A stretch of DNA of 50,030 nucleotides, taken from positions 1 through 50,030 of IMG/VR virus record IMGVR_UViG_3300030329_004005. The stretch is one strand, 5' to 3'. Shown here one piece after another: positions 1 to 50,030 of the stretch (position 1 is its first letter; each line of letters opens with the position of its first letter). The notes under the pieces were generated by a model, which saw nothing but the letters and a program-made list of their open reading frames with translations, made no database searches and was not told the DNA's origin. Position numbers and translations under genes: made by a program. This stretch comes from a virus (lineage: Duplodnaviria > Caudoviricetes).

Positions 1-3000
1 GCTTGGAGCAACATCTACTCCTAAACCACCATCTGCAATGTTAACACCATTGTCAGTTAATTTAAATCTTACCCCACTATCAACATTGTCTGTTCCAATT
101 CTAAATTCATCAGCACCATCGTCATAGCCCATAGTATATTGAACTGCTCCATCGTTATAAAATTTAATTTCACAATCACTTCCATCAGGAGCATCCATTC
201 TAATTCTACAATCTCCAGAAGAAGTTTTTAAATCTAATACTTCTGCTGGAGTTATTCCAACTCCAAGCCCTGAACTATCTATTGTTACTCTATTGCTACC
301 ACCAGTAGAAAAACCTAACGTATTAGCACTAACTCTATACATACCAGTATCAGCATCATTATTAAACCTAAATGAAGGACTGCCTGCTGTACCATCTATA
401 CTTCCATATCCTCCATAAGAACTACATAAACCAGCTCCGTCTACTTGGAATAATAATGTACCACCAGTTAATGAAGTATCATGTTTTCTAATATCAAATG
501 TTTCAGAACCATCATTGTCATTACTATCTAAATTAATAGTAACATCATCAAAACTATTTATAATTAAATTATCACTATTACAAACAATAGCGTGGTTATT
601 ACTTGTCCCATAACTATCTCTATCCCAAGTAAATTGTATTTGTCCTACTCTTTGTATTGATGCACCTTGAGAACTACCATCGCTTCTTAACTCTAAATCT
701 CCATCAGCTTGTATAGTTAACATACGAGTTCCACCATTTGTAAAATCTATTGTATCAGAAGCACCACGATACATACCAGTATTTCTACTTGCTAAGAAAC
801 TATAAGAAGGAGCACCAACTGAACCACTTTGTACTAATGTTTGACATCCGTCATCATACGTATTAGTTTGCATATTCACAACTTCGGTACCTGGTAATGA
901 TGTAACTTCTGATTGGTCGTGATTCCAAGTAACATTAAATTTATTTTCACTAGGATAGTGTACCTCGGTAGCTACGTTATAGAAGTTGTTAGCCCAATTT
1001 TGATTTATATCATAATATAATTCGTATGTACAACTACCATTGTCAATTTCTCCATCACCAGCAGTTCTTTGTACTAATATATTGTTAATCCAATGTGCAC
1101 CATTAGAACGCATAAATCCACCATGTGATATTGAGCCGCTATCTAACGGATTATTAAACCATACAGACCAGTCAATCCAATTACCATGACTATTATCTCC
1201 ATTGTAAATTTTTCCACTTAAGCTTACTCCATTGTAATTAGCTGGACTATCATCTACTACAACTGTACAAAACTTAATATAAAATGTATTTGAACTTCCT
1301 GAATTTGTATGTCCATTACTTCTAACAGTAATGTGGTCTACTCCAGTCCAACCATTGTAATTAACTCTACCATCTGAATTAATTTGTAGTTTTACATTTC
1401 CATCTAATTTATGCTGAATGCTACTACTTGCTATAAGTATACTATCATTAGCACTATCATGATTTCTTTGTAAACTTAAATCTTCATCATAGGCAGTTAT
1501 AACACCGCTATCTACTGTAATTTGTTTATTAAAATAGAATTTACTTCTATCAGTATTAATATGCCCCCAACCACTATTAGCTGGTCCTAATTCTATGTAT
1601 CCATGGTCAGTTGTAAATCTATGATAATTTCCAGATGCCGCATGAAAATGCACTCTATCATCGTCTACATACATTTCTCCATAATCACTTGTATCTCCTG
1701 GTTGATATAATCTTAATTTATTATCATTTTGTAATTGCATAGCAAGTTCATCACTACCAGCTCTTGAAGTCCAGAATCTTAAATGTCCAGCTCTACCTCC
1801 AGAACTTCCATCTACGAGATAACCTGATATTCTTGCCATAGCTGTTGTTGAACTATCTTGATTATGCCCAAATGTTAGACTTCCACCATTACCAGCACTA
1901 GTGCCTTCGTTTCTTAATTCAAAAATAGGATTAGTATTATAACCCATTTTTGCATTACCACCTTCAGACATTAGGAACAATACTTTACTTGTTGTTCTAT
2001 TGTAAAAATATAATTGAGAACTATCTTGTTCTATACTTACTTCATCAGCACCACTTCTTTTAAATCTCATCATTTCATCGCTAGATGTAACTATGTCTAT
2101 ATTTTCATTTGCTATAATTTTATTAGCACCACCATCTATTGTTAGATAAGCAGTCGTTCCACCACTACCATCGTCAGAAGATAATATAATATCTTTATCA
2201 TTGGCATCATTAGTTATATATAAATCTCCTGTGCTATTTGTTAACCAACTATTACTTCCATTATGTCGCATATACATATCAACATCACTACCAACACCTA
2301 AATAAAGTCCATCAGGGACATAAATTAAATCATTAGTTCCCTCACTCCATACCATCATTTGTTGTCCACCTGCATATAAACTTACATTATCAGAAGAACT
2401 TTCTGTTATATAAGTATTACCTCTACCATCAAGATATATTTTATTAGTTGCAGGAATATCTATATCATTTTCAAATCTTGCTAACCCTGTTGAGGTAATT
2501 CTAAATGCTAAATCTGCTGTATCAACATCATAGCTTCCATTATAAACAGCGAAATTTCCAGTTCCATTATTATTTCCATCAGTCATTATGTTAACATGAT
2601 TGATAGATTGTAATGTAACCATATTAGTTGCTGCTGTTTGGTCATCATTAAGTAATAAAGTATTAGTATTATTTGATTTACCCTCTACTTCATCAACTGA
2701 TATTTTACCACCTGCTGCTACAGATAAATCTGTTCCATCAAAAGTAAGATTGGATTCTGTATCTATATTATTTGTTCCCCCATAAGTAAGAACACCATTT
2801 GCGGTTGTGCCATCTATTGTAATACCTGTTGATTTAATTTCTGAATATGCGAGTTTTCTAATTGCCCCAGATGTTGCTATTTCAACAACAAATAAATCTT
2901 CGTCCTCTGGCTCGCTTGACAAGGAAGTGCCAATTGCACCAATATCTATGCCTACTGTAGAAGAATAATTACCACTTGTAGTATTGGTTTCTGATGATAT

Positions 3001-6000
3001 TGCAATACCATTTGCCCCTGTTAGATCAACCCCAGTAATATCTCCTGTGTTTGTAGTATATCCTAATCCAATAACAAAGTCATATATTTGATCTCCAGTT
3101 GCAAGAGCTGTACCGCCATTGCTAACTGAAGCTGTTTTAGCTCTTACAGCATCAGAATTTAATTCAATGGTAGTATCGTCAACAGAAACTGCTAATGACA
3201 CGTCTCCTGAACTTCCTCCACCTGATAATCCATCCCCAGCTGCTACGGCTGTAATATCTCCAGAATTGCTTGTAAAACCACTATCATTATTAAAAATACT
3301 TAATCCTATTTCTCCTGCTGCTTTTCTTCTTGAATTGCTACCATCCAATACTACAAACTCATCTCCTGTAAGCATTCCTTCGGTCATATCAGTTAAGTCA
3401 CTACCATCGAAAGCCAATGTTCTTGAAGTAGTTAAATTACCACCTCCAGATAATCCATCTCCAGAAGCAATAGATATTCCACTATGATCTATATGTTCAT
3501 TAGCTACAAAATTATCAGCAGCATCATGATCAACTGTAAATGTTAAATCATATGGATCTCCATCTGTTCCATTATCTACATCAGTCCAATTTATATCAAT
3601 ACCAGAACCTTCTACAAATTTAACTTCTTTAGCATGAGATATAGTTACTTCAGTTCCGTCTCCATCTTCTAATTGAAATGTAGTAGCTTGGCTAGTATTT
3701 GTATAATTGCTTGAATGTATAGTTCCAGCACTCGATGCTGTCCAATCTATATGTTCATTTGCTACAAATCCAACTAACTTATCGTGTTCCCATAAAGCTT
3801 CTATTTCTGAAAATGCTTTTCTTTTACTTGTTGAACCATCAATAACAACAAATTCATCACCATCTACCATAGGATCTGTCATATCATCTAATTCTGTAGC
3901 ATCAAAAGTTAATGTAACCGATGAAGCTATATTTCCACCTCCAGTTAAACCTACTCCAGCATTAACTGCAACAGCAGTATGATCTATATGTTCATTGGCT
4001 ACAAAATTAGTAATTGCATCATGATCAACTGATATTGTCATATCATATTCATCAGATGAACTTCCATCAGAAATATCTGTCCAATCAGTAGCTACACCTG
4101 ATCCACCTAAAAATTTTACATATTTTCCATGAGATACAGTTACATCATCTCCATCGTCGTCTGAAATCACAAAAGTAGTAAGTTGATTTGTATTTGTATC
4201 TGTATAATTTCCTGAATGTATATTTGTTGAACCTTGATCTGTTGTCCAATCGATATGTTCGTTAGCTACAAAACCTAATAAGTTATCGTGATTCCATAAA
4301 GCTTCTATTTCTGAGAATGCCTTTCTTCTGCTACCTGATGAATCACTATTATCTAATACTAAAAATTCATCAGCAGCCACCATAGGATCTGTCATATCAC
4401 CTAATTCGGAACCATCAAAAGTTAATGTAACAGATGCAGATATGTTACCTCCACCTGATAATCCTACACCAGCGTTCACTGCTACAGCAGTGTGGTCTAT
4501 ATGTTCATTAGCTACAAAATTAGCTAAACTATCATGGTCAATAGTTCCTTGTGTTGCTGTCCCTATCGTTCCTTCAAGAGTGCCTACAACCAAAGTTCCT
4601 GCTGTATAACCTGTTCCAGATGTATTAACTGTCGTTGTTGGTGCTGCTTGTAAATCTTTAAATAACTTCCATTTCCCGCTATCATTTGCATCTCTAAATA
4701 ATCCTGAGTATAAATCTTGTGAACCTGAAGTATCATATAATCCATAAATTCCTATATCTACTGAATCAGCAGCATTATTACCTTTTGCTAATTTAATTAA
4801 TGGATCTTCTACATCTAATGTTGCTGTGCTTACTGTAACAGTATCTCCATTAACAGTTAAATCACCAGCGATAGTTACATCATCTGGTAATCCAATGGTA
4901 AATGTAGTTCCTTCACCAGCACTTCCTGATACTTCTATTTCGTTTGTAGTTCCTGTAACAGCAGCTGCATAGTTACCAATAGTATGTGATCCCAATTGGA
5001 TAAAATTATCTAATGATGTCTGACCTGTACCGCCTCTAGCTACACTTAATGTTCCTGTTGTTCCAGCAACTATAGGTAAACTTGTAGCATCAGATAAGTT
5101 AAATGCAGGTGTAGCATCTGAAGCACCTAATGCTAAAGTAATTCCACCATAACTAACATTATCAGATGCTAGTTTTGCAATAGGTATTTCATCATCATCT
5201 ATAGCAAAATTACCATAATCTAAATAATAACTTCCGTGTTGTCCATCTAATAAGTCAGAGTCAAGTCCGCTTGAAGCACCATCTACAGTTTTAATAGCTG
5301 TTAGTATTTCAGATGCTGATTGGTCTGCTGTTGCTCCATCTTCTACATTTAAATCGCTTCTTACTTCTGCTGCAGTTCTACCTTCTACTTCTGTTCCATC
5401 AATTCTAAGAAAATCATTATCTGCAACTGCATCATTAGCTGTTAAAACATTTCCATCACTAATACCTTTTGCTAAAGACTTTACAAATGCAAGGTTTGAA
5501 ACTTCGGAATCCATTAATGCACCTGCACTTGTTACATTTGCTGTATCTGTTACATCAGCACTTGCTTCAATTCCATCTAATTTAGTTTTTAATGTATTTG
5601 TAAAATTATTTTGTGTTAATCCACCATCTCCTACAGTATAGGTTGTATTCGTATCTGTTGAAGCAATTGTAACTGCTCCAGCACTTTCAGTGATAGTAAC
5701 ATTAGACCCTGCTGTGAATGCTAAAGTTTCTGAAGTAGATAAACTATTTCCACCTGCAGTTACAGGTCTCCATGTATTATCATTAGCAGTCATATCATCT
5801 ACTACCAAGTCAATAGTTCCGTCTCCATCTTGGTACTCAGCTGCAATTCTTGTTTCTGTATTAGAAGTAAACATTGCTCCAACAATATCTTGAACTAATT
5901 CAGTGCTAACATTATTGTCTACATATGCTTTAATTGATTGCTGAGTTGCAATTTTAGTTGCACTGTCAGAAGACATATCATCTTCGTCTAATACTGCAGT

Positions 6001-6396
6001 TCCACTAATACCAGTATTAATAACTGGGCTTGTTAATGTTTTATTAGTTAATGTTACTGAATTAGTTAAAGTAACATCTCCACTTGATACTAAATCTATT
6101 GTTCCATCACCATCTTGATAAGTAGCAGTAATATTAGTCTCAGTATTGCTACTAAACATAGCACCTACTGTATCTTGTATTGTTTCAGTTAAATCTATAT
6201 TTGCTGTACCGTCAAATGATACACCATGAATTGTTCTTGCTGTTGCCAATGCAGTAGCTGTAGGAGAAACAAATCCAGTAGCAGTTAATATATTATTATT
6301 ATCTGTACCATCATCGTATTTAAGATAACCGCCTTCTATAAAAACGAGTTTCTTATAAACGTCTTTTATTTTATTTGGCCCTGTTAAACTACCCAT
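1..6396 (-). CDS. Long tail fibre / receptor-binding protein (>2132 aa, C-terminal end runs off the window)
   Basis: ATG at 6396 overlaps the upstream stop. Hand translation gives MGSLTGPNKIKDVYKKLVF...ALATARTIHGVSFDGTANIDL..., and positions 1-60 are still in the same frame (…LTDNGVNIADGGLGVDVAPS). The sequence is G/T/D/S-rich with fibre-type modules (DSDLLDGQHGSYYLDY, VEDPLIKLAKGNN, GLSGGG). Its absence from the ORF track fits a frame with no stop inside the window. Confidence 0.85.
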   Translation of the reverse strand, partial: MGSLTGPNKIKDVYKKLVFIEGGYLKYDDGTDNNNILTATGFVSPTATALATARTIHGVSFDGTANIDLTETIQDTVGAMFSSNTETNITATYQDGDGTIDLVSSGDVTLTNSVTLTNKTLTSPVINTGISGTAVLDEDDMSSDSATKIATQQSIKAYVDNNVSTELVQDIVGAMFTSNTETRIAAEYQDGDGTIDLVVDDMTANDNTWRPVTAGGNSLSTSETLAFTAGSNVTITESAGAVTIASTDTNTTYTVGDGGLTQNNFTNTLKTKLDGIEASADVTDTANVTSAGALMDSEVSNLAFVKSLAKGISDGNVLTANDAVADNDFLRIDGTEVEGRTAAEVRSDLNVEDGATADQSASEILTAIKTVDGASSGLDSDLLDGQHGSYYLDYGNFAIDDDEIPIAKLASDNVSYGGITLALGASDATPAFNLSDATSLPIVAGTTGTLSVARGGTGQTSLDNFIQLGSHTIGNYAAAVTGTTNEIEVSGSAGEGTTFTIGLPDDVTIAGDLTVNGDTVTVSTATLDVEDPLIKLAKGNNAADSVDIGIYGLYDTSGSQDLYSGLFRDANDSGKWKLFKDLQAAPTTTVNTSGTGYTAGTLVVGTLEGTIGTATQGTIDHDSLANFVANEHIDHTAVAVNAGVGLSGGGNISASVTLTFDGSELGDMTDPMVAADEFLVLDNSDSSGSRRKAFSEIEALWNHDNLLGFVANEHIDWTTDQGSTNIHSGNYTDTNTNQLTTFVISDDDGDDVTVSHGKYVKFLGGSGVATDWTDISDGSSSDEYDMTISVDHDAITNFVANEHIDHTAVAVNAGVGLTGGGNIASSVTLTFDATELDDMTDPMVDGDEFVVIDGSTSKRKAFSEIEALWEHDKLVGFVANEHIDWTASSAGTIHSSNYTNTSQATTFQLEDGDGTEVTISHAKEVKFVEGSGIDINWTDVDNGTDGDPYDLTFTVDHDAADNFVANEHIDHSGISIASGDGLSGGGNLTTSRTLAFDGSDLTDMTEGMLTGDEFVVLDGSNSRRKAAGEIGLSIFNNDSGFTSNSGDITAVAAGDGLSGGGSSGDVSLAVSVDDTTIELNSDAVRAKTASVSNGGTALATGDQIYDFVIGLGYTTNTGDITGVDLTGANGIAISSETNTTSGNYSSTVGIDIGAIGTSLSSEPEDEDLFVVEIATSGAIRKLAYSEIKSTGITIDGTTANGVLTYGGTNNIDTESNLTFDGTDLSVAAGGKISVDEVEGKSNNTNTLLLNDDQTAATNMVTLQSINHVNIMTDGNNNGTGNFAVYNGSYDVDTADLAFRITSTGLARFENDIDIPATNKIYLDGRGNTYITESSSDNVSLYAGGQQMMVWSEGTNDLIYVPDGLYLGVGSDVDMYMRHNGSNSWLTNSTGDLYITNDANDKDIILSSDDGSGGTTAYLTIDGGANKIIANENIDIVTSSDEMMRFKRSGADEVSIEQDSSQLYFYNRTTSKVLFLMSEGGNAKMGYNTNPIFELRNEGTSAGNGGSLTFGHNQDSSTTAMARISGYLVDGSSGGRAGHLRFWTSRAGSDELAMQLQNDNKLRLYQPGDTSDYGEMYVDDDRVHFHAASGNYHRFTTDHGYIELGPANSGWGHINTDRSKFYFNKQITVDSGVITAYDEDLSLQRNHDSANDSILIASSSIQHKLDGNVKLQINSDGRVNYNGWTGVDHITVRSNGHTNSGSSNTFYIKFCTVVVDDSPANYNGVSLSGKIYNGDNSHGNWIDWSVWFNNPLDSGSISHGGFMRSNGAHWINNILVQRTAGDGEIDNGSCTYELYYDINQNWANNFYNVATEVHYPSENKFNVTWNHDQSEVTSLPGTEVVNMQTNTYDDGCQTLVQSGSVGAPSYSFLASRNTGMYRGASDTIDFTNGGTRMLTIQADGDLELRSDGSSQGASIQRVGQIQFTWDRDSYGTSNNHAIVCNSDNLIINSFDDVTINLDSNDNDGSETFDIRKHDTSLTGGTLLFQVDGAGLCSSYGGYGSIDGTAGSPSFRFNNDADTGMYRVSANTLGFSTGGSNRVTIDSSGLGVGITPAEVLDLKTSSGDCRIRMDAPDGSDCEIKFYNDGAVQYTMGYDDGADEFRIGTDNVDSGVRFKLTDNGVNIADGGLGVDVAPS
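3480..4545 (-). repeat. Internal repeats of the tail fibre: five FVANEHID[H/W] motifs in about 170-aa duplicated units
   Basis: Motif copies near 3490, 3750, 3985, 4255 and 4500. The H-type copies (3490/3985/4500) and W-type copies (3750/4255, preceded by KAFSEIEALW) alternate with a period of about 500 nt. Confidence 0.85.
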
Positions 6397-6688
6397 TTGA
6401 TTCTATATCCTCATATGTTGGATTACTTGGTTGAGATTGATCTGCATAACTTGCATCACTAGGAATTGATACATCTGCATAACTTGCATCACTAGGAATT
6501 GATACATCCGTATAAGATGCATCACTAGGAATTGACACATCCGTATAACTAGCATCCAAAGGAATTGCTGTATCTGTATACTTAGCGTCTAAATTATCAT
6601 CAAATGAAAGAGCTAAACTATCAAAACTTTCAGCAATTGAATCAAAGGATTCCAGTCCAAAATGACCTTTTCTCCAAGTTTTTGCCAT
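6389..6688 (-). CDS. Acidic hypothetical virion protein with 11-aa tandem repeats
   Basis: ORF track, 99 aa, DASY[T/A]DVSIPS repeats; its stop overlaps the fibre start. Confidence 0.75.
   Translation of the reverse strand: MAKTWRKGHFGLESFDSIAESFDSLALSFDDNLDAKYTDTAIPLDASYTDVSIPSDASYTDVSIPSDASYADVSIPSDASYADQSQPSNPTYEDIESNG
6440..6590. repeat. 33-bp coding tandem repeat, about 4.5 copies
   Basis: atctgcataacttgcatcactaggaattgatac is identical at 6440-6472 and 6473-6505; degenerate copies continue to 6590. Confidence 0.9.
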
Positions 6689-6691
6689 TTA

Positions 6692-6862
6692 TTAATTCCA
6701 GCGTTTGCCCATTAAATGGTCCATTGCTTGTGATAAAGTACTTTTTTGCTTTCTTTTAGCTAAATTCTTTTTTGCTTTGGCTTTAGCTGATTTTGCTTTT
6801 TTTGCAATCCCTGAAGCTTTCTTTGCTATTTTTTTATACCCTCTCTTTGGTCCTATTGCCAT
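6692..6862 (-). CDS. Small Lys/Ala-rich basic protein (56 aa, histone H1-like composition)
   Basis: Hand translation MAIGPKRGYKKIAKKASGIAKKAKSAKAKAKKNLAKRKQKSTLSQAMDHLMGKRWN. A GGAGG SD lies upstream and the ORF fills the gap in the - strand operon. Too short for the ORF track. Confidence 0.75.
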   Translation of the reverse strand: MAIGPKRGYKKIAKKASGIAKKAKSAKAKAKKNLAKRKQKSTLSQAMDHLMGKRWN

Positions 6863-6873
6863 GATTCCTCCTA

Positions 6874-7284
6874 TTAGTAACTATGTTGTTTGATAGATCC
6901 AATTCCAGAAATTCTGCCTCTATTAGCAAATGTTTTTCCTTCCTTAATCCCACGTTCAAATCTTCTTTCAAAATATAATGCTTTATTTAACATATCAGGT
7001 TCTTCTTCATAACCATACTGTATAGCTTTATCTACTAAATACTGATGAAACTGTGTAGGTAATTCACTTTGTTCAGTCATAGCAGAAGAGCCTGAATCTA
7101 ATGTATTAAAATGATCTGCTTTTTTATAATAAAATAAAGTTATTTGATATGCAGCATCTGGAGAAGTAAATTTATTCTTTTCTTCTACCATAGGATCATA
7201 TTCTGCAATACCAATTGAATCTCTTTCAATCCACCATAAGTATTGTTTTCTAGTTCTGTCGTATACTTTATTATAATTTGGCAT
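6874..7284 (-). CDS. Putative head-tail adaptor-like protein (resembles the C-terminal half of phage adaptor proteins)
   Basis: ITLFYYKK...SELPTQFHQYLVDKAIQYGYE pattern; lies downstream of the capsid gene. Confidence 0.5.
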   Translation of the reverse strand: MPNYNKVYDRTRKQYLWWIERDSIGIAEYDPMVEEKNKFTSPDAAYQITLFYYKKADHFNTLDSGSSAMTEQSELPTQFHQYLVDKAIQYGYEEEPDMLNKALYFERRFERGIKEGKTFANRGRISGIGSIKQHSY

Positions 7285-7562
7285 TATGTTAAATCCCTAT
7301 ATTTAGGTCTACCAGCTAAACGATTGATTTCTTTTGTATTACCATCTGAATCAACCATATCAACTGATTTAATTTCTAAAATACTTTCTTTTAATCCATA
7401 ATAACGTTGATTAGCAACTGTATCAAATTGAGTTGCTTCATCTAAAATTAAGGTTCTTGAGCAAAACTCATCTGAAGCTTTATTAAGTAAATGAATAATT
7501 TCATTACTTCCTAAGTTCGGATGATGCTTCTTAACCAGGTCTATCATTTGCTGTAGCTTCAC
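7284..7562 (-). CDS. Putative head-tail adaptor-like protein (resembles the N-terminal half of phage adaptor proteins)
   Basis: EIIHLLNKASDEFCSRT...TVANQRYYGL...ILEIKSV pattern; TAATG overlap with the next gene. Confidence 0.5.
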   Translation of the reverse strand: MKLQQMIDLVKKHHPNLGSNEIIHLLNKASDEFCSRTLILDEATQFDTVANQRYYGLKESILEIKSVDMVDSDGNTKEINRLAGRPKYRDLT

Positions 7563-8406
7563 TTGCTTGTCCTCCTGTTGCCATTCTTCCTACTATGTAA
7601 GGTTCTAAAAATCCTAATAATAATTCTGACATTTTTATATACTGGCTTTCATACCATTTATATTGTTCAGATTCTGATTGTTGTGCAACTGAATAAGTCT
7701 CTACATATGAACGTATTTTATCAGTTTGCACTTGTGCTAATTCTATATCTTCATCTGCTATAAGATCTCCTAATACATCAAACCATTTATCAAAATCTAA
7801 ATTATCTGCAGCAGTTGTTAATACCCCTGCTGTAATATCTGCTGTTAAATCTGTGCTAGCTGCTGCTGCATCTGCTACATTTGGCTTTGCAGAATTTACC
7901 ATTTTCTTTAATAAAATATTTTTAGCAGCATAAAAAATTACTCCATCATAAAATTCAGCAGGAAAATTATCTATAGACGAATCTCCCACCGCAACAGAAC
8001 TATCTGGAGTTATATGCCTTACTAAAGCACTCTGTCCAGCAGCAGGAGTTGGTATTACATTAAGAGTTCCATCAGATATATACCATTTAGGATCATATTT
8101 GCTAGTATAGTAAATACTATTAGCATCCAGATAATCTCCTGCACTTTCAACAGGAACTTCTACTGCAATTCTATTACGTGATCCATCATTCCTAGTAACA
8201 CTTACAATTTTTAATGCATTAGATGTACTCATAGTTGTAGGTGAATTATTTAATGTACTGCTTTGTGTTAATCTTTCAGCAACATTTCTATCATGCATAA
8301 CTATTTTAGTTATGTATTTTACACCATCTTTTAAGTACTTAGCAGCTTCAGTTGTTAAACTAGAAATACTACCAGTATATGCTTCTATGTCTGTTTGAAA
8401 ACTCAT
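7531..8406 (-). CDS. Putative head completion/adaptor protein
   Basis: 291 aa directly after the capsid gene; PKWYISDGTLNVIPTP and IDNFPAEFYDGVIFYAA adaptor-like motifs; AGGAG SD. Confidence 0.55.
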   Translation of the reverse strand: MSFQTDIEAYTGSISSLTTEAAKYLKDGVKYITKIVMHDRNVAERLTQSSTLNNSPTTMSTSNALKIVSVTRNDGSRNRIAVEVPVESAGDYLDANSIYYTSKYDPKWYISDGTLNVIPTPAAGQSALVRHITPDSSVAVGDSSIDNFPAEFYDGVIFYAAKNILLKKMVNSAKPNVADAAAASTDLTADITAGVLTTAADNLDFDKWFDVLGDLIADEDIELAQVQTDKIRSYVETYSVAQQSESEQYKWYESQYIKMSELLLGFLEPYIVGRMATGGQASEATANDRPG

Positions 8407-8420
8407 TTTTCTCCTTATTG

Positions 8421-8446
8421 TGGGGGAGTATATTTCAACTCCCCCA
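8421..8446 (-). terminator. GC-rich hairpin after the major capsid gene (leaky terminator or 3' stabiliser)
   Basis: tgggggagt-atatttca-actccccca, a perfect 9-bp stem. There is no U-tract on the - strand, so termination is probably weak. Confidence 0.55.
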
Positions 8447-8458
8447 TTTTAATTAGCC

Positions 8459-9907
8459 TTAGCTAAATTTCAATACAGTGTGTGTTTCTGGTAAAGAAAT
8501 TTCTAGACCTGCTTCTGTAAGAACCATGTCTTTTCTTCCGTCAACATCTCTGTTTTGAACGTTGGTAATAACTTGAGTATCACGTGATACACCATTGCCC
8601 ATTAATGGACGGTATGACACGTTATTCAAGTCAATCATGATCGCTGTATCTTCATGAATACCTCTGAACATTGGTTCCATAACGAAGTTTAGATTACCAT
8701 ATAGAGTATTAACTCTTGTTACATGGTGTCCAAATGCTCCTTTAACGTTCTGAACATCTAAGCTGTAAGGATTAGTTGATTCAGCATCGTCAGGTTGTGA
8801 ACCTAATGCCATGGTATTTCCTAAGAATGAAGATCCACCTAGTTTATTCAACCAAGATAGAACTTTTCTTGAAGCAAGAACTAGTTTTTCACCGCTGTTT
8901 CCAGATTCTGGTGCGAAAACATTTTCCATTGCATCAATAAAGTGATCATAATTAGCACTTGCATACGCAAATGTTTTTGTTTTACCATAGATCTCAGTGT
9001 AAGGTACAATACCCCATGTTCTACGAACTGGGCCTGTTGATGTAGAGTCATCTGACCCCATACCAAACAAGAATGCGTTTTCAAGATCCATCTTATGTTC
9101 CATAAGTTTTTCTTGATATACACGCATGTATTCATTACTTACACCACGATATCTAGTAGCAAGAGCTGTACCAGAGAATAATGGAACTGCAGTCTTAAAG
9201 ATCTGACAGTATCCTTCTCTGTTGTAGAACTCATCTGCCCAGCCTTCTGGATCTGTTGATCCTTCAGCCCATGCAGAACCAACTACTTGACCGTCACCAT
9301 CTGCTCTAAAAATTAATTTAGAAGCTGAAGCTTCAGTAATTTCTCCAGCTGTTGCTGCTTCCGCACCATCTGCTGAACGTGTTGGTTTTGCTACTACTTT
9401 TAAAAATGTACCTGCTACACGGGCAGCATCTGCATCTGTAGTCAGATCCACTCCTGTTACCTTGTAGTAAGCGATTGCTGCAGTTTCTGAACCTGCTCCT
9501 GCGTCACTTCCGTTTGCATCGTATTCACATTCGATTGCAAGGATTTGACCGACAAGAATAAAGTTCGGTTGTACTGCAGATGATACCTCTCTACCAAATT
9601 TATCATAAAGCACATCTAGATCAAGAGTTGTAACATTCCAATTAGAGTCTGTACCACTGTGTGCAGAGGTAGTGACTGGTGCTTGAACTTGGAAGTTACG
9701 TCTTTGCCATTGATGTCTTTGTTCTAAGAATTTAAATACAGGATCATCTGTAGGTTTCTTAGAAACTTTAGACAAATATGTGAAGAAAGGTGATTGTTGG
9801 GGTGCTAACTCAGCGATTCTTTCACCGAAGTTAAAGATTCGTCTGTCGACATTAATCGACGTTCCCTGAACAGCTTCCCCAGGATTGATACTATAAATAT
9901 TAGCCAT
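8459..9907 (-). CDS. Major capsid protein (HK97 fold, DUF5309/SU10-like)
   Basis: RIAELAPQQSPFFTYLSKVSKKPTDDPVFKFLE, YCQIFKT, LMEHKMDLENAFLFG, DGRKDMVLTEAGLEISLPETH; follows portal and scaffold. Confidence 0.9.
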   Translation of the reverse strand: MANIYSINPGEAVQGTSINVDRRIFNFGERIAELAPQQSPFFTYLSKVSKKPTDDPVFKFLEQRHQWQRRNFQVQAPVTTSAHSGTDSNWNVTTLDLDVLYDKFGREVSSAVQPNFILVGQILAIECEYDANGSDAGAGSETAAIAYYKVTGVDLTTDADAARVAGTFLKVVAKPTRSADGAEAATAGEITEASASKLIFRADGDGQVVGSAWAEGSTDPEGWADEFYNREGYCQIFKTAVPLFSGTALATRYRGVSNEYMRVYQEKLMEHKMDLENAFLFGMGSDDSTSTGPVRRTWGIVPYTEIYGKTKTFAYASANYDHFIDAMENVFAPESGNSGEKLVLASRKVLSWLNKLGGSSFLGNTMALGSQPDDAESTNPYSLDVQNVKGAFGHHVTRVNTLYGNLNFVMEPMFRGIHEDTAIMIDLNNVSYRPLMGNGVSRDTQVITNVQNRDVDGRKDMVLTEAGLEISLPETHTVLKFS

Positions 9908-9929
9908 CGTATTTCATCTCCTTCATTTG

Positions 9930-10817
9930 TTAAAATGGATTCTTCTTTCTAAAATTAGAAACCATAGAATCCATCATTTGATCTTCCGCTGATTTTTTTG
10001 ATGACTGCATATCTGCACCAGGTTGAATCCCAATAGGTTTAGGAATAGCTAACTTCTCTTGTCTTTTAACCATAGTGTTTTGTCTCATTTGAGCTTGAGG
10101 ACTTACCTGTTGTACTTCTTGAGTAACAGATGTCAAGTTCAATTGATGTAATCTAACGAGATTATCTAAAGATAATGATTCTGGAGAACTCATTGTATTA
10201 ATAAAGTCCTCAGCTTGCTCGTTAGAATAATTGTAGTTAGCTTGCAAATCATTTCGTAATTGTTGCTTTTGCATCAATTCTTTCTGTTCTGCTTGCTGTT
10301 TAGCTACTTGTTCACTACGTTGTGTTTCAAGAGATAGCATATATTCCGATAAATCATCCATATACTCATCCTTTTTGGTCAAGTATTTAGCTGATTCACT
10401 ATCTGGATCACTTAATGCATCGGTATGATCGTAATCAGATGGCTTTCGTGGTTTAATAGGTCTTTCTAATTTCACTGGCTCTTCTTCTACTGATTCTTCA
10501 GGTTTCTTTTGAGAAACTTGATTCATCATATTTGCCATTTGTTCTTTTAGAACATCTATTTCCACTTGCCTTTTATCAGATTGACTTTGCCAATACTGAA
10601 ATTGCTCTGGATCATCCTTTGGATCAATAGGACTTTGAACTTCAGATGCTTGATCTAATGCAGGTTCAGAAATTTCTGACTCATCTTTAGCTACAAATTC
10701 GTCTGAATTATCTCCAAATACCTGGTTAAATAGGTCATCTTCATTGATATCGGGTGTCGCAGTCGGTTCCTCTATCATCTCTTGTTCATTTTCTATTGCC
10801 TGTTTTTCTTCGTTCAT
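9930..10817 (-). CDS. Capsid scaffolding protein
   Basis: Acidic, coiled-coil protein between portal and capsid. The likely start is MNEEKQ at 10817, after a GGAAGGAG SD; the track starts it at 10856. Confidence 0.7.
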   Translation of the reverse strand: MNEEKQAIENEQEMIEEPTATPDINEDDLFNQVFGDNSDEFVAKDESEISEPALDQASEVQSPIDPKDDPEQFQYWQSQSDKRQVEIDVLKEQMANMMNQVSQKKPEESVEEEPVKLERPIKPRKPSDYDHTDALSDPDSESAKYLTKKDEYMDDLSEYMLSLETQRSEQVAKQQAEQKELMQKQQLRNDLQANYNYSNEQAEDFINTMSSPESLSLDNLVRLHQLNLTSVTQEVQQVSPQAQMRQNTMVKRQEKLAIPKPIGIQPGADMQSSKKSAEDQMMDSMVSNFRKKNPF

Positions 10818-10830
10818 TTTGTCTCCTTCC

Positions 10831-13134
10831 CTAACTTTCCTCTTCCATGGTCTCAAATACTTCCATGACGTTGGAATTCATCAGGTTTTTTTGAACATCT
10901 CCCAATCTAGCTTTATATAAGCTAGTTGCTGCATCAGCCTTATTAGCTTGTTGATCTAATTTCGTGCTGAATTTTTCTACTTCAAGGCGTTTCTTAGCAT
11001 TTACAGTTTCTCTATCAGCTGTTTGCAAGTCGCCTTTAACTTTCTTCAATTCTTCTTGGAGCATTTCTACTTGTTGCATTAGTTGTTTCATTTGTCCTGA
11101 ACGATTTAATACACCTTCAACATCTACAAGTTCTGATTTCTTAAGAACTTCAACTTGATCAATTAAGCCCATTTGATACATATCTTGATAAGTTTGTAAT
11201 AATGCCATTCTATTTGTTGGTAATGTAGAACCTGAAACAACTTTAATATCATATTTTCCTGCTCCTATATCATGATATTTCTTCACAGCTCCATTATCCA
11301 TTTCTTTATAGAAATTAAATCTTTCTTCTTTCTCTGTTCCATTTGGTTGTACTAATCTAATTACTTTTTCTTCAGTATAGATTTGTTGCATTAAAGGAAT
11401 TGCAACTCTTGCAACTTGATTTAATGCTTCTTCTATGTCATCTCTACGAGATTTAATTCTTCTTTGTCCAAACTCATCTACTACTAATGTTCCTCTATAA
11501 GTAGATGGTGCATTTGCTGTACTCCCTTGCATAAGTTCAAAAATACCAAACCCATACTCTAGATCATATTTAGCATCTGCTTCATTTTTATATAATTCAT
11601 TGGGAAGAGGCACGGGCCCTGCTACAATAGGTGCACCTAGTTCTGCGTCAAACTCAATTACGCTGGTTCCAGCTCTTCCCCACTCTTCCTCTATTTGACG
11701 AATATCCGCAGATCCTCTAGGAATTAATAGCTTAACATTTGTACTTGTACTTGCATGTGCTATAATCAAAGAACGTATTTTGTTGATATATTCCTGTAAA
11801 GGTCTAAATAGCCTTACATCAGACTCTGGATATGGATTTCTGTTATGTATATTCATCATTGGAATAATAGGATAATCTTCTGTAGGTAATATACGAGTAT
11901 ATAGTAAGTTGTCTCCAACACTAACTACCATCTTAACACAGCATTTTTCTATATCGTTTGCTGTTATTTGTTCCATACCAATAAGTTCTTCTGCAGTAAT
12001 AGGGGTTAATACAATAGTACTACCAGCTATGGACTCTCTAGTTTCCATTCCAGGAACTCTAATTGGATCTTGAGGTATTAAATTACCTGTTTCGTCAAAC
12101 TGAGGTTCAGGTATTTCAAAGTGATATATTGGACCGCTTTCTTTAATAAGACTAAACATTTCTTCAACAGTCCCTGTATCAAATATAATTGTTTCTTCTC
12201 CTGTAATTTTTCTAACTCTGATATACATTTTAGCTTTATATTGCTCATATTCGTCTTCCATAAAAAGAAATTCTCTATTAGAGAAAGGCTCAAAAACATT
12301 ATGATATACATGCATTTCTTTAGTATAACGTTCAATGAACTTACGTTTTGTATGTAAACGAGTATCTGAATCAGGACCAAATAGCTGTCCTTCTGTTGCT
12401 GCTAAATCTGTAGTAGGATAATCATCATTGTCATTAGGAGAAGCTTCAGAATCTAAAATAATATCCATATATTGAGGATATAATCTTTCAGCATGTTCGT
12501 CTGTTAAGTGTTTTGCTACAAGAATATGTGCAGCATCACGTGCATATATATCTTGAGAGTTAGGATCTATAAAAACATCTAAAGGATTAATTGATTTAAC
12601 ATACAATTCACCTTTACCCATATCTGCCATTGGATCTTGATATACTTGTAATACACCCATTCCGCCGACATAGTAGTCATCAATTGTTTGTTTTAACTGC
12701 TCATCTCCTGTAGATACTTCCCATACATATTGAAATAAGTCAGAAAATACTTTTGCTGTCTGTCTATCAGAATCTTCTCTTCCTGTAGAACGGAATTGAG
12801 GAGAATTATATGTTAATAAAGATTTTGCAGTTTCTACAATAGGATGTATACGATTAACAACAATAGGTGCTTGTCCACGAGATTCAAGAATTTCCTTCTC
12901 TTCATTGGTCCATTGTGCACCACCACGGAATTCTACAGCTTCCTGAAACTTTTCCGCCCATATTTCACGAGAAGACTTATATTCTTGAAATAATTCTAAC
13001 GTATGCTCAACTTCGTCTGGAATATCTGCTTCTTTATTTACAACTCTGTTATGATCGTAATTAAATACTTCTTCTAAATCAGCTAGTGATTGAGTTCTTG
13101 TCTTTGCTATCTTGTTTTGTATTTTCTCTGGCAT
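10831..13134 (-). CDS. Portal protein (P22-like podoviral portal)
   Basis: 767 aa; GAQWT..EK..L..RGQAPIVVNRIHPIV, DVFIDP, YPIIPM, LQEYINKIRS, GKYDIKVVSGSTLPTNR; C-terminal coiled coil. Confidence 0.9.
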   Translation of the reverse strand: MPEKIQNKIAKTRTQSLADLEEVFNYDHNRVVNKEADIPDEVEHTLELFQEYKSSREIWAEKFQEAVEFRGGAQWTNEEKEILESRGQAPIVVNRIHPIVETAKSLLTYNSPQFRSTGREDSDRQTAKVFSDLFQYVWEVSTGDEQLKQTIDDYYVGGMGVLQVYQDPMADMGKGELYVKSINPLDVFIDPNSQDIYARDAAHILVAKHLTDEHAERLYPQYMDIILDSEASPNDNDDYPTTDLAATEGQLFGPDSDTRLHTKRKFIERYTKEMHVYHNVFEPFSNREFLFMEDEYEQYKAKMYIRVRKITGEETIIFDTGTVEEMFSLIKESGPIYHFEIPEPQFDETGNLIPQDPIRVPGMETRESIAGSTIVLTPITAEELIGMEQITANDIEKCCVKMVVSVGDNLLYTRILPTEDYPIIPMMNIHNRNPYPESDVRLFRPLQEYINKIRSLIIAHASTSTNVKLLIPRGSADIRQIEEEWGRAGTSVIEFDAELGAPIVAGPVPLPNELYKNEADAKYDLEYGFGIFELMQGSTANAPSTYRGTLVVDEFGQRRIKSRRDDIEEALNQVARVAIPLMQQIYTEEKVIRLVQPNGTEKEERFNFYKEMDNGAVKKYHDIGAGKYDIKVVSGSTLPTNRMALLQTYQDMYQMGLIDQVEVLKKSELVDVEGVLNRSGQMKQLMQQVEMLQEELKKVKGDLQTADRETVNAKKRLEVEKFSTKLDQQANKADAATSLYKARLGDVQKNLMNSNVMEVFETMEEES

Positions 13135-13243
13135 GCTTCTCTATTATTGTATAACCTTTTGGTACTTCTGTATGCAATAAATTGTTTAATTTTTCCTTAA
13201 ATGACTTACTTGTCATATAGTATTTAATTAGATCAATATGCAT
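13079..13243 (-). CDS. Small hypothetical protein (54 aa)
   Basis: Hand translation MHIDLIKYYMTSKSFKEKLNNLLHTEVPKGY...; it starts just after the predicted promoter with an AGGA SD and overlaps the portal start. Confidence 0.4.
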   Translation of the reverse strand: MHIDLIKYYMTSKSFKEKLNNLLHTEVPKGYTIIEKHARENTKQDSKDKNSITS

Positions 13244-13261
13244 ACGATTATCCTAGTTTGT

Positions 13262-13291
13262 AAAATACGAAAAAAAAGTGGTATTTGTCAA
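13262..13291 (-). promoter_or_regulatory. Sigma70-type promoter for the portal/capsid operon
   Basis: - strand TTGACA (13291-13286), 18-nt spacer, TATTTT (13267-13262), in the terL-portal gap. Confidence 0.6.
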
Positions 13292-13298
13292 GGATTAT

Positions 13299-14783
13299 TT
13301 ACATTAATTTCCAGCTTTTTGGGGCATAATCGTAATAATCTTCCACATCTTCCTCTTCTTCTATGTCATGAACAGGTTTATATGCATTTTTGTTAGCATA
13401 GAAAAATCCATCTAATAAGTCATCATGTTTACCTCTAGGATACAATAATAGTTCATCTAATAGCGGTTGCATATTATCTCTTATATAAACTTTACCTTGT
13501 GCAAACAAAGGTTGCAAGCTTTCCAGCCTATAAGACTTAGATGTTCTTGGATTTTCTTTAATTTCTAACCCAGGAATAAATAATCCCAGTTCTTCTGACT
13601 TTTCTTTAATATATTGACGTAACATCTCCTGATATCCCACTGACTCAATTCTTGTTCTTGCACTATTGTATTCTACAAAATTATCTATAATAGCATCTGC
13701 CAATGCTAATGGAGTAGCCCGATTTCTATAATATGGAAGCACATATCTGTTGTTTTCAGCATCTATTGCTATATTAAACACAACAGAGAAGTCTGCCCCT
13801 CTTTTAGTGCTAGATGCTGGATCAACACCTGTAAAAATATTTACGGGTATTCTTTTATCTACTTTTTTTCCATTTATCTCTTTTAATACCATATATGGGT
13901 ATCCATAATCGTCTAAATCGTAATGTCCGTCATAATACTGAATATCTTCTTCTCTAAATAGATTTTCTTCATCACCTACAATTTGACATAGATATTCTCT
14001 ATAAAATACAGAAATACGATTAATACTTTCTAATTCTTCTTTTTTCTGAGCCAGTTTATCTATCGGCCATACTTCTGGCCATAAAGAAAGCTTTTCTTCC
14101 ATATCAGGTGCAAATGTTAAACTTTTCCACCCCTTCATATCCTTAAGTGTTTCTACTAAACAACGTTGGTGCTGCGGTGTACCAATAACACATACTCTTC
14201 CTTTGAGTGGATCCAAGGAAGGAACCCCAGATTGCAGCAACCAACGAAGGTTAGACTCCATTGCCTCTGCTGTCTTAGTATTGTTTTCATCTTCTGGATC
14301 ATCTAATATAATTAAAGTAGGACGTTGATTTCCATGTTTGATACCTCTAATCTGCTGTCCTGTACCCTTACATATGATAACTGAACCATCTTTTAACTCT
14401 ATTTCAGCATTAGACCACTTTCTTGCTGATTGCATTCCCCAGTATCCAAAAAAGTATCTGAACTCCTGGGAATAGTCTAATGTGTCTTTTATTGTCCCTA
14501 ACAACTTAGTTGCGTGTCCCTGTGTACGGGAAACTAGCACAATAACTTTTGGTCCTTTATCAAACATCAAATGAAATAAGGGATACACACCAGCTACGAT
14601 AGAAGACTTGGCATGTCCACGAGGTGCAATGATATTAATTTGACTTGAATCTTGATTTAACAGTTCTTTGGTAATTTCATAATGAAAGTTAGGAGAATTC
14701 TCACTAAACATATTAGGCATCACCATTCTGCCAAATAACAACATATCTTGTTGCATTTCTAGAAGTATCTTATCTTTATCCAT
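13299..14783 (-). CDS. terL: Terminase large subunit
   Basis: Walker A APRGHAKS, Walker B LIILDDPE, VIGTP motif, nuclease GVDPA and GKHDDLLD. Confidence 0.93.
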   Translation of the reverse strand: MDKDKILLEMQQDMLLFGRMVMPNMFSENSPNFHYEITKELLNQDSSQINIIAPRGHAKSSIVAGVYPLFHLMFDKGPKVIVLVSRTQGHATKLLGTIKDTLDYSQEFRYFFGYWGMQSARKWSNAEIELKDGSVIICKGTGQQIRGIKHGNQRPTLIILDDPEDENNTKTAEAMESNLRWLLQSGVPSLDPLKGRVCVIGTPQHQRCLVETLKDMKGWKSLTFAPDMEEKLSLWPEVWPIDKLAQKKEELESINRISVFYREYLCQIVGDEENLFREEDIQYYDGHYDLDDYGYPYMVLKEINGKKVDKRIPVNIFTGVDPASSTKRGADFSVVFNIAIDAENNRYVLPYYRNRATPLALADAIIDNFVEYNSARTRIESVGYQEMLRQYIKEKSEELGLFIPGLEIKENPRTSKSYRLESLQPLFAQGKVYIRDNMQPLLDELLLYPRGKHDDLLDGFFYANKNAYKPVHDIEEEEDVEDYYDYAPKSWKLM

Positions 14784-15038
14784 TTATTTATCTAATACAC
14801 AAAGAATATTGTTCTGACTCATAAATAGGACTTCTTGTTTTTCAATATCTTGAACTACAAAGCCTGGGCCAAACAATACTTTGTCATCTATGTTAACTTC
14901 ATCAGCTTTTTTGCCTTTAGCTACGACTATACCTACATTTTCCTGTATAACAATATCATCTGTTAAGATAATTCCTGCTTCAGTCTTATCTTTCTTAGGC
15001 TGTTGCTTGATTACTACTTCGTCTCTTAGGGGTTTCAT
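14784..15038 (-). CDS. groES: Co-chaperonin GroES (Cpn10)
   Basis: MKPLRDEVVIK...KTEAGIIL...GIVVAKG...VNIDDKVLF...ILCVL matches the Cpn10 signature. Confidence 0.88.
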   Translation of the reverse strand: MKPLRDEVVIKQQPKKDKTEAGIILTDDIVIQENVGIVVAKGKKADEVNIDDKVLFGPGFVVQDIEKQEVLFMSQNNILCVLDK

Positions 15039-15159
15039 CTTCTCTCCTTGGTTGTGTTTCTACTACTGTAACTCCCCATTCTGGGGCTACATCTTTTAAA
15101 ACTGCGAGCAACTCATCTAGATTTTGACTATTCCCCGATAACTTTATTATCTTTTTCAT
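14995..15159 (-). CDS. Small hypothetical protein (54 aa)
   Basis: Hand translation MKKIIKLSGNSQNLDELLAVLKDVAPEWGVTVVETQP...; fills the gap between flanking genes with short overlaps. Confidence 0.45.
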   Translation of the reverse strand: MKKIIKLSGNSQNLDELLAVLKDVAPEWGVTVVETQPRREDETPKRRSSNQATA

Positions 15160-15910
15160 CTATATCCTGGGTTTTAGTTGCTTTTAACTTTTTAGTCTGT
15201 TTCTTGTAAGAATCAGCAATTTGATGCGACATATCTACCTCTACAGACTCTGTAACTTGTTTTGTTTTAGGAGCCATATCTAAAAATATAGACAGTTCTT
15301 TGGCACCACGGATCATATCAGAGCTACTTTCTTTAACCTTAGCTACATCTATAGCATCTTTTATAACATCTAATACATATCCTTCATCGACACCCTTTTC
15401 TACAAGGATCTCTTTCAACTTTTCTTCAATCATCTTTTTCACCTCTTTTAGCTTAAGTAATTTTTTTGCGGCGATTACGGGGTTTTCTTGATCAGGCCTA
15501 TACAACTTACCTATTTTATATAGATCTGGCTGTATACCTGCCATTTTGTAGGTTAGAAAGGCATCTACAGCAAGTTCTGCCCTAGCAGTTTTAGCTTCAA
15601 TCTCACTATAAGGCTTTGTAGACACCGTACAAAAGTTACCTGAAGCATAATGGGGTTCAAACTCTAATTTCCTTGTTTTCCCCAGCCATTGACGTCCAAA
15701 AGGGTATACCATCTCAGTATTTGTCTTGTATTCATTCCTCGATATACACTCAGAAACATACTTATCATCACTGATCCCATACTCACCTGGCTCCGTTTTC
15801 TGCCAAAAATTATAGGATATCCCTTTTTCCTTGGCTTCTGCCTCTGTATATATAATATATTCTACAGGTTGAAAATTATTTTTCTTCAGCTTCTTTGTTA
15901 TTCTTATCAT
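15128..15910 (-). CDS. Putative terminase small subunit
   Basis: Lies upstream of terL. The C-terminal half has an HTH-like segment and a helical VDEGYVLDVIKDAID...MIRGAKELSIFLDM pattern typical of TerS. Confidence 0.45.
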   Translation of the reverse strand: MIRITKKLKKNNFQPVEYIIYTEAEAKEKGISYNFWQKTEPGEYGISDDKYVSECISRNEYKTNTEMVYPFGRQWLGKTRKLEFEPHYASGNFCTVSTKPYSEIEAKTARAELAVDAFLTYKMAGIQPDLYKIGKLYRPDQENPVIAAKKLLKLKEVKKMIEEKLKEILVEKGVDEGYVLDVIKDAIDVAKVKESSSDMIRGAKELSIFLDMAPKTKQVTESVEVDMSHQIADSYKKQTKKLKATKTQDIDEKDNKVIGE

Positions 15911-16097
15911 TTTTTTCTTTATGTTCCGACAAAAATTTTATGAATTCATCTTTCTCCCCCTTCATCTCTATATAGAGGTCTAGGGCCTTATCGCCGTTGA
16001 AAACTTGCATCGTTAATACTTTCAATTCCGATAATATCAAACGTATAATATTCATTAATTCCTTTATCGTAGGTTTCTTCTGTTTACGCTTCGCCAT
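15876..16097 (-). CDS. Hypothetical protein
   Basis: ORF track, 73 aa, AGGAG SD, operon context. Confidence 0.65.
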   Translation of the reverse strand: MAKRKQKKPTIKELMNIIRLILSELKVLTMQVFNGDKALDLYIEMKGEKDEFIKFLSEHKEKNDKNNKEAEEK

Positions 16098-16181
16098 AAC
16101 GTTTCTCCTTTTCGTAATTAATTATTTATAATAATTAATGTATGTAATAACGTTTATATTAACGTTAATACCTTACACTCA

Positions 16182-16397
16182 CTAGTTTAGCTCACGATCG
16201 CTACGTAATAGAATCCCTAAATCTAAAGCTTCCATGATCACATTAATTTCAATTTCTGCCAACATTATCTCTTTGATCCTTTGCACTTCGGGAGATTTCG
16301 AAGAAACTGGTACTTTAACCCATTGTTCCCCATCCCACTTCTCCAGATAGTGTGAATCCATAATTTTTTTCATTATATCTTTTGGTAACTTTGACAT
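16182..16397 (-). CDS. Hypothetical protein, first gene of the leftward unit (probably leaderless)
   Basis: ORF track, 71 aa; ATG is 7 nt downstream of a -10 box and has no SD. Confidence 0.6.
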   Translation of the reverse strand: MSKLPKDIMKKIMDSHYLEKWDGEQWVKVPVSSKSPEVQRIKEIMLAEIEINVIMEALDLGILLRSDRELN

Positions 16398-16404
16398 TTT
16401 ATAT

Positions 16405-16433
16405 AATATAAGGCAATTTTTTCAAAAATACAA
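16405..16433 (-). promoter_or_regulatory. Sigma70-type leftward promoter
   Basis: - strand TTGTAT (16433-16428), 17-nt spacer, TATATT (16410-16405). Confidence 0.6.
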
Positions 16434-16461
16434 GTAGAATGTGTGTACTTGGTATATAATC

Positions 16462-16646
16462 AACCCATACCACCTTGATATTCGTCAACAGGTTGTTTTT
16501 TCGTTGAAATTCTTCAACGAAAAGAAATTAGAGAAACAACGAAGGGCTGTCGTTTCTCTAATTTCCCACAACCTGCCTTGCGAACGAAAACAAAATGATG
16601 TCCGCAAGGTGCAAAGCATTGACGAATAACAAGGCGGTATAGGGTT
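16462..16646. other. Multibranch secondary-structure element at the early/late divergence
   Basis: Outer stem of about 25 bp (16462-16488 with 16619-16646); inner stems 16489-16496/16568-16575, 16498-16508/16513-16523, 16524-16537/16552-16565 and 16576-16582/16603-16609. Confidence 0.75.
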
Positions 16647-16724
16647 CCCATGCCCTTACAGGGTAGCAACAATGTTGCCTTAATTTTAATTAACACCTAC
16701 ATATCGTAGGGAAAGGAATAAATT

Positions 16725-17186
16725 ATGTCTTCGCAATTTATTTCAGAAAGAGAATATTCATCATCATTCGTTCCAATGAATGGTTTGTTTGTATCAGCCA
16801 AGTTGTTGGAAAAGAAAGATGATGAATATGTTGAAACGAATTTTCATTCATCCTGTTTAGATGATGTATCCACAGGTTTAGGATACAAGAATTCTAAAAC
16901 AGGAAAACAGATGAAAGTTCAGGTTGTTGTTATTCATAGCAACCTGAAATCAGACTGTTTGGTTGATGAAAAGACTTTTCACTCTTTCATTGATGACTGT
17001 GATAGCATACTTGCTAAATCAATGCGAATGGTTAATCGTGAAAGATTACCATATGCAGTAGATGATGATAGCAAGCGCTATGATAGTCAACCTGTTGGCT
17101 TTGCCCAATGGAAAAAGGTATTGTTGGAAAAAGAATGGAAAGCATTTTCATTCGATTTGCAACAGTTAATGCCAACAGGTAAATAA
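16725..17186 (+). CDS. Hypothetical early protein (first rightward gene)
   Basis: 153 aa, GAAAGGA SD, followed by a hairpin. Confidence 0.75.
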   Translation: MSSQFISEREYSSSFVPMNGLFVSAKLLEKKDDEYVETNFHSSCLDDVSTGLGYKNSKTGKQMKVQVVVIHSNLKSDCLVDEKTFHSFIDDCDSILAKSMRMVNRERLPYAVDDDSKRYDSQPVGFAQWKKVLLEKEWKAFSFDLQQLMPTGK

Positions 17187-17198
17187 GTGTTTCTTGAT

Positions 17199-17227
17199 AA
17201 GGGATATCATTCGTTTGGTATCCCTTT
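17199..17227 (+). terminator. Hairpin after the first early gene (terminator or processing stem)
   Basis: aagggatatca-ttcgtt-tggtatccctt, 11 bp with one U-G pair, short T run. Confidence 0.55.
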
Positions 17228-17281
17228 GAAAGAAATCCAGGATTTAATACCTTACAATAGACATTTTGTAAGTTAAAAGAT

Positions 17282-17348
17282 TAATGGAATGTGAATGGCG
17301 CAAGTCCCAATACATTACCAGAGTGTGAGTCTTTGGCACATTCCATTA
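17282..17348 (+). ncRNA. Candidate structured RNA element A
   Basis: Perfect 12-bp closing stem taatggaatgtg/cacattccatta with internal hairpins, including a GCAA loop. Confidence 0.45.
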
Positions 17349-17385
17349 TAATTTTATTTTAATACTAATACTTTACAATTAATTT

Positions 17386-17483
17386 ATAGTGCGAAATGAT
17401 AAACAATGCTATACCTCTTTACAAAGTGAGTTAGTTATTTATTCATTTCATTGTTGTTTACCCTATTAATCATTTCGCACTAT
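17386..17483 (+). ncRNA. Candidate structured RNA element B
   Basis: Perfect 15-bp closing stem atagtgcgaaatgat/atcatttcgcactat. Confidence 0.45.
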
Positions 17484-17507
17484 TCAATTAAAGAAAGAGA
17501 GAAAGAA

Positions 17508-17735
17508 ATGGATGATAGTTGGAACATTAAAAAAGAAAAACATTTAAATCCCAATAATATAATCTTTAAAGATATATCATATGTTAAATTATATTTAACA
17601 ATGAAAAAAGTAGATGATGAAATAAAAAAGACAAGAAAAGAAAATAAATCATTTACTATGCAAGATTATGCTAAAAAAGTTTTTAATTTAGGTTATAACG
17701 AAGAATTATTTAAACAGAAAAAAAGGGACAAATGA
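17508..17735 (+). CDS. Hypothetical early protein
   Basis: Likely start is MDDSW at 17508 after a purine-rich SD; the track's TTG start lies inside stem B. ATGA overlap with the next gene. Confidence 0.6.
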   Translation: MDDSWNIKKEKHLNPNNIIFKDISYVKLYLTMKKVDDEIKKTRKENKSFTMQDYAKKVFNLGYNEELFKQKKRDK

Positions 17736-17986
17736 TGATAAGTAAAGGAATAATAATTAATACTTTAACTAAAAATCAACAGTTATCAATAGCAATGATG
17801 ATAAACACTCTGAAAGTAAATTCAAATATTATGGTTAATCATAATAATTTAAAGGCAAGAGTATATGCTGAAATGGATATGCTTTCAGATGATATAATGA
17901 TTGATATAGATTTAAGTAACCTTGATGAATTGTTATTTACAAATGTAATGTCTAAAAGAAATTGTTTTAACACATTTGTAAATTAA
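17732..17986 (+). CDS. Hypothetical early protein
   Basis: ORF track, 84 aa, translationally coupled. Confidence 0.6.
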   Translation: MMISKGIIINTLTKNQQLSIAMMINTLKVNSNIMVNHNNLKARVYAEMDMLSDDIMIDIDLSNLDELLFTNVMSKRNCFNTFVN

Positions 17987-18006
17987 TAGGTATTGATTAA
18001 CCAAAG

Positions 18007-18220
18007 AAAGTGCAATTTAGTATAGTTATAAGGAATTAGCAGGATCATAGTGTATGGAAATACAGGTAGAATAGTAGAAACAACTCTAAAAGTCTACATT
18101 AATGTTAATTAAAATAGTTCCTTGTAATAGTGTATTTGCGAATTAAATTCACCAGAACATTGAAACATATTAGTATGGTTGGAATTCCCATAGGCATTGG
18201 AACTATACTAATTGCACTTT
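18007..18220 (+). ncRNA. Candidate structured RNA element C (about 214 nt)
   Basis: 20-bp closing stem with one bulge (aaagtgcaatttagtatagtt/aactatactaattgcacttt); inner stem ataaggaatta/tagttccttgt has G-U pairs on the + strand. Confidence 0.5.
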
Positions 18221-18249
18221 ACATTTTAAACTTATGAAAGTAGGTATAT

Positions 18250-18435
18250 ATGTTATATTATAATGATTATGTATATATTCCTAAACATAAACCAGAAATA
18301 GTTGAATTAATTATTAAGAGATTAGGCGGTAATAAGTCTAAATGGAATAAATACCCTGTTAATAGTCTTAAAAAACTACTTTGGAAATATGATAAAGGAT
18401 ATATAGTTAAGGAAAGGAATAGTAATGGATGTTAA
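18250..18435 (+). CDS. Hypothetical early protein
   Basis: ORF track, 61 aa, AGGT SD. Confidence 0.6.
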   Translation: MLYYNDYVYIPKHKPEIVELIIKRLGGNKSKWNKYPVNSLKKLLWKYDKGYIVKERNSNGC

Positions 18436-18667
18436 ATACTATACAGAAAGAATATTACAACTATTTTTAAGATTATCTTTTACAATGTCTTTTGTAGTTG
18501 TATTAATAGTTAAATCATTGTTTTATCATTCTGATAATTCAATGTATAGTGATGATTTTAATATTTGGTTAACAAATTATACAGTTGAATTAGTAGATAC
18601 AGCAATAATTTTAACTGCAATAACTATAATATTAAAATTAATTCAAAAGTTAATCAGTAAATATTAG
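18425..18667 (+). CDS. Small membrane protein (two predicted TM helices)
   Basis: Hydrophobic stretches LFLRLSFTMSFVVVLIVKSLF and LVDTAIILTAITIILKLI; GAAAGGA SD. Confidence 0.6.
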   Translation: MDVKYYTERILQLFLRLSFTMSFVVVLIVKSLFYHSDNSMYSDDFNIWLTNYTVELVDTAIILTAITIILKLIQKLISKY

Positions 18668-18699
18668 AGTAAATAATACCCTTCTATATTTACTTATAT

Positions 18700-18788
18700 A
18701 GTAATAAAGAATTAAGGATAATTGGTTAGGTTCCAACCACAATTAAGATAAATATATAATGTATTTATACCTTAATTCCTTTATTACT
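18700..18788 (+). ncRNA. Candidate structured RNA element D
   Basis: Bulged stem of about 19 bp (agtaataaagaattaaggata/taccttaattcctttattact) ending right before a GAAAGGA SD. Confidence 0.45.
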
Positions 18789-18805
18789 GAAAGGAATAAA
18801 TAATT

Positions 18806-18877
18806 ATGCCTCTATGTAGAATATGTAAGCAAAATCATACTACTAAATATCATAAAAAATATTTAGGTAGTAAATAA
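18806..18877 (+). CDS. 23-aa CxxC-H-H micropeptide
   Basis: MPLCRICKQNHTTKYHKKYLGSK; GAAAGGA SD; TAATG coupling to the next ORF. Confidence 0.5.
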   Translation: MPLCRICKQNHTTKYHKKYLGSK

Positions 18878-19050
18878 TGTTTAAAAATTGGATAGTTAAA
18901 CACATATTATATACACATAAAGATTTAAAGGAATGTTATGAATGTAAAAAACATTATATGTCCAGTTACATTCATAATAATTTATGTATATATTGTGAAC
19001 AAATTAATATAAGAATTGATAGTTTTATCAATGAAAGGAAATGGAAATGA
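18877..19050 (+). CDS. 57-aa CxxC...CxxC zinc-finger protein
   Basis: Hand translation MFKNWIVKHILYTHKDLKECYECKKHYMSSYIHNNLCIYCEQINIRIDSFINERKWK; coupled on both sides (TAATG, ATGA). Confidence 0.6.
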   Translation: MFKNWIVKHILYTHKDLKECYECKKHYMSSYIHNNLCIYCEQINIRIDSFINERKWK

Positions 19051-19601
19051 ATACTTACGACTTAAAAGGAAATACATTAATAAATGGAAATCAAATTCAT
19101 CTTGTAAAAGCACTTCAAAAATGGAATGATGAAATCTTGACAATAAGAGAAAAAGAATTTGAATGGCAAGATTATCAATTTTCACCTAAATTAACAATAG
19201 AACAAAAGAATGAAAGATATATATTAAAGGAATTAGGTTTCCAAGGATTATTAAATGATGATAATCTTGATATATATAGAATGATAATGAAATTGCCTTA
19301 TAATACAGAATTTACTATTACTAAAAATGATATAGATAGTATATGGACAAGACAATGGCATTATGATAATCAAATGTTAAGAGTAGAATTTAAAAAAGAT
19401 TTTAAAAATTTAAATTATATAACATTAGTAAATTCACAAGTTTTACTATTTATGCTTAAAAATCCTGAATGTGAATTACTTGTAAGGAAAAAGCATAAAT
19501 ATTTTCATTTGTTATCACGACAATATGAAAGTGAAATAGAAACAGAAAGGGAAAATATAGAAAGAGATAATTCTTCTTCTAATGAAATTTTACCTTTTTA
19601 A
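19047..19601 (+). CDS. Hypothetical early protein with an acidic tail ending NEILPF
   Basis: ORF track (19041 start); the ATGA overlap favours a start at 19047. Confidence 0.65.
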   Translation: MNTYDLKGNTLINGNQIHLVKALQKWNDEILTIREKEFEWQDYQFSPKLTIEQKNERYILKELGFQGLLNDDNLDIYRMIMKLPYNTEFTITKNDIDSIWTRQWHYDNQMLRVEFKKDFKNLNYITLVNSQVLLFMLKNPECELLVRKKHKYFHLLSRQYESEIETERENIERDNSSSNEILPF

Positions 19602-19606
19602 TATTA

Positions 19607-19912
19607 ATGGAAGGAATGATTATGGTAATAGATAGATATGATATAGGTTTAGAAAAGATTGAAAATGAAAATAAAGAAAAAGCATTAGCAAGATATTTGG
19701 CTAATGCTTTACTTAATGATAAAGAAATGCAAGAAACACATTTAGCATATTATATATTTCAATTATGGCAATATTCATATAAACAGTGTAATAGAGATAA
19801 AGAAACAATAGATAAATATAATTTAAAAGAATTTTATGCCAATTGTGTAAATAATAGATTGAATTCAACAAATAATACTACAAATGTAGTGAAGGGAAAA
19901 GAAAATGGCTGA
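19607..19912 (+). CDS. Hypothetical early protein
   Basis: ORF track, 101 aa; overlaps the Ubl start. Confidence 0.65.
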   Translation: MEGMIMVIDRYDIGLEKIENENKEKALARYLANALLNDKEMQETHLAYYIFQLWQYSYKQCNRDKETIDKYNLKEFYANCVNNRLNSTNNTTNVVKGKENG

Positions 19913-20132
19913 ACAGCATACTATAAGATTACTTAATGGAAGCGATACTTTTGAGAATACATTAGTTACATCAACAACTGTTGGTGCTTTAAGAACTGAA
20001 TTAGATATTCCAAATAGTGCTACTGTTAATGTTAATCAGGCAAGGGCTAATAACGATACTGAATTAGTTCCAAGTCAAGGTGCCGATTTTGCTGTTGTAT
20101 CAGTGGTATACAACAATAAAACAGGTGGTTAA
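19905..20132 (+). CDS. Ubiquitin-like (beta-grasp, ThiS/MoaD/Prok-Ub-like) protein with C-terminal GG
   Basis: 75 aa; TTVGALRTELDIP...TVNVN...DTEL...VVSVV beta-grasp pattern; ends NNKTGG-stop. Confidence 0.82.
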   Translation: MAEQHTIRLLNGSDTFENTLVTSTTVGALRTELDIPNSATVNVNQARANNDTELVPSQGADFAVVSVVYNNKTGG

Positions 20133-20143
20133 ATAATAATAAA

Positions 20144-20180
20144 TGTATTCAGGTAAGGTTAATTGCCTTACCTGAATATG
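20144..20180 (+). promoter_or_regulatory. Strong hairpin between the Ubl and E2-like genes
   Basis: gtattcaggtaagg/ccttacctgaatat, about 14 bp, no U-tract, directly before the AAAGGA SD. Confidence 0.6.
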
Positions 20181-20192
20181 AAAGGAAAAGAT

Positions 20193-22145
20193 ATGTCTAA
20201 TCATAGTGTAAATTGGAATGAAAGTAAATGGAAAATAATACCTTTTGAAGAAAATGCTATAAATCCTTCTGAATTTATAGATAGTGTATTATTAGGTCCA
20301 CAAAAAAGTGTTTTAGAAAAAATAAAAATCTTTAATGATAACTACTATTACACAGCACAAATACCAAATGGTATTAATCCATTAGGTATTACTAATAAAT
20401 TTAGATTAAAATCAAAAAGTTCTGATACTATAAAAGCAATAATTCATTACCATTGTTTAGGTTGGAAAAAAGGAACTAATATAACTAATTTATTTAGACA
20501 ACCTTATGGACATTATTTTAGAAACATAGGTGGACAATATAATGAAATTGCAAGAGAATTATCAAATTTAAGATATGAAAATGCAACATTTCAGGATAAT
20601 ACAGAAATAACACGAAGAATAATTAAAGAAATTCAAAATAATATACAAGATAGAATAAGTAAAGCAAATGAAAAAGAAAATGTAGAAGTATTTTGTTTTT
20701 ATGAAACAAATGATAGTTTAACTAATATGAATTATAGAAATGAATATACTAATGATACATTTTTAACAATATATATGAAATTTTCAAATCAAAAAATGGA
20801 TATTTGGCAATCAGAGAATTTCATAGAAACTATCGATATACCAGGTAATATATGGATTAAAACAAAATTTAATTTAAGAAAATATATTACACTTCTTTTA
20901 GATACAGCACATAACTTTGATAAGCATACCATGAATGAAACATATCTTCACAGTGAAGAACATCTAAAAGAAGAATTATCATTTGATAAATATACTTATG
21001 ATAGACTACTTTCTTATAATAAATGTATTATGTATAAAAAAGAAGTAGTTAAACAATTAAATATAGAAACAAAAAATGGAAAAACAACTAAAAGTATATT
21101 AGAATATGATGATTGTTTAAAATATCTATTTGAATTTAATAAAATATATAAATTAACAACTAATAATAGTAGATATAGAATATCTTCAAGATGTATTAAT
21201 ATGTTAGGTTTATATGATGATAAATATTCACATATGTTTAATAATTATTCAAGAACATTCCCATTCATATCCAGAACTAATAGTTATAGTTCAAGTCAAG
21301 ATCATAAATTCGCTATTAAAGATAAAGTTTTTATGAATGATGAACTAACAAAAAAATTGTCTTGTATTAGTGATTTAAATACTAATAGAATGCAAAGTGG
21401 TTTTGGACATTTATGTGGCGGTAGTGTGCAATCTTCAATGGTTAATTCATTATCAGATATGGATTTTGAAAGTTTCTTTGTTCATTTTGAAAATTGGAAA
21501 ACATTCAATATTGGACATACAGGGCCATTAAATTCATTAGAAAATATGTTCTTTGGAATACCAGAAAAAAGAACTGATAAATTTAAGGAATTAATTACAC
21601 AAGATTTAAAATATAATGCCCAATCAGTTTGGCATTCTTGTGTATTTGATATGAATTTAGATAATTTCCTTAATATACAATCAGATGAACATATAATAAT
21701 AGATTGTCCAGTTATTAATAGTGTTAATGAATATGATGATGATGATAATCTTATTAATAAAGAATATGAAATTCGTCAATTATCTTTAAAGGAATCATTA
21801 GAAAGTGGTGGTAATCCTGATATCTATGAATTTGATGATTATGTCAATCAAGATATAAAAATTAAAGATAGTAATGGACAAATTAGATATGAACCATATG
21901 AACCATATTTTATGGAAATCTGTAAAAGATTTCTTGCAAAATATGATAATATGGATAGTGATTTTAGAAATAGTTGTCCTTTGTTTGAAAATATAGAACA
22001 AGTATTTGGATATATGAATTCAAATAAATTTAAAGAAAGACAACTTTCAATAGAATCAAAAGATGATGAAAAAGAAAAGGAAACAAGTCGTAGTAGAGAA
22101 CAAATGGAAATGGAAGAAATACAACGAATTGTTAGATCTTTATAA
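20193..22145 (+). CDS. Large E2-like (ubiquitin-conjugating-fold) protein, about 650 aa
   Basis: FPFIS ... GFGHLCGG ... FENWKTFN...TGPLN resembles the HP[N/H]I...G.[IV]C[LM]G core of prokaryotic E2s (Cys codon at 21414-21416). It sits between Ubl and JAB. Likely ATG at 20193. Confidence 0.55.
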   Translation: MSNHSVNWNESKWKIIPFEENAINPSEFIDSVLLGPQKSVLEKIKIFNDNYYYTAQIPNGINPLGITNKFRLKSKSSDTIKAIIHYHCLGWKKGTNITNLFRQPYGHYFRNIGGQYNEIARELSNLRYENATFQDNTEITRRIIKEIQNNIQDRISKANEKENVEVFCFYETNDSLTNMNYRNEYTNDTFLTIYMKFSNQKMDIWQSENFIETIDIPGNIWIKTKFNLRKYITLLLDTAHNFDKHTMNETYLHSEEHLKEELSFDKYTYDRLLSYNKCIMYKKEVVKQLNIETKNGKTTKSILEYDDCLKYLFEFNKIYKLTTNNSRYRISSRCINMLGLYDDKYSHMFNNYSRTFPFISRTNSYSSSQDHKFAIKDKVFMNDELTKKLSCISDLNTNRMQSGFGHLCGGSVQSSMVNSLSDMDFESFFVHFENWKTFNIGHTGPLNSLENMFFGIPEKRTDKFKELITQDLKYNAQSVWHSCVFDMNLDNFLNIQSDEHIIIDCPVINSVNEYDDDDNLINKEYEIRQLSLKESLESGGNPDIYEFDDYVNQDIKIKDSNGQIRYEPYEPYFMEICKRFLAKYDNMDSDFRNSCPLFENIEQVFGYMNSNKFKERQLSIESKDDEKEKETSRSREQMEMEEIQRIVRSL

Positions 22146-23104
22146 TGTTAACTAAAATAGTAGAGTGGCTTTATAAGTCATTCTACTATTTATTAAAAAA
22201 AGGAAATGATATGCAAGAAACAGAATTTTATATTGATGAAAAAGATTGGAATAAAATCCAACAATATTGTCAATATGCATATGATAAACATAAATCAGAA
22301 ATAGGCGGTATGTTATTAGCAGAATTAGATAAAGATAATAACTATCGTTTATTTGAACCTACAATATTAAAACAAGAAATATCAATGGCAAATACTGTAT
22401 TAGATAAAGATGAATTAGCAAATTACTATTCGAAAATAGGTATGAAATATGATAATGTAAGATTTGTATGGTGGCATAGTCATCACACAATGTCTGCATT
22501 TTGGTCTGGAACAGATTTAACTGCAATTGATGAAATGGCTAATGGAACTATGTCATTATCATTAGTAGTAAATTTAAAAGAAGAATATAAATTTAGAGTA
22601 AATATATGGAAACCTATACAAACATTTGAAGACATTGAATTAAAAATTATTAGAAAAGATAAGAAAATTAATAAAAGTGTTAAAAAAGAAGTTGATAAAC
22701 TATGTAATACAGAAAAACCTGAAAAGTCTTGGAATAATACAAAACAAACTTCATTAGCATTTCCAGGTTATAGATATAAACCAGAAAAAGAAATATCATT
22801 AAATAAATCATATTATCAACAAATAGTTTCTAAAACAGAAACTATTCATCAGGATTATGAATTTAGTATGAAATCAAAAGAACAATATAAAGAATACAAA
22901 AATGAAGTAGTCAAAACAAATAAGATATTATCTGATAATAATGTAATGTATAGAATATTACTATTAAATAAAAAACAATTAGATGATACTGTTGATTGGC
23001 TACCAGTTGAAAGTGTAATTTATAATAAAAATACAAATTGTTCATTTGATGATATTATGATAGAATATCAATATGATATTAGACAAGAAAGTTGGGAATC
23101 ATGA
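22145..23104 (+). CDS. JAB/JAMM (MPN+) metalloprotease
   Basis: SEIGG ... WWHSHHTMSAFWSGTD is a complete E-xn-HxH-x7-S-x2-D motif; alternative start at 22211. Confidence 0.9.
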   Translation: MLTKIVEWLYKSFYYLLKKGNDMQETEFYIDEKDWNKIQQYCQYAYDKHKSEIGGMLLAELDKDNNYRLFEPTILKQEISMANTVLDKDELANYYSKIGMKYDNVRFVWWHSHHTMSAFWSGTDLTAIDEMANGTMSLSLVVNLKEEYKFRVNIWKPIQTFEDIELKIIRKDKKINKSVKKEVDKLCNTEKPEKSWNNTKQTSLAFPGYRYKPEKEISLNKSYYQQIVSKTETIHQDYEFSMKSKEQYKEYKNEVVKTNKILSDNNVMYRILLLNKKQLDDTVDWLPVESVIYNKNTNCSFDDIMIEYQYDIRQESWES

Positions 23105-23763
23105 TAGATAGTAGATACAGTGGAATAGTTAGTAATTTCAATGAATATACTTATCACATTTTAGGTTGTGGTGCTATTGGTAGTAGCACTGCAACTCAAT
23201 TGGTTCGTATGGGTGCAAATAAATTGCATTTATATGATTTTGATAAAGTATCAATTGAAAATGTAGGTGTATCAATGTATGATACAGGTTCTGTAAGATT
23301 AGAAAAAACCAAAGCATTATCAATAATATTAAAACAAATAAATCCAGAAATAGAAGTTCAAATACATAATGAAAAATTTAAACACTATTACCCTGAATTA
23401 AAAAGAAATGTTGTTGTATTAGGTTTTGATAATATGGAATATAGACTACAAGCAGTTAAGGAAGTATGTAAATTCAAAAATTGTGATTTCTTAATAGATG
23501 GTAGAATGGGAGCAGAACAGTTCCAAATGTATACATTCATTAATCCAACTGTTAAGAAATATGAAAAGTGTTGGTATAGTGATGATAAAGGTGATCCTGA
23601 ACCTTGCAATGCCAAAGCGACAAGTTATTGTAGCAATATGGCAGGAAGTTTTATATGCAATAGCATAAGAAAACTCATTACTAAACAACCTTACAATCCT
23701 ACTGTATTTTTTAGTTATCCTGATAATACAATAGAAACACCAAAAGGACTATCATTTCCTTAA
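23101..23763 (+). CDS. E1-like ThiF/MoeB adenylyltransferase
   Basis: ILGCGAIGS, YDFDKVSIEN, VLGFDNMEYR, LIDGRMG, candidate catalytic Cys in EPCNAKA; ATGA overlap with JAB. Confidence 0.9.
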   Translation: MIDSRYSGIVSNFNEYTYHILGCGAIGSSTATQLVRMGANKLHLYDFDKVSIENVGVSMYDTGSVRLEKTKALSIILKQINPEIEVQIHNEKFKHYYPELKRNVVVLGFDNMEYRLQAVKEVCKFKNCDFLIDGRMGAEQFQMYTFINPTVKKYEKCWYSDDKGDPEPCNAKATSYCSNMAGSFICNSIRKLITKQPYNPTVFFSYPDNTIETPKGLSFP

Positions 23764-23771
23764 CAGTCCAT

Positions 23772-23856
23772 AGAATTAAGTTGGCGGATATATGAATACT
23801 AAATGCAGGTTTGAAATACTAACCACGATTTTGACAATATTCGTCTTCTTAATTCT
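23772..23856 (+). ncRNA. Candidate structured RNA element E
   Basis: agaattaagttggcggatat/atattcgtcttcttaattct stem with + strand G-U pairs. Confidence 0.45.
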
Positions 23857-23869
23857 TAAAATATTAAAG

Positions 23870-24002
23870 AAAGCATATGAATACCATCCACTTACGAACA
23901 ATCTTGAATAGGAATAATGTGGATCAAGCATTGAACAATAATAAACGAATATTTTCCATATATTAATATATTAATATGTTCAATTTGGTATTTATATGCT
24001 TT
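23870..24002 (+). ncRNA. Candidate structured RNA element F
   Basis: 17-bp closing stem aaagcatatgaatacca/tggtatttatatgcttt (one G-U pair) followed by a T run. Confidence 0.5.
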
Positions 24003-24017
24003 TTTTATTAAATAATT

Positions 24018-24150
24018 TATATTCCCTTCATATAAAGCAGTTAAAAGGACTGCGTGGTAACCAATCCACCTTACTCTTTTAATAAATGTTATATGATATG
24101 CTTTAAAAAGTTGACTTGGTTGGCACTATATTAACTTTGAAGGGAATATA
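24018..24150 (+). ncRNA. Candidate structured RNA element G
   Basis: Perfect 13-bp closing stem tatattcccttca/tgaagggaatata. Confidence 0.45.
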
Positions 24151-24159
24151 ATAAATCCC

Positions 24160-24188
24160 TTGCTTTTCAATATAAAAACCCTTAACTT
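24160..24188 (+). promoter_or_regulatory. Sigma70-type promoter for the replication module
   Basis: TTGCTT (24160-24165), 17-nt spacer, TAACTT (24183-24188), upstream of an AAGGAG SD. Confidence 0.55.
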
Positions 24189-24242
24189 ACTTTTGCTTTA
24201 CTATAAAGTGAAGGTAAATTAAATAAGAAAAGGAGAAATTGA

Positions 24243-24836
24243 ATGGCAATTAAAATCCATGGAAAAGACTATGTTTTAGTAAACGAAAGACTGATGTCTT
24301 TTCTTTCAGAAAATCCAAAAGCGACAATAGAAACTCAATTATATGCCTGTAATCAGATTATTGATACTTCAACAGGAGATCCATGTAATGAGTATATTGT
24401 TTTAGCAAAAATATATCCTTTACCGCAAGACGAACCTGATATTTACTATACAGGATTGGCTGCTGAAAGGGATAACAATGGTTTCATTAATAAAACTTCT
24501 GCATTAGAAAATGCTGAAACATCTGCTGTAGGTAGAGCATTAGCATTCGCAGGATATGGAAGTGATGAAAGCATTGCAAGTGCTGAAGAAGTTGTAGTAG
24601 CACAAAATAAACAGAAAACATTTAACCCTACTGTTACTTCTTTAGATAAATTAGATCGTAGTATGAATGAATGTAAGTCCTTATTATTGTTAGACGATGA
24701 TTTCGTTAAACGATATAGGGCTAAAAGAACAGCTGGAATGACAAAAGTTCAGGTTCAAGAAACTCAATTATACTTCGATAAAATCATAAGTTCAAATAAA
24801 AAAGAAGGGGGAACGAATGACAAAAAATCCAAATGA
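24243..24836 (+). CDS. ssDNA annealing protein (Rad52/Sak-like)
   Basis: IHGKDYVLVNERL and TSALENAETSAVGRALAFAGYG...IASAEEV motifs; first gene of the replication module. Confidence 0.7.
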   Translation: MAIKIHGKDYVLVNERLMSFLSENPKATIETQLYACNQIIDTSTGDPCNEYIVLAKIYPLPQDEPDIYYTGLAAERDNNGFINKTSALENAETSAVGRALAFAGYGSDESIASAEEVVVAQNKQKTFNPTVTSLDKLDRSMNECKSLLLLDDDFVKRYRAKRTAGMTKVQVQETQLYFDKIISSNKKEGGTNDKKSK

Positions 24837-25140
24837 TCTTACAAAACAAATAACAGATCATCATCGTTTATATGAAGCATGTGATATGATTTATACAAAT
24901 AAACTTGATCATACAATAGTTAATTTAGGCGATAAAGGAACATTCTTTATGATTAGAGCATTAGAAACTGGTAATGAAAATAACAGGCTTGTTCATAAAG
25001 ATACAACTTCACAATTAATAGATGATGCAATAGATGCTGAAAACTTTAGTCGTGAAGAATATTATAGAGAAAGAAACCAAGATCATTCAATGGACAATAT
25101 GCCTGTTGGTGATCCTACAATGGAAGGGGAGTTGACATAA
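24817..25140 (+). CDS. Hypothetical protein
   Basis: ORF track, 107 aa, coupled. Confidence 0.7.
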   Translation: MTKNPNDLTKQITDHHRLYEACDMIYTNKLDHTIVNLGDKGTFFMIRALETGNENNRLVHKDTTSQLIDDAIDAENFSREEYYRERNQDHSMDNMPVGDPTMEGELT

Positions 25141-25661
25141 TGGCAATTACAGGAACAAAAATAGAAAATAATGGATCATCTAATAAAGGATACTTTGTAA
25201 ATAAATGTAGAATAGTAGGTGCAGAACAATTAGAATCTCAATATAGTGATACAAGTATAAAATTAACTTTAGAAGATGATAGAAATCAATTTCAATATAC
25301 ATGTTTTATAAATCAAAACTATGAAAAAGATACTAATGGAGTAGTAACAGGATTAAAATTTCCTGATAATTTAAATACATTATATCTTGCAGCAAAAAAA
25401 GATCTTAATGTTTCTGATGTTGGAGAAGCTAATTTAGCAGAATTGGCAAATGCACAAGTTGCTTGTATTAGTTATGAATCAACAGGGAAATATAAAAGAG
25501 CAATATGGAGCACAATGTCATCATGGGAAGATACCGATAAACTTGAAGCAAAGTTTGCTGAACAAGTAGAAAAAGGATATCCTTCTAACTTTAAGAAACC
25601 TGAATCACCAAAAGTTATGGTTGGTAATGAAGCAGTTAAAGTTGATGATTTACCATTCTAA
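25140..25661 (+). CDS. Putative ssDNA-binding protein
   Basis: Beta-rich body, C-terminal DDLPF tail, placed between annealing protein and primase-helicase. Confidence 0.6.
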   Translation: MAITGTKIENNGSSNKGYFVNKCRIVGAEQLESQYSDTSIKLTLEDDRNQFQYTCFINQNYEKDTNGVVTGLKFPDNLNTLYLAAKKDLNVSDVGEANLAELANAQVACISYESTGKYKRAIWSTMSSWEDTDKLEAKFAEQVEKGYPSNFKKPESPKVMVGNEAVKVDDLPF

Positions 25662-25921
25662 TGAAAGCAAAAGAGATTATCTTATTGTGGATAGAAAATA
25701 AATATCGTTCTACTAATAAATACTTTTTTAGTTTTGATTTTGAGAATGAAATTGCAAACTATGGTCGATTAGCACATCAAAAAGTACATACACCAAGTAC
25801 TTATTCAAGAGCATTTAGAGCAATTCGTTCAAGTAATGATTTAACTAAAAGAGGTTTAGAATTAGAAGAAATTGAACACACTAATAAAAAGAGTAAAGGA
25901 TGGAGAATCAAGAAAATATAA
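25661..25921 (+). CDS. Hypothetical protein, possible winged HTH
   Basis: 86 aa, HTPSTYSRAFRAIR helix followed by a beta hairpin. Confidence 0.55.
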   Translation: MKAKEIILLWIENKYRSTNKYFFSFDFENEIANYGRLAHQKVHTPSTYSRAFRAIRSSNDLTKRGLELEEIEHTNKKSKGWRIKKI

Positions 25922-27690
25922 TAGAAATAGTCCCAGGATTAATTACTAATCGTGGTAAAACTATGAATTTAGAAAATTACGATCAGTATATGAAGGACAA
26001 TTCATGGAAAGATGAATTATATAGATCCTATTATTCATTCGATAAAACATTCGAATCCCATGTTAAAGAGAATGGATCAGTCAAAGGATTTAAAGGTCTT
26101 ACATATATTGATCGTATTATCATAGATTTAGATAAGGGAGATATTGATGATAATTCTTTCAATGGATATGTATTAAATTGCATATCTGACATACTTGAAA
26201 AAGGAGTTATGGGGGAAGACATTAATATTTGGTTCTCTGGCACTGGATATCACATTGAATTATTAAATGTTTTTGGTTTACAGCCAAGTAAGGAATTGAA
26301 TGAAAAATTGAAATGGACAATGAAAAAACATTTTGATTTTGGAGATTCCATTTACGATAAAGCAAGAATAATTCGTTCCAATTGGAGTTTAAATAGAAAA
26401 ACAAATCTATTTAAAATCTGGATTCCTTTGCAGTTGTTGCATGAATTAACTTTTGAACAAGTTAAGAAAGCAGCAGAGTCTAAAGATAACTACATGGAGT
26501 TAGTTGATAAACATGAAAACTTTTTCGAAAGTTTGAATGATTCCAGTTATGTAGAACAACCTTATCTACAATCTATGATAGTAGCATCACCTACTGTTGT
26601 TACAAATGGCAATAGTCATAAAGCAGACGTTTCAACAGTTGTATCATGTATGCAACATGTATTCAATGAAGGGCCTGTAAAAGGCTCAAGAAACATGAAG
26701 GTAATGCGTATGTCCAGTTCTTACAAAAGAGCTGGCATTCCTTTCCTTGTAACATTAAATGGTATGTTAACATGGTCAAAAGATAGTATATCTGACGATG
26801 AAATAACAAGAACAGTAACTAATATATATGAAGAGAATTACCAATATGGTTGTTCAGATCATATCATGGCAGAATACTGTGATCCAAAATGTGTATACTT
26901 TAAAAGAAAAGATTATACACAAGAGATTAAGAATATTACACAATTAGAACAAAGTTTAAGAGATTATGTTAAAAATGATCTAACATCTAAATCAATTGAC
27001 TTATCTAGTATTTGGAATGTTCCTCAATACCATTTAAAACCTGGAGAATTAATAATTTTCTCAGGAGATACAGGGTTAGGAAAGTCTGCATTCGTGCAGA
27101 ATATAATAACACATTGTAAAAAAGATACATTGTTTCTATCATTAGAAATGAAAGAACAGTTAACATTTAGAAGATTTATTCAGATATTATTGAAGAAAAA
27201 TGAAAAATATGTTAGTAACTTATTTAAAACAGATCCTGATATAACATTTGAAGAAGATCTTAAGCATGTTAATATTATGTCTATAGCACCAAGAGTAGAA
27301 GCTATCAAAAAGGTAGTTGCAGAAATGGAACCTACTATATTGGTAGTAGATACTACTGATGAATTACAAGTTGATTTTGTAAGAGGAGAAATTGAAAAAC
27401 AAAATATCATTATAGATAATTTGAAACAAATTGCTCAAAAGAACAATATAGTTATTATTGCTATACATCATATGAATAAGATGAGTGCAGTAAATAATAC
27501 TATTAATGTTCATTCTCTTAAAGGATCATCTAATATAGTTCAAAAAGCAGACAAAGTTCTTGTAATCAAAGGAAATCGAAATGAAACAGTAAGAACAATA
27601 TGTTCTGAAAAATCAAGAGATGAAGCACGATTTGAAATGACTGCTAACTTTGATGGAGAAACAATGACTTTTTCACAAATTACATTTTAA
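25900..27690 (+). CDS. Bifunctional AEP-type primase / SF4 (DnaB-like) helicase
   Basis: IIIDLD and FSGTGYH (AEP motifs I and II), Cys cluster YGCSD...YCDPKC, Walker A GDTGLGKS, LSLEM, LVVD, LKGSSNIVQKADKV. Confidence 0.85.
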   Translation: MENQENIIEIVPGLITNRGKTMNLENYDQYMKDNSWKDELYRSYYSFDKTFESHVKENGSVKGFKGLTYIDRIIIDLDKGDIDDNSFNGYVLNCISDILEKGVMGEDINIWFSGTGYHIELLNVFGLQPSKELNEKLKWTMKKHFDFGDSIYDKARIIRSNWSLNRKTNLFKIWIPLQLLHELTFEQVKKAAESKDNYMELVDKHENFFESLNDSSYVEQPYLQSMIVASPTVVTNGNSHKADVSTVVSCMQHVFNEGPVKGSRNMKVMRMSSSYKRAGIPFLVTLNGMLTWSKDSISDDEITRTVTNIYEENYQYGCSDHIMAEYCDPKCVYFKRKDYTQEIKNITQLEQSLRDYVKNDLTSKSIDLSSIWNVPQYHLKPGELIIFSGDTGLGKSAFVQNIITHCKKDTLFLSLEMKEQLTFRRFIQILLKKNEKYVSNLFKTDPDITFEEDLKHVNIMSIAPRVEAIKKVVAEMEPTILVVDTTDELQVDFVRGEIEKQNIIIDNLKQIAQKNNIVIIAIHHMNKMSAVNNTINVHSLKGSSNIVQKADKVLVIKGNRNETVRTICSEKSRDEARFEMTANFDGETMTFSQITF

Positions 27691-27698
27691 GGATATAT

Positions 27699-28031
27699 AT
27701 GGCACATAAAAATAAAATACGTGGAAATAACCTTGAAAGAGAATGTGTTAATTTAGCAAAAGAAGAAGGGCTCTCTGCAAAGAGAGCCTATGCTTCTGAT
27801 GGAAGATCTTTAGGTAAATCTGAAGTTGTTGATGTCATTGTTGAAAATGTATGCATTCAAGCAAAAAGAAGAAAAAAAATTGCACAATGGTTATATCCTG
27901 ATTTCCATGGAGATGACGTAGACATGGTAGTAACAAGAATGGATAGAAAAGAACCTCTTGCTATACTACCATATAAGGAATGGCTTAAATTAATTAAACT
28001 GAAAGGGGAAGTAACGAATGAAGATCAGTAA
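27699..28031 (+). CDS. Holliday junction resolvase (Hjc-like PD-(D/E)XK)
   Basis: RGNNLERE...VDV...IQAK pattern. Confidence 0.75.
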   Translation: MAHKNKIRGNNLERECVNLAKEEGLSAKRAYASDGRSLGKSEVVDVIVENVCIQAKRRKKIAQWLYPDFHGDDVDMVVTRMDRKEPLAILPYKEWLKLIKLKGEVTNEDQ

Positions 28032-28188
28032 AGAAGAAATGAATGCAATAATGTCACTTGCACAAAAAATTATCAAAGAACAAGATAATTTAAAAAAAAG
28101 TGATAAAGAAATAATAAGAAGTTCAGAAGATTATCATGATATGACTGATTATATGGCACCTGAGAAATGTGAGGGATGCAATGACTAA
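28018..28188 (+). CDS. Small hypothetical protein (56 aa, C-terminal CxxC)
   Basis: Hand translation MKISKEEMNAIMSLAQK...EKCEGCND; AAGGGG SD. Confidence 0.55.
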   Translation: MKISKEEMNAIMSLAQKIIKEQDNLKKSDKEIIRSSEDYHDMTDYMAPEKCEGCND

Positions 28189-28345
28189 AAATAAAAAGTC
28201 AGATAATTACTTGGATTTATTTAATCCAGGAGAACTCTTGGTAATAAAGACTGCTTTACTTAATTTTAGAAAAGCACCTTTTGTATCAAAAACAGAGTTA
28301 ATAATTATTGAAGAATTATTAACTAGAATTAACGAAGAAAACTAG
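28181..28345 (+). CDS. Small hypothetical protein (54 aa)
   Basis: Hand translation MTKNKKSDNYLDLFNPGELLVIKTALLNFRK...; GAGG SD; fills the gap. Confidence 0.55.
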   Translation: MTKNKKSDNYLDLFNPGELLVIKTALLNFRKAPFVSKTELIIIEELLTRINEEN

Positions 28346-28357
28346 AAGGGAAATTAT

Positions 28358-28663
28358 ATGAATGATGAAGACTATTATAGTCTATTAGAAGGGATTAATG
28401 GTTCTGATGAAGGGCATATTATAAGTAAAGAAGAAGATCAATTAAGAAATTGGAAAAGAATAGAACATGGAAATGTTATTGGATGGGAAGATGTAGATGA
28501 AATATGGTGCACATCATGTGGATCAGCAGCAGATCCAAAATATCATAATCATATAACTATAGAAGATTATAAATTAATGGAAATAGTTGCTTATTGTCCT
28601 CATTGTGAAGATCACCATGAATTTGAACCAGAACTTGAGGAATGGGATGAAAAAAGAGTATAA
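28358..28663 (+). CDS. Acidic zinc-ribbon protein
   Basis: CTSC...CPHC pairs. Confidence 0.65.
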   Translation: MNDEDYYSLLEGINGSDEGHIISKEEDQLRNWKRIEHGNVIGWEDVDEIWCTSCGSAADPKYHNHITIEDYKLMEIVAYCPHCEDHHEFEPELEEWDEKRV

Positions 28664-28844
28664 AGATAAAGATATTAATTCGATGATACTATTTCTTCGA
28701 ATTAATAAACATGCAGAAATACAATATATAGATAATGATAATAATAAAACTTTTTATGATTATATGTCAAGAAGCACTTTAACAAGAAACCAGTTAGTTT
28801 CAGCTGCTTTAGATAAAAACTGGAAAGAAGATTGGAGAAAGTAA
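28647..28844 (+). CDS. Hypothetical protein
   Basis: Likely start MKKEYK at 28647 after a GAGG SD. Confidence 0.55.
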   Translation: MKKEYKDKDINSMILFLRINKHAEIQYIDNDNNKTFYDYMSRSTLTRNQLVSAALDKNWKEDWRK

Positions 28845-29047
28845 TGAAAGGCCAAACTTATGATAAAAATAATAATCCTATAAAAAAGGATTTTAATATT
28901 GAACAAGATGCAAAATGGAGACAAGAAGCATTAGAGTGGTTTAATAAAAAATATGGAGCATGGTATTATTTTACTAGTGTTCCTGTATTAAAAAGAAAAT
29001 CATGGATAGAACAATTTAGAAAAGAATATAGGTTGATAGAACAATGA
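28832..29047 (+). CDS. Hypothetical protein
   Basis: ORF track; likely ATG at 28844 (TAATG overlap). Confidence 0.55.
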   Translation: MEKVMKGQTYDKNNNPIKKDFNIEQDAKWRQEALEWFNKKYGAWYYFTSVPVLKRKSWIEQFRKEYRLIEQ

Positions 29048-29229
29048 GTAATAATAAAGAAATATTAGATTTAATACAAAAAAGATTAAAAATTGGTGCA
29101 GTTAAGTATGGCGAACAAGTCCCGATCGATGGATCAAGAGATAATTTAACTGAATCCATTGAAGAAGCATTGGATTTATCGGTTTATTTAGCAGCTGTGC
29201 TATTAGAATTGAAAAGAAGGGAAAAATAG
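29044..29229 (+). CDS. Small all-alpha NTP-pyrophosphatase-like protein
   Basis: RLKIGAVKYG...ESIEEALDLSVYL, a KYG plus EExxD pattern. Confidence 0.45.
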   Translation: MSNNKEILDLIQKRLKIGAVKYGEQVPIDGSRDNLTESIEEALDLSVYLAAVLLELKRREK

Positions 29230-29240
29230 AAGGGTGTTTG

Positions 29241-29288
29241 AAAAAAATCGTTCGAAGATGATTGTAGATCTTCGGGCGATTTTTTTTT
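29241..29288. terminator. Bidirectional intrinsic terminator between convergent units
   Basis: aaaaaatcgttcgaagat-gattgtag-atcttcgggcgattttttttt, with an A tract before and a T tract after the stem. Confidence 0.8.
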
Positions 29289-29345
29289 GGTATGAAGGTG
29301 AGGGTAGAGGGAGAAAGTGGATTCTAGGGGTGTTTTCGTGCGTTT

Positions 29346-32300
29346 TTAGCGATTTTTGTTGAATTCTTCTAATTTTTCCTTGTCTTCCCAATATTTTTCT
29401 GCTTGTTTTGATTCTCTTGTCATTCTTTGCTGTAATCTATGAATTGGAAGCCCAAATAAATTTTCAGCAAACATTACAGGATTGTCAAGTGTCTTGAATG
29501 CACTTGCACCTAGTCTTCCAAAAGGTACACTAGCAGGAAGTGTATATTGCCAATATGAATCCCAATCGCCTGTAATCCCTGCTCTTATAGGACCCAATGG
29601 TAATCTTGCTGTAGGAGGTGTTACAACAGCAAGTGGTGATAAAGCAGGAACACCATATGGATTGTAGAATGCTTTTCTTTTTTCTTCATCATCACCATAT
29701 AGTAATTGAACAATATCTTCTAACCAACCAAAAGGTGGTGCTAATGCATGTTCAAATAATGAAGAAAAGAATACTGAAGCTAAACCTAATTGTACTACAG
29801 CAATATTAGTCATTCTTCTTAATCTTTTTGTTGCTTCCATATCTTTTACAAATCTTGCAGCATCTGCATCTTTCTTTGCAAAATGCCATCTTCTTAAAGA
29901 GTTCCAAGTAAATGGATGGAATCTTGTCATCATTTTACCTAATGGAGTATTAGCAACATGTGGTCTTCTAGTAGCATGATAAATAAATTGAGATCTTTCT
30001 ACAATCATTCTTGCATAGTCCCATACAAAATCTCTATTGATTATTCTATCTTTACCAAAAGGATCACCTGTTACATTCATTTCATTTAATGCTTTTTTAT
30101 ATGCAGCAATAGCAGTATGAGTACGTAATAACATTTCAGAATGTCTCATAAATAAAGCACCATGTTTTACAATAGCATCAGATACACCATGAATATTTGA
30201 TAATTCTAAAACTGTTTTATCTACTTCTTTTGCATATCGTACTGCAGTTTCATTGGTATTATTTAATAAAGAAGGATCTTCTATAAATTTTTGTTTCATT
30301 TTTTTATTTAAATCTCTAAAGAAGTTTTTTGCTTCAGCCCCTTTAAAACGAGCATCATAAAGTGTATCCTGTTCTATAGTACCAGAAATAATACCTTTTT
30401 GAGTCATAAGCAAGTTAACATCTTCTTTAGCAGATCTAGGATTTATTTTTTCTGTTGTAAATTGTCCAGGATTTCTTGGATCTGGTCTTTGAAATTCTTC
30501 ACCTCTTAATATATTTACTCTGTCTTCATGTCTAATACTTGATTTCCAATGATCAAATCCAACATCTCCAATGATATTAGCTTCACCACTATAAACATTA
30601 GTCATCCATGCTTTAGGGTGATATAATAAAGATAATAAATTATATTTACCTTCCCATCTTGCTAAAGTATTCATTGATGTTCTTAAAGCTCTTCTTCTTG
30701 TATCAATATCTTCAGGTAAATCTTTAAGATTGATAATTCTTCCTAATCCAAATTTTTTAGCCCTACGATTAAGCCATTCCATTGCATCTGTTGAAGCACT
30801 TTCACTAGTATAAAAAGCAGGATTTGTAGAAAAAGTATAATTCAATGGACGAACTGTATACTGTTTAAAGAAACCTATTTTATCAATATTCTTAGGATCA
30901 ACTTGTTCTTGAAGGTTTATAACTCTTTGTTCATGAACTTTTGATTCAAAGTTTGCTTTTACAGCAGCATCATCTGGTTTTGGACCCATTTTAAATACTT
31001 GGTTGTTTATCCAAGATAATATTTTTTGTTCACCTTCCATTTTGTATTTTTTAGGTGCTGTAGCAAGTCCTGCTCCTAATTCTCCTATTACTTTTATTTT
31101 TTTGTAATCACCTTTATTAAAAGTTTTAATAATAGTATTTATATCTTCTTGAACAAGTTTTTCTATTTTAGGTCTATCAGCATCAGTAAAATATGATTCT
31201 TTCTTTTTATCAGGTGACCATTTTGTTCTAACTCCTATTGCATTAGATAGTCCTCTTATTTCTGCAGATCCACCAGTTCCTTTTCTAGCATTATTATCTC
31301 CAAAGACCCATAAGGTATCTTTTGCTTTACCTACATATCCTTTTAAATTAGTTATTTTTTTTGCTGGTTTAAAGGGTTCTACTACTATAGGTTTCTTTTG
31401 TATTTTTTTCAACTCTTCACTATAAGCACGTTTTTTCATAGCATATTGATCACCTCTACTAGGTTCAACTGTTTTTCTTAATATATCTATAAAATTTAAA
31501 TCTCTTACATATTCACCAGATAATCCTTTTCTTACCATTGCTCTAATTCCATCTATATTAAAGCTAGTAACATCATTTCTAGTCTTAATTTTTTTCCCTT
31601 TATTAGTATATTCTATATTATATAAACTATCTTCATCATTTTGTTCTGCTAATCTTTTTAACATCCCATAATGGTATTTAGTATATCCAAATTGCATAGG
31701 ATTATAAAGAGTTTCTCTATTCATCCATCCTTTCTGTGCGATTTGAACATAATTAATCCAATTTTCAGACATTTGTCCTATTTCTTTATCTTTTCTAGCT
31801 AATCTTTGAAAATCTTTAATTGCCATGTGGTTAGCTAGAAGTACCATTCTTTGGATATTGATGCTACTCATAATTTCATGATATCTAAAAGGAACACTCA
31901 TTCGTGTATCTTTGTGAGGTAAAGGGAAGGCTCCTCTTCTCATCAAAGGCCCAAAAGCTCTTCCAGGAGTAGATTTAGTTTGATAAGAATCATACATTCT
32001 AATATCGCCTTCAACTAAGGTATTTTCACGTTCTTCTATTCCTTTAACTCCAAGTCTATTTATTTGAAATTGAAGTTGATCGTATAAATGTTGTTTAATC
32101 TCTGGTTCAGTCATTTCTCCTGTTTCTAATTTCTTTTTATAATAAGGACTAAGTTGATCCATAGAAAATTGTGGTAATACTTCTTTCCCATCTTTAGTAA
32201 CTTTCTCACCTAATATCCAAGGTTCCATAACATCTTTAGAGAATTTCTTAATATTTTCTATGTCTGCTTTAATGTTTTGATGTCCTGACTGATAAGCATA

Positions 32301-35300
32301 GGCATTGGAAGTTAAATTTTCACTAGTAATTTCACCTTGTAAGTCATAATCTATCTTATTTTCTCTTTCATATTTTTCGATCCATTCTTTTATTTTCTTT
32401 AAAGTTGGGCCTTTTGCTTTACTTACGTTTATAGGATTATCAAATTTATCTCTTGGCATTTTTTCCTGAACATAATTTAATTTATTTAATTCATATAAAA
32501 TCCAGTTCATATCTTGACCAGAGAATACATAGTCGTTTATCTTATCAGGTGGTAATGACTTATTATTAAGGACATAATTTGTTATATAATGTATTTTATC
32601 CATATTAATAAGTTTTAAACCTCGTTTAATATATAAATACTCTTTTAAATCTTTTACATATGCTCTATCTGATGAAATATTTTTTAATTCTGATGGAGGT
32701 ACCTTGTATTTTTTAGCATTACCACCTGCTGCACCATCAAGTAAAATTGCTAAAGGTCCTTTTTCTGTTATTGGGCTACCGTCTTTCTCTATCAACATAC
32801 CCTTGCTATCTCTTTTGATTGATAAAAAGTTAGAACCTATATATCTATCACGACCATCAGTATAAGCTTTAGTATGTGTTTTTGCCACAAGTTTTATCAT
32901 ACTATCTAAATTTACCTTTCTAGGCTTTCCATCTATATCTCTAACTATAAATTCCTCTTTCTTTTCTTTCATTTCTTTTTCAATTTCTATTTTATCTTTT
33001 TGTGCTTTCTCATATGCCTGATTATATATAAATTTACTAAGATCAAGTTCATTTTTTCTTGGATATTTACCATCATTATATTCACGTTCTGCTGTAGCAA
33101 TATCTGATAGCCTATCTTTATATTTACCAAAGACTTTATAATCATCTAATTTTAAATATGGATCAAGCATTGCGTCTTTATAATCCTCAAGATGAGGTTT
33201 TTGTTGAGCTGATAATTCTTCAATTTTCTTTGTATTGTTAAGAACTCTTTCAAACATTGAAGTAGGACTTAAAACTTTCACTGGAACTATTCTTTTAATA
33301 TCACCATCTTTTGTAGTAACATATTTTTCTGTCCTTATTGTTTTGGCAGTAACTGAATTTGGTCTTCCAGCTTGAATATATCTATGCATCTTTGTCATAT
33401 CATCTGGATAATTCCAAGCCCAATCTTTCCTTAAATAAGGATCTCTAAGAGTAAGTATATCTACTTCTTTATCTTCTTCCAATATCTTTGCAATTTTCAT
33501 ATCATTTGCACTTAATTTAAATTCACTTTCAAGATAATTTACAAACATTTCAAAGTCTTGTCTGGTCATATCTTTCATATCTTTGGCTTTCATATTAAGA
33601 TCGGATTGCATTATTCTAAACAAATCTAAATAATTTCCACTCCATCTACCATTTGTACTAACATGAAAATCTACAAATCTATCTTTTAATACTAAATCTT
33701 CTATATATGGCTGTTGTTTTGGAAACTTTTTTAAAGCATCTTTAGTGGATATCTGTTCAGCCATTTGAACTGGGAACATTTCTTCAACTACTTTATGTCC
33801 TTCTTCTGCAATTCTTTCATTTAAATTTATATCTTCTAAACTTTTTTGTATTTTTTCTGGTAATTCTCTTTTAACTTCTTTAACTGCTGCTTCTGATGTT
33901 TCATAAAACTTAGTAGTAAAATCCATATATCTTCTATAATTTTCTGGAGTAATAGACTTAACTCTGTCATTATTATTATAACTACCAACTATTTTTTTAG
34001 CATTACCACCTCTTTGTTTATATAAATCTGATAACTTGCTCTGAAGAGATTGATTTTGTGGATCTAATCGAAGCTCTATCTCTTTTTGTTCAATTAATCC
34101 TTGAAGTCTATCGTGTTCTTTATATAGACTCTCTAAATTTGTAGATTTTACTAAAGGATTATCTCTCAAAACTGGGAAAGCCAACCACCACATATCATAT
34201 AAATTGTCTATACTCTTTTTTAATTCAATTCTTTCGTTAGTTGTAGTTTTTATTCCTAATCTATCAAAAAATTCCAATGTTTTATCTTGTGCTCTTTTTT
34301 TATTTAGTCTGTGCAATACAGTTCTTTTAGGAGCAGTTTGTCCTTCTGGTAAGTTTGCTTCTATTTCTCCCAATTTAATAGCATTGTTTTCACGTATAGA
34401 CTGTCTAATTATTTCCATAGCTGGTTCTCTTAATCCATGTTTAGTCATTACTTCTCGAAAACCTTCGCTAGAATGTAATGCTAAATAGTTTGCTAAAGCT
34501 CTGTGTGTATGCATTCTAAATAATTCTGGGGTTGAACCTATCTTTTTAAGTTCTCTAGCTGATACGTGTGTTAAGAACAAATTATGATAATCTAAATCTA
34601 CGCCTCGTAATTCTCTCCCAATTTCACTATTGCTAATAGCTTTGGTAAGAGGTTCAATCATCTTAATTATAGATTCACTCTCTGGAAGTATTTCTGTAAA
34701 TTCTTTTGGATTAAGATTCAACTTACTAAGATTTTCTCCTAATATCTTCCAACCATCTTCAACCCCTTTATACTGATCCATATATCTATTAACAATTTCT
34801 TGAGCTGAAGGTTGATCAGGAATTCTACTTTCTTTTCCTCTTAATAATAGTTGAAAATTCTTTGTATCTGTTAAGAAAGGAATTTGTTCAACAATTTTAT
34901 CCCATGGAGTATCTACAAGATTCATTGGTTTTCCATCTTTTTTAAGATTAAAATGTTTAAGAAGTTGATTACGTAATATTTCACTATATCCATCAATTTC
35001 TTTAACTTTAACAGCATCTACAAGTTCATTAGCAATGATTTCAGAATCTCTATCAATTCTTCTTGCTCCCTTTTCTCCAGGTACTGCATTTGATATTTCA
35101 ACTCCTTCTCCAAAATCTGTTTTTCCTTGCTCAATTAATGAATGCATACGCATAAAAGCTTTTTTACCAACATCTGCCATACCCAAAGAAGAGAATCCTT
35201 TACCAGAATTCTGAGCTTGTTTAATATTTTCTAAAGGATTTAAAATATGATAAGATGTTGCTAGGTCAGCTTCTTTTACTGCTCCAGTTAATCGTGAGAT

Positions 35301-38300
35301 TTCATTATGATCATCAAAGCTTTTCATTACTTCAAAAGGATTATTATTTTTATTATGAGCAAATTGAACCTCTTTCCTACCAAAAGAATCATTCCATTCT
35401 TTACCCATTATAAATATATTTGCTTTATCACCATCATTATCAGCACCAGACATCATTCTTTTATTAAATGCATCTACTACTATAGATAATCCCTTTCTTC
35501 CTTCTATGTATCCTTTCATTTTCCATATTCTAACATTGCTTATAGAATTTACAGGATCTCTTTTACCACTAAATCTTACATTCTCTAATACTTCTTTGTA
35601 AGTTTCTCCAGTCTTTATAGCTGGACTATTCATTAACCAATTGGTATTATTGTCTCTCATTTCAGTTAAATTATCAAAATATTCTTTTCCTGTTAATACT
35701 TGAATTATATTATCCTGTTTATCACGAATTGGTACTTTTATTACACGAGCTAAACCTTCTGACATTAAAAATTCATCATGTTTTATATTGAATTTTCTTT
35801 CTGTGATAGGATCATATTCCCTTAAAAGAACAGTAGCAGAATGTTTTATTCTAGGACTATTCATTCTTTCAGTTGTATACAACTTCAAAGCTGCTTCTAC
35901 GAATGCTCCGTGCCTTGCAAGAGTTTGGTGATGATAGCCTGACATTTCTAATTGTTCTTTAGTCTCGTATAAATCTCTTAAATTAATTTCTGCAAGTTCT
36001 AACTCTGAATACATCTCTATCTTTTTTTGGAAATCTACTTCACTTGATAAGCTATTAGTTTGTTTAAATACCTGTTTAAGGATAGATGCAATAGATTGTG
36101 TATGTTCTTTTTTATAATAATTATTTTTTGTATAATCATTAAGTTGATTAATATTAATATCGTCTATATCTAAATTCTTTCTACTAAATGCTTTTCTATC
36201 ATTAACAACATCTTTTACAAACTTTCTATTTGCTTTCTCAGTTCCTTGCATATCCTCTACTAATAGCTTTTCTAACATATCCATGTCCATATTAGTCTTA
36301 GTAGCTAAGTCAAATATAGGTTTAGATATTCTTATGTTTCCTATCTTTGTAAAGTCTTCTTTAGCACCACTATTAACATATATATCATCTATTCTAAACT
36401 TATATAAATTATTTTCTTGTAGTTCTTTTGCTTTAAATCCTTCTGGATATGTTATGCCAGCTTCAATAGTATCTGGTTTAAATCCTTCTCTAAATTCAAG
36501 TTGATCTTTTTCATTTATTCTACCTTCTTTTGGAGTAGTCATATGATTTATCATTAATACATCATTATCTCTCATCCATTTAGCATAAGCTGGATCTGCA
36601 GCAACAAGCAAATGCTTTAAAGATATCTCTCCCTTTCCTGGATTGATAAAAGAAGGTATATTAATAGTAGTTTTAATACTACCGACATTTGTATTTTGTC
36701 CATCAATTTTAGCAATTTCTTTAATCATCTCAGGAACAGTTAAACTAATACCATCCCAATCTGCTTCACGAGAAAGAATTAATTTAGCTTCTTTAGGATT
36801 ATTCATGCTACCATAAGGGATTTTACCGTGTGTGTTCTTCATCCACACCATATTAGCAGAACCAGTGTTTGTTAAGCTATCTAAAGGAACATCCCATCTC
36901 TTATGAGACTGTTTCTGAAAGAACTCTTCCTTATATTGTTCCTTCCAGTATGGTTTCGACTTTTGATCTGCGTATTTTGAATAAAGAGCAAGCCAATCAA
37001 TCTGTAATTGTTCTAAATCAGTTTTTCCCGTCAGTTTATTTTTCTTTCCTACGCCCCCTTCTTCTCTGATTGCATTCCCTAATTCAAAATCGAACTCTCT
37101 ATCTCTTATTGTCAGAGCATCTTTTCCATCAACTGTTTGATATCTGAACCCTTTTGGCTGTAAAACAATTACATTTTTTACACCAGCCATAGCACCAGCT
37201 TTTGCCCCCGCTTCATCTGCTCCTGATTGTCCTCCAGTTCTTATTTCTTTTATATTCAATTTTTTCTTAACTTCAATTAATAAACTTGAGACATATCTAT
37301 CTAATGATTTTTGTGTCCAACCAGTGCCAGTTCTATCAGTAAATTTCATAAATTTATTAATACTATTACCAGCAATATTAAGTATTATGCCATCTTTTAA
37401 TTTTTCTTTTCCAGCATGTTTTACAATATGATCAACTATTTTATTAGTATGTTCTTTTAATGAAGTTGATGATGGATTAATTCCTATAAAAGAGTTCTTT
37501 CCATTTTCAGATTCTCTTGAAAACTTTTCAGTAAGTCTCATACCAGCACTTTTTGAATCAACAGATATACCAAGAGTAAAATCTGTAGGACCATTAGGAT
37601 AGCCATAACCTGTTGCATTTCTATAGGTTCTATTATGATATCTTTTTACAAATTCTTCTCTATCAGATTTATTTTTTCCTCTAAATACTTTATTAGTCTT
37701 CATATTGATTATCTTATTATTATTAAAATAATTCATCATAATATAAGGACTAATATGTTTTTCATTATCTTGAGTTAATTTTATTTTTTGAAATACCCTT
37801 GAGTTAGGATCGTATTCTGGATTACCTCCTGGAAAGAATTTACGTAATTCTTTAAAATAAGGCTTCATTGGTATTTCAATACCATAAGGTAGTTTTAAAC
37901 GTTTACTAAATGATGATATAGATTTATGAAGATCATTTTCTGCCCACTCTAGTATTGTTAATGGATTTTTATAATAGTTATAAGCTTTTTTACCAGATAA
38001 GTTTTTTCCATCAGTCATTCCCATGAATCTTAATCGCCATATATATTTCCCTACAACTGAATCTATCATTTCTTGACTAGGATTTTTCTTTCCTATACTT
38101 TTATCTTGTTCTCGTATTTTATTATATATAAATTTTCTTTGTTTTTTAGTTAAAGTATTTTTACCATCTGCCCTTAACCAAGGATATTTTAATAATACAA
38201 TTCTACCTGTATCTCCTTGTCCGCCATAAAATAAAAGTTTCTTTTTAGCAAACTCTGGAATTCCTTGTTTTTCCCAATATTTCATAGAAATAAAAGGTTC

Positions 38301-40712
38301 TCCTGCACTATTAGATGCTAATGGCGGTATATATCTTATTTGTTTTCCATCTGCAATTCCAACTCTTTGTATTATTTCTGAAGTGCCTTTTCCATATTGA
38401 GCATCTATTGTATTTTTAAATCTATTAATTACATTAGATGTTCCATCAGGTTCAGTCTCAGGCATTCTAGAAAGCTTAACTTCTTTTGTTTCAATTTGAT
38501 TAGCAGGTTTTTTAGATTCGTTTACTTTATTGTAAGTAAATTGTTTTTTAGTTCTACTGTTTGTTTTTGTATTAAATATCATTTCCTGTTGAAGAATTTG
38601 ACCAGTTCCTGGCCCAGTAATAAATTGATTAGTTACTACATTAAAAGAACGTCTAAGTTCTTTTGTATCAAACCTAGTTATATTTTTAGGATTTACCATA
38701 AATTTTGAAACTTGATTTAAAAATGTATTGAAATTTCCTTCTGCTCTTTCTACAGCTTTAATTAATTTAAGATTAGCTGCTGGAGCAGTTCCTTTAAATT
38801 CTCCTATCTCTACCATCGTTTCAGCAGCATTACGGAAACTGTGTGTTGTTATACTTTCAAAATCATTTGTAGAGTGTAATTGTTGATTTAAATCGATAAT
38901 AGAATCATTATTATATAAATCTAACATATGTTTAGTAATTTTATTTATATCATATTTACTTACATTATTTGATATTTCACTTAATTTAAGTTCTACTTCT
39001 CTTGGATCTAATTTATACCAGTCTACTTCCATGTTGGTTAATTCTTTTCCAAAGGTTGCACGCATTGCATTATAAAATTCTTCACTCTGAGGACCTTTAT
39101 CCATGTATTCTATACCCATTTTATCTGCAACCTTTTTAGTTGCTTTCATTGCAGCTTCCTGTTCTGCTTCGCTCATAGATTCAAAAAACAATCTTGGATT
39201 TGCATCAAAAATTCTATCTTGAGATCTACGAACAGAATCAAAGTATCTCATTATATATTCTTGAGAATTGGTTTCTAATTGTTTAAATTTAGGTAACCCT
39301 TGAACATATTTTTTAGCTCGTGTGGTATTCATAGTAGGTTTAATTAAATGAGATCTATTTATAATAAATTGATTAGCTCTAGTTCTCCATAATGGTTGTT
39401 CACCTGCAGAGAAAAACATACCTAATAATATTTCATATATCTGCTCTGGTAAAGGTAAATCATGTGAAGCAGTTGTTGCATATCCATATCCTGCACCAGC
39501 CATAGCTTTTAATAGTGTATCTACTTGTTGTTCTTTAATGTCAGCCATTCTTTGTGTTTCAGTTTTAGCCATTCTTTCTTTTTGGACCTTTGTATACTTT
39601 TTACCTTTTGTATACTGACGAAATCTATCGCTTTGTAACATCTTTGTTACAGCTGCATCACTGTATAGTTTTTCAGAATGTTGCCTTAGATATTTATCTG
39701 CAAAAGGTCTTGTCACTGGATTCTTCATAAGATTTGATACACTAACTGCAGTGCCAATCCCTCTAAACACAACACCTGCAATACCCATATGCATAGCACT
39801 TTCCATTGTTTGTTTCCATCCGCCTTCATTTCCTGAAGCCCAAGGGTGATTAGATGCAAACCCAGCTAGACCTAAATGAGCACCTCCATGTCCTAAATGA
39901 ATAATATTTCTAGCAATATTTGCACTCATTGCTCTTGATTGAATACCACGTGATACACCTAGATTTGTCAATGTTCTTTGTAAATTTTTCCTTGTTACCC
40001 CTGTGGTATTTTTTAATAATTTAGCACCTTTATCCATAAAGTGGTCAGCAAATTGCATAGGAAGAGAACGTATGCCATATAAAGGCTTTGTAGGATTTAA
40101 TGGATCCATCAGATCAACCATTTTCTTTTTATTACCATCCCACACTTGTAATGGTTTTCTAAAACTTTTTACCCCAGTTGTTTTTACTATTTTATTAGCT
40201 AATTTATGAGATGCCATCCTAGTTACATTTTGACCCTTCATTGCAGCCTTAGACACTGGGGATAAAATTTTACGTGCTGCAAGTCCTATTTTTCCAAATC
40301 TACTTGCAGCAACAGCTTTTCCGCCTGGAACAGGAGCAACCAAACCCAAAACTCCAATAATAATATCTGGGACAAATCCTATTAAATGGCCTACACTTCT
40401 AACTATTCTTTCACCGCTTGTATCTGCCTCTGGAGCATTAGCAACATTAAATGTAGTAAAACCTTCAAACATACCACCAATCATTTGATGTGACATTTGA
40501 AGTATACTAGTTTCACCATGTGCTAAATCTCTTTGAAATGGAACGTCTGCTTTCTTGAATTGGGATTCTAAATGATCAACATCCTCTTCTGTAAACATAG
40601 AAGGATTTTTTTCATACATAACAGCAGACCTATAAAGATAGTCTTCTGTAGTCATACGACCACTCTTTACAGCTGCTTCCAACTGTAATAATGTTTTATT
40701 CTGTGTTGCCAT
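29346..40712 (-). CDS. Giant virion/ejection polyprotein with a putative two-barrel RNA polymerase core plus YspA/SLOG-like and macro-like modules
   Basis: 3788 aa, last late gene. GKRDP...SIVVD...MSGADNDGDKANIF; LNIAGN...IRTGGQSGADEAG; WVFGDN..RKGTGG.A.IRG..NAIGVRTK; C-terminal QFIY...TPLGKMMTRF ejection-protein-like region. Confidence 0.75.
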   Translation of the reverse strand: MATQNKTLLQLEAAVKSGRMTTEDYLYRSAVMYEKNPSMFTEEDVDHLESQFKKADVPFQRDLAHGETSILQMSHQMIGGMFEGFTTFNVANAPEADTSGERIVRSVGHLIGFVPDIIIGVLGLVAPVPGGKAVAASRFGKIGLAARKILSPVSKAAMKGQNVTRMASHKLANKIVKTTGVKSFRKPLQVWDGNKKKMVDLMDPLNPTKPLYGIRSLPMQFADHFMDKGAKLLKNTTGVTRKNLQRTLTNLGVSRGIQSRAMSANIARNIIHLGHGGAHLGLAGFASNHPWASGNEGGWKQTMESAMHMGIAGVVFRGIGTAVSVSNLMKNPVTRPFADKYLRQHSEKLYSDAAVTKMLQSDRFRQYTKGKKYTKVQKERMAKTETQRMADIKEQQVDTLLKAMAGAGYGYATTASHDLPLPEQIYEILLGMFFSAGEQPLWRTRANQFIINRSHLIKPTMNTTRAKKYVQGLPKFKQLETNSQEYIMRYFDSVRRSQDRIFDANPRLFFESMSEAEQEAAMKATKKVADKMGIEYMDKGPQSEEFYNAMRATFGKELTNMEVDWYKLDPREVELKLSEISNNVSKYDINKITKHMLDLYNNDSIIDLNQQLHSTNDFESITTHSFRNAAETMVEIGEFKGTAPAANLKLIKAVERAEGNFNTFLNQVSKFMVNPKNITRFDTKELRRSFNVVTNQFITGPGTGQILQQEMIFNTKTNSRTKKQFTYNKVNESKKPANQIETKEVKLSRMPETEPDGTSNVINRFKNTIDAQYGKGTSEIIQRVGIADGKQIRYIPPLASNSAGEPFISMKYWEKQGIPEFAKKKLLFYGGQGDTGRIVLLKYPWLRADGKNTLTKKQRKFIYNKIREQDKSIGKKNPSQEMIDSVVGKYIWRLRFMGMTDGKNLSGKKAYNYYKNPLTILEWAENDLHKSISSFSKRLKLPYGIEIPMKPYFKELRKFFPGGNPEYDPNSRVFQKIKLTQDNEKHISPYIMMNYFNNNKIINMKTNKVFRGKNKSDREEFVKRYHNRTYRNATGYGYPNGPTDFTLGISVDSKSAGMRLTEKFSRESENGKNSFIGINPSSTSLKEHTNKIVDHIVKHAGKEKLKDGIILNIAGNSINKFMKFTDRTGTGWTQKSLDRYVSSLLIEVKKKLNIKEIRTGGQSGADEAGAKAGAMAGVKNVIVLQPKGFRYQTVDGKDALTIRDREFDFELGNAIREEGGVGKKNKLTGKTDLEQLQIDWLALYSKYADQKSKPYWKEQYKEEFFQKQSHKRWDVPLDSLTNTGSANMVWMKNTHGKIPYGSMNNPKEAKLILSREADWDGISLTVPEMIKEIAKIDGQNTNVGSIKTTINIPSFINPGKGEISLKHLLVAADPAYAKWMRDNDVLMINHMTTPKEGRINEKDQLEFREGFKPDTIEAGITYPEGFKAKELQENNLYKFRIDDIYVNSGAKEDFTKIGNIRISKPIFDLATKTNMDMDMLEKLLVEDMQGTEKANRKFVKDVVNDRKAFSRKNLDIDDININQLNDYTKNNYYKKEHTQSIASILKQVFKQTNSLSSEVDFQKKIEMYSELELAEINLRDLYETKEQLEMSGYHHQTLARHGAFVEAALKLYTTERMNSPRIKHSATVLLREYDPITERKFNIKHDEFLMSEGLARVIKVPIRDKQDNIIQVLTGKEYFDNLTEMRDNNTNWLMNSPAIKTGETYKEVLENVRFSGKRDPVNSISNVRIWKMKGYIEGRKGLSIVVDAFNKRMMSGADNDGDKANIFIMGKEWNDSFGRKEVQFAHNKNNNPFEVMKSFDDHNEISRLTGAVKEADLATSYHILNPLENIKQAQNSGKGFSSLGMADVGKKAFMRMHSLIEQGKTDFGEGVEISNAVPGEKGARRIDRDSEIIANELVDAVKVKEIDGYSEILRNQLLKHFNLKKDGKPMNLVDTPWDKIVEQIPFLTDTKNFQLLLRGKESRIPDQPSAQEIVNRYMDQYKGVEDGWKILGENLSKLNLNPKEFTEILPESESIIKMIEPLTKAISNSEIGRELRGVDLDYHNLFLTHVSARELKKIGSTPELFRMHTHRALANYLALHSSEGFREVMTKHGLREPAMEIIRQSIRENNAIKLGEIEANLPEGQTAPKRTVLHRLNKKRAQDKTLEFFDRLGIKTTTNERIELKKSIDNLYDMWWLAFPVLRDNPLVKSTNLESLYKEHDRLQGLIEQKEIELRLDPQNQSLQSKLSDLYKQRGGNAKKIVGSYNNNDRVKSITPENYRRYMDFTTKFYETSEAAVKEVKRELPEKIQKSLEDINLNERIAEEGHKVVEEMFPVQMAEQISTKDALKKFPKQQPYIEDLVLKDRFVDFHVSTNGRWSGNYLDLFRIMQSDLNMKAKDMKDMTRQDFEMFVNYLESEFKLSANDMKIAKILEEDKEVDILTLRDPYLRKDWAWNYPDDMTKMHRYIQAGRPNSVTAKTIRTEKYVTTKDGDIKRIVPVKVLSPTSMFERVLNNTKKIEELSAQQKPHLEDYKDAMLDPYLKLDDYKVFGKYKDRLSDIATAEREYNDGKYPRKNELDLSKFIYNQAYEKAQKDKIEIEKEMKEKKEEFIVRDIDGKPRKVNLDSMIKLVAKTHTKAYTDGRDRYIGSNFLSIKRDSKGMLIEKDGSPITEKGPLAILLDGAAGGNAKKYKVPPSELKNISSDRAYVKDLKEYLYIKRGLKLINMDKIHYITNYVLNNKSLPPDKINDYVFSGQDMNWILYELNKLNYVQEKMPRDKFDNPINVSKAKGPTLKKIKEWIEKYERENKIDYDLQGEITSENLTSNAYAYQSGHQNIKADIENIKKFSKDVMEPWILGEKVTKDGKEVLPQFSMDQLSPYYKKKLETGEMTEPEIKQHLYDQLQFQINRLGVKGIEERENTLVEGDIRMYDSYQTKSTPGRAFGPLMRRGAFPLPHKDTRMSVPFRYHEIMSSINIQRMVLLANHMAIKDFQRLARKDKEIGQMSENWINYVQIAQKGWMNRETLYNPMQFGYTKYHYGMLKRLAEQNDEDSLYNIEYTNKGKKIKTRNDVTSFNIDGIRAMVRKGLSGEYVRDLNFIDILRKTVEPSRGDQYAMKKRAYSEELKKIQKKPIVVEPFKPAKKITNLKGYVGKAKDTLWVFGDNNARKGTGGSAEIRGLSNAIGVRTKWSPDKKKESYFTDADRPKIEKLVQEDINTIIKTFNKGDYKKIKVIGELGAGLATAPKKYKMEGEQKILSWINNQVFKMGPKPDDAAVKANFESKVHEQRVINLQEQVDPKNIDKIGFFKQYTVRPLNYTFSTNPAFYTSESASTDAMEWLNRRAKKFGLGRIINLKDLPEDIDTRRRALRTSMNTLARWEGKYNLLSLLYHPKAWMTNVYSGEANIIGDVGFDHWKSSIRHEDRVNILRGEEFQRPDPRNPGQFTTEKINPRSAKEDVNLLMTQKGIISGTIEQDTLYDARFKGAEAKNFFRDLNKKMKQKFIEDPSLLNNTNETAVRYAKEVDKTVLELSNIHGVSDAIVKHGALFMRHSEMLLRTHTAIAAYKKALNEMNVTGDPFGKDRIINRDFVWDYARMIVERSQFIYHATRRPHVANTPLGKMMTRFHPFTWNSLRRWHFAKKDADAARFVKDMEATKRLRRMTNIAVVQLGLASVFFSSLFEHALAPPFGWLEDIVQLLYGDDEEKRKAFYNPYGVPALSPLAVVTPPTARLPLGPIRAGITGDWDSYWQYTLPASVPFGRLGASAFKTLDNPVMFAENLFGLPIHRLQQRMTRESKQAEKYWEDKEKLEEFNKNR

Positions 40713-41338
40713 TAATAGTTAGCTCTTGGAAGTTTTCTTTGGCTTCTAATCGCTTCAGGGTCTGATTGTAATCTTTCAATCTCACCTTCATAAAATTCTA
40801 TATAATTATCTATTTTAGCAACATCAACATCTTCTTGTAGCCACTTCTCAGCTGTCCTGTAATTCTTTAAAGTTGAAATAGCTGTAGTAGCTTGATCTAT
40901 AGCTTGCTGAACACCTTCGCCATCTTGACCAAAGTAAGCCCAGGATTGTACGACATTTCCTCTATTGTCTTTATAGAAATCATGATTCACTTCAAAAGCA
41001 GCCATTGCTGTATCATATTTTTCTTTTCTTGCAGTATCTGTAAACCAATCCCATACTCCATAACCACTAAAAAACCAATTGTCGTGTTGACCATACTTCT
41101 CTGCTTGAGCAAAATCGATGTCTGCTGTTTCTGCTAAAAACCCTGCTTGTTCTGCTGCTATAGAAGCCTCAAACATACGGCTATCTTTAGCTATCTCTGC
41201 AGCATGTGATTGCAATGCTTGCTGATTAACAAGCATTAGAGCTTGTTTTTCTTCCCAAGTTGGTTCTGTTATTGTCTTTACAAGACCACTAAAAGAATCA
41301 ATAGCTTCTCTTAATGCAATTAAATTATCTCTATCCAT
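40712..41338 (-). CDS. Putative internal virion protein
   Basis: Helical, 208 aa, TAATG-coupled to the giant gene. Confidence 0.5.
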   Translation of the reverse strand: MDRDNLIALREAIDSFSGLVKTITEPTWEEKQALMLVNQQALQSHAAEIAKDSRMFEASIAAEQAGFLAETADIDFAQAEKYGQHDNWFFSGYGVWDWFTDTARKEKYDTAMAAFEVNHDFYKDNRGNVVQSWAYFGQDGEGVQQAIDQATTAISTLKNYRTAEKWLQEDVDVAKIDNYIEFYEGEIERLQSDPEAIRSQRKLPRANY

Positions 41339-41883
41339 TATTGATACCCTCCTAAATTAGCTTGTGTATTAATAGTTTGTGTTGGAACCTTATATCCACG
41401 TTCCATAGCCACTCTTTCAATATCCAATAAGCCTGCTTGCACATCTCTTAATGCACTTTCAGCTCCTCTTTGAATACCCCAGAATTGCTGTTTAGCACTT
41501 GCTTCTAATCCCATACCTTTTAATTGGTAATCTTTTTCTACTGCTGAAGCTGCTGTTTCTACTCCTCCTCCATAAGATAAATTAGATCTACCTACTTCTC
41601 CTATAGCACGAGTTCTATCAGCTGACCATTGATTCATAAGAGAATCTCTTTGAATACCTAATCCTTCTCTAGCATATTCTGCTGTCTGTGCCCATTCTTG
41701 TTTTATATCTCCAGCTGCACCCATTAATGAGGTTTGTGTTTTAAGTGCAAAAGCTTTTTCTCTTCTTCTTCTTTTTCTTTCTTGTCTTCTAGCTTTTCTA
41801 GATTGAAAGAATCCTGATACTAAACCTACTCCTGCAAACACTGCCTGTGCTGTTGTTGCTGCTGCCATCATTGCTCCTGGCAT
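41338..41883 (-). CDS. Putative internal virion (ejection) protein
   Basis: Hydrophobic Ala/Gly N-terminus, then basic and helical segments, as in podoviral ejection proteins. Confidence 0.55.
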   Translation of the reverse strand: MPGAMMAAATTAQAVFAGVGLVSGFFQSRKARRQERKRRRREKAFALKTQTSLMGAAGDIKQEWAQTAEYAREGLGIQRDSLMNQWSADRTRAIGEVGRSNLSYGGGVETAASAVEKDYQLKGMGLEASAKQQFWGIQRGAESALRDVQAGLLDIERVAMERGYKVPTQTINTQANLGGYQ

Positions 41884-42443
41884 TATTTACCCCCTTCATT
41901 ATTATCTAATGGAACAAACTCTAATCCTTCATCTGTAATACCATTTAAGGCATCTAACAAAGAAAAGTTTTCTCCTAATTTTAATCCTGCTTCTTCTAAA
42001 AGTGGATCAGGTTTATCATGTTCTGGCACCCATCCGTGACCTCCCTTTTCATCAAAGTCTTTATCTAGCTTATTTTCTATGCTATCTTGCCTTGCTTTTT
42101 CAGATTCCATTTCTTTTTGAAACCAAGGATCAACTTCTTTTGGTGCTCCATATAATTCCCCTGGTTGTCCTGTGCCTTCTAGCATAGGATCTCTAGGAAT
42201 ATTGAGTGAGTCCATAACTGCTTCTTTTTCTAAATTCTTTTGATACTCTATTTGATCAGCGTTAAGTATTTCATCTGTAACAGCTTCTTTTATTTCATCA
42301 TATAATATATTATTCTGCTGATATTCTTTATTTACAACGCCTTCTCTGTCTTTAAATGGATTTACTTTTCCATGAACTGCTGGATCATACACCTTCAAAG
42401 AATCAGCTACTGCTTTTAATCTATCTCTTTCTTTATTAGCCAT
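41883..42443 (-). CDS. Acidic hypothetical protein
   Basis: ORF track, 186 aa, coupled. Confidence 0.65.
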   Translation of the reverse strand: MANKERDRLKAVADSLKVYDPAVHGKVNPFKDREGVVNKEYQQNNILYDEIKEAVTDEILNADQIEYQKNLEKEAVMDSLNIPRDPMLEGTGQPGELYGAPKEVDPWFQKEMESEKARQDSIENKLDKDFDEKGGHGWVPEHDKPDPLLEEAGLKLGENFSLLDALNGITDEGLEFVPLDNNEGGK

Positions 42444-42945
42444 TCATATTCTCCTTTATTTTTTCTATAGCTTCTACAAAATCCTCCACTCTAACTGGTG
42501 TTTGCTCTTTCCAGTTAGAAGGTTCTTTATCAGGTGGATTCTTATATAATAATTCTTGTATTGCAGCATCGTATTGTTTGTTTTTTAAACATCCCCATGT
42601 AGCTGGAAATTTCTTATGCCAACTTCTACCTAATTGATAGTTAACAGATATTAGTGCTATTTTAAAATCTTCATCTATTAAGTTTAATGATTTCATTTGT
42701 TCACCTGCTCCATCTAAAGCTGTTTTAATATCTTCTTTAAACCAATCATCAATAACTCTCTTTGGTACTAAAGACTTTACAGGATATTTTTCCTGCTCTT
42801 CTTTAGTAAGAAGATGCCCAATACCACAAGTAGGCTTACCTAATATATCCAAGTAAACACTTTGTTTATATCCTTCTCTAAGCTTAATATGCTCAAAAAG
42901 CTTTTCCATAAAAGCATCTTTCTTTCTTCCAAACCAAGGTATCAT
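42436..42945 (-). CDS. T4-type lysozyme (GH24 muramidase)
   Basis: IKLREG...VYLD.LGKPTCGIGHLL gives the E-x8-D-x5-T triad; C-terminal SNWKEQTPVRV. Confidence 0.88.
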   Translation of the reverse strand: MIPWFGRKKDAFMEKLFEHIKLREGYKQSVYLDILGKPTCGIGHLLTKEEQEKYPVKSLVPKRVIDDWFKEDIKTALDGAGEQMKSLNLIDEDFKIALISVNYQLGRSWHKKFPATWGCLKNKQYDAAIQELLYKNPPDKEPSNWKEQTPVRVEDFVEAIEKIKENMNG

Positions 42946-43637
42946 TATAAAATCCCTGTGCCTTTAAAAGCAGGCATATTAACTACCTCTTTAGCTTTTT
43001 TTATATTTTCATCATCTGGTTTAGCATAGTTATCAGGATCAAATAAAGGGTTATAGTCTTTATTATCTTTTAAATTGTCATCATCTGATGTTTTTTCTTC
43101 TTTAACCAATTTATCTTTATCAACAGGTTTCGGAGGACCGTATACTTCATTACTATCTATTCTATCACTATAGTCTTTTTCTTGCTCATAAGTAACGTAA
43201 CTATCTTGCACTATACCTTGAAGTTTTGCAGTTACTGGTTGTGGTCCTACTACTTGAACAGTTTCTCCATTGGCATTAATTTTATAATTTGTAACTGATT
43301 TAGTTAATAATTCAACCAAATCATTAGGATCTGCTCCTCTTGATACTGCTCTATCAATTCTTCTTAAAGCTTGAGGCAATTTACCTTTTTTTAATTTTTT
43401 AGCTATTCTACGTGCTTTTCTATCTGTTTTAGTGGCTTTAAGTTCTTGAATGCCTTTAACCATATCAACACCAATTTGCCCTGCTTCCCAACCTGCTCTT
43501 GCTCCTTCAAATGCTGATGCTGCATCATACATAGCTCTATTAAAAGGATCGTTTTCAGCTTTCATTTGCTGATTATAAGCATCTTCAGCAACATCCTTAT
43601 CAAATTGTTTCATTATTAAATCTACTCTACTAGCCAT
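42945..43637 (-). CDS. Putative internal virion protein
   Basis: ORF track, 230 aa, late operon context. Confidence 0.5.
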   Translation of the reverse strand: MASRVDLIMKQFDKDVAEDAYNQQMKAENDPFNRAMYDAASAFEGARAGWEAGQIGVDMVKGIQELKATKTDRKARRIAKKLKKGKLPQALRRIDRAVSRGADPNDLVELLTKSVTNYKINANGETVQVVGPQPVTAKLQGIVQDSYVTYEQEKDYSDRIDSNEVYGPPKPVDKDKLVKEEKTSDDDNLKDNKDYNPLFDPDNYAKPDDENIKKAKEVVNMPAFKGTGIL

Positions 43638-43914
43638 TATCTCTCTCCAATTCAGTTTTAAACCATTCTTTTCCTATTTTATGATAAGAATAATACTTAT
43701 CACCATCTTTTACAAGCTTTGTATCTCCTTCTGTTCCTTCACTTGGGGTAGGTTTTCTTTCAAATTTAGTGCTTACTGCTGCTTGTTGTCTTACTTCTGT
43801 TGCAATACTTCTAGCACTTTTACGCCCACCACCAAGACCTTTTCTATCCTTTTCAGGTTTAAGAGTATTAGTTAAGTTAGAATAAAAATCTGGTAATTTT
43901 GCTTCCTTTGCCAT
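43630..43914 (-). CDS. Hypothetical virion protein
   Basis: 94 aa, follows the nozzle gene. Confidence 0.6.
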   Translation of the reverse strand: MAKEAKLPDFYSNLTNTLKPEKDRKGLGGGRKSARSIATEVRQQAAVSTKFERKPTPSEGTEGDTKLVKDGDKYYSYHKIGKEWFKTELERDNG

Positions 43915-46382
43915 TATCTTATACTCTTCAATCTATATACTATTTGTATATCATTAACTTCAAAATTAGTTCTTTCAGAATCTGCTTTAACAAATTTTAA
44001 CCCAAATGATTTAACTCTTTTAAAGTCGTCATGAACATCTGTTGATACACTTCTAATTTTTATTTTAGCAGTTCTATATGTTGTATCATTAGTTCCTGAT
44101 AAAGTAACTAAATCATGTTCAATTGCTGATCCACCATCATTTGTATCTGTAAATCCTTTAACAACAATACCATCTCCATTTTTATAGCTTATATAAATAG
44201 TGCTGATATTTTTATCTTGATTTGGTAGATCCATAGTATATGCTGGTGTAGTTAATTCTAAACTAAGATTACTAGAACCTTCTAATAAACCAGCCTCAGG
44301 ATTCCAATAACGTAATTCTTGATTACTTCCAATTCTTTCATACCAAACTAATTTACCATCATTTAAATTAACTAAATTTGTAATACTATTGCTAGTGCAT
44401 TTAGCTTTCCCTCTAACAAAAGATAAAGATTTTAAATCAATTTCTAAAACATTGTCAGAACTTCCATCGTAAGAAGTATTCGTAACAATTAATGTTTGTT
44501 TTTCTGGAACATATCCCAATTGTGCATTATCATGGTAATAATCAGTTCCCCAGTCTTTTAATTTCTTTTGACCATTTTCTCCTATTGTTAAATCTCTCAT
44601 TGATTCACCGTCATATACAAACAAACCATATTTATTAAACCATGCTACAAAACCTTCTGCTTCAACTACATGATAATCTTTTTCACATCCTTTAAAATGT
44701 AAAGTTCCTTCTAAAAATTCAATATCTCTACTAACGTTAATGATATATAACGTATTACGTTTAAATTCAAGTAACTTACTTCCAACTGAAGCTAATTTAA
44801 CTATATCATCACCATCGTTTATTTCAACATCTAATCTTCTTTCAAATTCAAAATGATCAAATTCATTTACTAAAGATTTTAAAACAGTATCATTAGCTGT
44901 TTGTAGTTTATTATTAGTATCGTAATACATTATATTGCCGATATATGCTCTACGATTTATTATTGTAGAGGTTTTAAAACTTGTTCCAGCTCTACCCATA
45001 ACATTTCTATTTCTATCAATATGGGGCTCATCTGTTGGCAATGATTGAACATTTTGTATTCCAAGTATCTTCATAGCTGCAGAAGATGATGCACCCCAAC
45101 TTCCTCCTGTTTGATAAAAATATTTATCATTATCTCCAGTTCCTGATAAAGCTGCACATGTTCCATCTCCATCTTCATCATCGTGTGTAGTAAATCCAAA
45201 TGCAATCCAGTTATCGAATCCTCCAATTCTATATCCTTTTTCAAAATCAACTTCAAAGAATAAATACTTTTGTCCAAAGTTAGTTTGAACTGAAGATGTA
45301 TAATCTTCTGCTATTGCCCAATAGATATTAATACCAGTTTGTCTTGGATTATCTGGTAATCTTCCAATAAATGCATAATTAAATGTTTTTTTAGTATCAG
45401 CTGTTACAGTAGGTTGAGATATATACCCAACATGAACAAGGTCTGATTCTTGATCTCCATAAACATTAGAAGCAAATATTGCAATTCTTTTATTAGAAGC
45501 ACCAGTATATGCAAAAATACTAGCACCTGCATCATCACTAGTGTCAGTTGCAGGATCTAACCAAGCCCAAAAACCTAAAGTTCCATAACCTGTTGCAAAT
45601 GCAGAATGTCCATCTAAAGCATCTGATAAAGTTGCTAAAGTATCAGTCCCACTTGGAGTTATAGTATTTCCTGAAACAGTCCAACTTGCTATATCTTGAT
45701 TAAATACAAGTTCTGATCTATTTGCTAAGAAAACTGTAGGGGATATATCTTTAGTATCATATCCATAACCATCAGGAGTTTCTGTTGCATCTCCTAATAG
45801 TGGTGAAAGATATTGATTAGCTACCTTAAATCCATTAACTTGCTTAAGGATAAGAACAGGAACATCAGCTGCCACAGCTCCATAGGTAAAAACTTTATCA
45901 AGATATCCATACCATTTATTTTGATTTTGTGGACCTCCAGCAGTAACACTGTAATCATGTGCAGAAACTCTAACTTCACCATCAACTGCATAGTAATCAA
46001 CCTTTGCTGCTGCACTTCCATAATCAATGTCTGAACCAGTTTCATATGCTCCGTCTGTTCTATCAAATACTTTAACTTTTGTATTACCTATATCGTTAAT
46101 TAATAACATTTCGGTATTAGCCAAAGCTCCATCAGCTGGATCTCTATCTGAATTAAAATGAAATAATCCATTACCATGGTTAATAGCACTGGCAAACTGT
46201 TCTTCATCAGCACTGCTAACATGTGGTAAGTTTTTAACCGAACCTAATACCTTTAGAGTTCCAGGTCTTTCAACAGAAAATCCGTCAATAAGCTGGAACT
46301 CATTTACTAGTAAGTCTCTAGCATTGGTATTGTCGTTTAAACCGCCACTAAAATTTGTTAAGTTTAATACTTTTTTGGGCAC
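43914..46382 (-). CDS. Tail nozzle / tail tubular protein B-like (beta-propeller)
   Basis: 822 aa; N-terminal NFSGGLND...DLLVNE, DGDDIVKLASVGSKLLEFK, GLFVYDG, C-terminal FEVNDIQIVYR; GTG start. Confidence 0.7.
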   Translation of the reverse strand: MPKKVLNLTNFSGGLNDNTNARDLLVNEFQLIDGFSVERPGTLKVLGSVKNLPHVSSADEEQFASAINHGNGLFHFNSDRDPADGALANTEMLLINDIGNTKVKVFDRTDGAYETGSDIDYGSAAAKVDYYAVDGEVRVSAHDYSVTAGGPQNQNKWYGYLDKVFTYGAVAADVPVLILKQVNGFKVANQYLSPLLGDATETPDGYGYDTKDISPTVFLANRSELVFNQDIASWTVSGNTITPSGTDTLATLSDALDGHSAFATGYGTLGFWAWLDPATDTSDDAGASIFAYTGASNKRIAIFASNVYGDQESDLVHVGYISQPTVTADTKKTFNYAFIGRLPDNPRQTGINIYWAIAEDYTSSVQTNFGQKYLFFEVDFEKGYRIGGFDNWIAFGFTTHDDEDGDGTCAALSGTGDNDKYFYQTGGSWGASSSAAMKILGIQNVQSLPTDEPHIDRNRNVMGRAGTSFKTSTIINRRAYIGNIMYYDTNNKLQTANDTVLKSLVNEFDHFEFERRLDVEINDGDDIVKLASVGSKLLEFKRNTLYIINVSRDIEFLEGTLHFKGCEKDYHVVEAEGFVAWFNKYGLFVYDGESMRDLTIGENGQKKLKDWGTDYYHDNAQLGYVPEKQTLIVTNTSYDGSSDNVLEIDLKSLSFVRGKAKCTSNSITNLVNLNDGKLVWYERIGSNQELRYWNPEAGLLEGSSNLSLELTTPAYTMDLPNQDKNISTIYISYKNGDGIVVKGFTDTNDGGSAIEHDLVTLSGTNDTTYRTAKIKIRSVSTDVHDDFKRVKSFGLKFVKADSERTNFEVNDIQIVYRLKSIR

Positions 46383-46512
46383 GACTTTTCATTCCTTTTT
46401 TTAGTTTAGTTTTTTTGCCTTTTTTAAGATTATGCATTCTTCTATCCTTGTCTATGTTTGTCTCCATCCAAGGATTACCTTTTAATGAATTTGTTGTAAA
46501 TATCTTACTCAT
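46348..46512 (-). CDS. Small basic hypothetical protein (54 aa)
   Basis: Hand translation MSKIFTTNSLKGNPWMETNIDKDRRMHNLKKGKKTK...; fills the gap. Confidence 0.5.
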   Translation of the reverse strand: MSKIFTTNSLKGNPWMETNIDKDRRMHNLKKGKKTKLKKGMKSRAQKSIKLNKF

Positions 46513-47272
46513 TACCGTCTATTATCTCTCCCCATACTGATGTTTTACCATCAAATATTTCTACTACTTCTACTTTAAATTGCTCATTGTCAAACCAATC
46601 AACAATAGCAAATGCATGAACCCAATTATGTAACCTACCTTTAAGCCACTTATTGTTTTCATGAGACATATCTTTTAAACATCCTAAAGACCAAGCTCCA
46701 ATAGTTCCGCCTAACTTAGTCTGCGTATGTCTTTGAACATCGTGAGTATGTCCATAAATCACGTTCTCCCCATATGTTTCAAGATGCTTTTTAGCATGAT
46801 ACATAGTTGCAAATGCACCATGGAAAAAAGTAAGCTTTCCAACTTGTATAGGAAGATTATATTCACTATACTTGTATCCTCTTTCTTTTATTTTACACGC
46901 TTTATAAAAAGAGTGATCAACCATATAAGGATACTTAGTAACAAAATTATCCAACCAGAGATCATGGTTACCTTGTAATAGATACTTTTCTTTACATCCC
47001 ACTTCTTTAAGGACTTCATCCCAAACATCTAATCCCTCGTTTACTAATTTTATATCTTCATTGATTAACGGTAATTGGTATTCTAATGGTGGTAATTTTT
47101 TATCTTTATACCTCCATGCTGATACTGATTCCCATTCACCAACATCTCCTAAATTTACAAATACATTAGGTTTTACTTTCTTAATTGCTTTAATTACACA
47201 ATTAACTGCAGCTTTATCCTCCAACGGATAATGCTGGTCTGGTATTATGATACCACGTTTTTTTACTTTCAT
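46505..47272 (-). CDS. Calcineurin-like metallophosphoesterase
   Basis: PDQH, LGD, GNHD, FHG and GHTH motifs. Confidence 0.88.
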   Translation of the reverse strand: MKVKKRGIIIPDQHYPLEDKAAVNCVIKAIKKVKPNVFVNLGDVGEWESVSAWRYKDKKLPPLEYQLPLINEDIKLVNEGLDVWDEVLKEVGCKEKYLLQGNHDLWLDNFVTKYPYMVDHSFYKACKIKERGYKYSEYNLPIQVGKLTFFHGAFATMYHAKKHLETYGENVIYGHTHDVQRHTQTKLGGTIGAWSLGCLKDMSHENNKWLKGRLHNWVHAFAIVDWFDNEQFKVEVVEIFDGKTSVWGEIIDGNE

Positions 47273-47280
47273 AAACCTCC

Positions 47281-47652
47281 CTAAGCTGATCTTTTAACTT
47301 TTTCTAGGCTGCGCATTCCCCCAAGCCCCAGCATACCAAAAAGTACGGTGGTTAGAGTGCCCATGTCAAACACAGGCAACTCTACTGGATTCCCACTAGC
47401 ATAGAATATAAAGGTTAATAAAGGCTGTATGATAAAGTGATATGCAAGTGCTGTGGAACAAACCCATCCTGTGAAAGGTCTCCAACCACTTACGAACTTG
47501 GACGTATGTCCTGCTTCTACTTTATTAACTTCGAGTTGAGCTTTGTTGATTTCATTAATCATCATAGCTTTCTCTTCTTTATCTAAGGTAAATCTATCAA
47601 CATTGTCTGATACTTTGTCAATTATTTTACCAACTATGTCTAATTTAGGCAT
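47281..47652 (-). CDS. Holin (3TM / GTA-holin-like)
   Basis: FVSGWRPFTGWVC...LFGMLGLGGMRSLEK signature; likely start MPKLD at 47652. Confidence 0.78.
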   Translation of the reverse strand: MPKLDIVGKIIDKVSDNVDRFTLDKEEKAMMINEINKAQLEVNKVEAGHTSKFVSGWRPFTGWVCSTALAYHFIIQPLLTFIFYASGNPVELPVFDMGTLTTVLFGMLGLGGMRSLEKVKRSA

Positions 47653-47851
47653 CTTTACATTCCTTGTCGCAATCGTCAATTCCTTGTAAATATCCTTGTT
47701 TTCCAACAATCATTGATTTAACTTCTGACAATTTCATTTGTGAATCTTGTATAAGTTTCACAAGGTCATTATGTTGTTCTATTAAAAGATCTAGCTCTTT
47801 CATAGCTTTCTCTTTTAGATCTGGATTTACGTTTACTTCCTTTTTTGCCAT
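47645..47851 (-). CDS. Small coiled-coil protein
   Basis: 68 aa, GGAGG SD. Confidence 0.65.
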   Translation of the reverse strand: MAKKEVNVNPDLKEKAMKELDLLIEQHNDLVKLIQDSQMKLSEVKSMIVGKQGYLQGIDDCDKECKDA

Positions 47852-47875
47852 TTGGCCTCCTGGTTATGATTTAAC

Positions 47876-47983
47876 TTATCGAACATCACTGTTCTTTTTT
47901 CGGTATCCACGAATTTTCTTTTCAAGATTCTTTAATCTTTTTCGAATCTTACTTTTCATTTTACCAAAACGTTTGTATCCCAT
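47876..47983 (-). CDS. 35-aa highly basic peptide
   Basis: MGYKRFGKMKSKIRKRLKNLEKKIRGYRKKNSDVR; fills the gap. Confidence 0.45.
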   Translation of the reverse strand: MGYKRFGKMKSKIRKRLKNLEKKIRGYRKKNSDVR

Positions 47984-47988
47984 GTATT

Positions 47989-48459
47989 CTATCTACCCTT
48001 TAGTTTTGTTCTATTAGGTAGTGCTTTTTTACGTCTAGCAGATTGCTTTTTAGCAGTTGCTCTATTTTTTTTCCAAGCAGATTTAATCCAACCTCCTATG
48101 CCTTTGCCTTTTTTAGCTGGCTTAGCTTTTGTTTTAGGTTTCTTCAATGCAGTAGAATATGATCTACCATTGATTTTAACTGTTTTCTTTCCTGCTTTTC
48201 TAGCTGCTGCGATCTTAGACTTAGTTGATTTAGCTCCTTTAGAACCTTTAGCGTATACTGGATAAGTACCACCTTTGGTCTTTTTCAATGCTTTAACATC
48301 TTTTTTACGAGTTATTTTTCTTCCAGTCTTCTTCTTTCTATCCGCTCTATTCGTCTGTCTTATAGACTTTTTTAAGGCTCTTTTCTTTTTTCTAGCCATT
48401 TTCTTTTTTTTCTTAGGTCTCCCTACTTTACTTCCATATGTGCCTGCTCCTTTTGGCAT
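47989..48459 (-). CDS. Extremely basic protamine/H1-like protein
   Basis: 156 aa, Lys/Arg-dominated with almost no acidic residues; GGGAG SD. Confidence 0.7.
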   Translation of the reverse strand: MPKGAGTYGSKVGRPKKKKKMARKKKRALKKSIRQTNRADRKKKTGRKITRKKDVKALKKTKGGTYPVYAKGSKGAKSTKSKIAAARKAGKKTVKINGRSYSTALKKPKTKAKPAKKGKGIGGWIKSAWKKNRATAKKQSARRKKALPNRTKLKGR

Positions 48460-48460
48460 C

Positions 48461-48592
48461 TTATGCTCCCTTCTTTTTGTTGCACTTGCATTTAGGTAAG
48501 TATTTACCTAACTTGTCCATATAACCATAGTGACATATTGACCAATACATCATGTTACCCATGATTAATCCTATTAAAAATTTTAACATCAT
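48461..48592 (-). CDS. Small membrane-anchored protein (43 aa)
   Basis: MMLKFLIGLIMGNMMYWSICHYGYMDKLGKYLPKCKCNKKKGA; AAGGAG SD; ATGA overlap. Confidence 0.55.
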   Translation of the reverse strand: MMLKFLIGLIMGNMMYWSICHYGYMDKLGKYLPKCKCNKKKGA

Positions 48593-48810
48593 TTCTCCTT
48601 TTTTTTATTTTGGGATTTAAATCCTTGGGCTCTTGATCTTGCTGCCCCTTTTTTAATATTGGATTTAGCCCATTTTTTAAATTTTGATACATTAGCTTTT
48701 CTATTTTTTTTCAGCTGTTTCAAAATTGCCTTATGATTTTTTTGTCTTCTTCTCACACTACTTGGATTAAACCAGTTCGAAGGTGAATAGTCACTATATT
48801 TATCTGCCAT
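48589..48810 (-). CDS. Basic hypothetical protein
   Basis: 73 aa, K/R-rich, AGGAG SD. Confidence 0.65.
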   Translation of the reverse strand: MADKYSDYSPSNWFNPSSVRRRQKNHKAILKQLKKNRKANVSKFKKWAKSNIKKGAARSRAQGFKSQNKKKEK

Positions 48811-48821
48811 TTTACTTTCTC

Positions 48822-49895
48822 CTAGTATATCAACCAGTTAAAACCAGTAGTTGCTTCATAGCTTTTGATATCATACATGTTAATATAACGACTTTGGATG
48901 AAAATTCCAAGCTTTTTATTTAATTTCCATCCTAATACTAAACCTGCATCATAGTCCATTCCATACTTAGCAGAATCATAATTAAATGAATAATCTGACA
49001 TTCCTTTATTATAAGGATATGCAGTAGCCCACATATGAATCCAACTGTTCTCTAGGTATTTATAATAATCCATTCCTATGGATAATGCTAATTCATGTTG
49101 ATATCCAAGATTACGAGCATACTCTTCATTGTAATCATCTACTATATCACCATATACTTCAGTATAGAATTGTTCATCGGTAGTAGCTACAAGATTTCCT
49201 TCAGCATCCCACCATAAATAATCGTAATACTGATAACCATATTGAGTATATTGCAACTCCCAGCTATCTGTATATCCTTTATCGTAAGCAAATAACCAAA
49301 AGGGGATATACTCACTAATGTCTATACCTTGTTCATCCCACCATAAATCAATAGGTAGGAAGTCTAAATATGCTGGATGTGATCTAGCTGCGATACCCAT
49401 AGATAAATCTAAATTACCTAAATTTTTTCTATATCTCATATCTATTGCAGCAAACTCTAAGTCTTCTAATCCCATTGCATCATAGTTAGCTTTAAATATA
49501 AATTTAGGTGCTAAATATCGTAACATATATTCATGGTTATCAAATTCTTCACCAAATTGTTTATGTTGAGAGTATTCTAATATATATTCCCAACCTTGTG
49601 CCATACCATTACCAATCATAACACTTTCATTGATAGGAGCTTCTTTCCCTGTATACCATACTTCAGGTTTATTCTCATAATCAAATCGTGCTAACTTTCT
49701 AATACCTAAAGTTAAAGAACCGTGATCTTCTAATTCTTCCTGTATTTCTTGTAAAGCACCATTACTTACTTGATAGGTTTGATCTTTTGTTAAAGGACTT
49801 GTTAAATTATATGCTCCATAAATAGTGCTAAACTTAAAAAAGTCTTGAGCACTCAAAGAGCACATTAACATTAATCCTACTAATAGTTTTTTCAT
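48822..49895 (-). CDS. Secreted, probable outer-membrane beta-barrel protein
   Basis: Sec signal MKKLLVGLMLMCSLSA-Q, alternating aromatic beta strands, C-terminal TGFNWLIY. Confidence 0.6.
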   Translation of the reverse strand: MKKLLVGLMLMCSLSAQDFFKFSTIYGAYNLTSPLTKDQTYQVSNGALQEIQEELEDHGSLTLGIRKLARFDYENKPEVWYTGKEAPINESVMIGNGMAQGWEYILEYSQHKQFGEEFDNHEYMLRYLAPKFIFKANYDAMGLEDLEFAAIDMRYRKNLGNLDLSMGIAARSHPAYLDFLPIDLWWDEQGIDISEYIPFWLFAYDKGYTDSWELQYTQYGYQYYDYLWWDAEGNLVATTDEQFYTEVYGDIVDDYNEEYARNLGYQHELALSIGMDYYKYLENSWIHMWATAYPYNKGMSDYSFNYDSAKYGMDYDAGLVLGWKLNKKLGIFIQSRYINMYDIKSYEATTGFNWLIY

Positions 49896-50030
49896 TACTG
49901 AAACCTCCTTAACATTATTGCATCAATTTCTTCTTTTATTTCTTTTTTAATATCGTCTGCATTTAATGCAAATGATAATCCTGCTTCCCATCTTTTAATC
50001 TCTTTACCCTTTTCAAACATAATTATTGTA
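49895..50030 (-). CDS. Thioredoxin-fold protein (C-terminal part; start outside the window)
   Basis: TIIMFEKGKEIKRWEAG...EEIDAIMLRRFQ-stop resembles the thioredoxin C-terminal strands and helix; TAATG overlap. Confidence 0.55.
   Translation of the reverse strand, partial: TIIMFEKGKEIKRWEAGLSFALNADDIKKEIKEEIDAIMLRRFQ

What the first reader, a model, noticed from the sequence alone, without database searches (positions are those of the whole stretch)
19905..23763. Phage-encoded complete ubiquitin-like conjugation cassette (Ubl - E2-like - JAB - E1) in the early region
Seen: four adjacent co-oriented genes, the last three coupled by stop/start overlaps. They encode a 75-aa beta-grasp-like protein ending GG, a protein of about 650 aa with an E2-like G-H-L-C-G core, a JAMM protease with an intact HSH-x7-S-x2-D motif, and a ThiF/E1 with a GxGxxG loop and a candidate catalytic Cys. 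Established: E1/E2/JAB/Ubl sets run bacterial anti-phage conjugation (Bil systems, CBASS Cap2/Cap3) and occur in PRTRC-type cassettes. Inference: here the phage carries its own protein-tagging machine among host-takeover genes. It could modify host or defence proteins, hijack or strip host Ubl/cGAS conjugates, or exclude rival phages. No sulfur-transfer partner (ThiG, MoaE, cysteine synthase, rhodanese) is in the window.
Basis: partly seen in the sequence, partly recalled or inferred. Interest (0 to 1): 0.93.

Follow-up and report, generated by a model that had tools for sequence, protein, structure and literature searches.

The report
Phage ubiquitin-like tagging cassette, novel partner
A marine phage, and hundreds of its uncultured relatives, carry a four-gene set that looks like a self-contained ubiquitin-like protein-tagging machine whose largest part belongs to a protein family nobody has described.

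Summary
Four co-oriented genes lie at 19905-23763. They encode a 75-aa protein ending K-T-G-G, a 650-aa protein, an intact JAMM protease and a 220-aa ThiF-type E1.

The set is a conserved module. The E1 has 318 relatives in IMG/VR, of which the best 80 loci were examined. The large gene was present in 53 of 53 loci with enough upstream DNA. The JAB was found in 68 of 71 by script and in the other 3 by eye. The small protein was found in 46 of 52 by HMM, with divergent K-x-G-G ORFs in 4 more.

A predicted complex puts the small protein's G-G tail on that Cys. The score was 0.62 and the best of 3 controls 0.00.

Best reading: a phage-encoded ubiquitin-like activation and transfer pathway with a new, very divergent E2-like carrier. 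A sulfur-carrier role is not excluded. Targets and biological role are unknown.

The parts
19905..20132 (+). Ubl: 75-aa ThiS/MoaD-like protein ending N-K-T-G-G (nt 20115-20129). No C-terminal tail in this copy.
   Evidence: ORF. In alignment A4 (15 sequences) K72, G74 and G75 are invariant, and tails of 0-14 aa follow G-G. 6 of 15 members match Pfam ThiS, best 5e-6; the window copy itself does not match at E<=1. In 48 relatives, 17 end at G-G and 31 carry tails of 1-31 aa.
20145..20179 (+). 15-bp stem-loop between the Ubl and the large gene. Possible intra-operon RNA element that sets the ratio of Ubl to enzymes (inference).
   Evidence: MFE -22.4 kcal/mol, z -6.26, and 0 of 200 shuffles fold as well. 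No T-run follows on the + strand. Strong but unrelated hairpins occupy the same intergenic spot in many of the 20 related loci folded.
20193..22145 (+). Large Cys protein ('BIG'), 650 aa (alternative TTG start at 20163). Proposed Ubl acceptor or carrier. Layout: N-terminal helical bundle (residues ~34-132), a core (residues ~143-455) with a beta-meander plus helices and inserts, and a C-terminal helical domain (residues ~470-610).
   Evidence: No family in Pfam, PHROGs, NCBIfam or PADLOC. 130 relatives found by exhaustive HMMER. AlphaFold2 model with 120 sequences: pLDDT 78.4, pTM 0.77. No PDB Foldseek match at E<=0.001. 6 unnamed viral models in BFVD at 6e-16 to 3e-13.
21258..21272 (+). F-P-F-I-S, residues 356-360. 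The family consensus is H-P-Y-I-S.
   Evidence: Column counts in A2: P357 77 of 79, H356 58 of 79 (F in 13, including the window), Y/F358 78 of 79. Residues 357-358 touch the Ubl in the predicted complex.
21414..21416 (+). Codon of Cys408, the only invariant Cys of the family and the proposed thioester site.
   Evidence: C408 79 of 79 and G410 79 of 79. Residues 408-415 contact Ubl residues 68-75, and G410 pairs with Ubl G74 at an expected error of 2.1 A.
22145..23104 (+). JAMM/JAB metalloprotease, 319 aa (a start at M23, nt 22211, is also possible), with a C-terminal extension of about 170 aa of unknown function. Proposed to trim Ubl tails and/or remove conjugates.
   Evidence: E-I-G-G at nt 22298-22309 and H-S-H-x7-S-x2-D at nt 22475-22516. 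Pfam Prok-JAB 2.5e-4, 21.4 bits, below the cut-off of 25. PADLOC JAB 1.1e-8. The motif is intact in 72 of 73 relatives by regex; the one miss has E-V-T-G plus the full H-x-H-x7-S-x2-D.
23101..23763 (+). Minimal E1-like adenylyltransferase, 220 aa (alternative TTG start at 23092). Features: G-C-G-A-I-G-S (nt 23164-23184), D-F-D-K-V (nt 23236-23250), D-G-R-M-G (nt 23497-23511), and E-P-C...Y-C (nt 23599-23637).
   Evidence: Pfam ThiF 8.8e-22. The nearest solved structure is UBA5, 7e-11 over residues 10-95. Both Cys are present in 80 of 80 relatives. No rhodanese domain.

Best explanation
This is a phage-encoded, self-contained pathway that activates and transfers a ubiquitin-like protein.

Proposed steps:
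1. The 75-aa ThiS/MoaD-like protein is the modifier.
2. In relatives whose copy carries a tail after G-G, the JAMM protease exposes the G-G end. It may also remove the modifier from conjugates later.
3. The 220-aa ThiF-type E1, probably a homodimer like other minimal E1s, adenylates the terminal Gly. It may hold it on one of its two invariant Cys.
4. The modifier passes to the invariant Cys408 of the 650-aa protein.
5. That protein acts as a very divergent E2-like carrier. Its extra N- and C-terminal helical domains could choose the target, making it an E2/E3 hybrid.
6. The modifier ends up on a protein target that is still unknown.

Shown here: the four genes, their motifs, their strict co-occurrence, and the absence of sulfur-pathway partners.
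Predicted only: the Ubl tail docking on Cys408, and the UBC-like core.
Inferred: the thioester, the final conjugation, the target and the biological role.
For: - E1: Pfam ThiF 77.8 bits against a cut-off of 28.1. The best solved relative is the ubiquitin-fold-modifier E1 UBA5, at 7e-11.
- JAB: the full JAMM motif is present.
- Ubl: K72, G74 and G75 are invariant. 31 of 48 relatives carry tails of 1-31 aa after G-G, as in Ubl precursors. 6 of 15 members hit Pfam ThiS.
- Co-occurrence in the 80 best of 318 IMG/VR relatives of the E1: the large gene in 53 of 53 loci with at least 3 kb upstream. JAB in 68 of 71 by script, and the other 3 (L047, L048, L088) by eye. Ubl in 46 of 52 by HMM, plus divergent K-x-G-G ORFs seen by eye in L035, L049, L052 and L061.
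- The large protein has a single invariant Cys (79 of 79) preceded by I/V, and an upstream (H/F)-P-(Y/F)-(I/V) motif. It has no invariant His, which argues against a Cys-His protease.
- Predicted complex of the large protein with the Ubl: score 0.62 (runs 0.63, 0.56, 0.62), best of 3 controls 0.00. The mark was reached by 58 of 80 solved complexes and 2 of 110 mismatched pairs. These counts hold only roughly, because my own alignments were used. The runs agree in at least 85% of contacts and the partner pLDDT is at least 83. The interface joins Ubl residues 66 and 68-75 to residues 357-358 and 408-446.
- The gene order equals Bil's Ubl-E2-DUB-E1. BilB also has a long insert before its catalytic Cys (PMC10557695 passages).
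- No sulfur-pathway partner is present in the record.
Against: - No sequence method links the large protein to any E2. Pfam at E<=0.1 gives nothing for the window copy. None of 79 family members hits an E2 family at E<=0.01. A six-frame UQ_con search of the record at E<=1 gives 0 hits. hhalign against a 4-sequence Prok-E2_A alignment gives probability 0.1%. The family profile finds nothing relevant among PDB sequences.
- No residue-level superposition was available, so I could not check that Cys408 falls on the E2 catalytic Cys.
- The window's own copy has Phe where the family consensus has the His of H-P-x.
- Docking of a tail onto a Cys would look the same for a persulfide or sulfur-acceptor enzyme.
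- The Ubl family is ThiS-like, and the E1's best NCBIfam names are ThiF and MoeB, though all fall below their cut-offs.
- In the alignment to UBA5, the E1 has Val where UBA5 has the Arg of its N-x-N-R motif. That this Arg helps bind ATP is recalled, not tested.
- No conjugate, thioester or expression has been observed.
Confidence: 0.55

Rival explanations
1. Sulfur-carrier pathway. The E1 adenylates the ThiS-like protein, a host persulfide donor turns it into a thiocarboxylate, and the large protein is a new sulfur-accepting or sulfur-inserting enzyme that uses Cys408. It could, for example, make a thio-modified nucleotide, cofactor or DNA/RNA base during replication. The JAB only trims the carrier's tail.
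For: - 6 of 15 Ubl relatives hit Pfam ThiS. The nearest PDB sequence to the Ubl profile is a ThiS, though at E 0.11.
- The E1's top NCBIfam names are ThiF and MoeB.
- JAB, ThiS-like carrier and E1 trios in sulfur assimilation clusters are described in PMC1779556 (passages).
- A carrier tail inserted into a partner's active site is also what the predicted complex shows.
- The cassette sits beside replication genes here and in crAss-like and Fipvunavirus phages.
Against: - No rhodanese, cysteine desulfurase, PP-loop ATPase, ThiG, MoaE or PALP enzyme is found in the record.
- The NCBIfam ThiF/MoeB scores are far below their cut-offs, for example 74.1 against 159.
- The large protein resembles no known sulfur-transfer enzyme by sequence or in the fold lists. 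Absence from those lists is not proof.
- The weak structural signal points to UBC/RWD folds.
- PMC1779556 notes that E1s in the E2/JAB operon classes never carry a rhodanese domain (section 14). That is the situation here.
Confidence: 0.2
2. E2-independent tagging, as in archaeal SAMP/UbaA systems. The E1 alone conjugates the Ubl. The large protein is not a carrier enzyme but the main target, an adaptor, or a regulator that binds the Ubl non-covalently. The JAB reverses the tag.
For: - The predicted complex supports binding only, not chemistry.
- The large protein has no sequence-level E2 signature.
- Systems made of an E1, a ThiS/MoaD-like modifier and a JAMM protease but no E2 are known in archaea. 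Titles and abstracts were seen in the listing: PMC4895103 and PMC4443979. The mechanism is recalled.
Against: - A lone Cys is conserved in 79 of 79 members, a G-x context and the P357 motif lie at the predicted contact with the Ubl's terminal G-G, and there is no invariant Lys among the near-invariant columns. This fits a catalytic site better than a target site.
- Strict co-occurrence and translational coupling with the enzymes.
Confidence: 0.15
3. The large protein is a thiol peptidase or transglutaminase-like enzyme that processes or deconjugates the Ubl. On this reading the cassette has two proteases and no carrier.
For: The Ubl C-terminal tail is predicted to lie on an invariant Cys. His356 is nearby in 58 of 79 members.
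Against: - No His is invariant. The window's own copy has Phe at 356, and no other His column exceeds 17 of 79.
- The JAB already supplies the peptidase.
- No peptidase family was hit.
Confidence: 0.05

Closest known systems
Bacterial Bil (BilABCD) anti-phage ubiquitination systems
   Same: The gene order is the same: Ubl, then the E2 position, then the JAB deubiquitinase, then E1. The JAB pre-processes Ubl tails to expose the terminal Gly. BilB has a long variable insert before its catalytic Cys (PMC10557695 passages).
   Different: Here the system is encoded by a lytic-looking phage rather than a bacterial defence locus. [quoted passage not shown] The protein in the E2 position is 650 aa, carries two extra helical domains, and has no detectable sequence similarity to E2s.
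CBASS type II Cap2 (E1-E2 fusion) / Cap3 (JAB)
   Same: PADLOC E1-E2 (Cap2) profiles match the E1, best 5.2e-15. PADLOC JAB profiles match the JAB at 1.1e-8.
   Different: The matches cover only about residues 5-105 of the E1. There is no E2 fusion and no CD-NTase (SMODS 0 hits). A separate Ubl is present, whereas in CBASS the cyclase C-terminus is what gets conjugated (abstract of PMC10097602, seen in the listing).
crAss-like (crAss001 gp79-gp76, bajarodcaudo virus 1) and Fipvunavirus (Fpv2 gp58-gp53) phage gene sets annotated 'thiamine biosynthesis protein ThiF'
   Same: The position is the same, in the replication module next to primase and UDG. The order is also the same: a protein with a possible N-terminal beta-grasp ending K-S-G-(G/A), then a 420-444-aa unknown, then JAB, then E1. 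HMMs built from this family hit their E1s at 2.7e-35 to 4.7e-32 and their JABs at 1.9e-10 to 6.6e-8.
   Different: The middle protein shows no detectable relation to the large protein here (hhalign probability 0.15%). The Ubl link is weak (hhalign probability 3.3%, E 0.013) and otherwise rests on my reading by eye. Their Ubl-like domain is fused to a C-terminal extension of 130-200 aa.
UBA5-UFC1 (UFM1) and other minimal-E1 pathways
   Same: UBA5 is the closest solved sequence to the E1 (7e-11, residues 10-95). Like it, the phage E1 is a short single-domain enzyme.
   Different: The match covers only the nucleotide-binding part. The Arg of UBA5's N-x-N-R motif aligns to Val. UFC1 was not among the fold matches listed.
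ThiS-ThiF / MoaD-MoeB and JAMM-assisted sulfur-carrier systems
   Same: A ThiS-like carrier ending G-G, a ThiF-family E1, and a JAB that could trim the carrier (PMC1779556 passages).
   Different: No downstream sulfur enzyme or rhodanese is present. NCBIfam equivalog cut-offs are not reached. A 650-aa Cys protein is invariably present, and those pathways have no such protein.
PRTRC cassettes of plasmids and ICEs
   Same: A mobile-element cassette with a ThiF-family protein and a JAB-like protein.
   Different: NCBIfam PRTRC_A scores 18 bits against a cut-off of 101.8. PRTRC_ThiF scores 16.1 against 144.75. No other PRTRC protein matched.
Lambdoid/T1 tail-assembly Ubl (TAPI) with JAB (TAPK)
   Same: A phage-encoded beta-grasp protein with a conserved C-terminal Gly next to a JAB peptidase (PMC1779556 passages).
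   Different: Those sit in tail-assembly modules and have no E1. Here an E1 and a Cys protein are present, and the set lies in the replication region.

Membership tests
E1-like adenylyltransferases (Pfam ThiF, PF00899) | Profile match above the curated cut-off | tested here: met
   77.8 bits against a cut-off of 28.1, E 8.8e-22, covering residues 18-212. A six-frame search of the record gave 77.2 bits.
E1-like adenylyltransferases (Pfam ThiF, PF00899) | G-x-G-x-x-G nucleotide loop and acidic Mg site | tested here: met
   G-C-G-A-I-G-S, D-x-D and D-G-R-M-G are each conserved in 80 of 80 relatives. Their catalytic meaning is inferred.
E1-like adenylyltransferases (Pfam ThiF, PF00899) | Catalytic Cys that forms a thioester with the Ubl | not testable with these tools
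   Two Cys (residues 169 and 177 of the 220-aa form) are conserved in 80 of 80 relatives. Which of them acts, if either, is unknown.
JAMM/MPN+ (JAB) metalloproteases | Glu ... H-x-H-x7-S-x2-D zinc site | tested here: met
   E-I-G-G at residues 52-55 and H-S-H-x7-S-x2-D at residues 111-124. 72 of 73 relatives pass the regex, and the one miss has E-V-T-G plus the full motif.
JAMM/MPN+ (JAB) metalloproteases | Pfam Prok-JAB gathering score | tested here: not met
   21.4 bits against a cut-off of 25 (E 2.5e-4). PADLOC JAB profiles do match, at 1.1e-8.
ThiS/MoaD-type beta-grasp Ubl | C-terminal G-G at the end of the domain | tested here: met
   The protein ends K-T-G-G. G74 and G75 are invariant in 15 of 15.
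ThiS/MoaD-type beta-grasp Ubl | Profile match to Pfam ThiS (PF02597) | tested here: inconclusive
   The window copy has no hit at E<=1. 6 of 15 family members hit ThiS, best 5e-6. The family profile against PDB gives ThiS at E 0.11 and SAMP2 at 1.1.
UBC/E2 superfamily | Sequence-profile match to an E2 family (UQ_con, Prok-E2_A to E) | tested here: not met
   0 families at E<=0.1 for the window copy. 0 of 79 members hit an E2 family at E<=0.01. UQ_con six-frame search gave 0 hits at E<=1. hhalign against Prok-E2_A gave probability 0.1%.
UBC/E2 superfamily | UBC fold (helix, four-strand meander, Cys loop, helices) | tested here: inconclusive
UBC/E2 superfamily | Invariant catalytic Cys with an upstream H-P-N-type motif | tested here: inconclusive
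   C408 79 of 79. I/V at 407 in 58 of 79. H-P-(Y/F)-(I/V) lies about 50 residues upstream (P357 77 of 79, H356 58 of 79), and the window copy has F-P-F. The spacing is far longer than in classical E2s (recalled).
UBC/E2 superfamily | Binds the Ubl with its C-terminus at the Cys | tested here: inconclusive
   Prediction only. Score 0.62 against a best control of 0.00 (3 controls). Ubl residues 68-75 lie against residues 357-358 and 408-446.
Bil (BilABCD) | Gene order Ubl-E2-DUB-E1 | tested here: met
Bil (BilABCD) | BilD-type E1 with inactive plus active adenylation domains and a mobile Cys domain | tested here: not met
   The E1 is 220-223 aa with one ThiF domain spanning residues 18-212. The BilD architecture is as described in PMC10557695.
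CBASS type II (Cap2/Cap3) | E1-E2 fusion protein with a CD-NTase in the locus | tested here: not met
   PADLOC E1-E2 profiles match only within E1 residues 5-105, against profile positions ~170-460. SMODS gave 0 hits in the record.
PRTRC | NCBIfam PRTRC_A and PRTRC_ThiF above their cut-offs | tested here: not met
   18 bits against 101.8, and 16.1 bits against 144.75.
ThiS-ThiF / MoaD-MoeB sulfur-carrier pathways | Downstream sulfur enzyme (ThiG, MoaE, PALP) or sulfur donor (rhodanese, desulfurase) in the same genome | tested here: not met
   0 hits for each of PF05690, PF02391, PF00291, PF00581, PF00266 and PF01171 in the record. Host enzymes could still serve.

The most novel reading that the evidence does not exclude
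A protein family specific to phages, roughly 500-700 aa with one invariant Cys, is a previously unrecognised E2/E3-hybrid carrier. Together with a minimal E1, a JAMM protease and a ThiS-like modifier, it forms a viral ubiquitin-like conjugation pathway. The pathway is fixed in hundreds of marine phage genomes and has positional counterparts in crAss-like gut phages. The phage uses it during replication to tag host or phage proteins.
Probability: 0.4. Interest if true: 0.88.

Novelty: new variant of a known kind. Interest (0 to 1): 0.78.

Why it matters
Ubiquitin-like conjugation in prokaryotes has so far been worked out as a bacterial weapon against phages (Bil, CBASS Cap2/Cap3, Bub).

Here the same logic appears on the phage side, as a conserved core module rather than an occasional passenger:
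- The E1 has 318 relatives in IMG/VR.
- One pattern scan of 185,579 species genomes confirmed only 3 relatives. One of these is a 3.9-kb contig 99% identical to the window.

If the large protein is a new carrier enzyme, it widens the known range of E2-like catalysts. It would also give a testable handle on what phages tag during infection.

The distant but syntenic gene sets in crAss-like phages are annotated only as 'thiamine biosynthesis protein ThiF'. That suggests the question reaches some of the most abundant phages of the human gut.

My six full-text searches found no paper that describes such a phage cassette. Subscription journals and supplementary tables were not searchable.

Tried and rejected
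- Cultured-phage searches. Megablast of 19000-27700 and tblastn of the large protein against 50,697 phage records gave no match. The terminase is only about 25% identical to any cultured phage.
- Word-index protein search for the large protein. It found only the window's own copy and one 39%-identical relative among 4372 candidates. Exhaustive HMMER was needed to find 130.
- The search for related loci with the large protein alone found nothing. I used the E1 alignment instead.
- The first structure prediction, from a 2-sequence alignment, was useless at pLDDT 32.1.
- Foldseek against PDB gave 0 matches at E<=0.001.
- ESM Atlas, searched twice, gave no usable feature hit. Its own model of this protein has pLDDT 0.31, so its structural rows are meaningless.
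- hhalign of the large family gave probability 0.15% against the crAss/Fpv middle proteins and 0.1% against Prok-E2_A. The shared 'H-x-H ... C-x-G' look that I saw by eye is therefore not supported.
- hhalign of the Ubl family against the N-termini of crAss/Fpv gp79-like proteins gave probability 3.3%, E 0.013, against 0.91 for a reversed control. This is suggestive only.
- Host assignment failed. One contig 99% identical to the E1 sits in a MAG labelled Nisaea. It is 3.9 kb long and is probably a binned phage fragment.
- Expression. No RNA holder was listed among the sequencing runs. I did not lay reads.
- The stretch was held at half or more of its words by 8 marine-metagenome runs from 3 studies. 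6 of these were flagged as possible sources of this DNA.
- Supplementary files of the Bil and Bub papers were not opened. They may list phage-borne operons.
- A Cys-His peptidase reading was rejected because no His is conserved.

Full report
WHAT IS THERE

The window is one complete IMG/VR virus record of 50,030 bases. CheckV rates it 100% complete and its ends are classed as linear. It carries a terminase large subunit, a portal and a major head protein on the minus strand.

A plus-strand block runs from about 16.7 to 29.3 kb. It starts with small orphan ORFs and ends with replication genes, including a primase-helicase at 25900-27690. No tRNA was found.

The four ORFs of the finding are at the stated coordinates.

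- The first is 75 aa and ends N-K-T-G-G.
- The second is listed from a TTG at 20163 (660 aa). That TTG lies inside a 15-bp hairpin at 20145-20179 (-22.4 kcal/mol, z -6.26). The database copy begins at the ATG at 20193, after an A/G-rich stretch. I therefore use 650 aa and its numbering.
- The second ORF's stop and the JAB start overlap as TAATG.
- The JAB stop and an E1 ATG at 23101 overlap as ATGA.

THE THREE RECOGNISABLE PARTS

The last ORF is a ThiF-family E1.
- Pfam gives 77.8 bits against a cut-off of 28.1.
- NCBIfam names such as ThiF, MoeB and a 6A-MBL cap2_3 protein all fall far below their cut-offs.
- PADLOC Cap2 profiles match only its first ~100 residues.
- The nearest solved sequence is human UBA5, at 7e-11 over residues 10-95.
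- Its G-C-G-A-I-G-S loop, D-x-D, D-G-R-M-G and two Cys are conserved in 80 of 80 relatives.
- It has no rhodanese domain.

The third ORF has the complete JAMM signature, E...H-S-H-x7-S-x2-D.
- It scores just under Pfam's Prok-JAB cut-off (21.4 against 25).
- It matches PADLOC JAB profiles at 1.1e-8.
- It carries an unexplained C-terminal half of about 170 aa.

The small protein has no family hit of its own.
- 6 of its 15 aligned relatives match Pfam ThiS, best 5e-6.
- K72, G74 and G75 are invariant.
- Among 48 relatives, 17 end exactly at G-G and 31 carry 1-31 further residues. That is the pattern of Ubl precursors that need trimming.

THE LARGE PROTEIN

It matches nothing in Pfam, PHROGs (one 0.0019 hit to an unannotated family), NCBIfam or PADLOC. 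It matches nothing among cultured phages.

- A word-index search found only one relative.
- An exhaustive HMMER search found 130 representatives at E<=0.001, of which 36 were at <=1e-10.
- None of 79 full-length members hits an E2 or any other informative Pfam family.
- The family profile finds nothing relevant among PDB sequences.

Column counts on the 79-member alignment show one invariant Cys, C408, in the context (I/V)-C-x-G-(N/D). They also show:
- P357 in 77 of 79, within (H/F)-P-(Y/F)-(I/V)-S;
- W435 and P445 in 78 of 79 each;
- no conserved His.

FOLD

With two sequences AlphaFold2 failed (pLDDT 32.1). With 120 sequences it gave pLDDT 78.4 and pTM 0.77.

- Foldseek found no PDB match at E<=0.001. 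It found six unnamed viral models in BFVD, at 6e-16 to 3e-13.

The secondary structure fits a UBC-like order with a helical insert of about 110 residues. It runs: helix 137-158, five strands 164-227, the P357 motif, C408, then helices 410-452.

PREDICTED CONTACT WITH THE UBL

The one complex job went to the open question: the large protein (alignment A3) with the Ubl (alignment A4).

- The verdict was 'supports binding'. The score was 0.62 (runs 0.63, 0.56, 0.62) against 0.00 for the best of 3 controls.
- The mark was reached by 58 of 80 solved complexes and 2 of 110 mismatched pairs in the tool's calibration. These counts hold only roughly, because my own alignments were used.
- The runs agree in at least 85% of contacts, and the partner pLDDT is at least 83.
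- The interface joins Ubl residues 66 and 68-75 to residues 357-358 and 408-446. Ubl G74 lies against G410.

The two most conserved motifs of an otherwise unknown family are thus predicted to hold the reactive end of the Ubl. This is a model, not a measurement. A sulfur-accepting enzyme would look the same.

CONSERVATION AND SPREAD

The single E1 protein found 9 related loci in IMG/VR.
- Six of them (L002-L007) have the full four-gene order.
- L008 holds JAB and E1 only, on a short stretch.
- L009 has the large gene cut by the contig end.
- L010 is a distant variant whose small protein does not end in G-G.

An E1 alignment then found 318 relatives, of which the 80 best loci were kept. They include the same contigs as L002-L007. 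A script that ran HMMs on the upstream ORFs gave these counts:
- the large gene in 53 of 53 loci with at least 3 kb upstream;
- JAB in 68 of 71 loci with at least 1 kb upstream;
- Ubl in 46 of 52 loci with at least 3.4 kb upstream;
- all three in 43 of 52.

By eye, the three JAB misses (L047, L048, L088) do have a JAB with the full motif. My position filter had dropped them. Four of the six Ubl misses (L035, L049, L052, L061) have longer ORFs ending K-R-G-G or V-K-G-G, with or without a short tail. L054 was not inspected, and L072 showed no candidate.

One pattern scan of one genome for each of 185,579 prokaryote species confirmed only 3 relatives. One of these is a 3.9-kb contig 99% identical to the window. 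The stretch is held by marine metagenome runs.

DISTANT COUSINS IN CULTURED PHAGES

tblastn of the E1 hit 78 phage records at under 60% identity. They were mostly crAss-like Bacteroides phages and Flavobacterium psychrophilum phages, where the gene is annotated 'thiamine biosynthesis protein ThiF'.

In crAss001, bajarodcaudo virus 1 and Fpv2 the E1 is preceded by a JAB (my HMM: 1.9e-10 to 6.6e-8). Before that come a 420-444-aa unknown and a 225-289-aa protein. All lie next to primase and UDG genes.

The N-terminus of that last protein reads like the Ubl and ends K-S-G-(G/A) near residue 85-92. Profile comparison gives only weak backing for the Ubl link (probability 3.3%, E 0.013). It gives none for the middle protein (probability 0.15%). 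The parallel is therefore positional, not shown homology.

WHAT IT MOST LIKELY DOES

I commit to a Ubl activation-and-transfer pathway.
1. The JAB trims the Ubl where needed.
2. The E1 adenylates the terminal Gly.
3. The Ubl is handed to Cys408 of the large protein.
4. The large protein acts as a divergent E2-like carrier, and its extra helical domains may pick the target.

I give about 0.85 to the cassette being some Ubl-activation system. I give 0.55 to the thioester-carrier and protein-conjugation version.

The sulfur-carrier rival (0.2) keeps weight because the Ubl and E1 are of the ThiS/ThiF type. Against it: there is no sulfur partner in the genome, the weak fold signal points to UBC/RWD folds, and E1s of the E2/JAB operon classes characteristically lack rhodanese (PMC1779556, section 14).

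An E2-independent, SAMP-like system with the large protein as target or adaptor gets 0.15. A thiol peptidase gets 0.05.

One unexplained detail remains. The E1 has Val where UBA5 has the Arg of its N-x-N-R motif.

COMPARISON WITH KNOWN SYSTEMS

It works most like Bil. The gene order is the same, the JAB pre-processes the Ubl, and there is an insert before the carrier Cys (PMC10557695 passages).

It is not a member of the known families:
- Not Bil. The E1 has a single domain, and the carrier is four times larger and unrelated in sequence.
- Not CBASS Cap2/Cap3. There is no fusion and no CD-NTase.
- Not PRTRC.
- Not a thiamine or molybdopterin pathway.

NOVELTY

Six full-text searches found no description of a phage-encoded cassette of this kind, or of the crAss-like 'ThiF' neighbourhood.

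Papers seen:
- PMC1779556: passages and section 14.
- PMC10557695: passages.
- PMC11601596: outline and abstract.
- All others: search listings only.

Supplements were not opened, and subscription journals are not covered. I rate this a new variant of a known kind. The pathway logic is known. The phage ownership as a fixed core module, and the carrier family, are new.

Noticed in passing
window 20145-20179: A perfect 15-bp stem-loop lies between the Ubl gene and the large gene (z -6.26). Many related loci have equally strong but unrelated hairpins at the same spot. This would fit a need for more Ubl than enzymes.
   Followed up: partly
L012 (Flavobacterium phage Fpv2) 3668-5960: The JAB gene appears split. 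gp56 carries the N-terminal part, and gp54 starts at the H-S-H motif. An oppositely oriented 'endonuclease' gene (gp55) lies between them. This looks like a homing-endonuclease or intron-type interruption.
   Followed up: no
window 29346-40712 (-) and 1-6396 (-): There are two giant ORFs. One is 3788 aa, and its only Pfam hit is DUF7831 at residues 3127-3221. The other is at least 2132 aa and runs off the left end of the record. The record is therefore cut inside a gene, although it is rated 100% complete and linear.
   Followed up: partly
window 18001-24000: G+C falls to 23-26% across the small-ORF region and the cassette, against 30-38% in the structural modules. GC skew changes sign at about 16 kb and 30 kb, together with the strand switches.
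   Followed up: no
L094 (genome contigs): A 3,859-base contig 99% identical to the window's E1 region is binned in a MAG labelled uncultured Nisaea sp. It is most likely a phage fragment caught by binning, not evidence of the host.
   Followed up: no
window 24243-25921: Three genes just downstream (197, 173 and 86 aa) are 85-90% identical to those of L002, while the cassette's large protein is only 39% identical. The large protein evolves much faster than its neighbours.
   Followed up: no
L010 4031-7618: A distant variant of the cassette. Its small protein does not end in G-G (it ends E-N-A after a longer tail), and its E1 lacks the E-P-C Cys.
   Followed up: no
window 13299-14783 (-): The terminase large subunit is at most about 25% identical to that of any cultured phage among 50,697 records. 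The phage therefore belongs to a lineage with no cultured member.
   Followed up: partly
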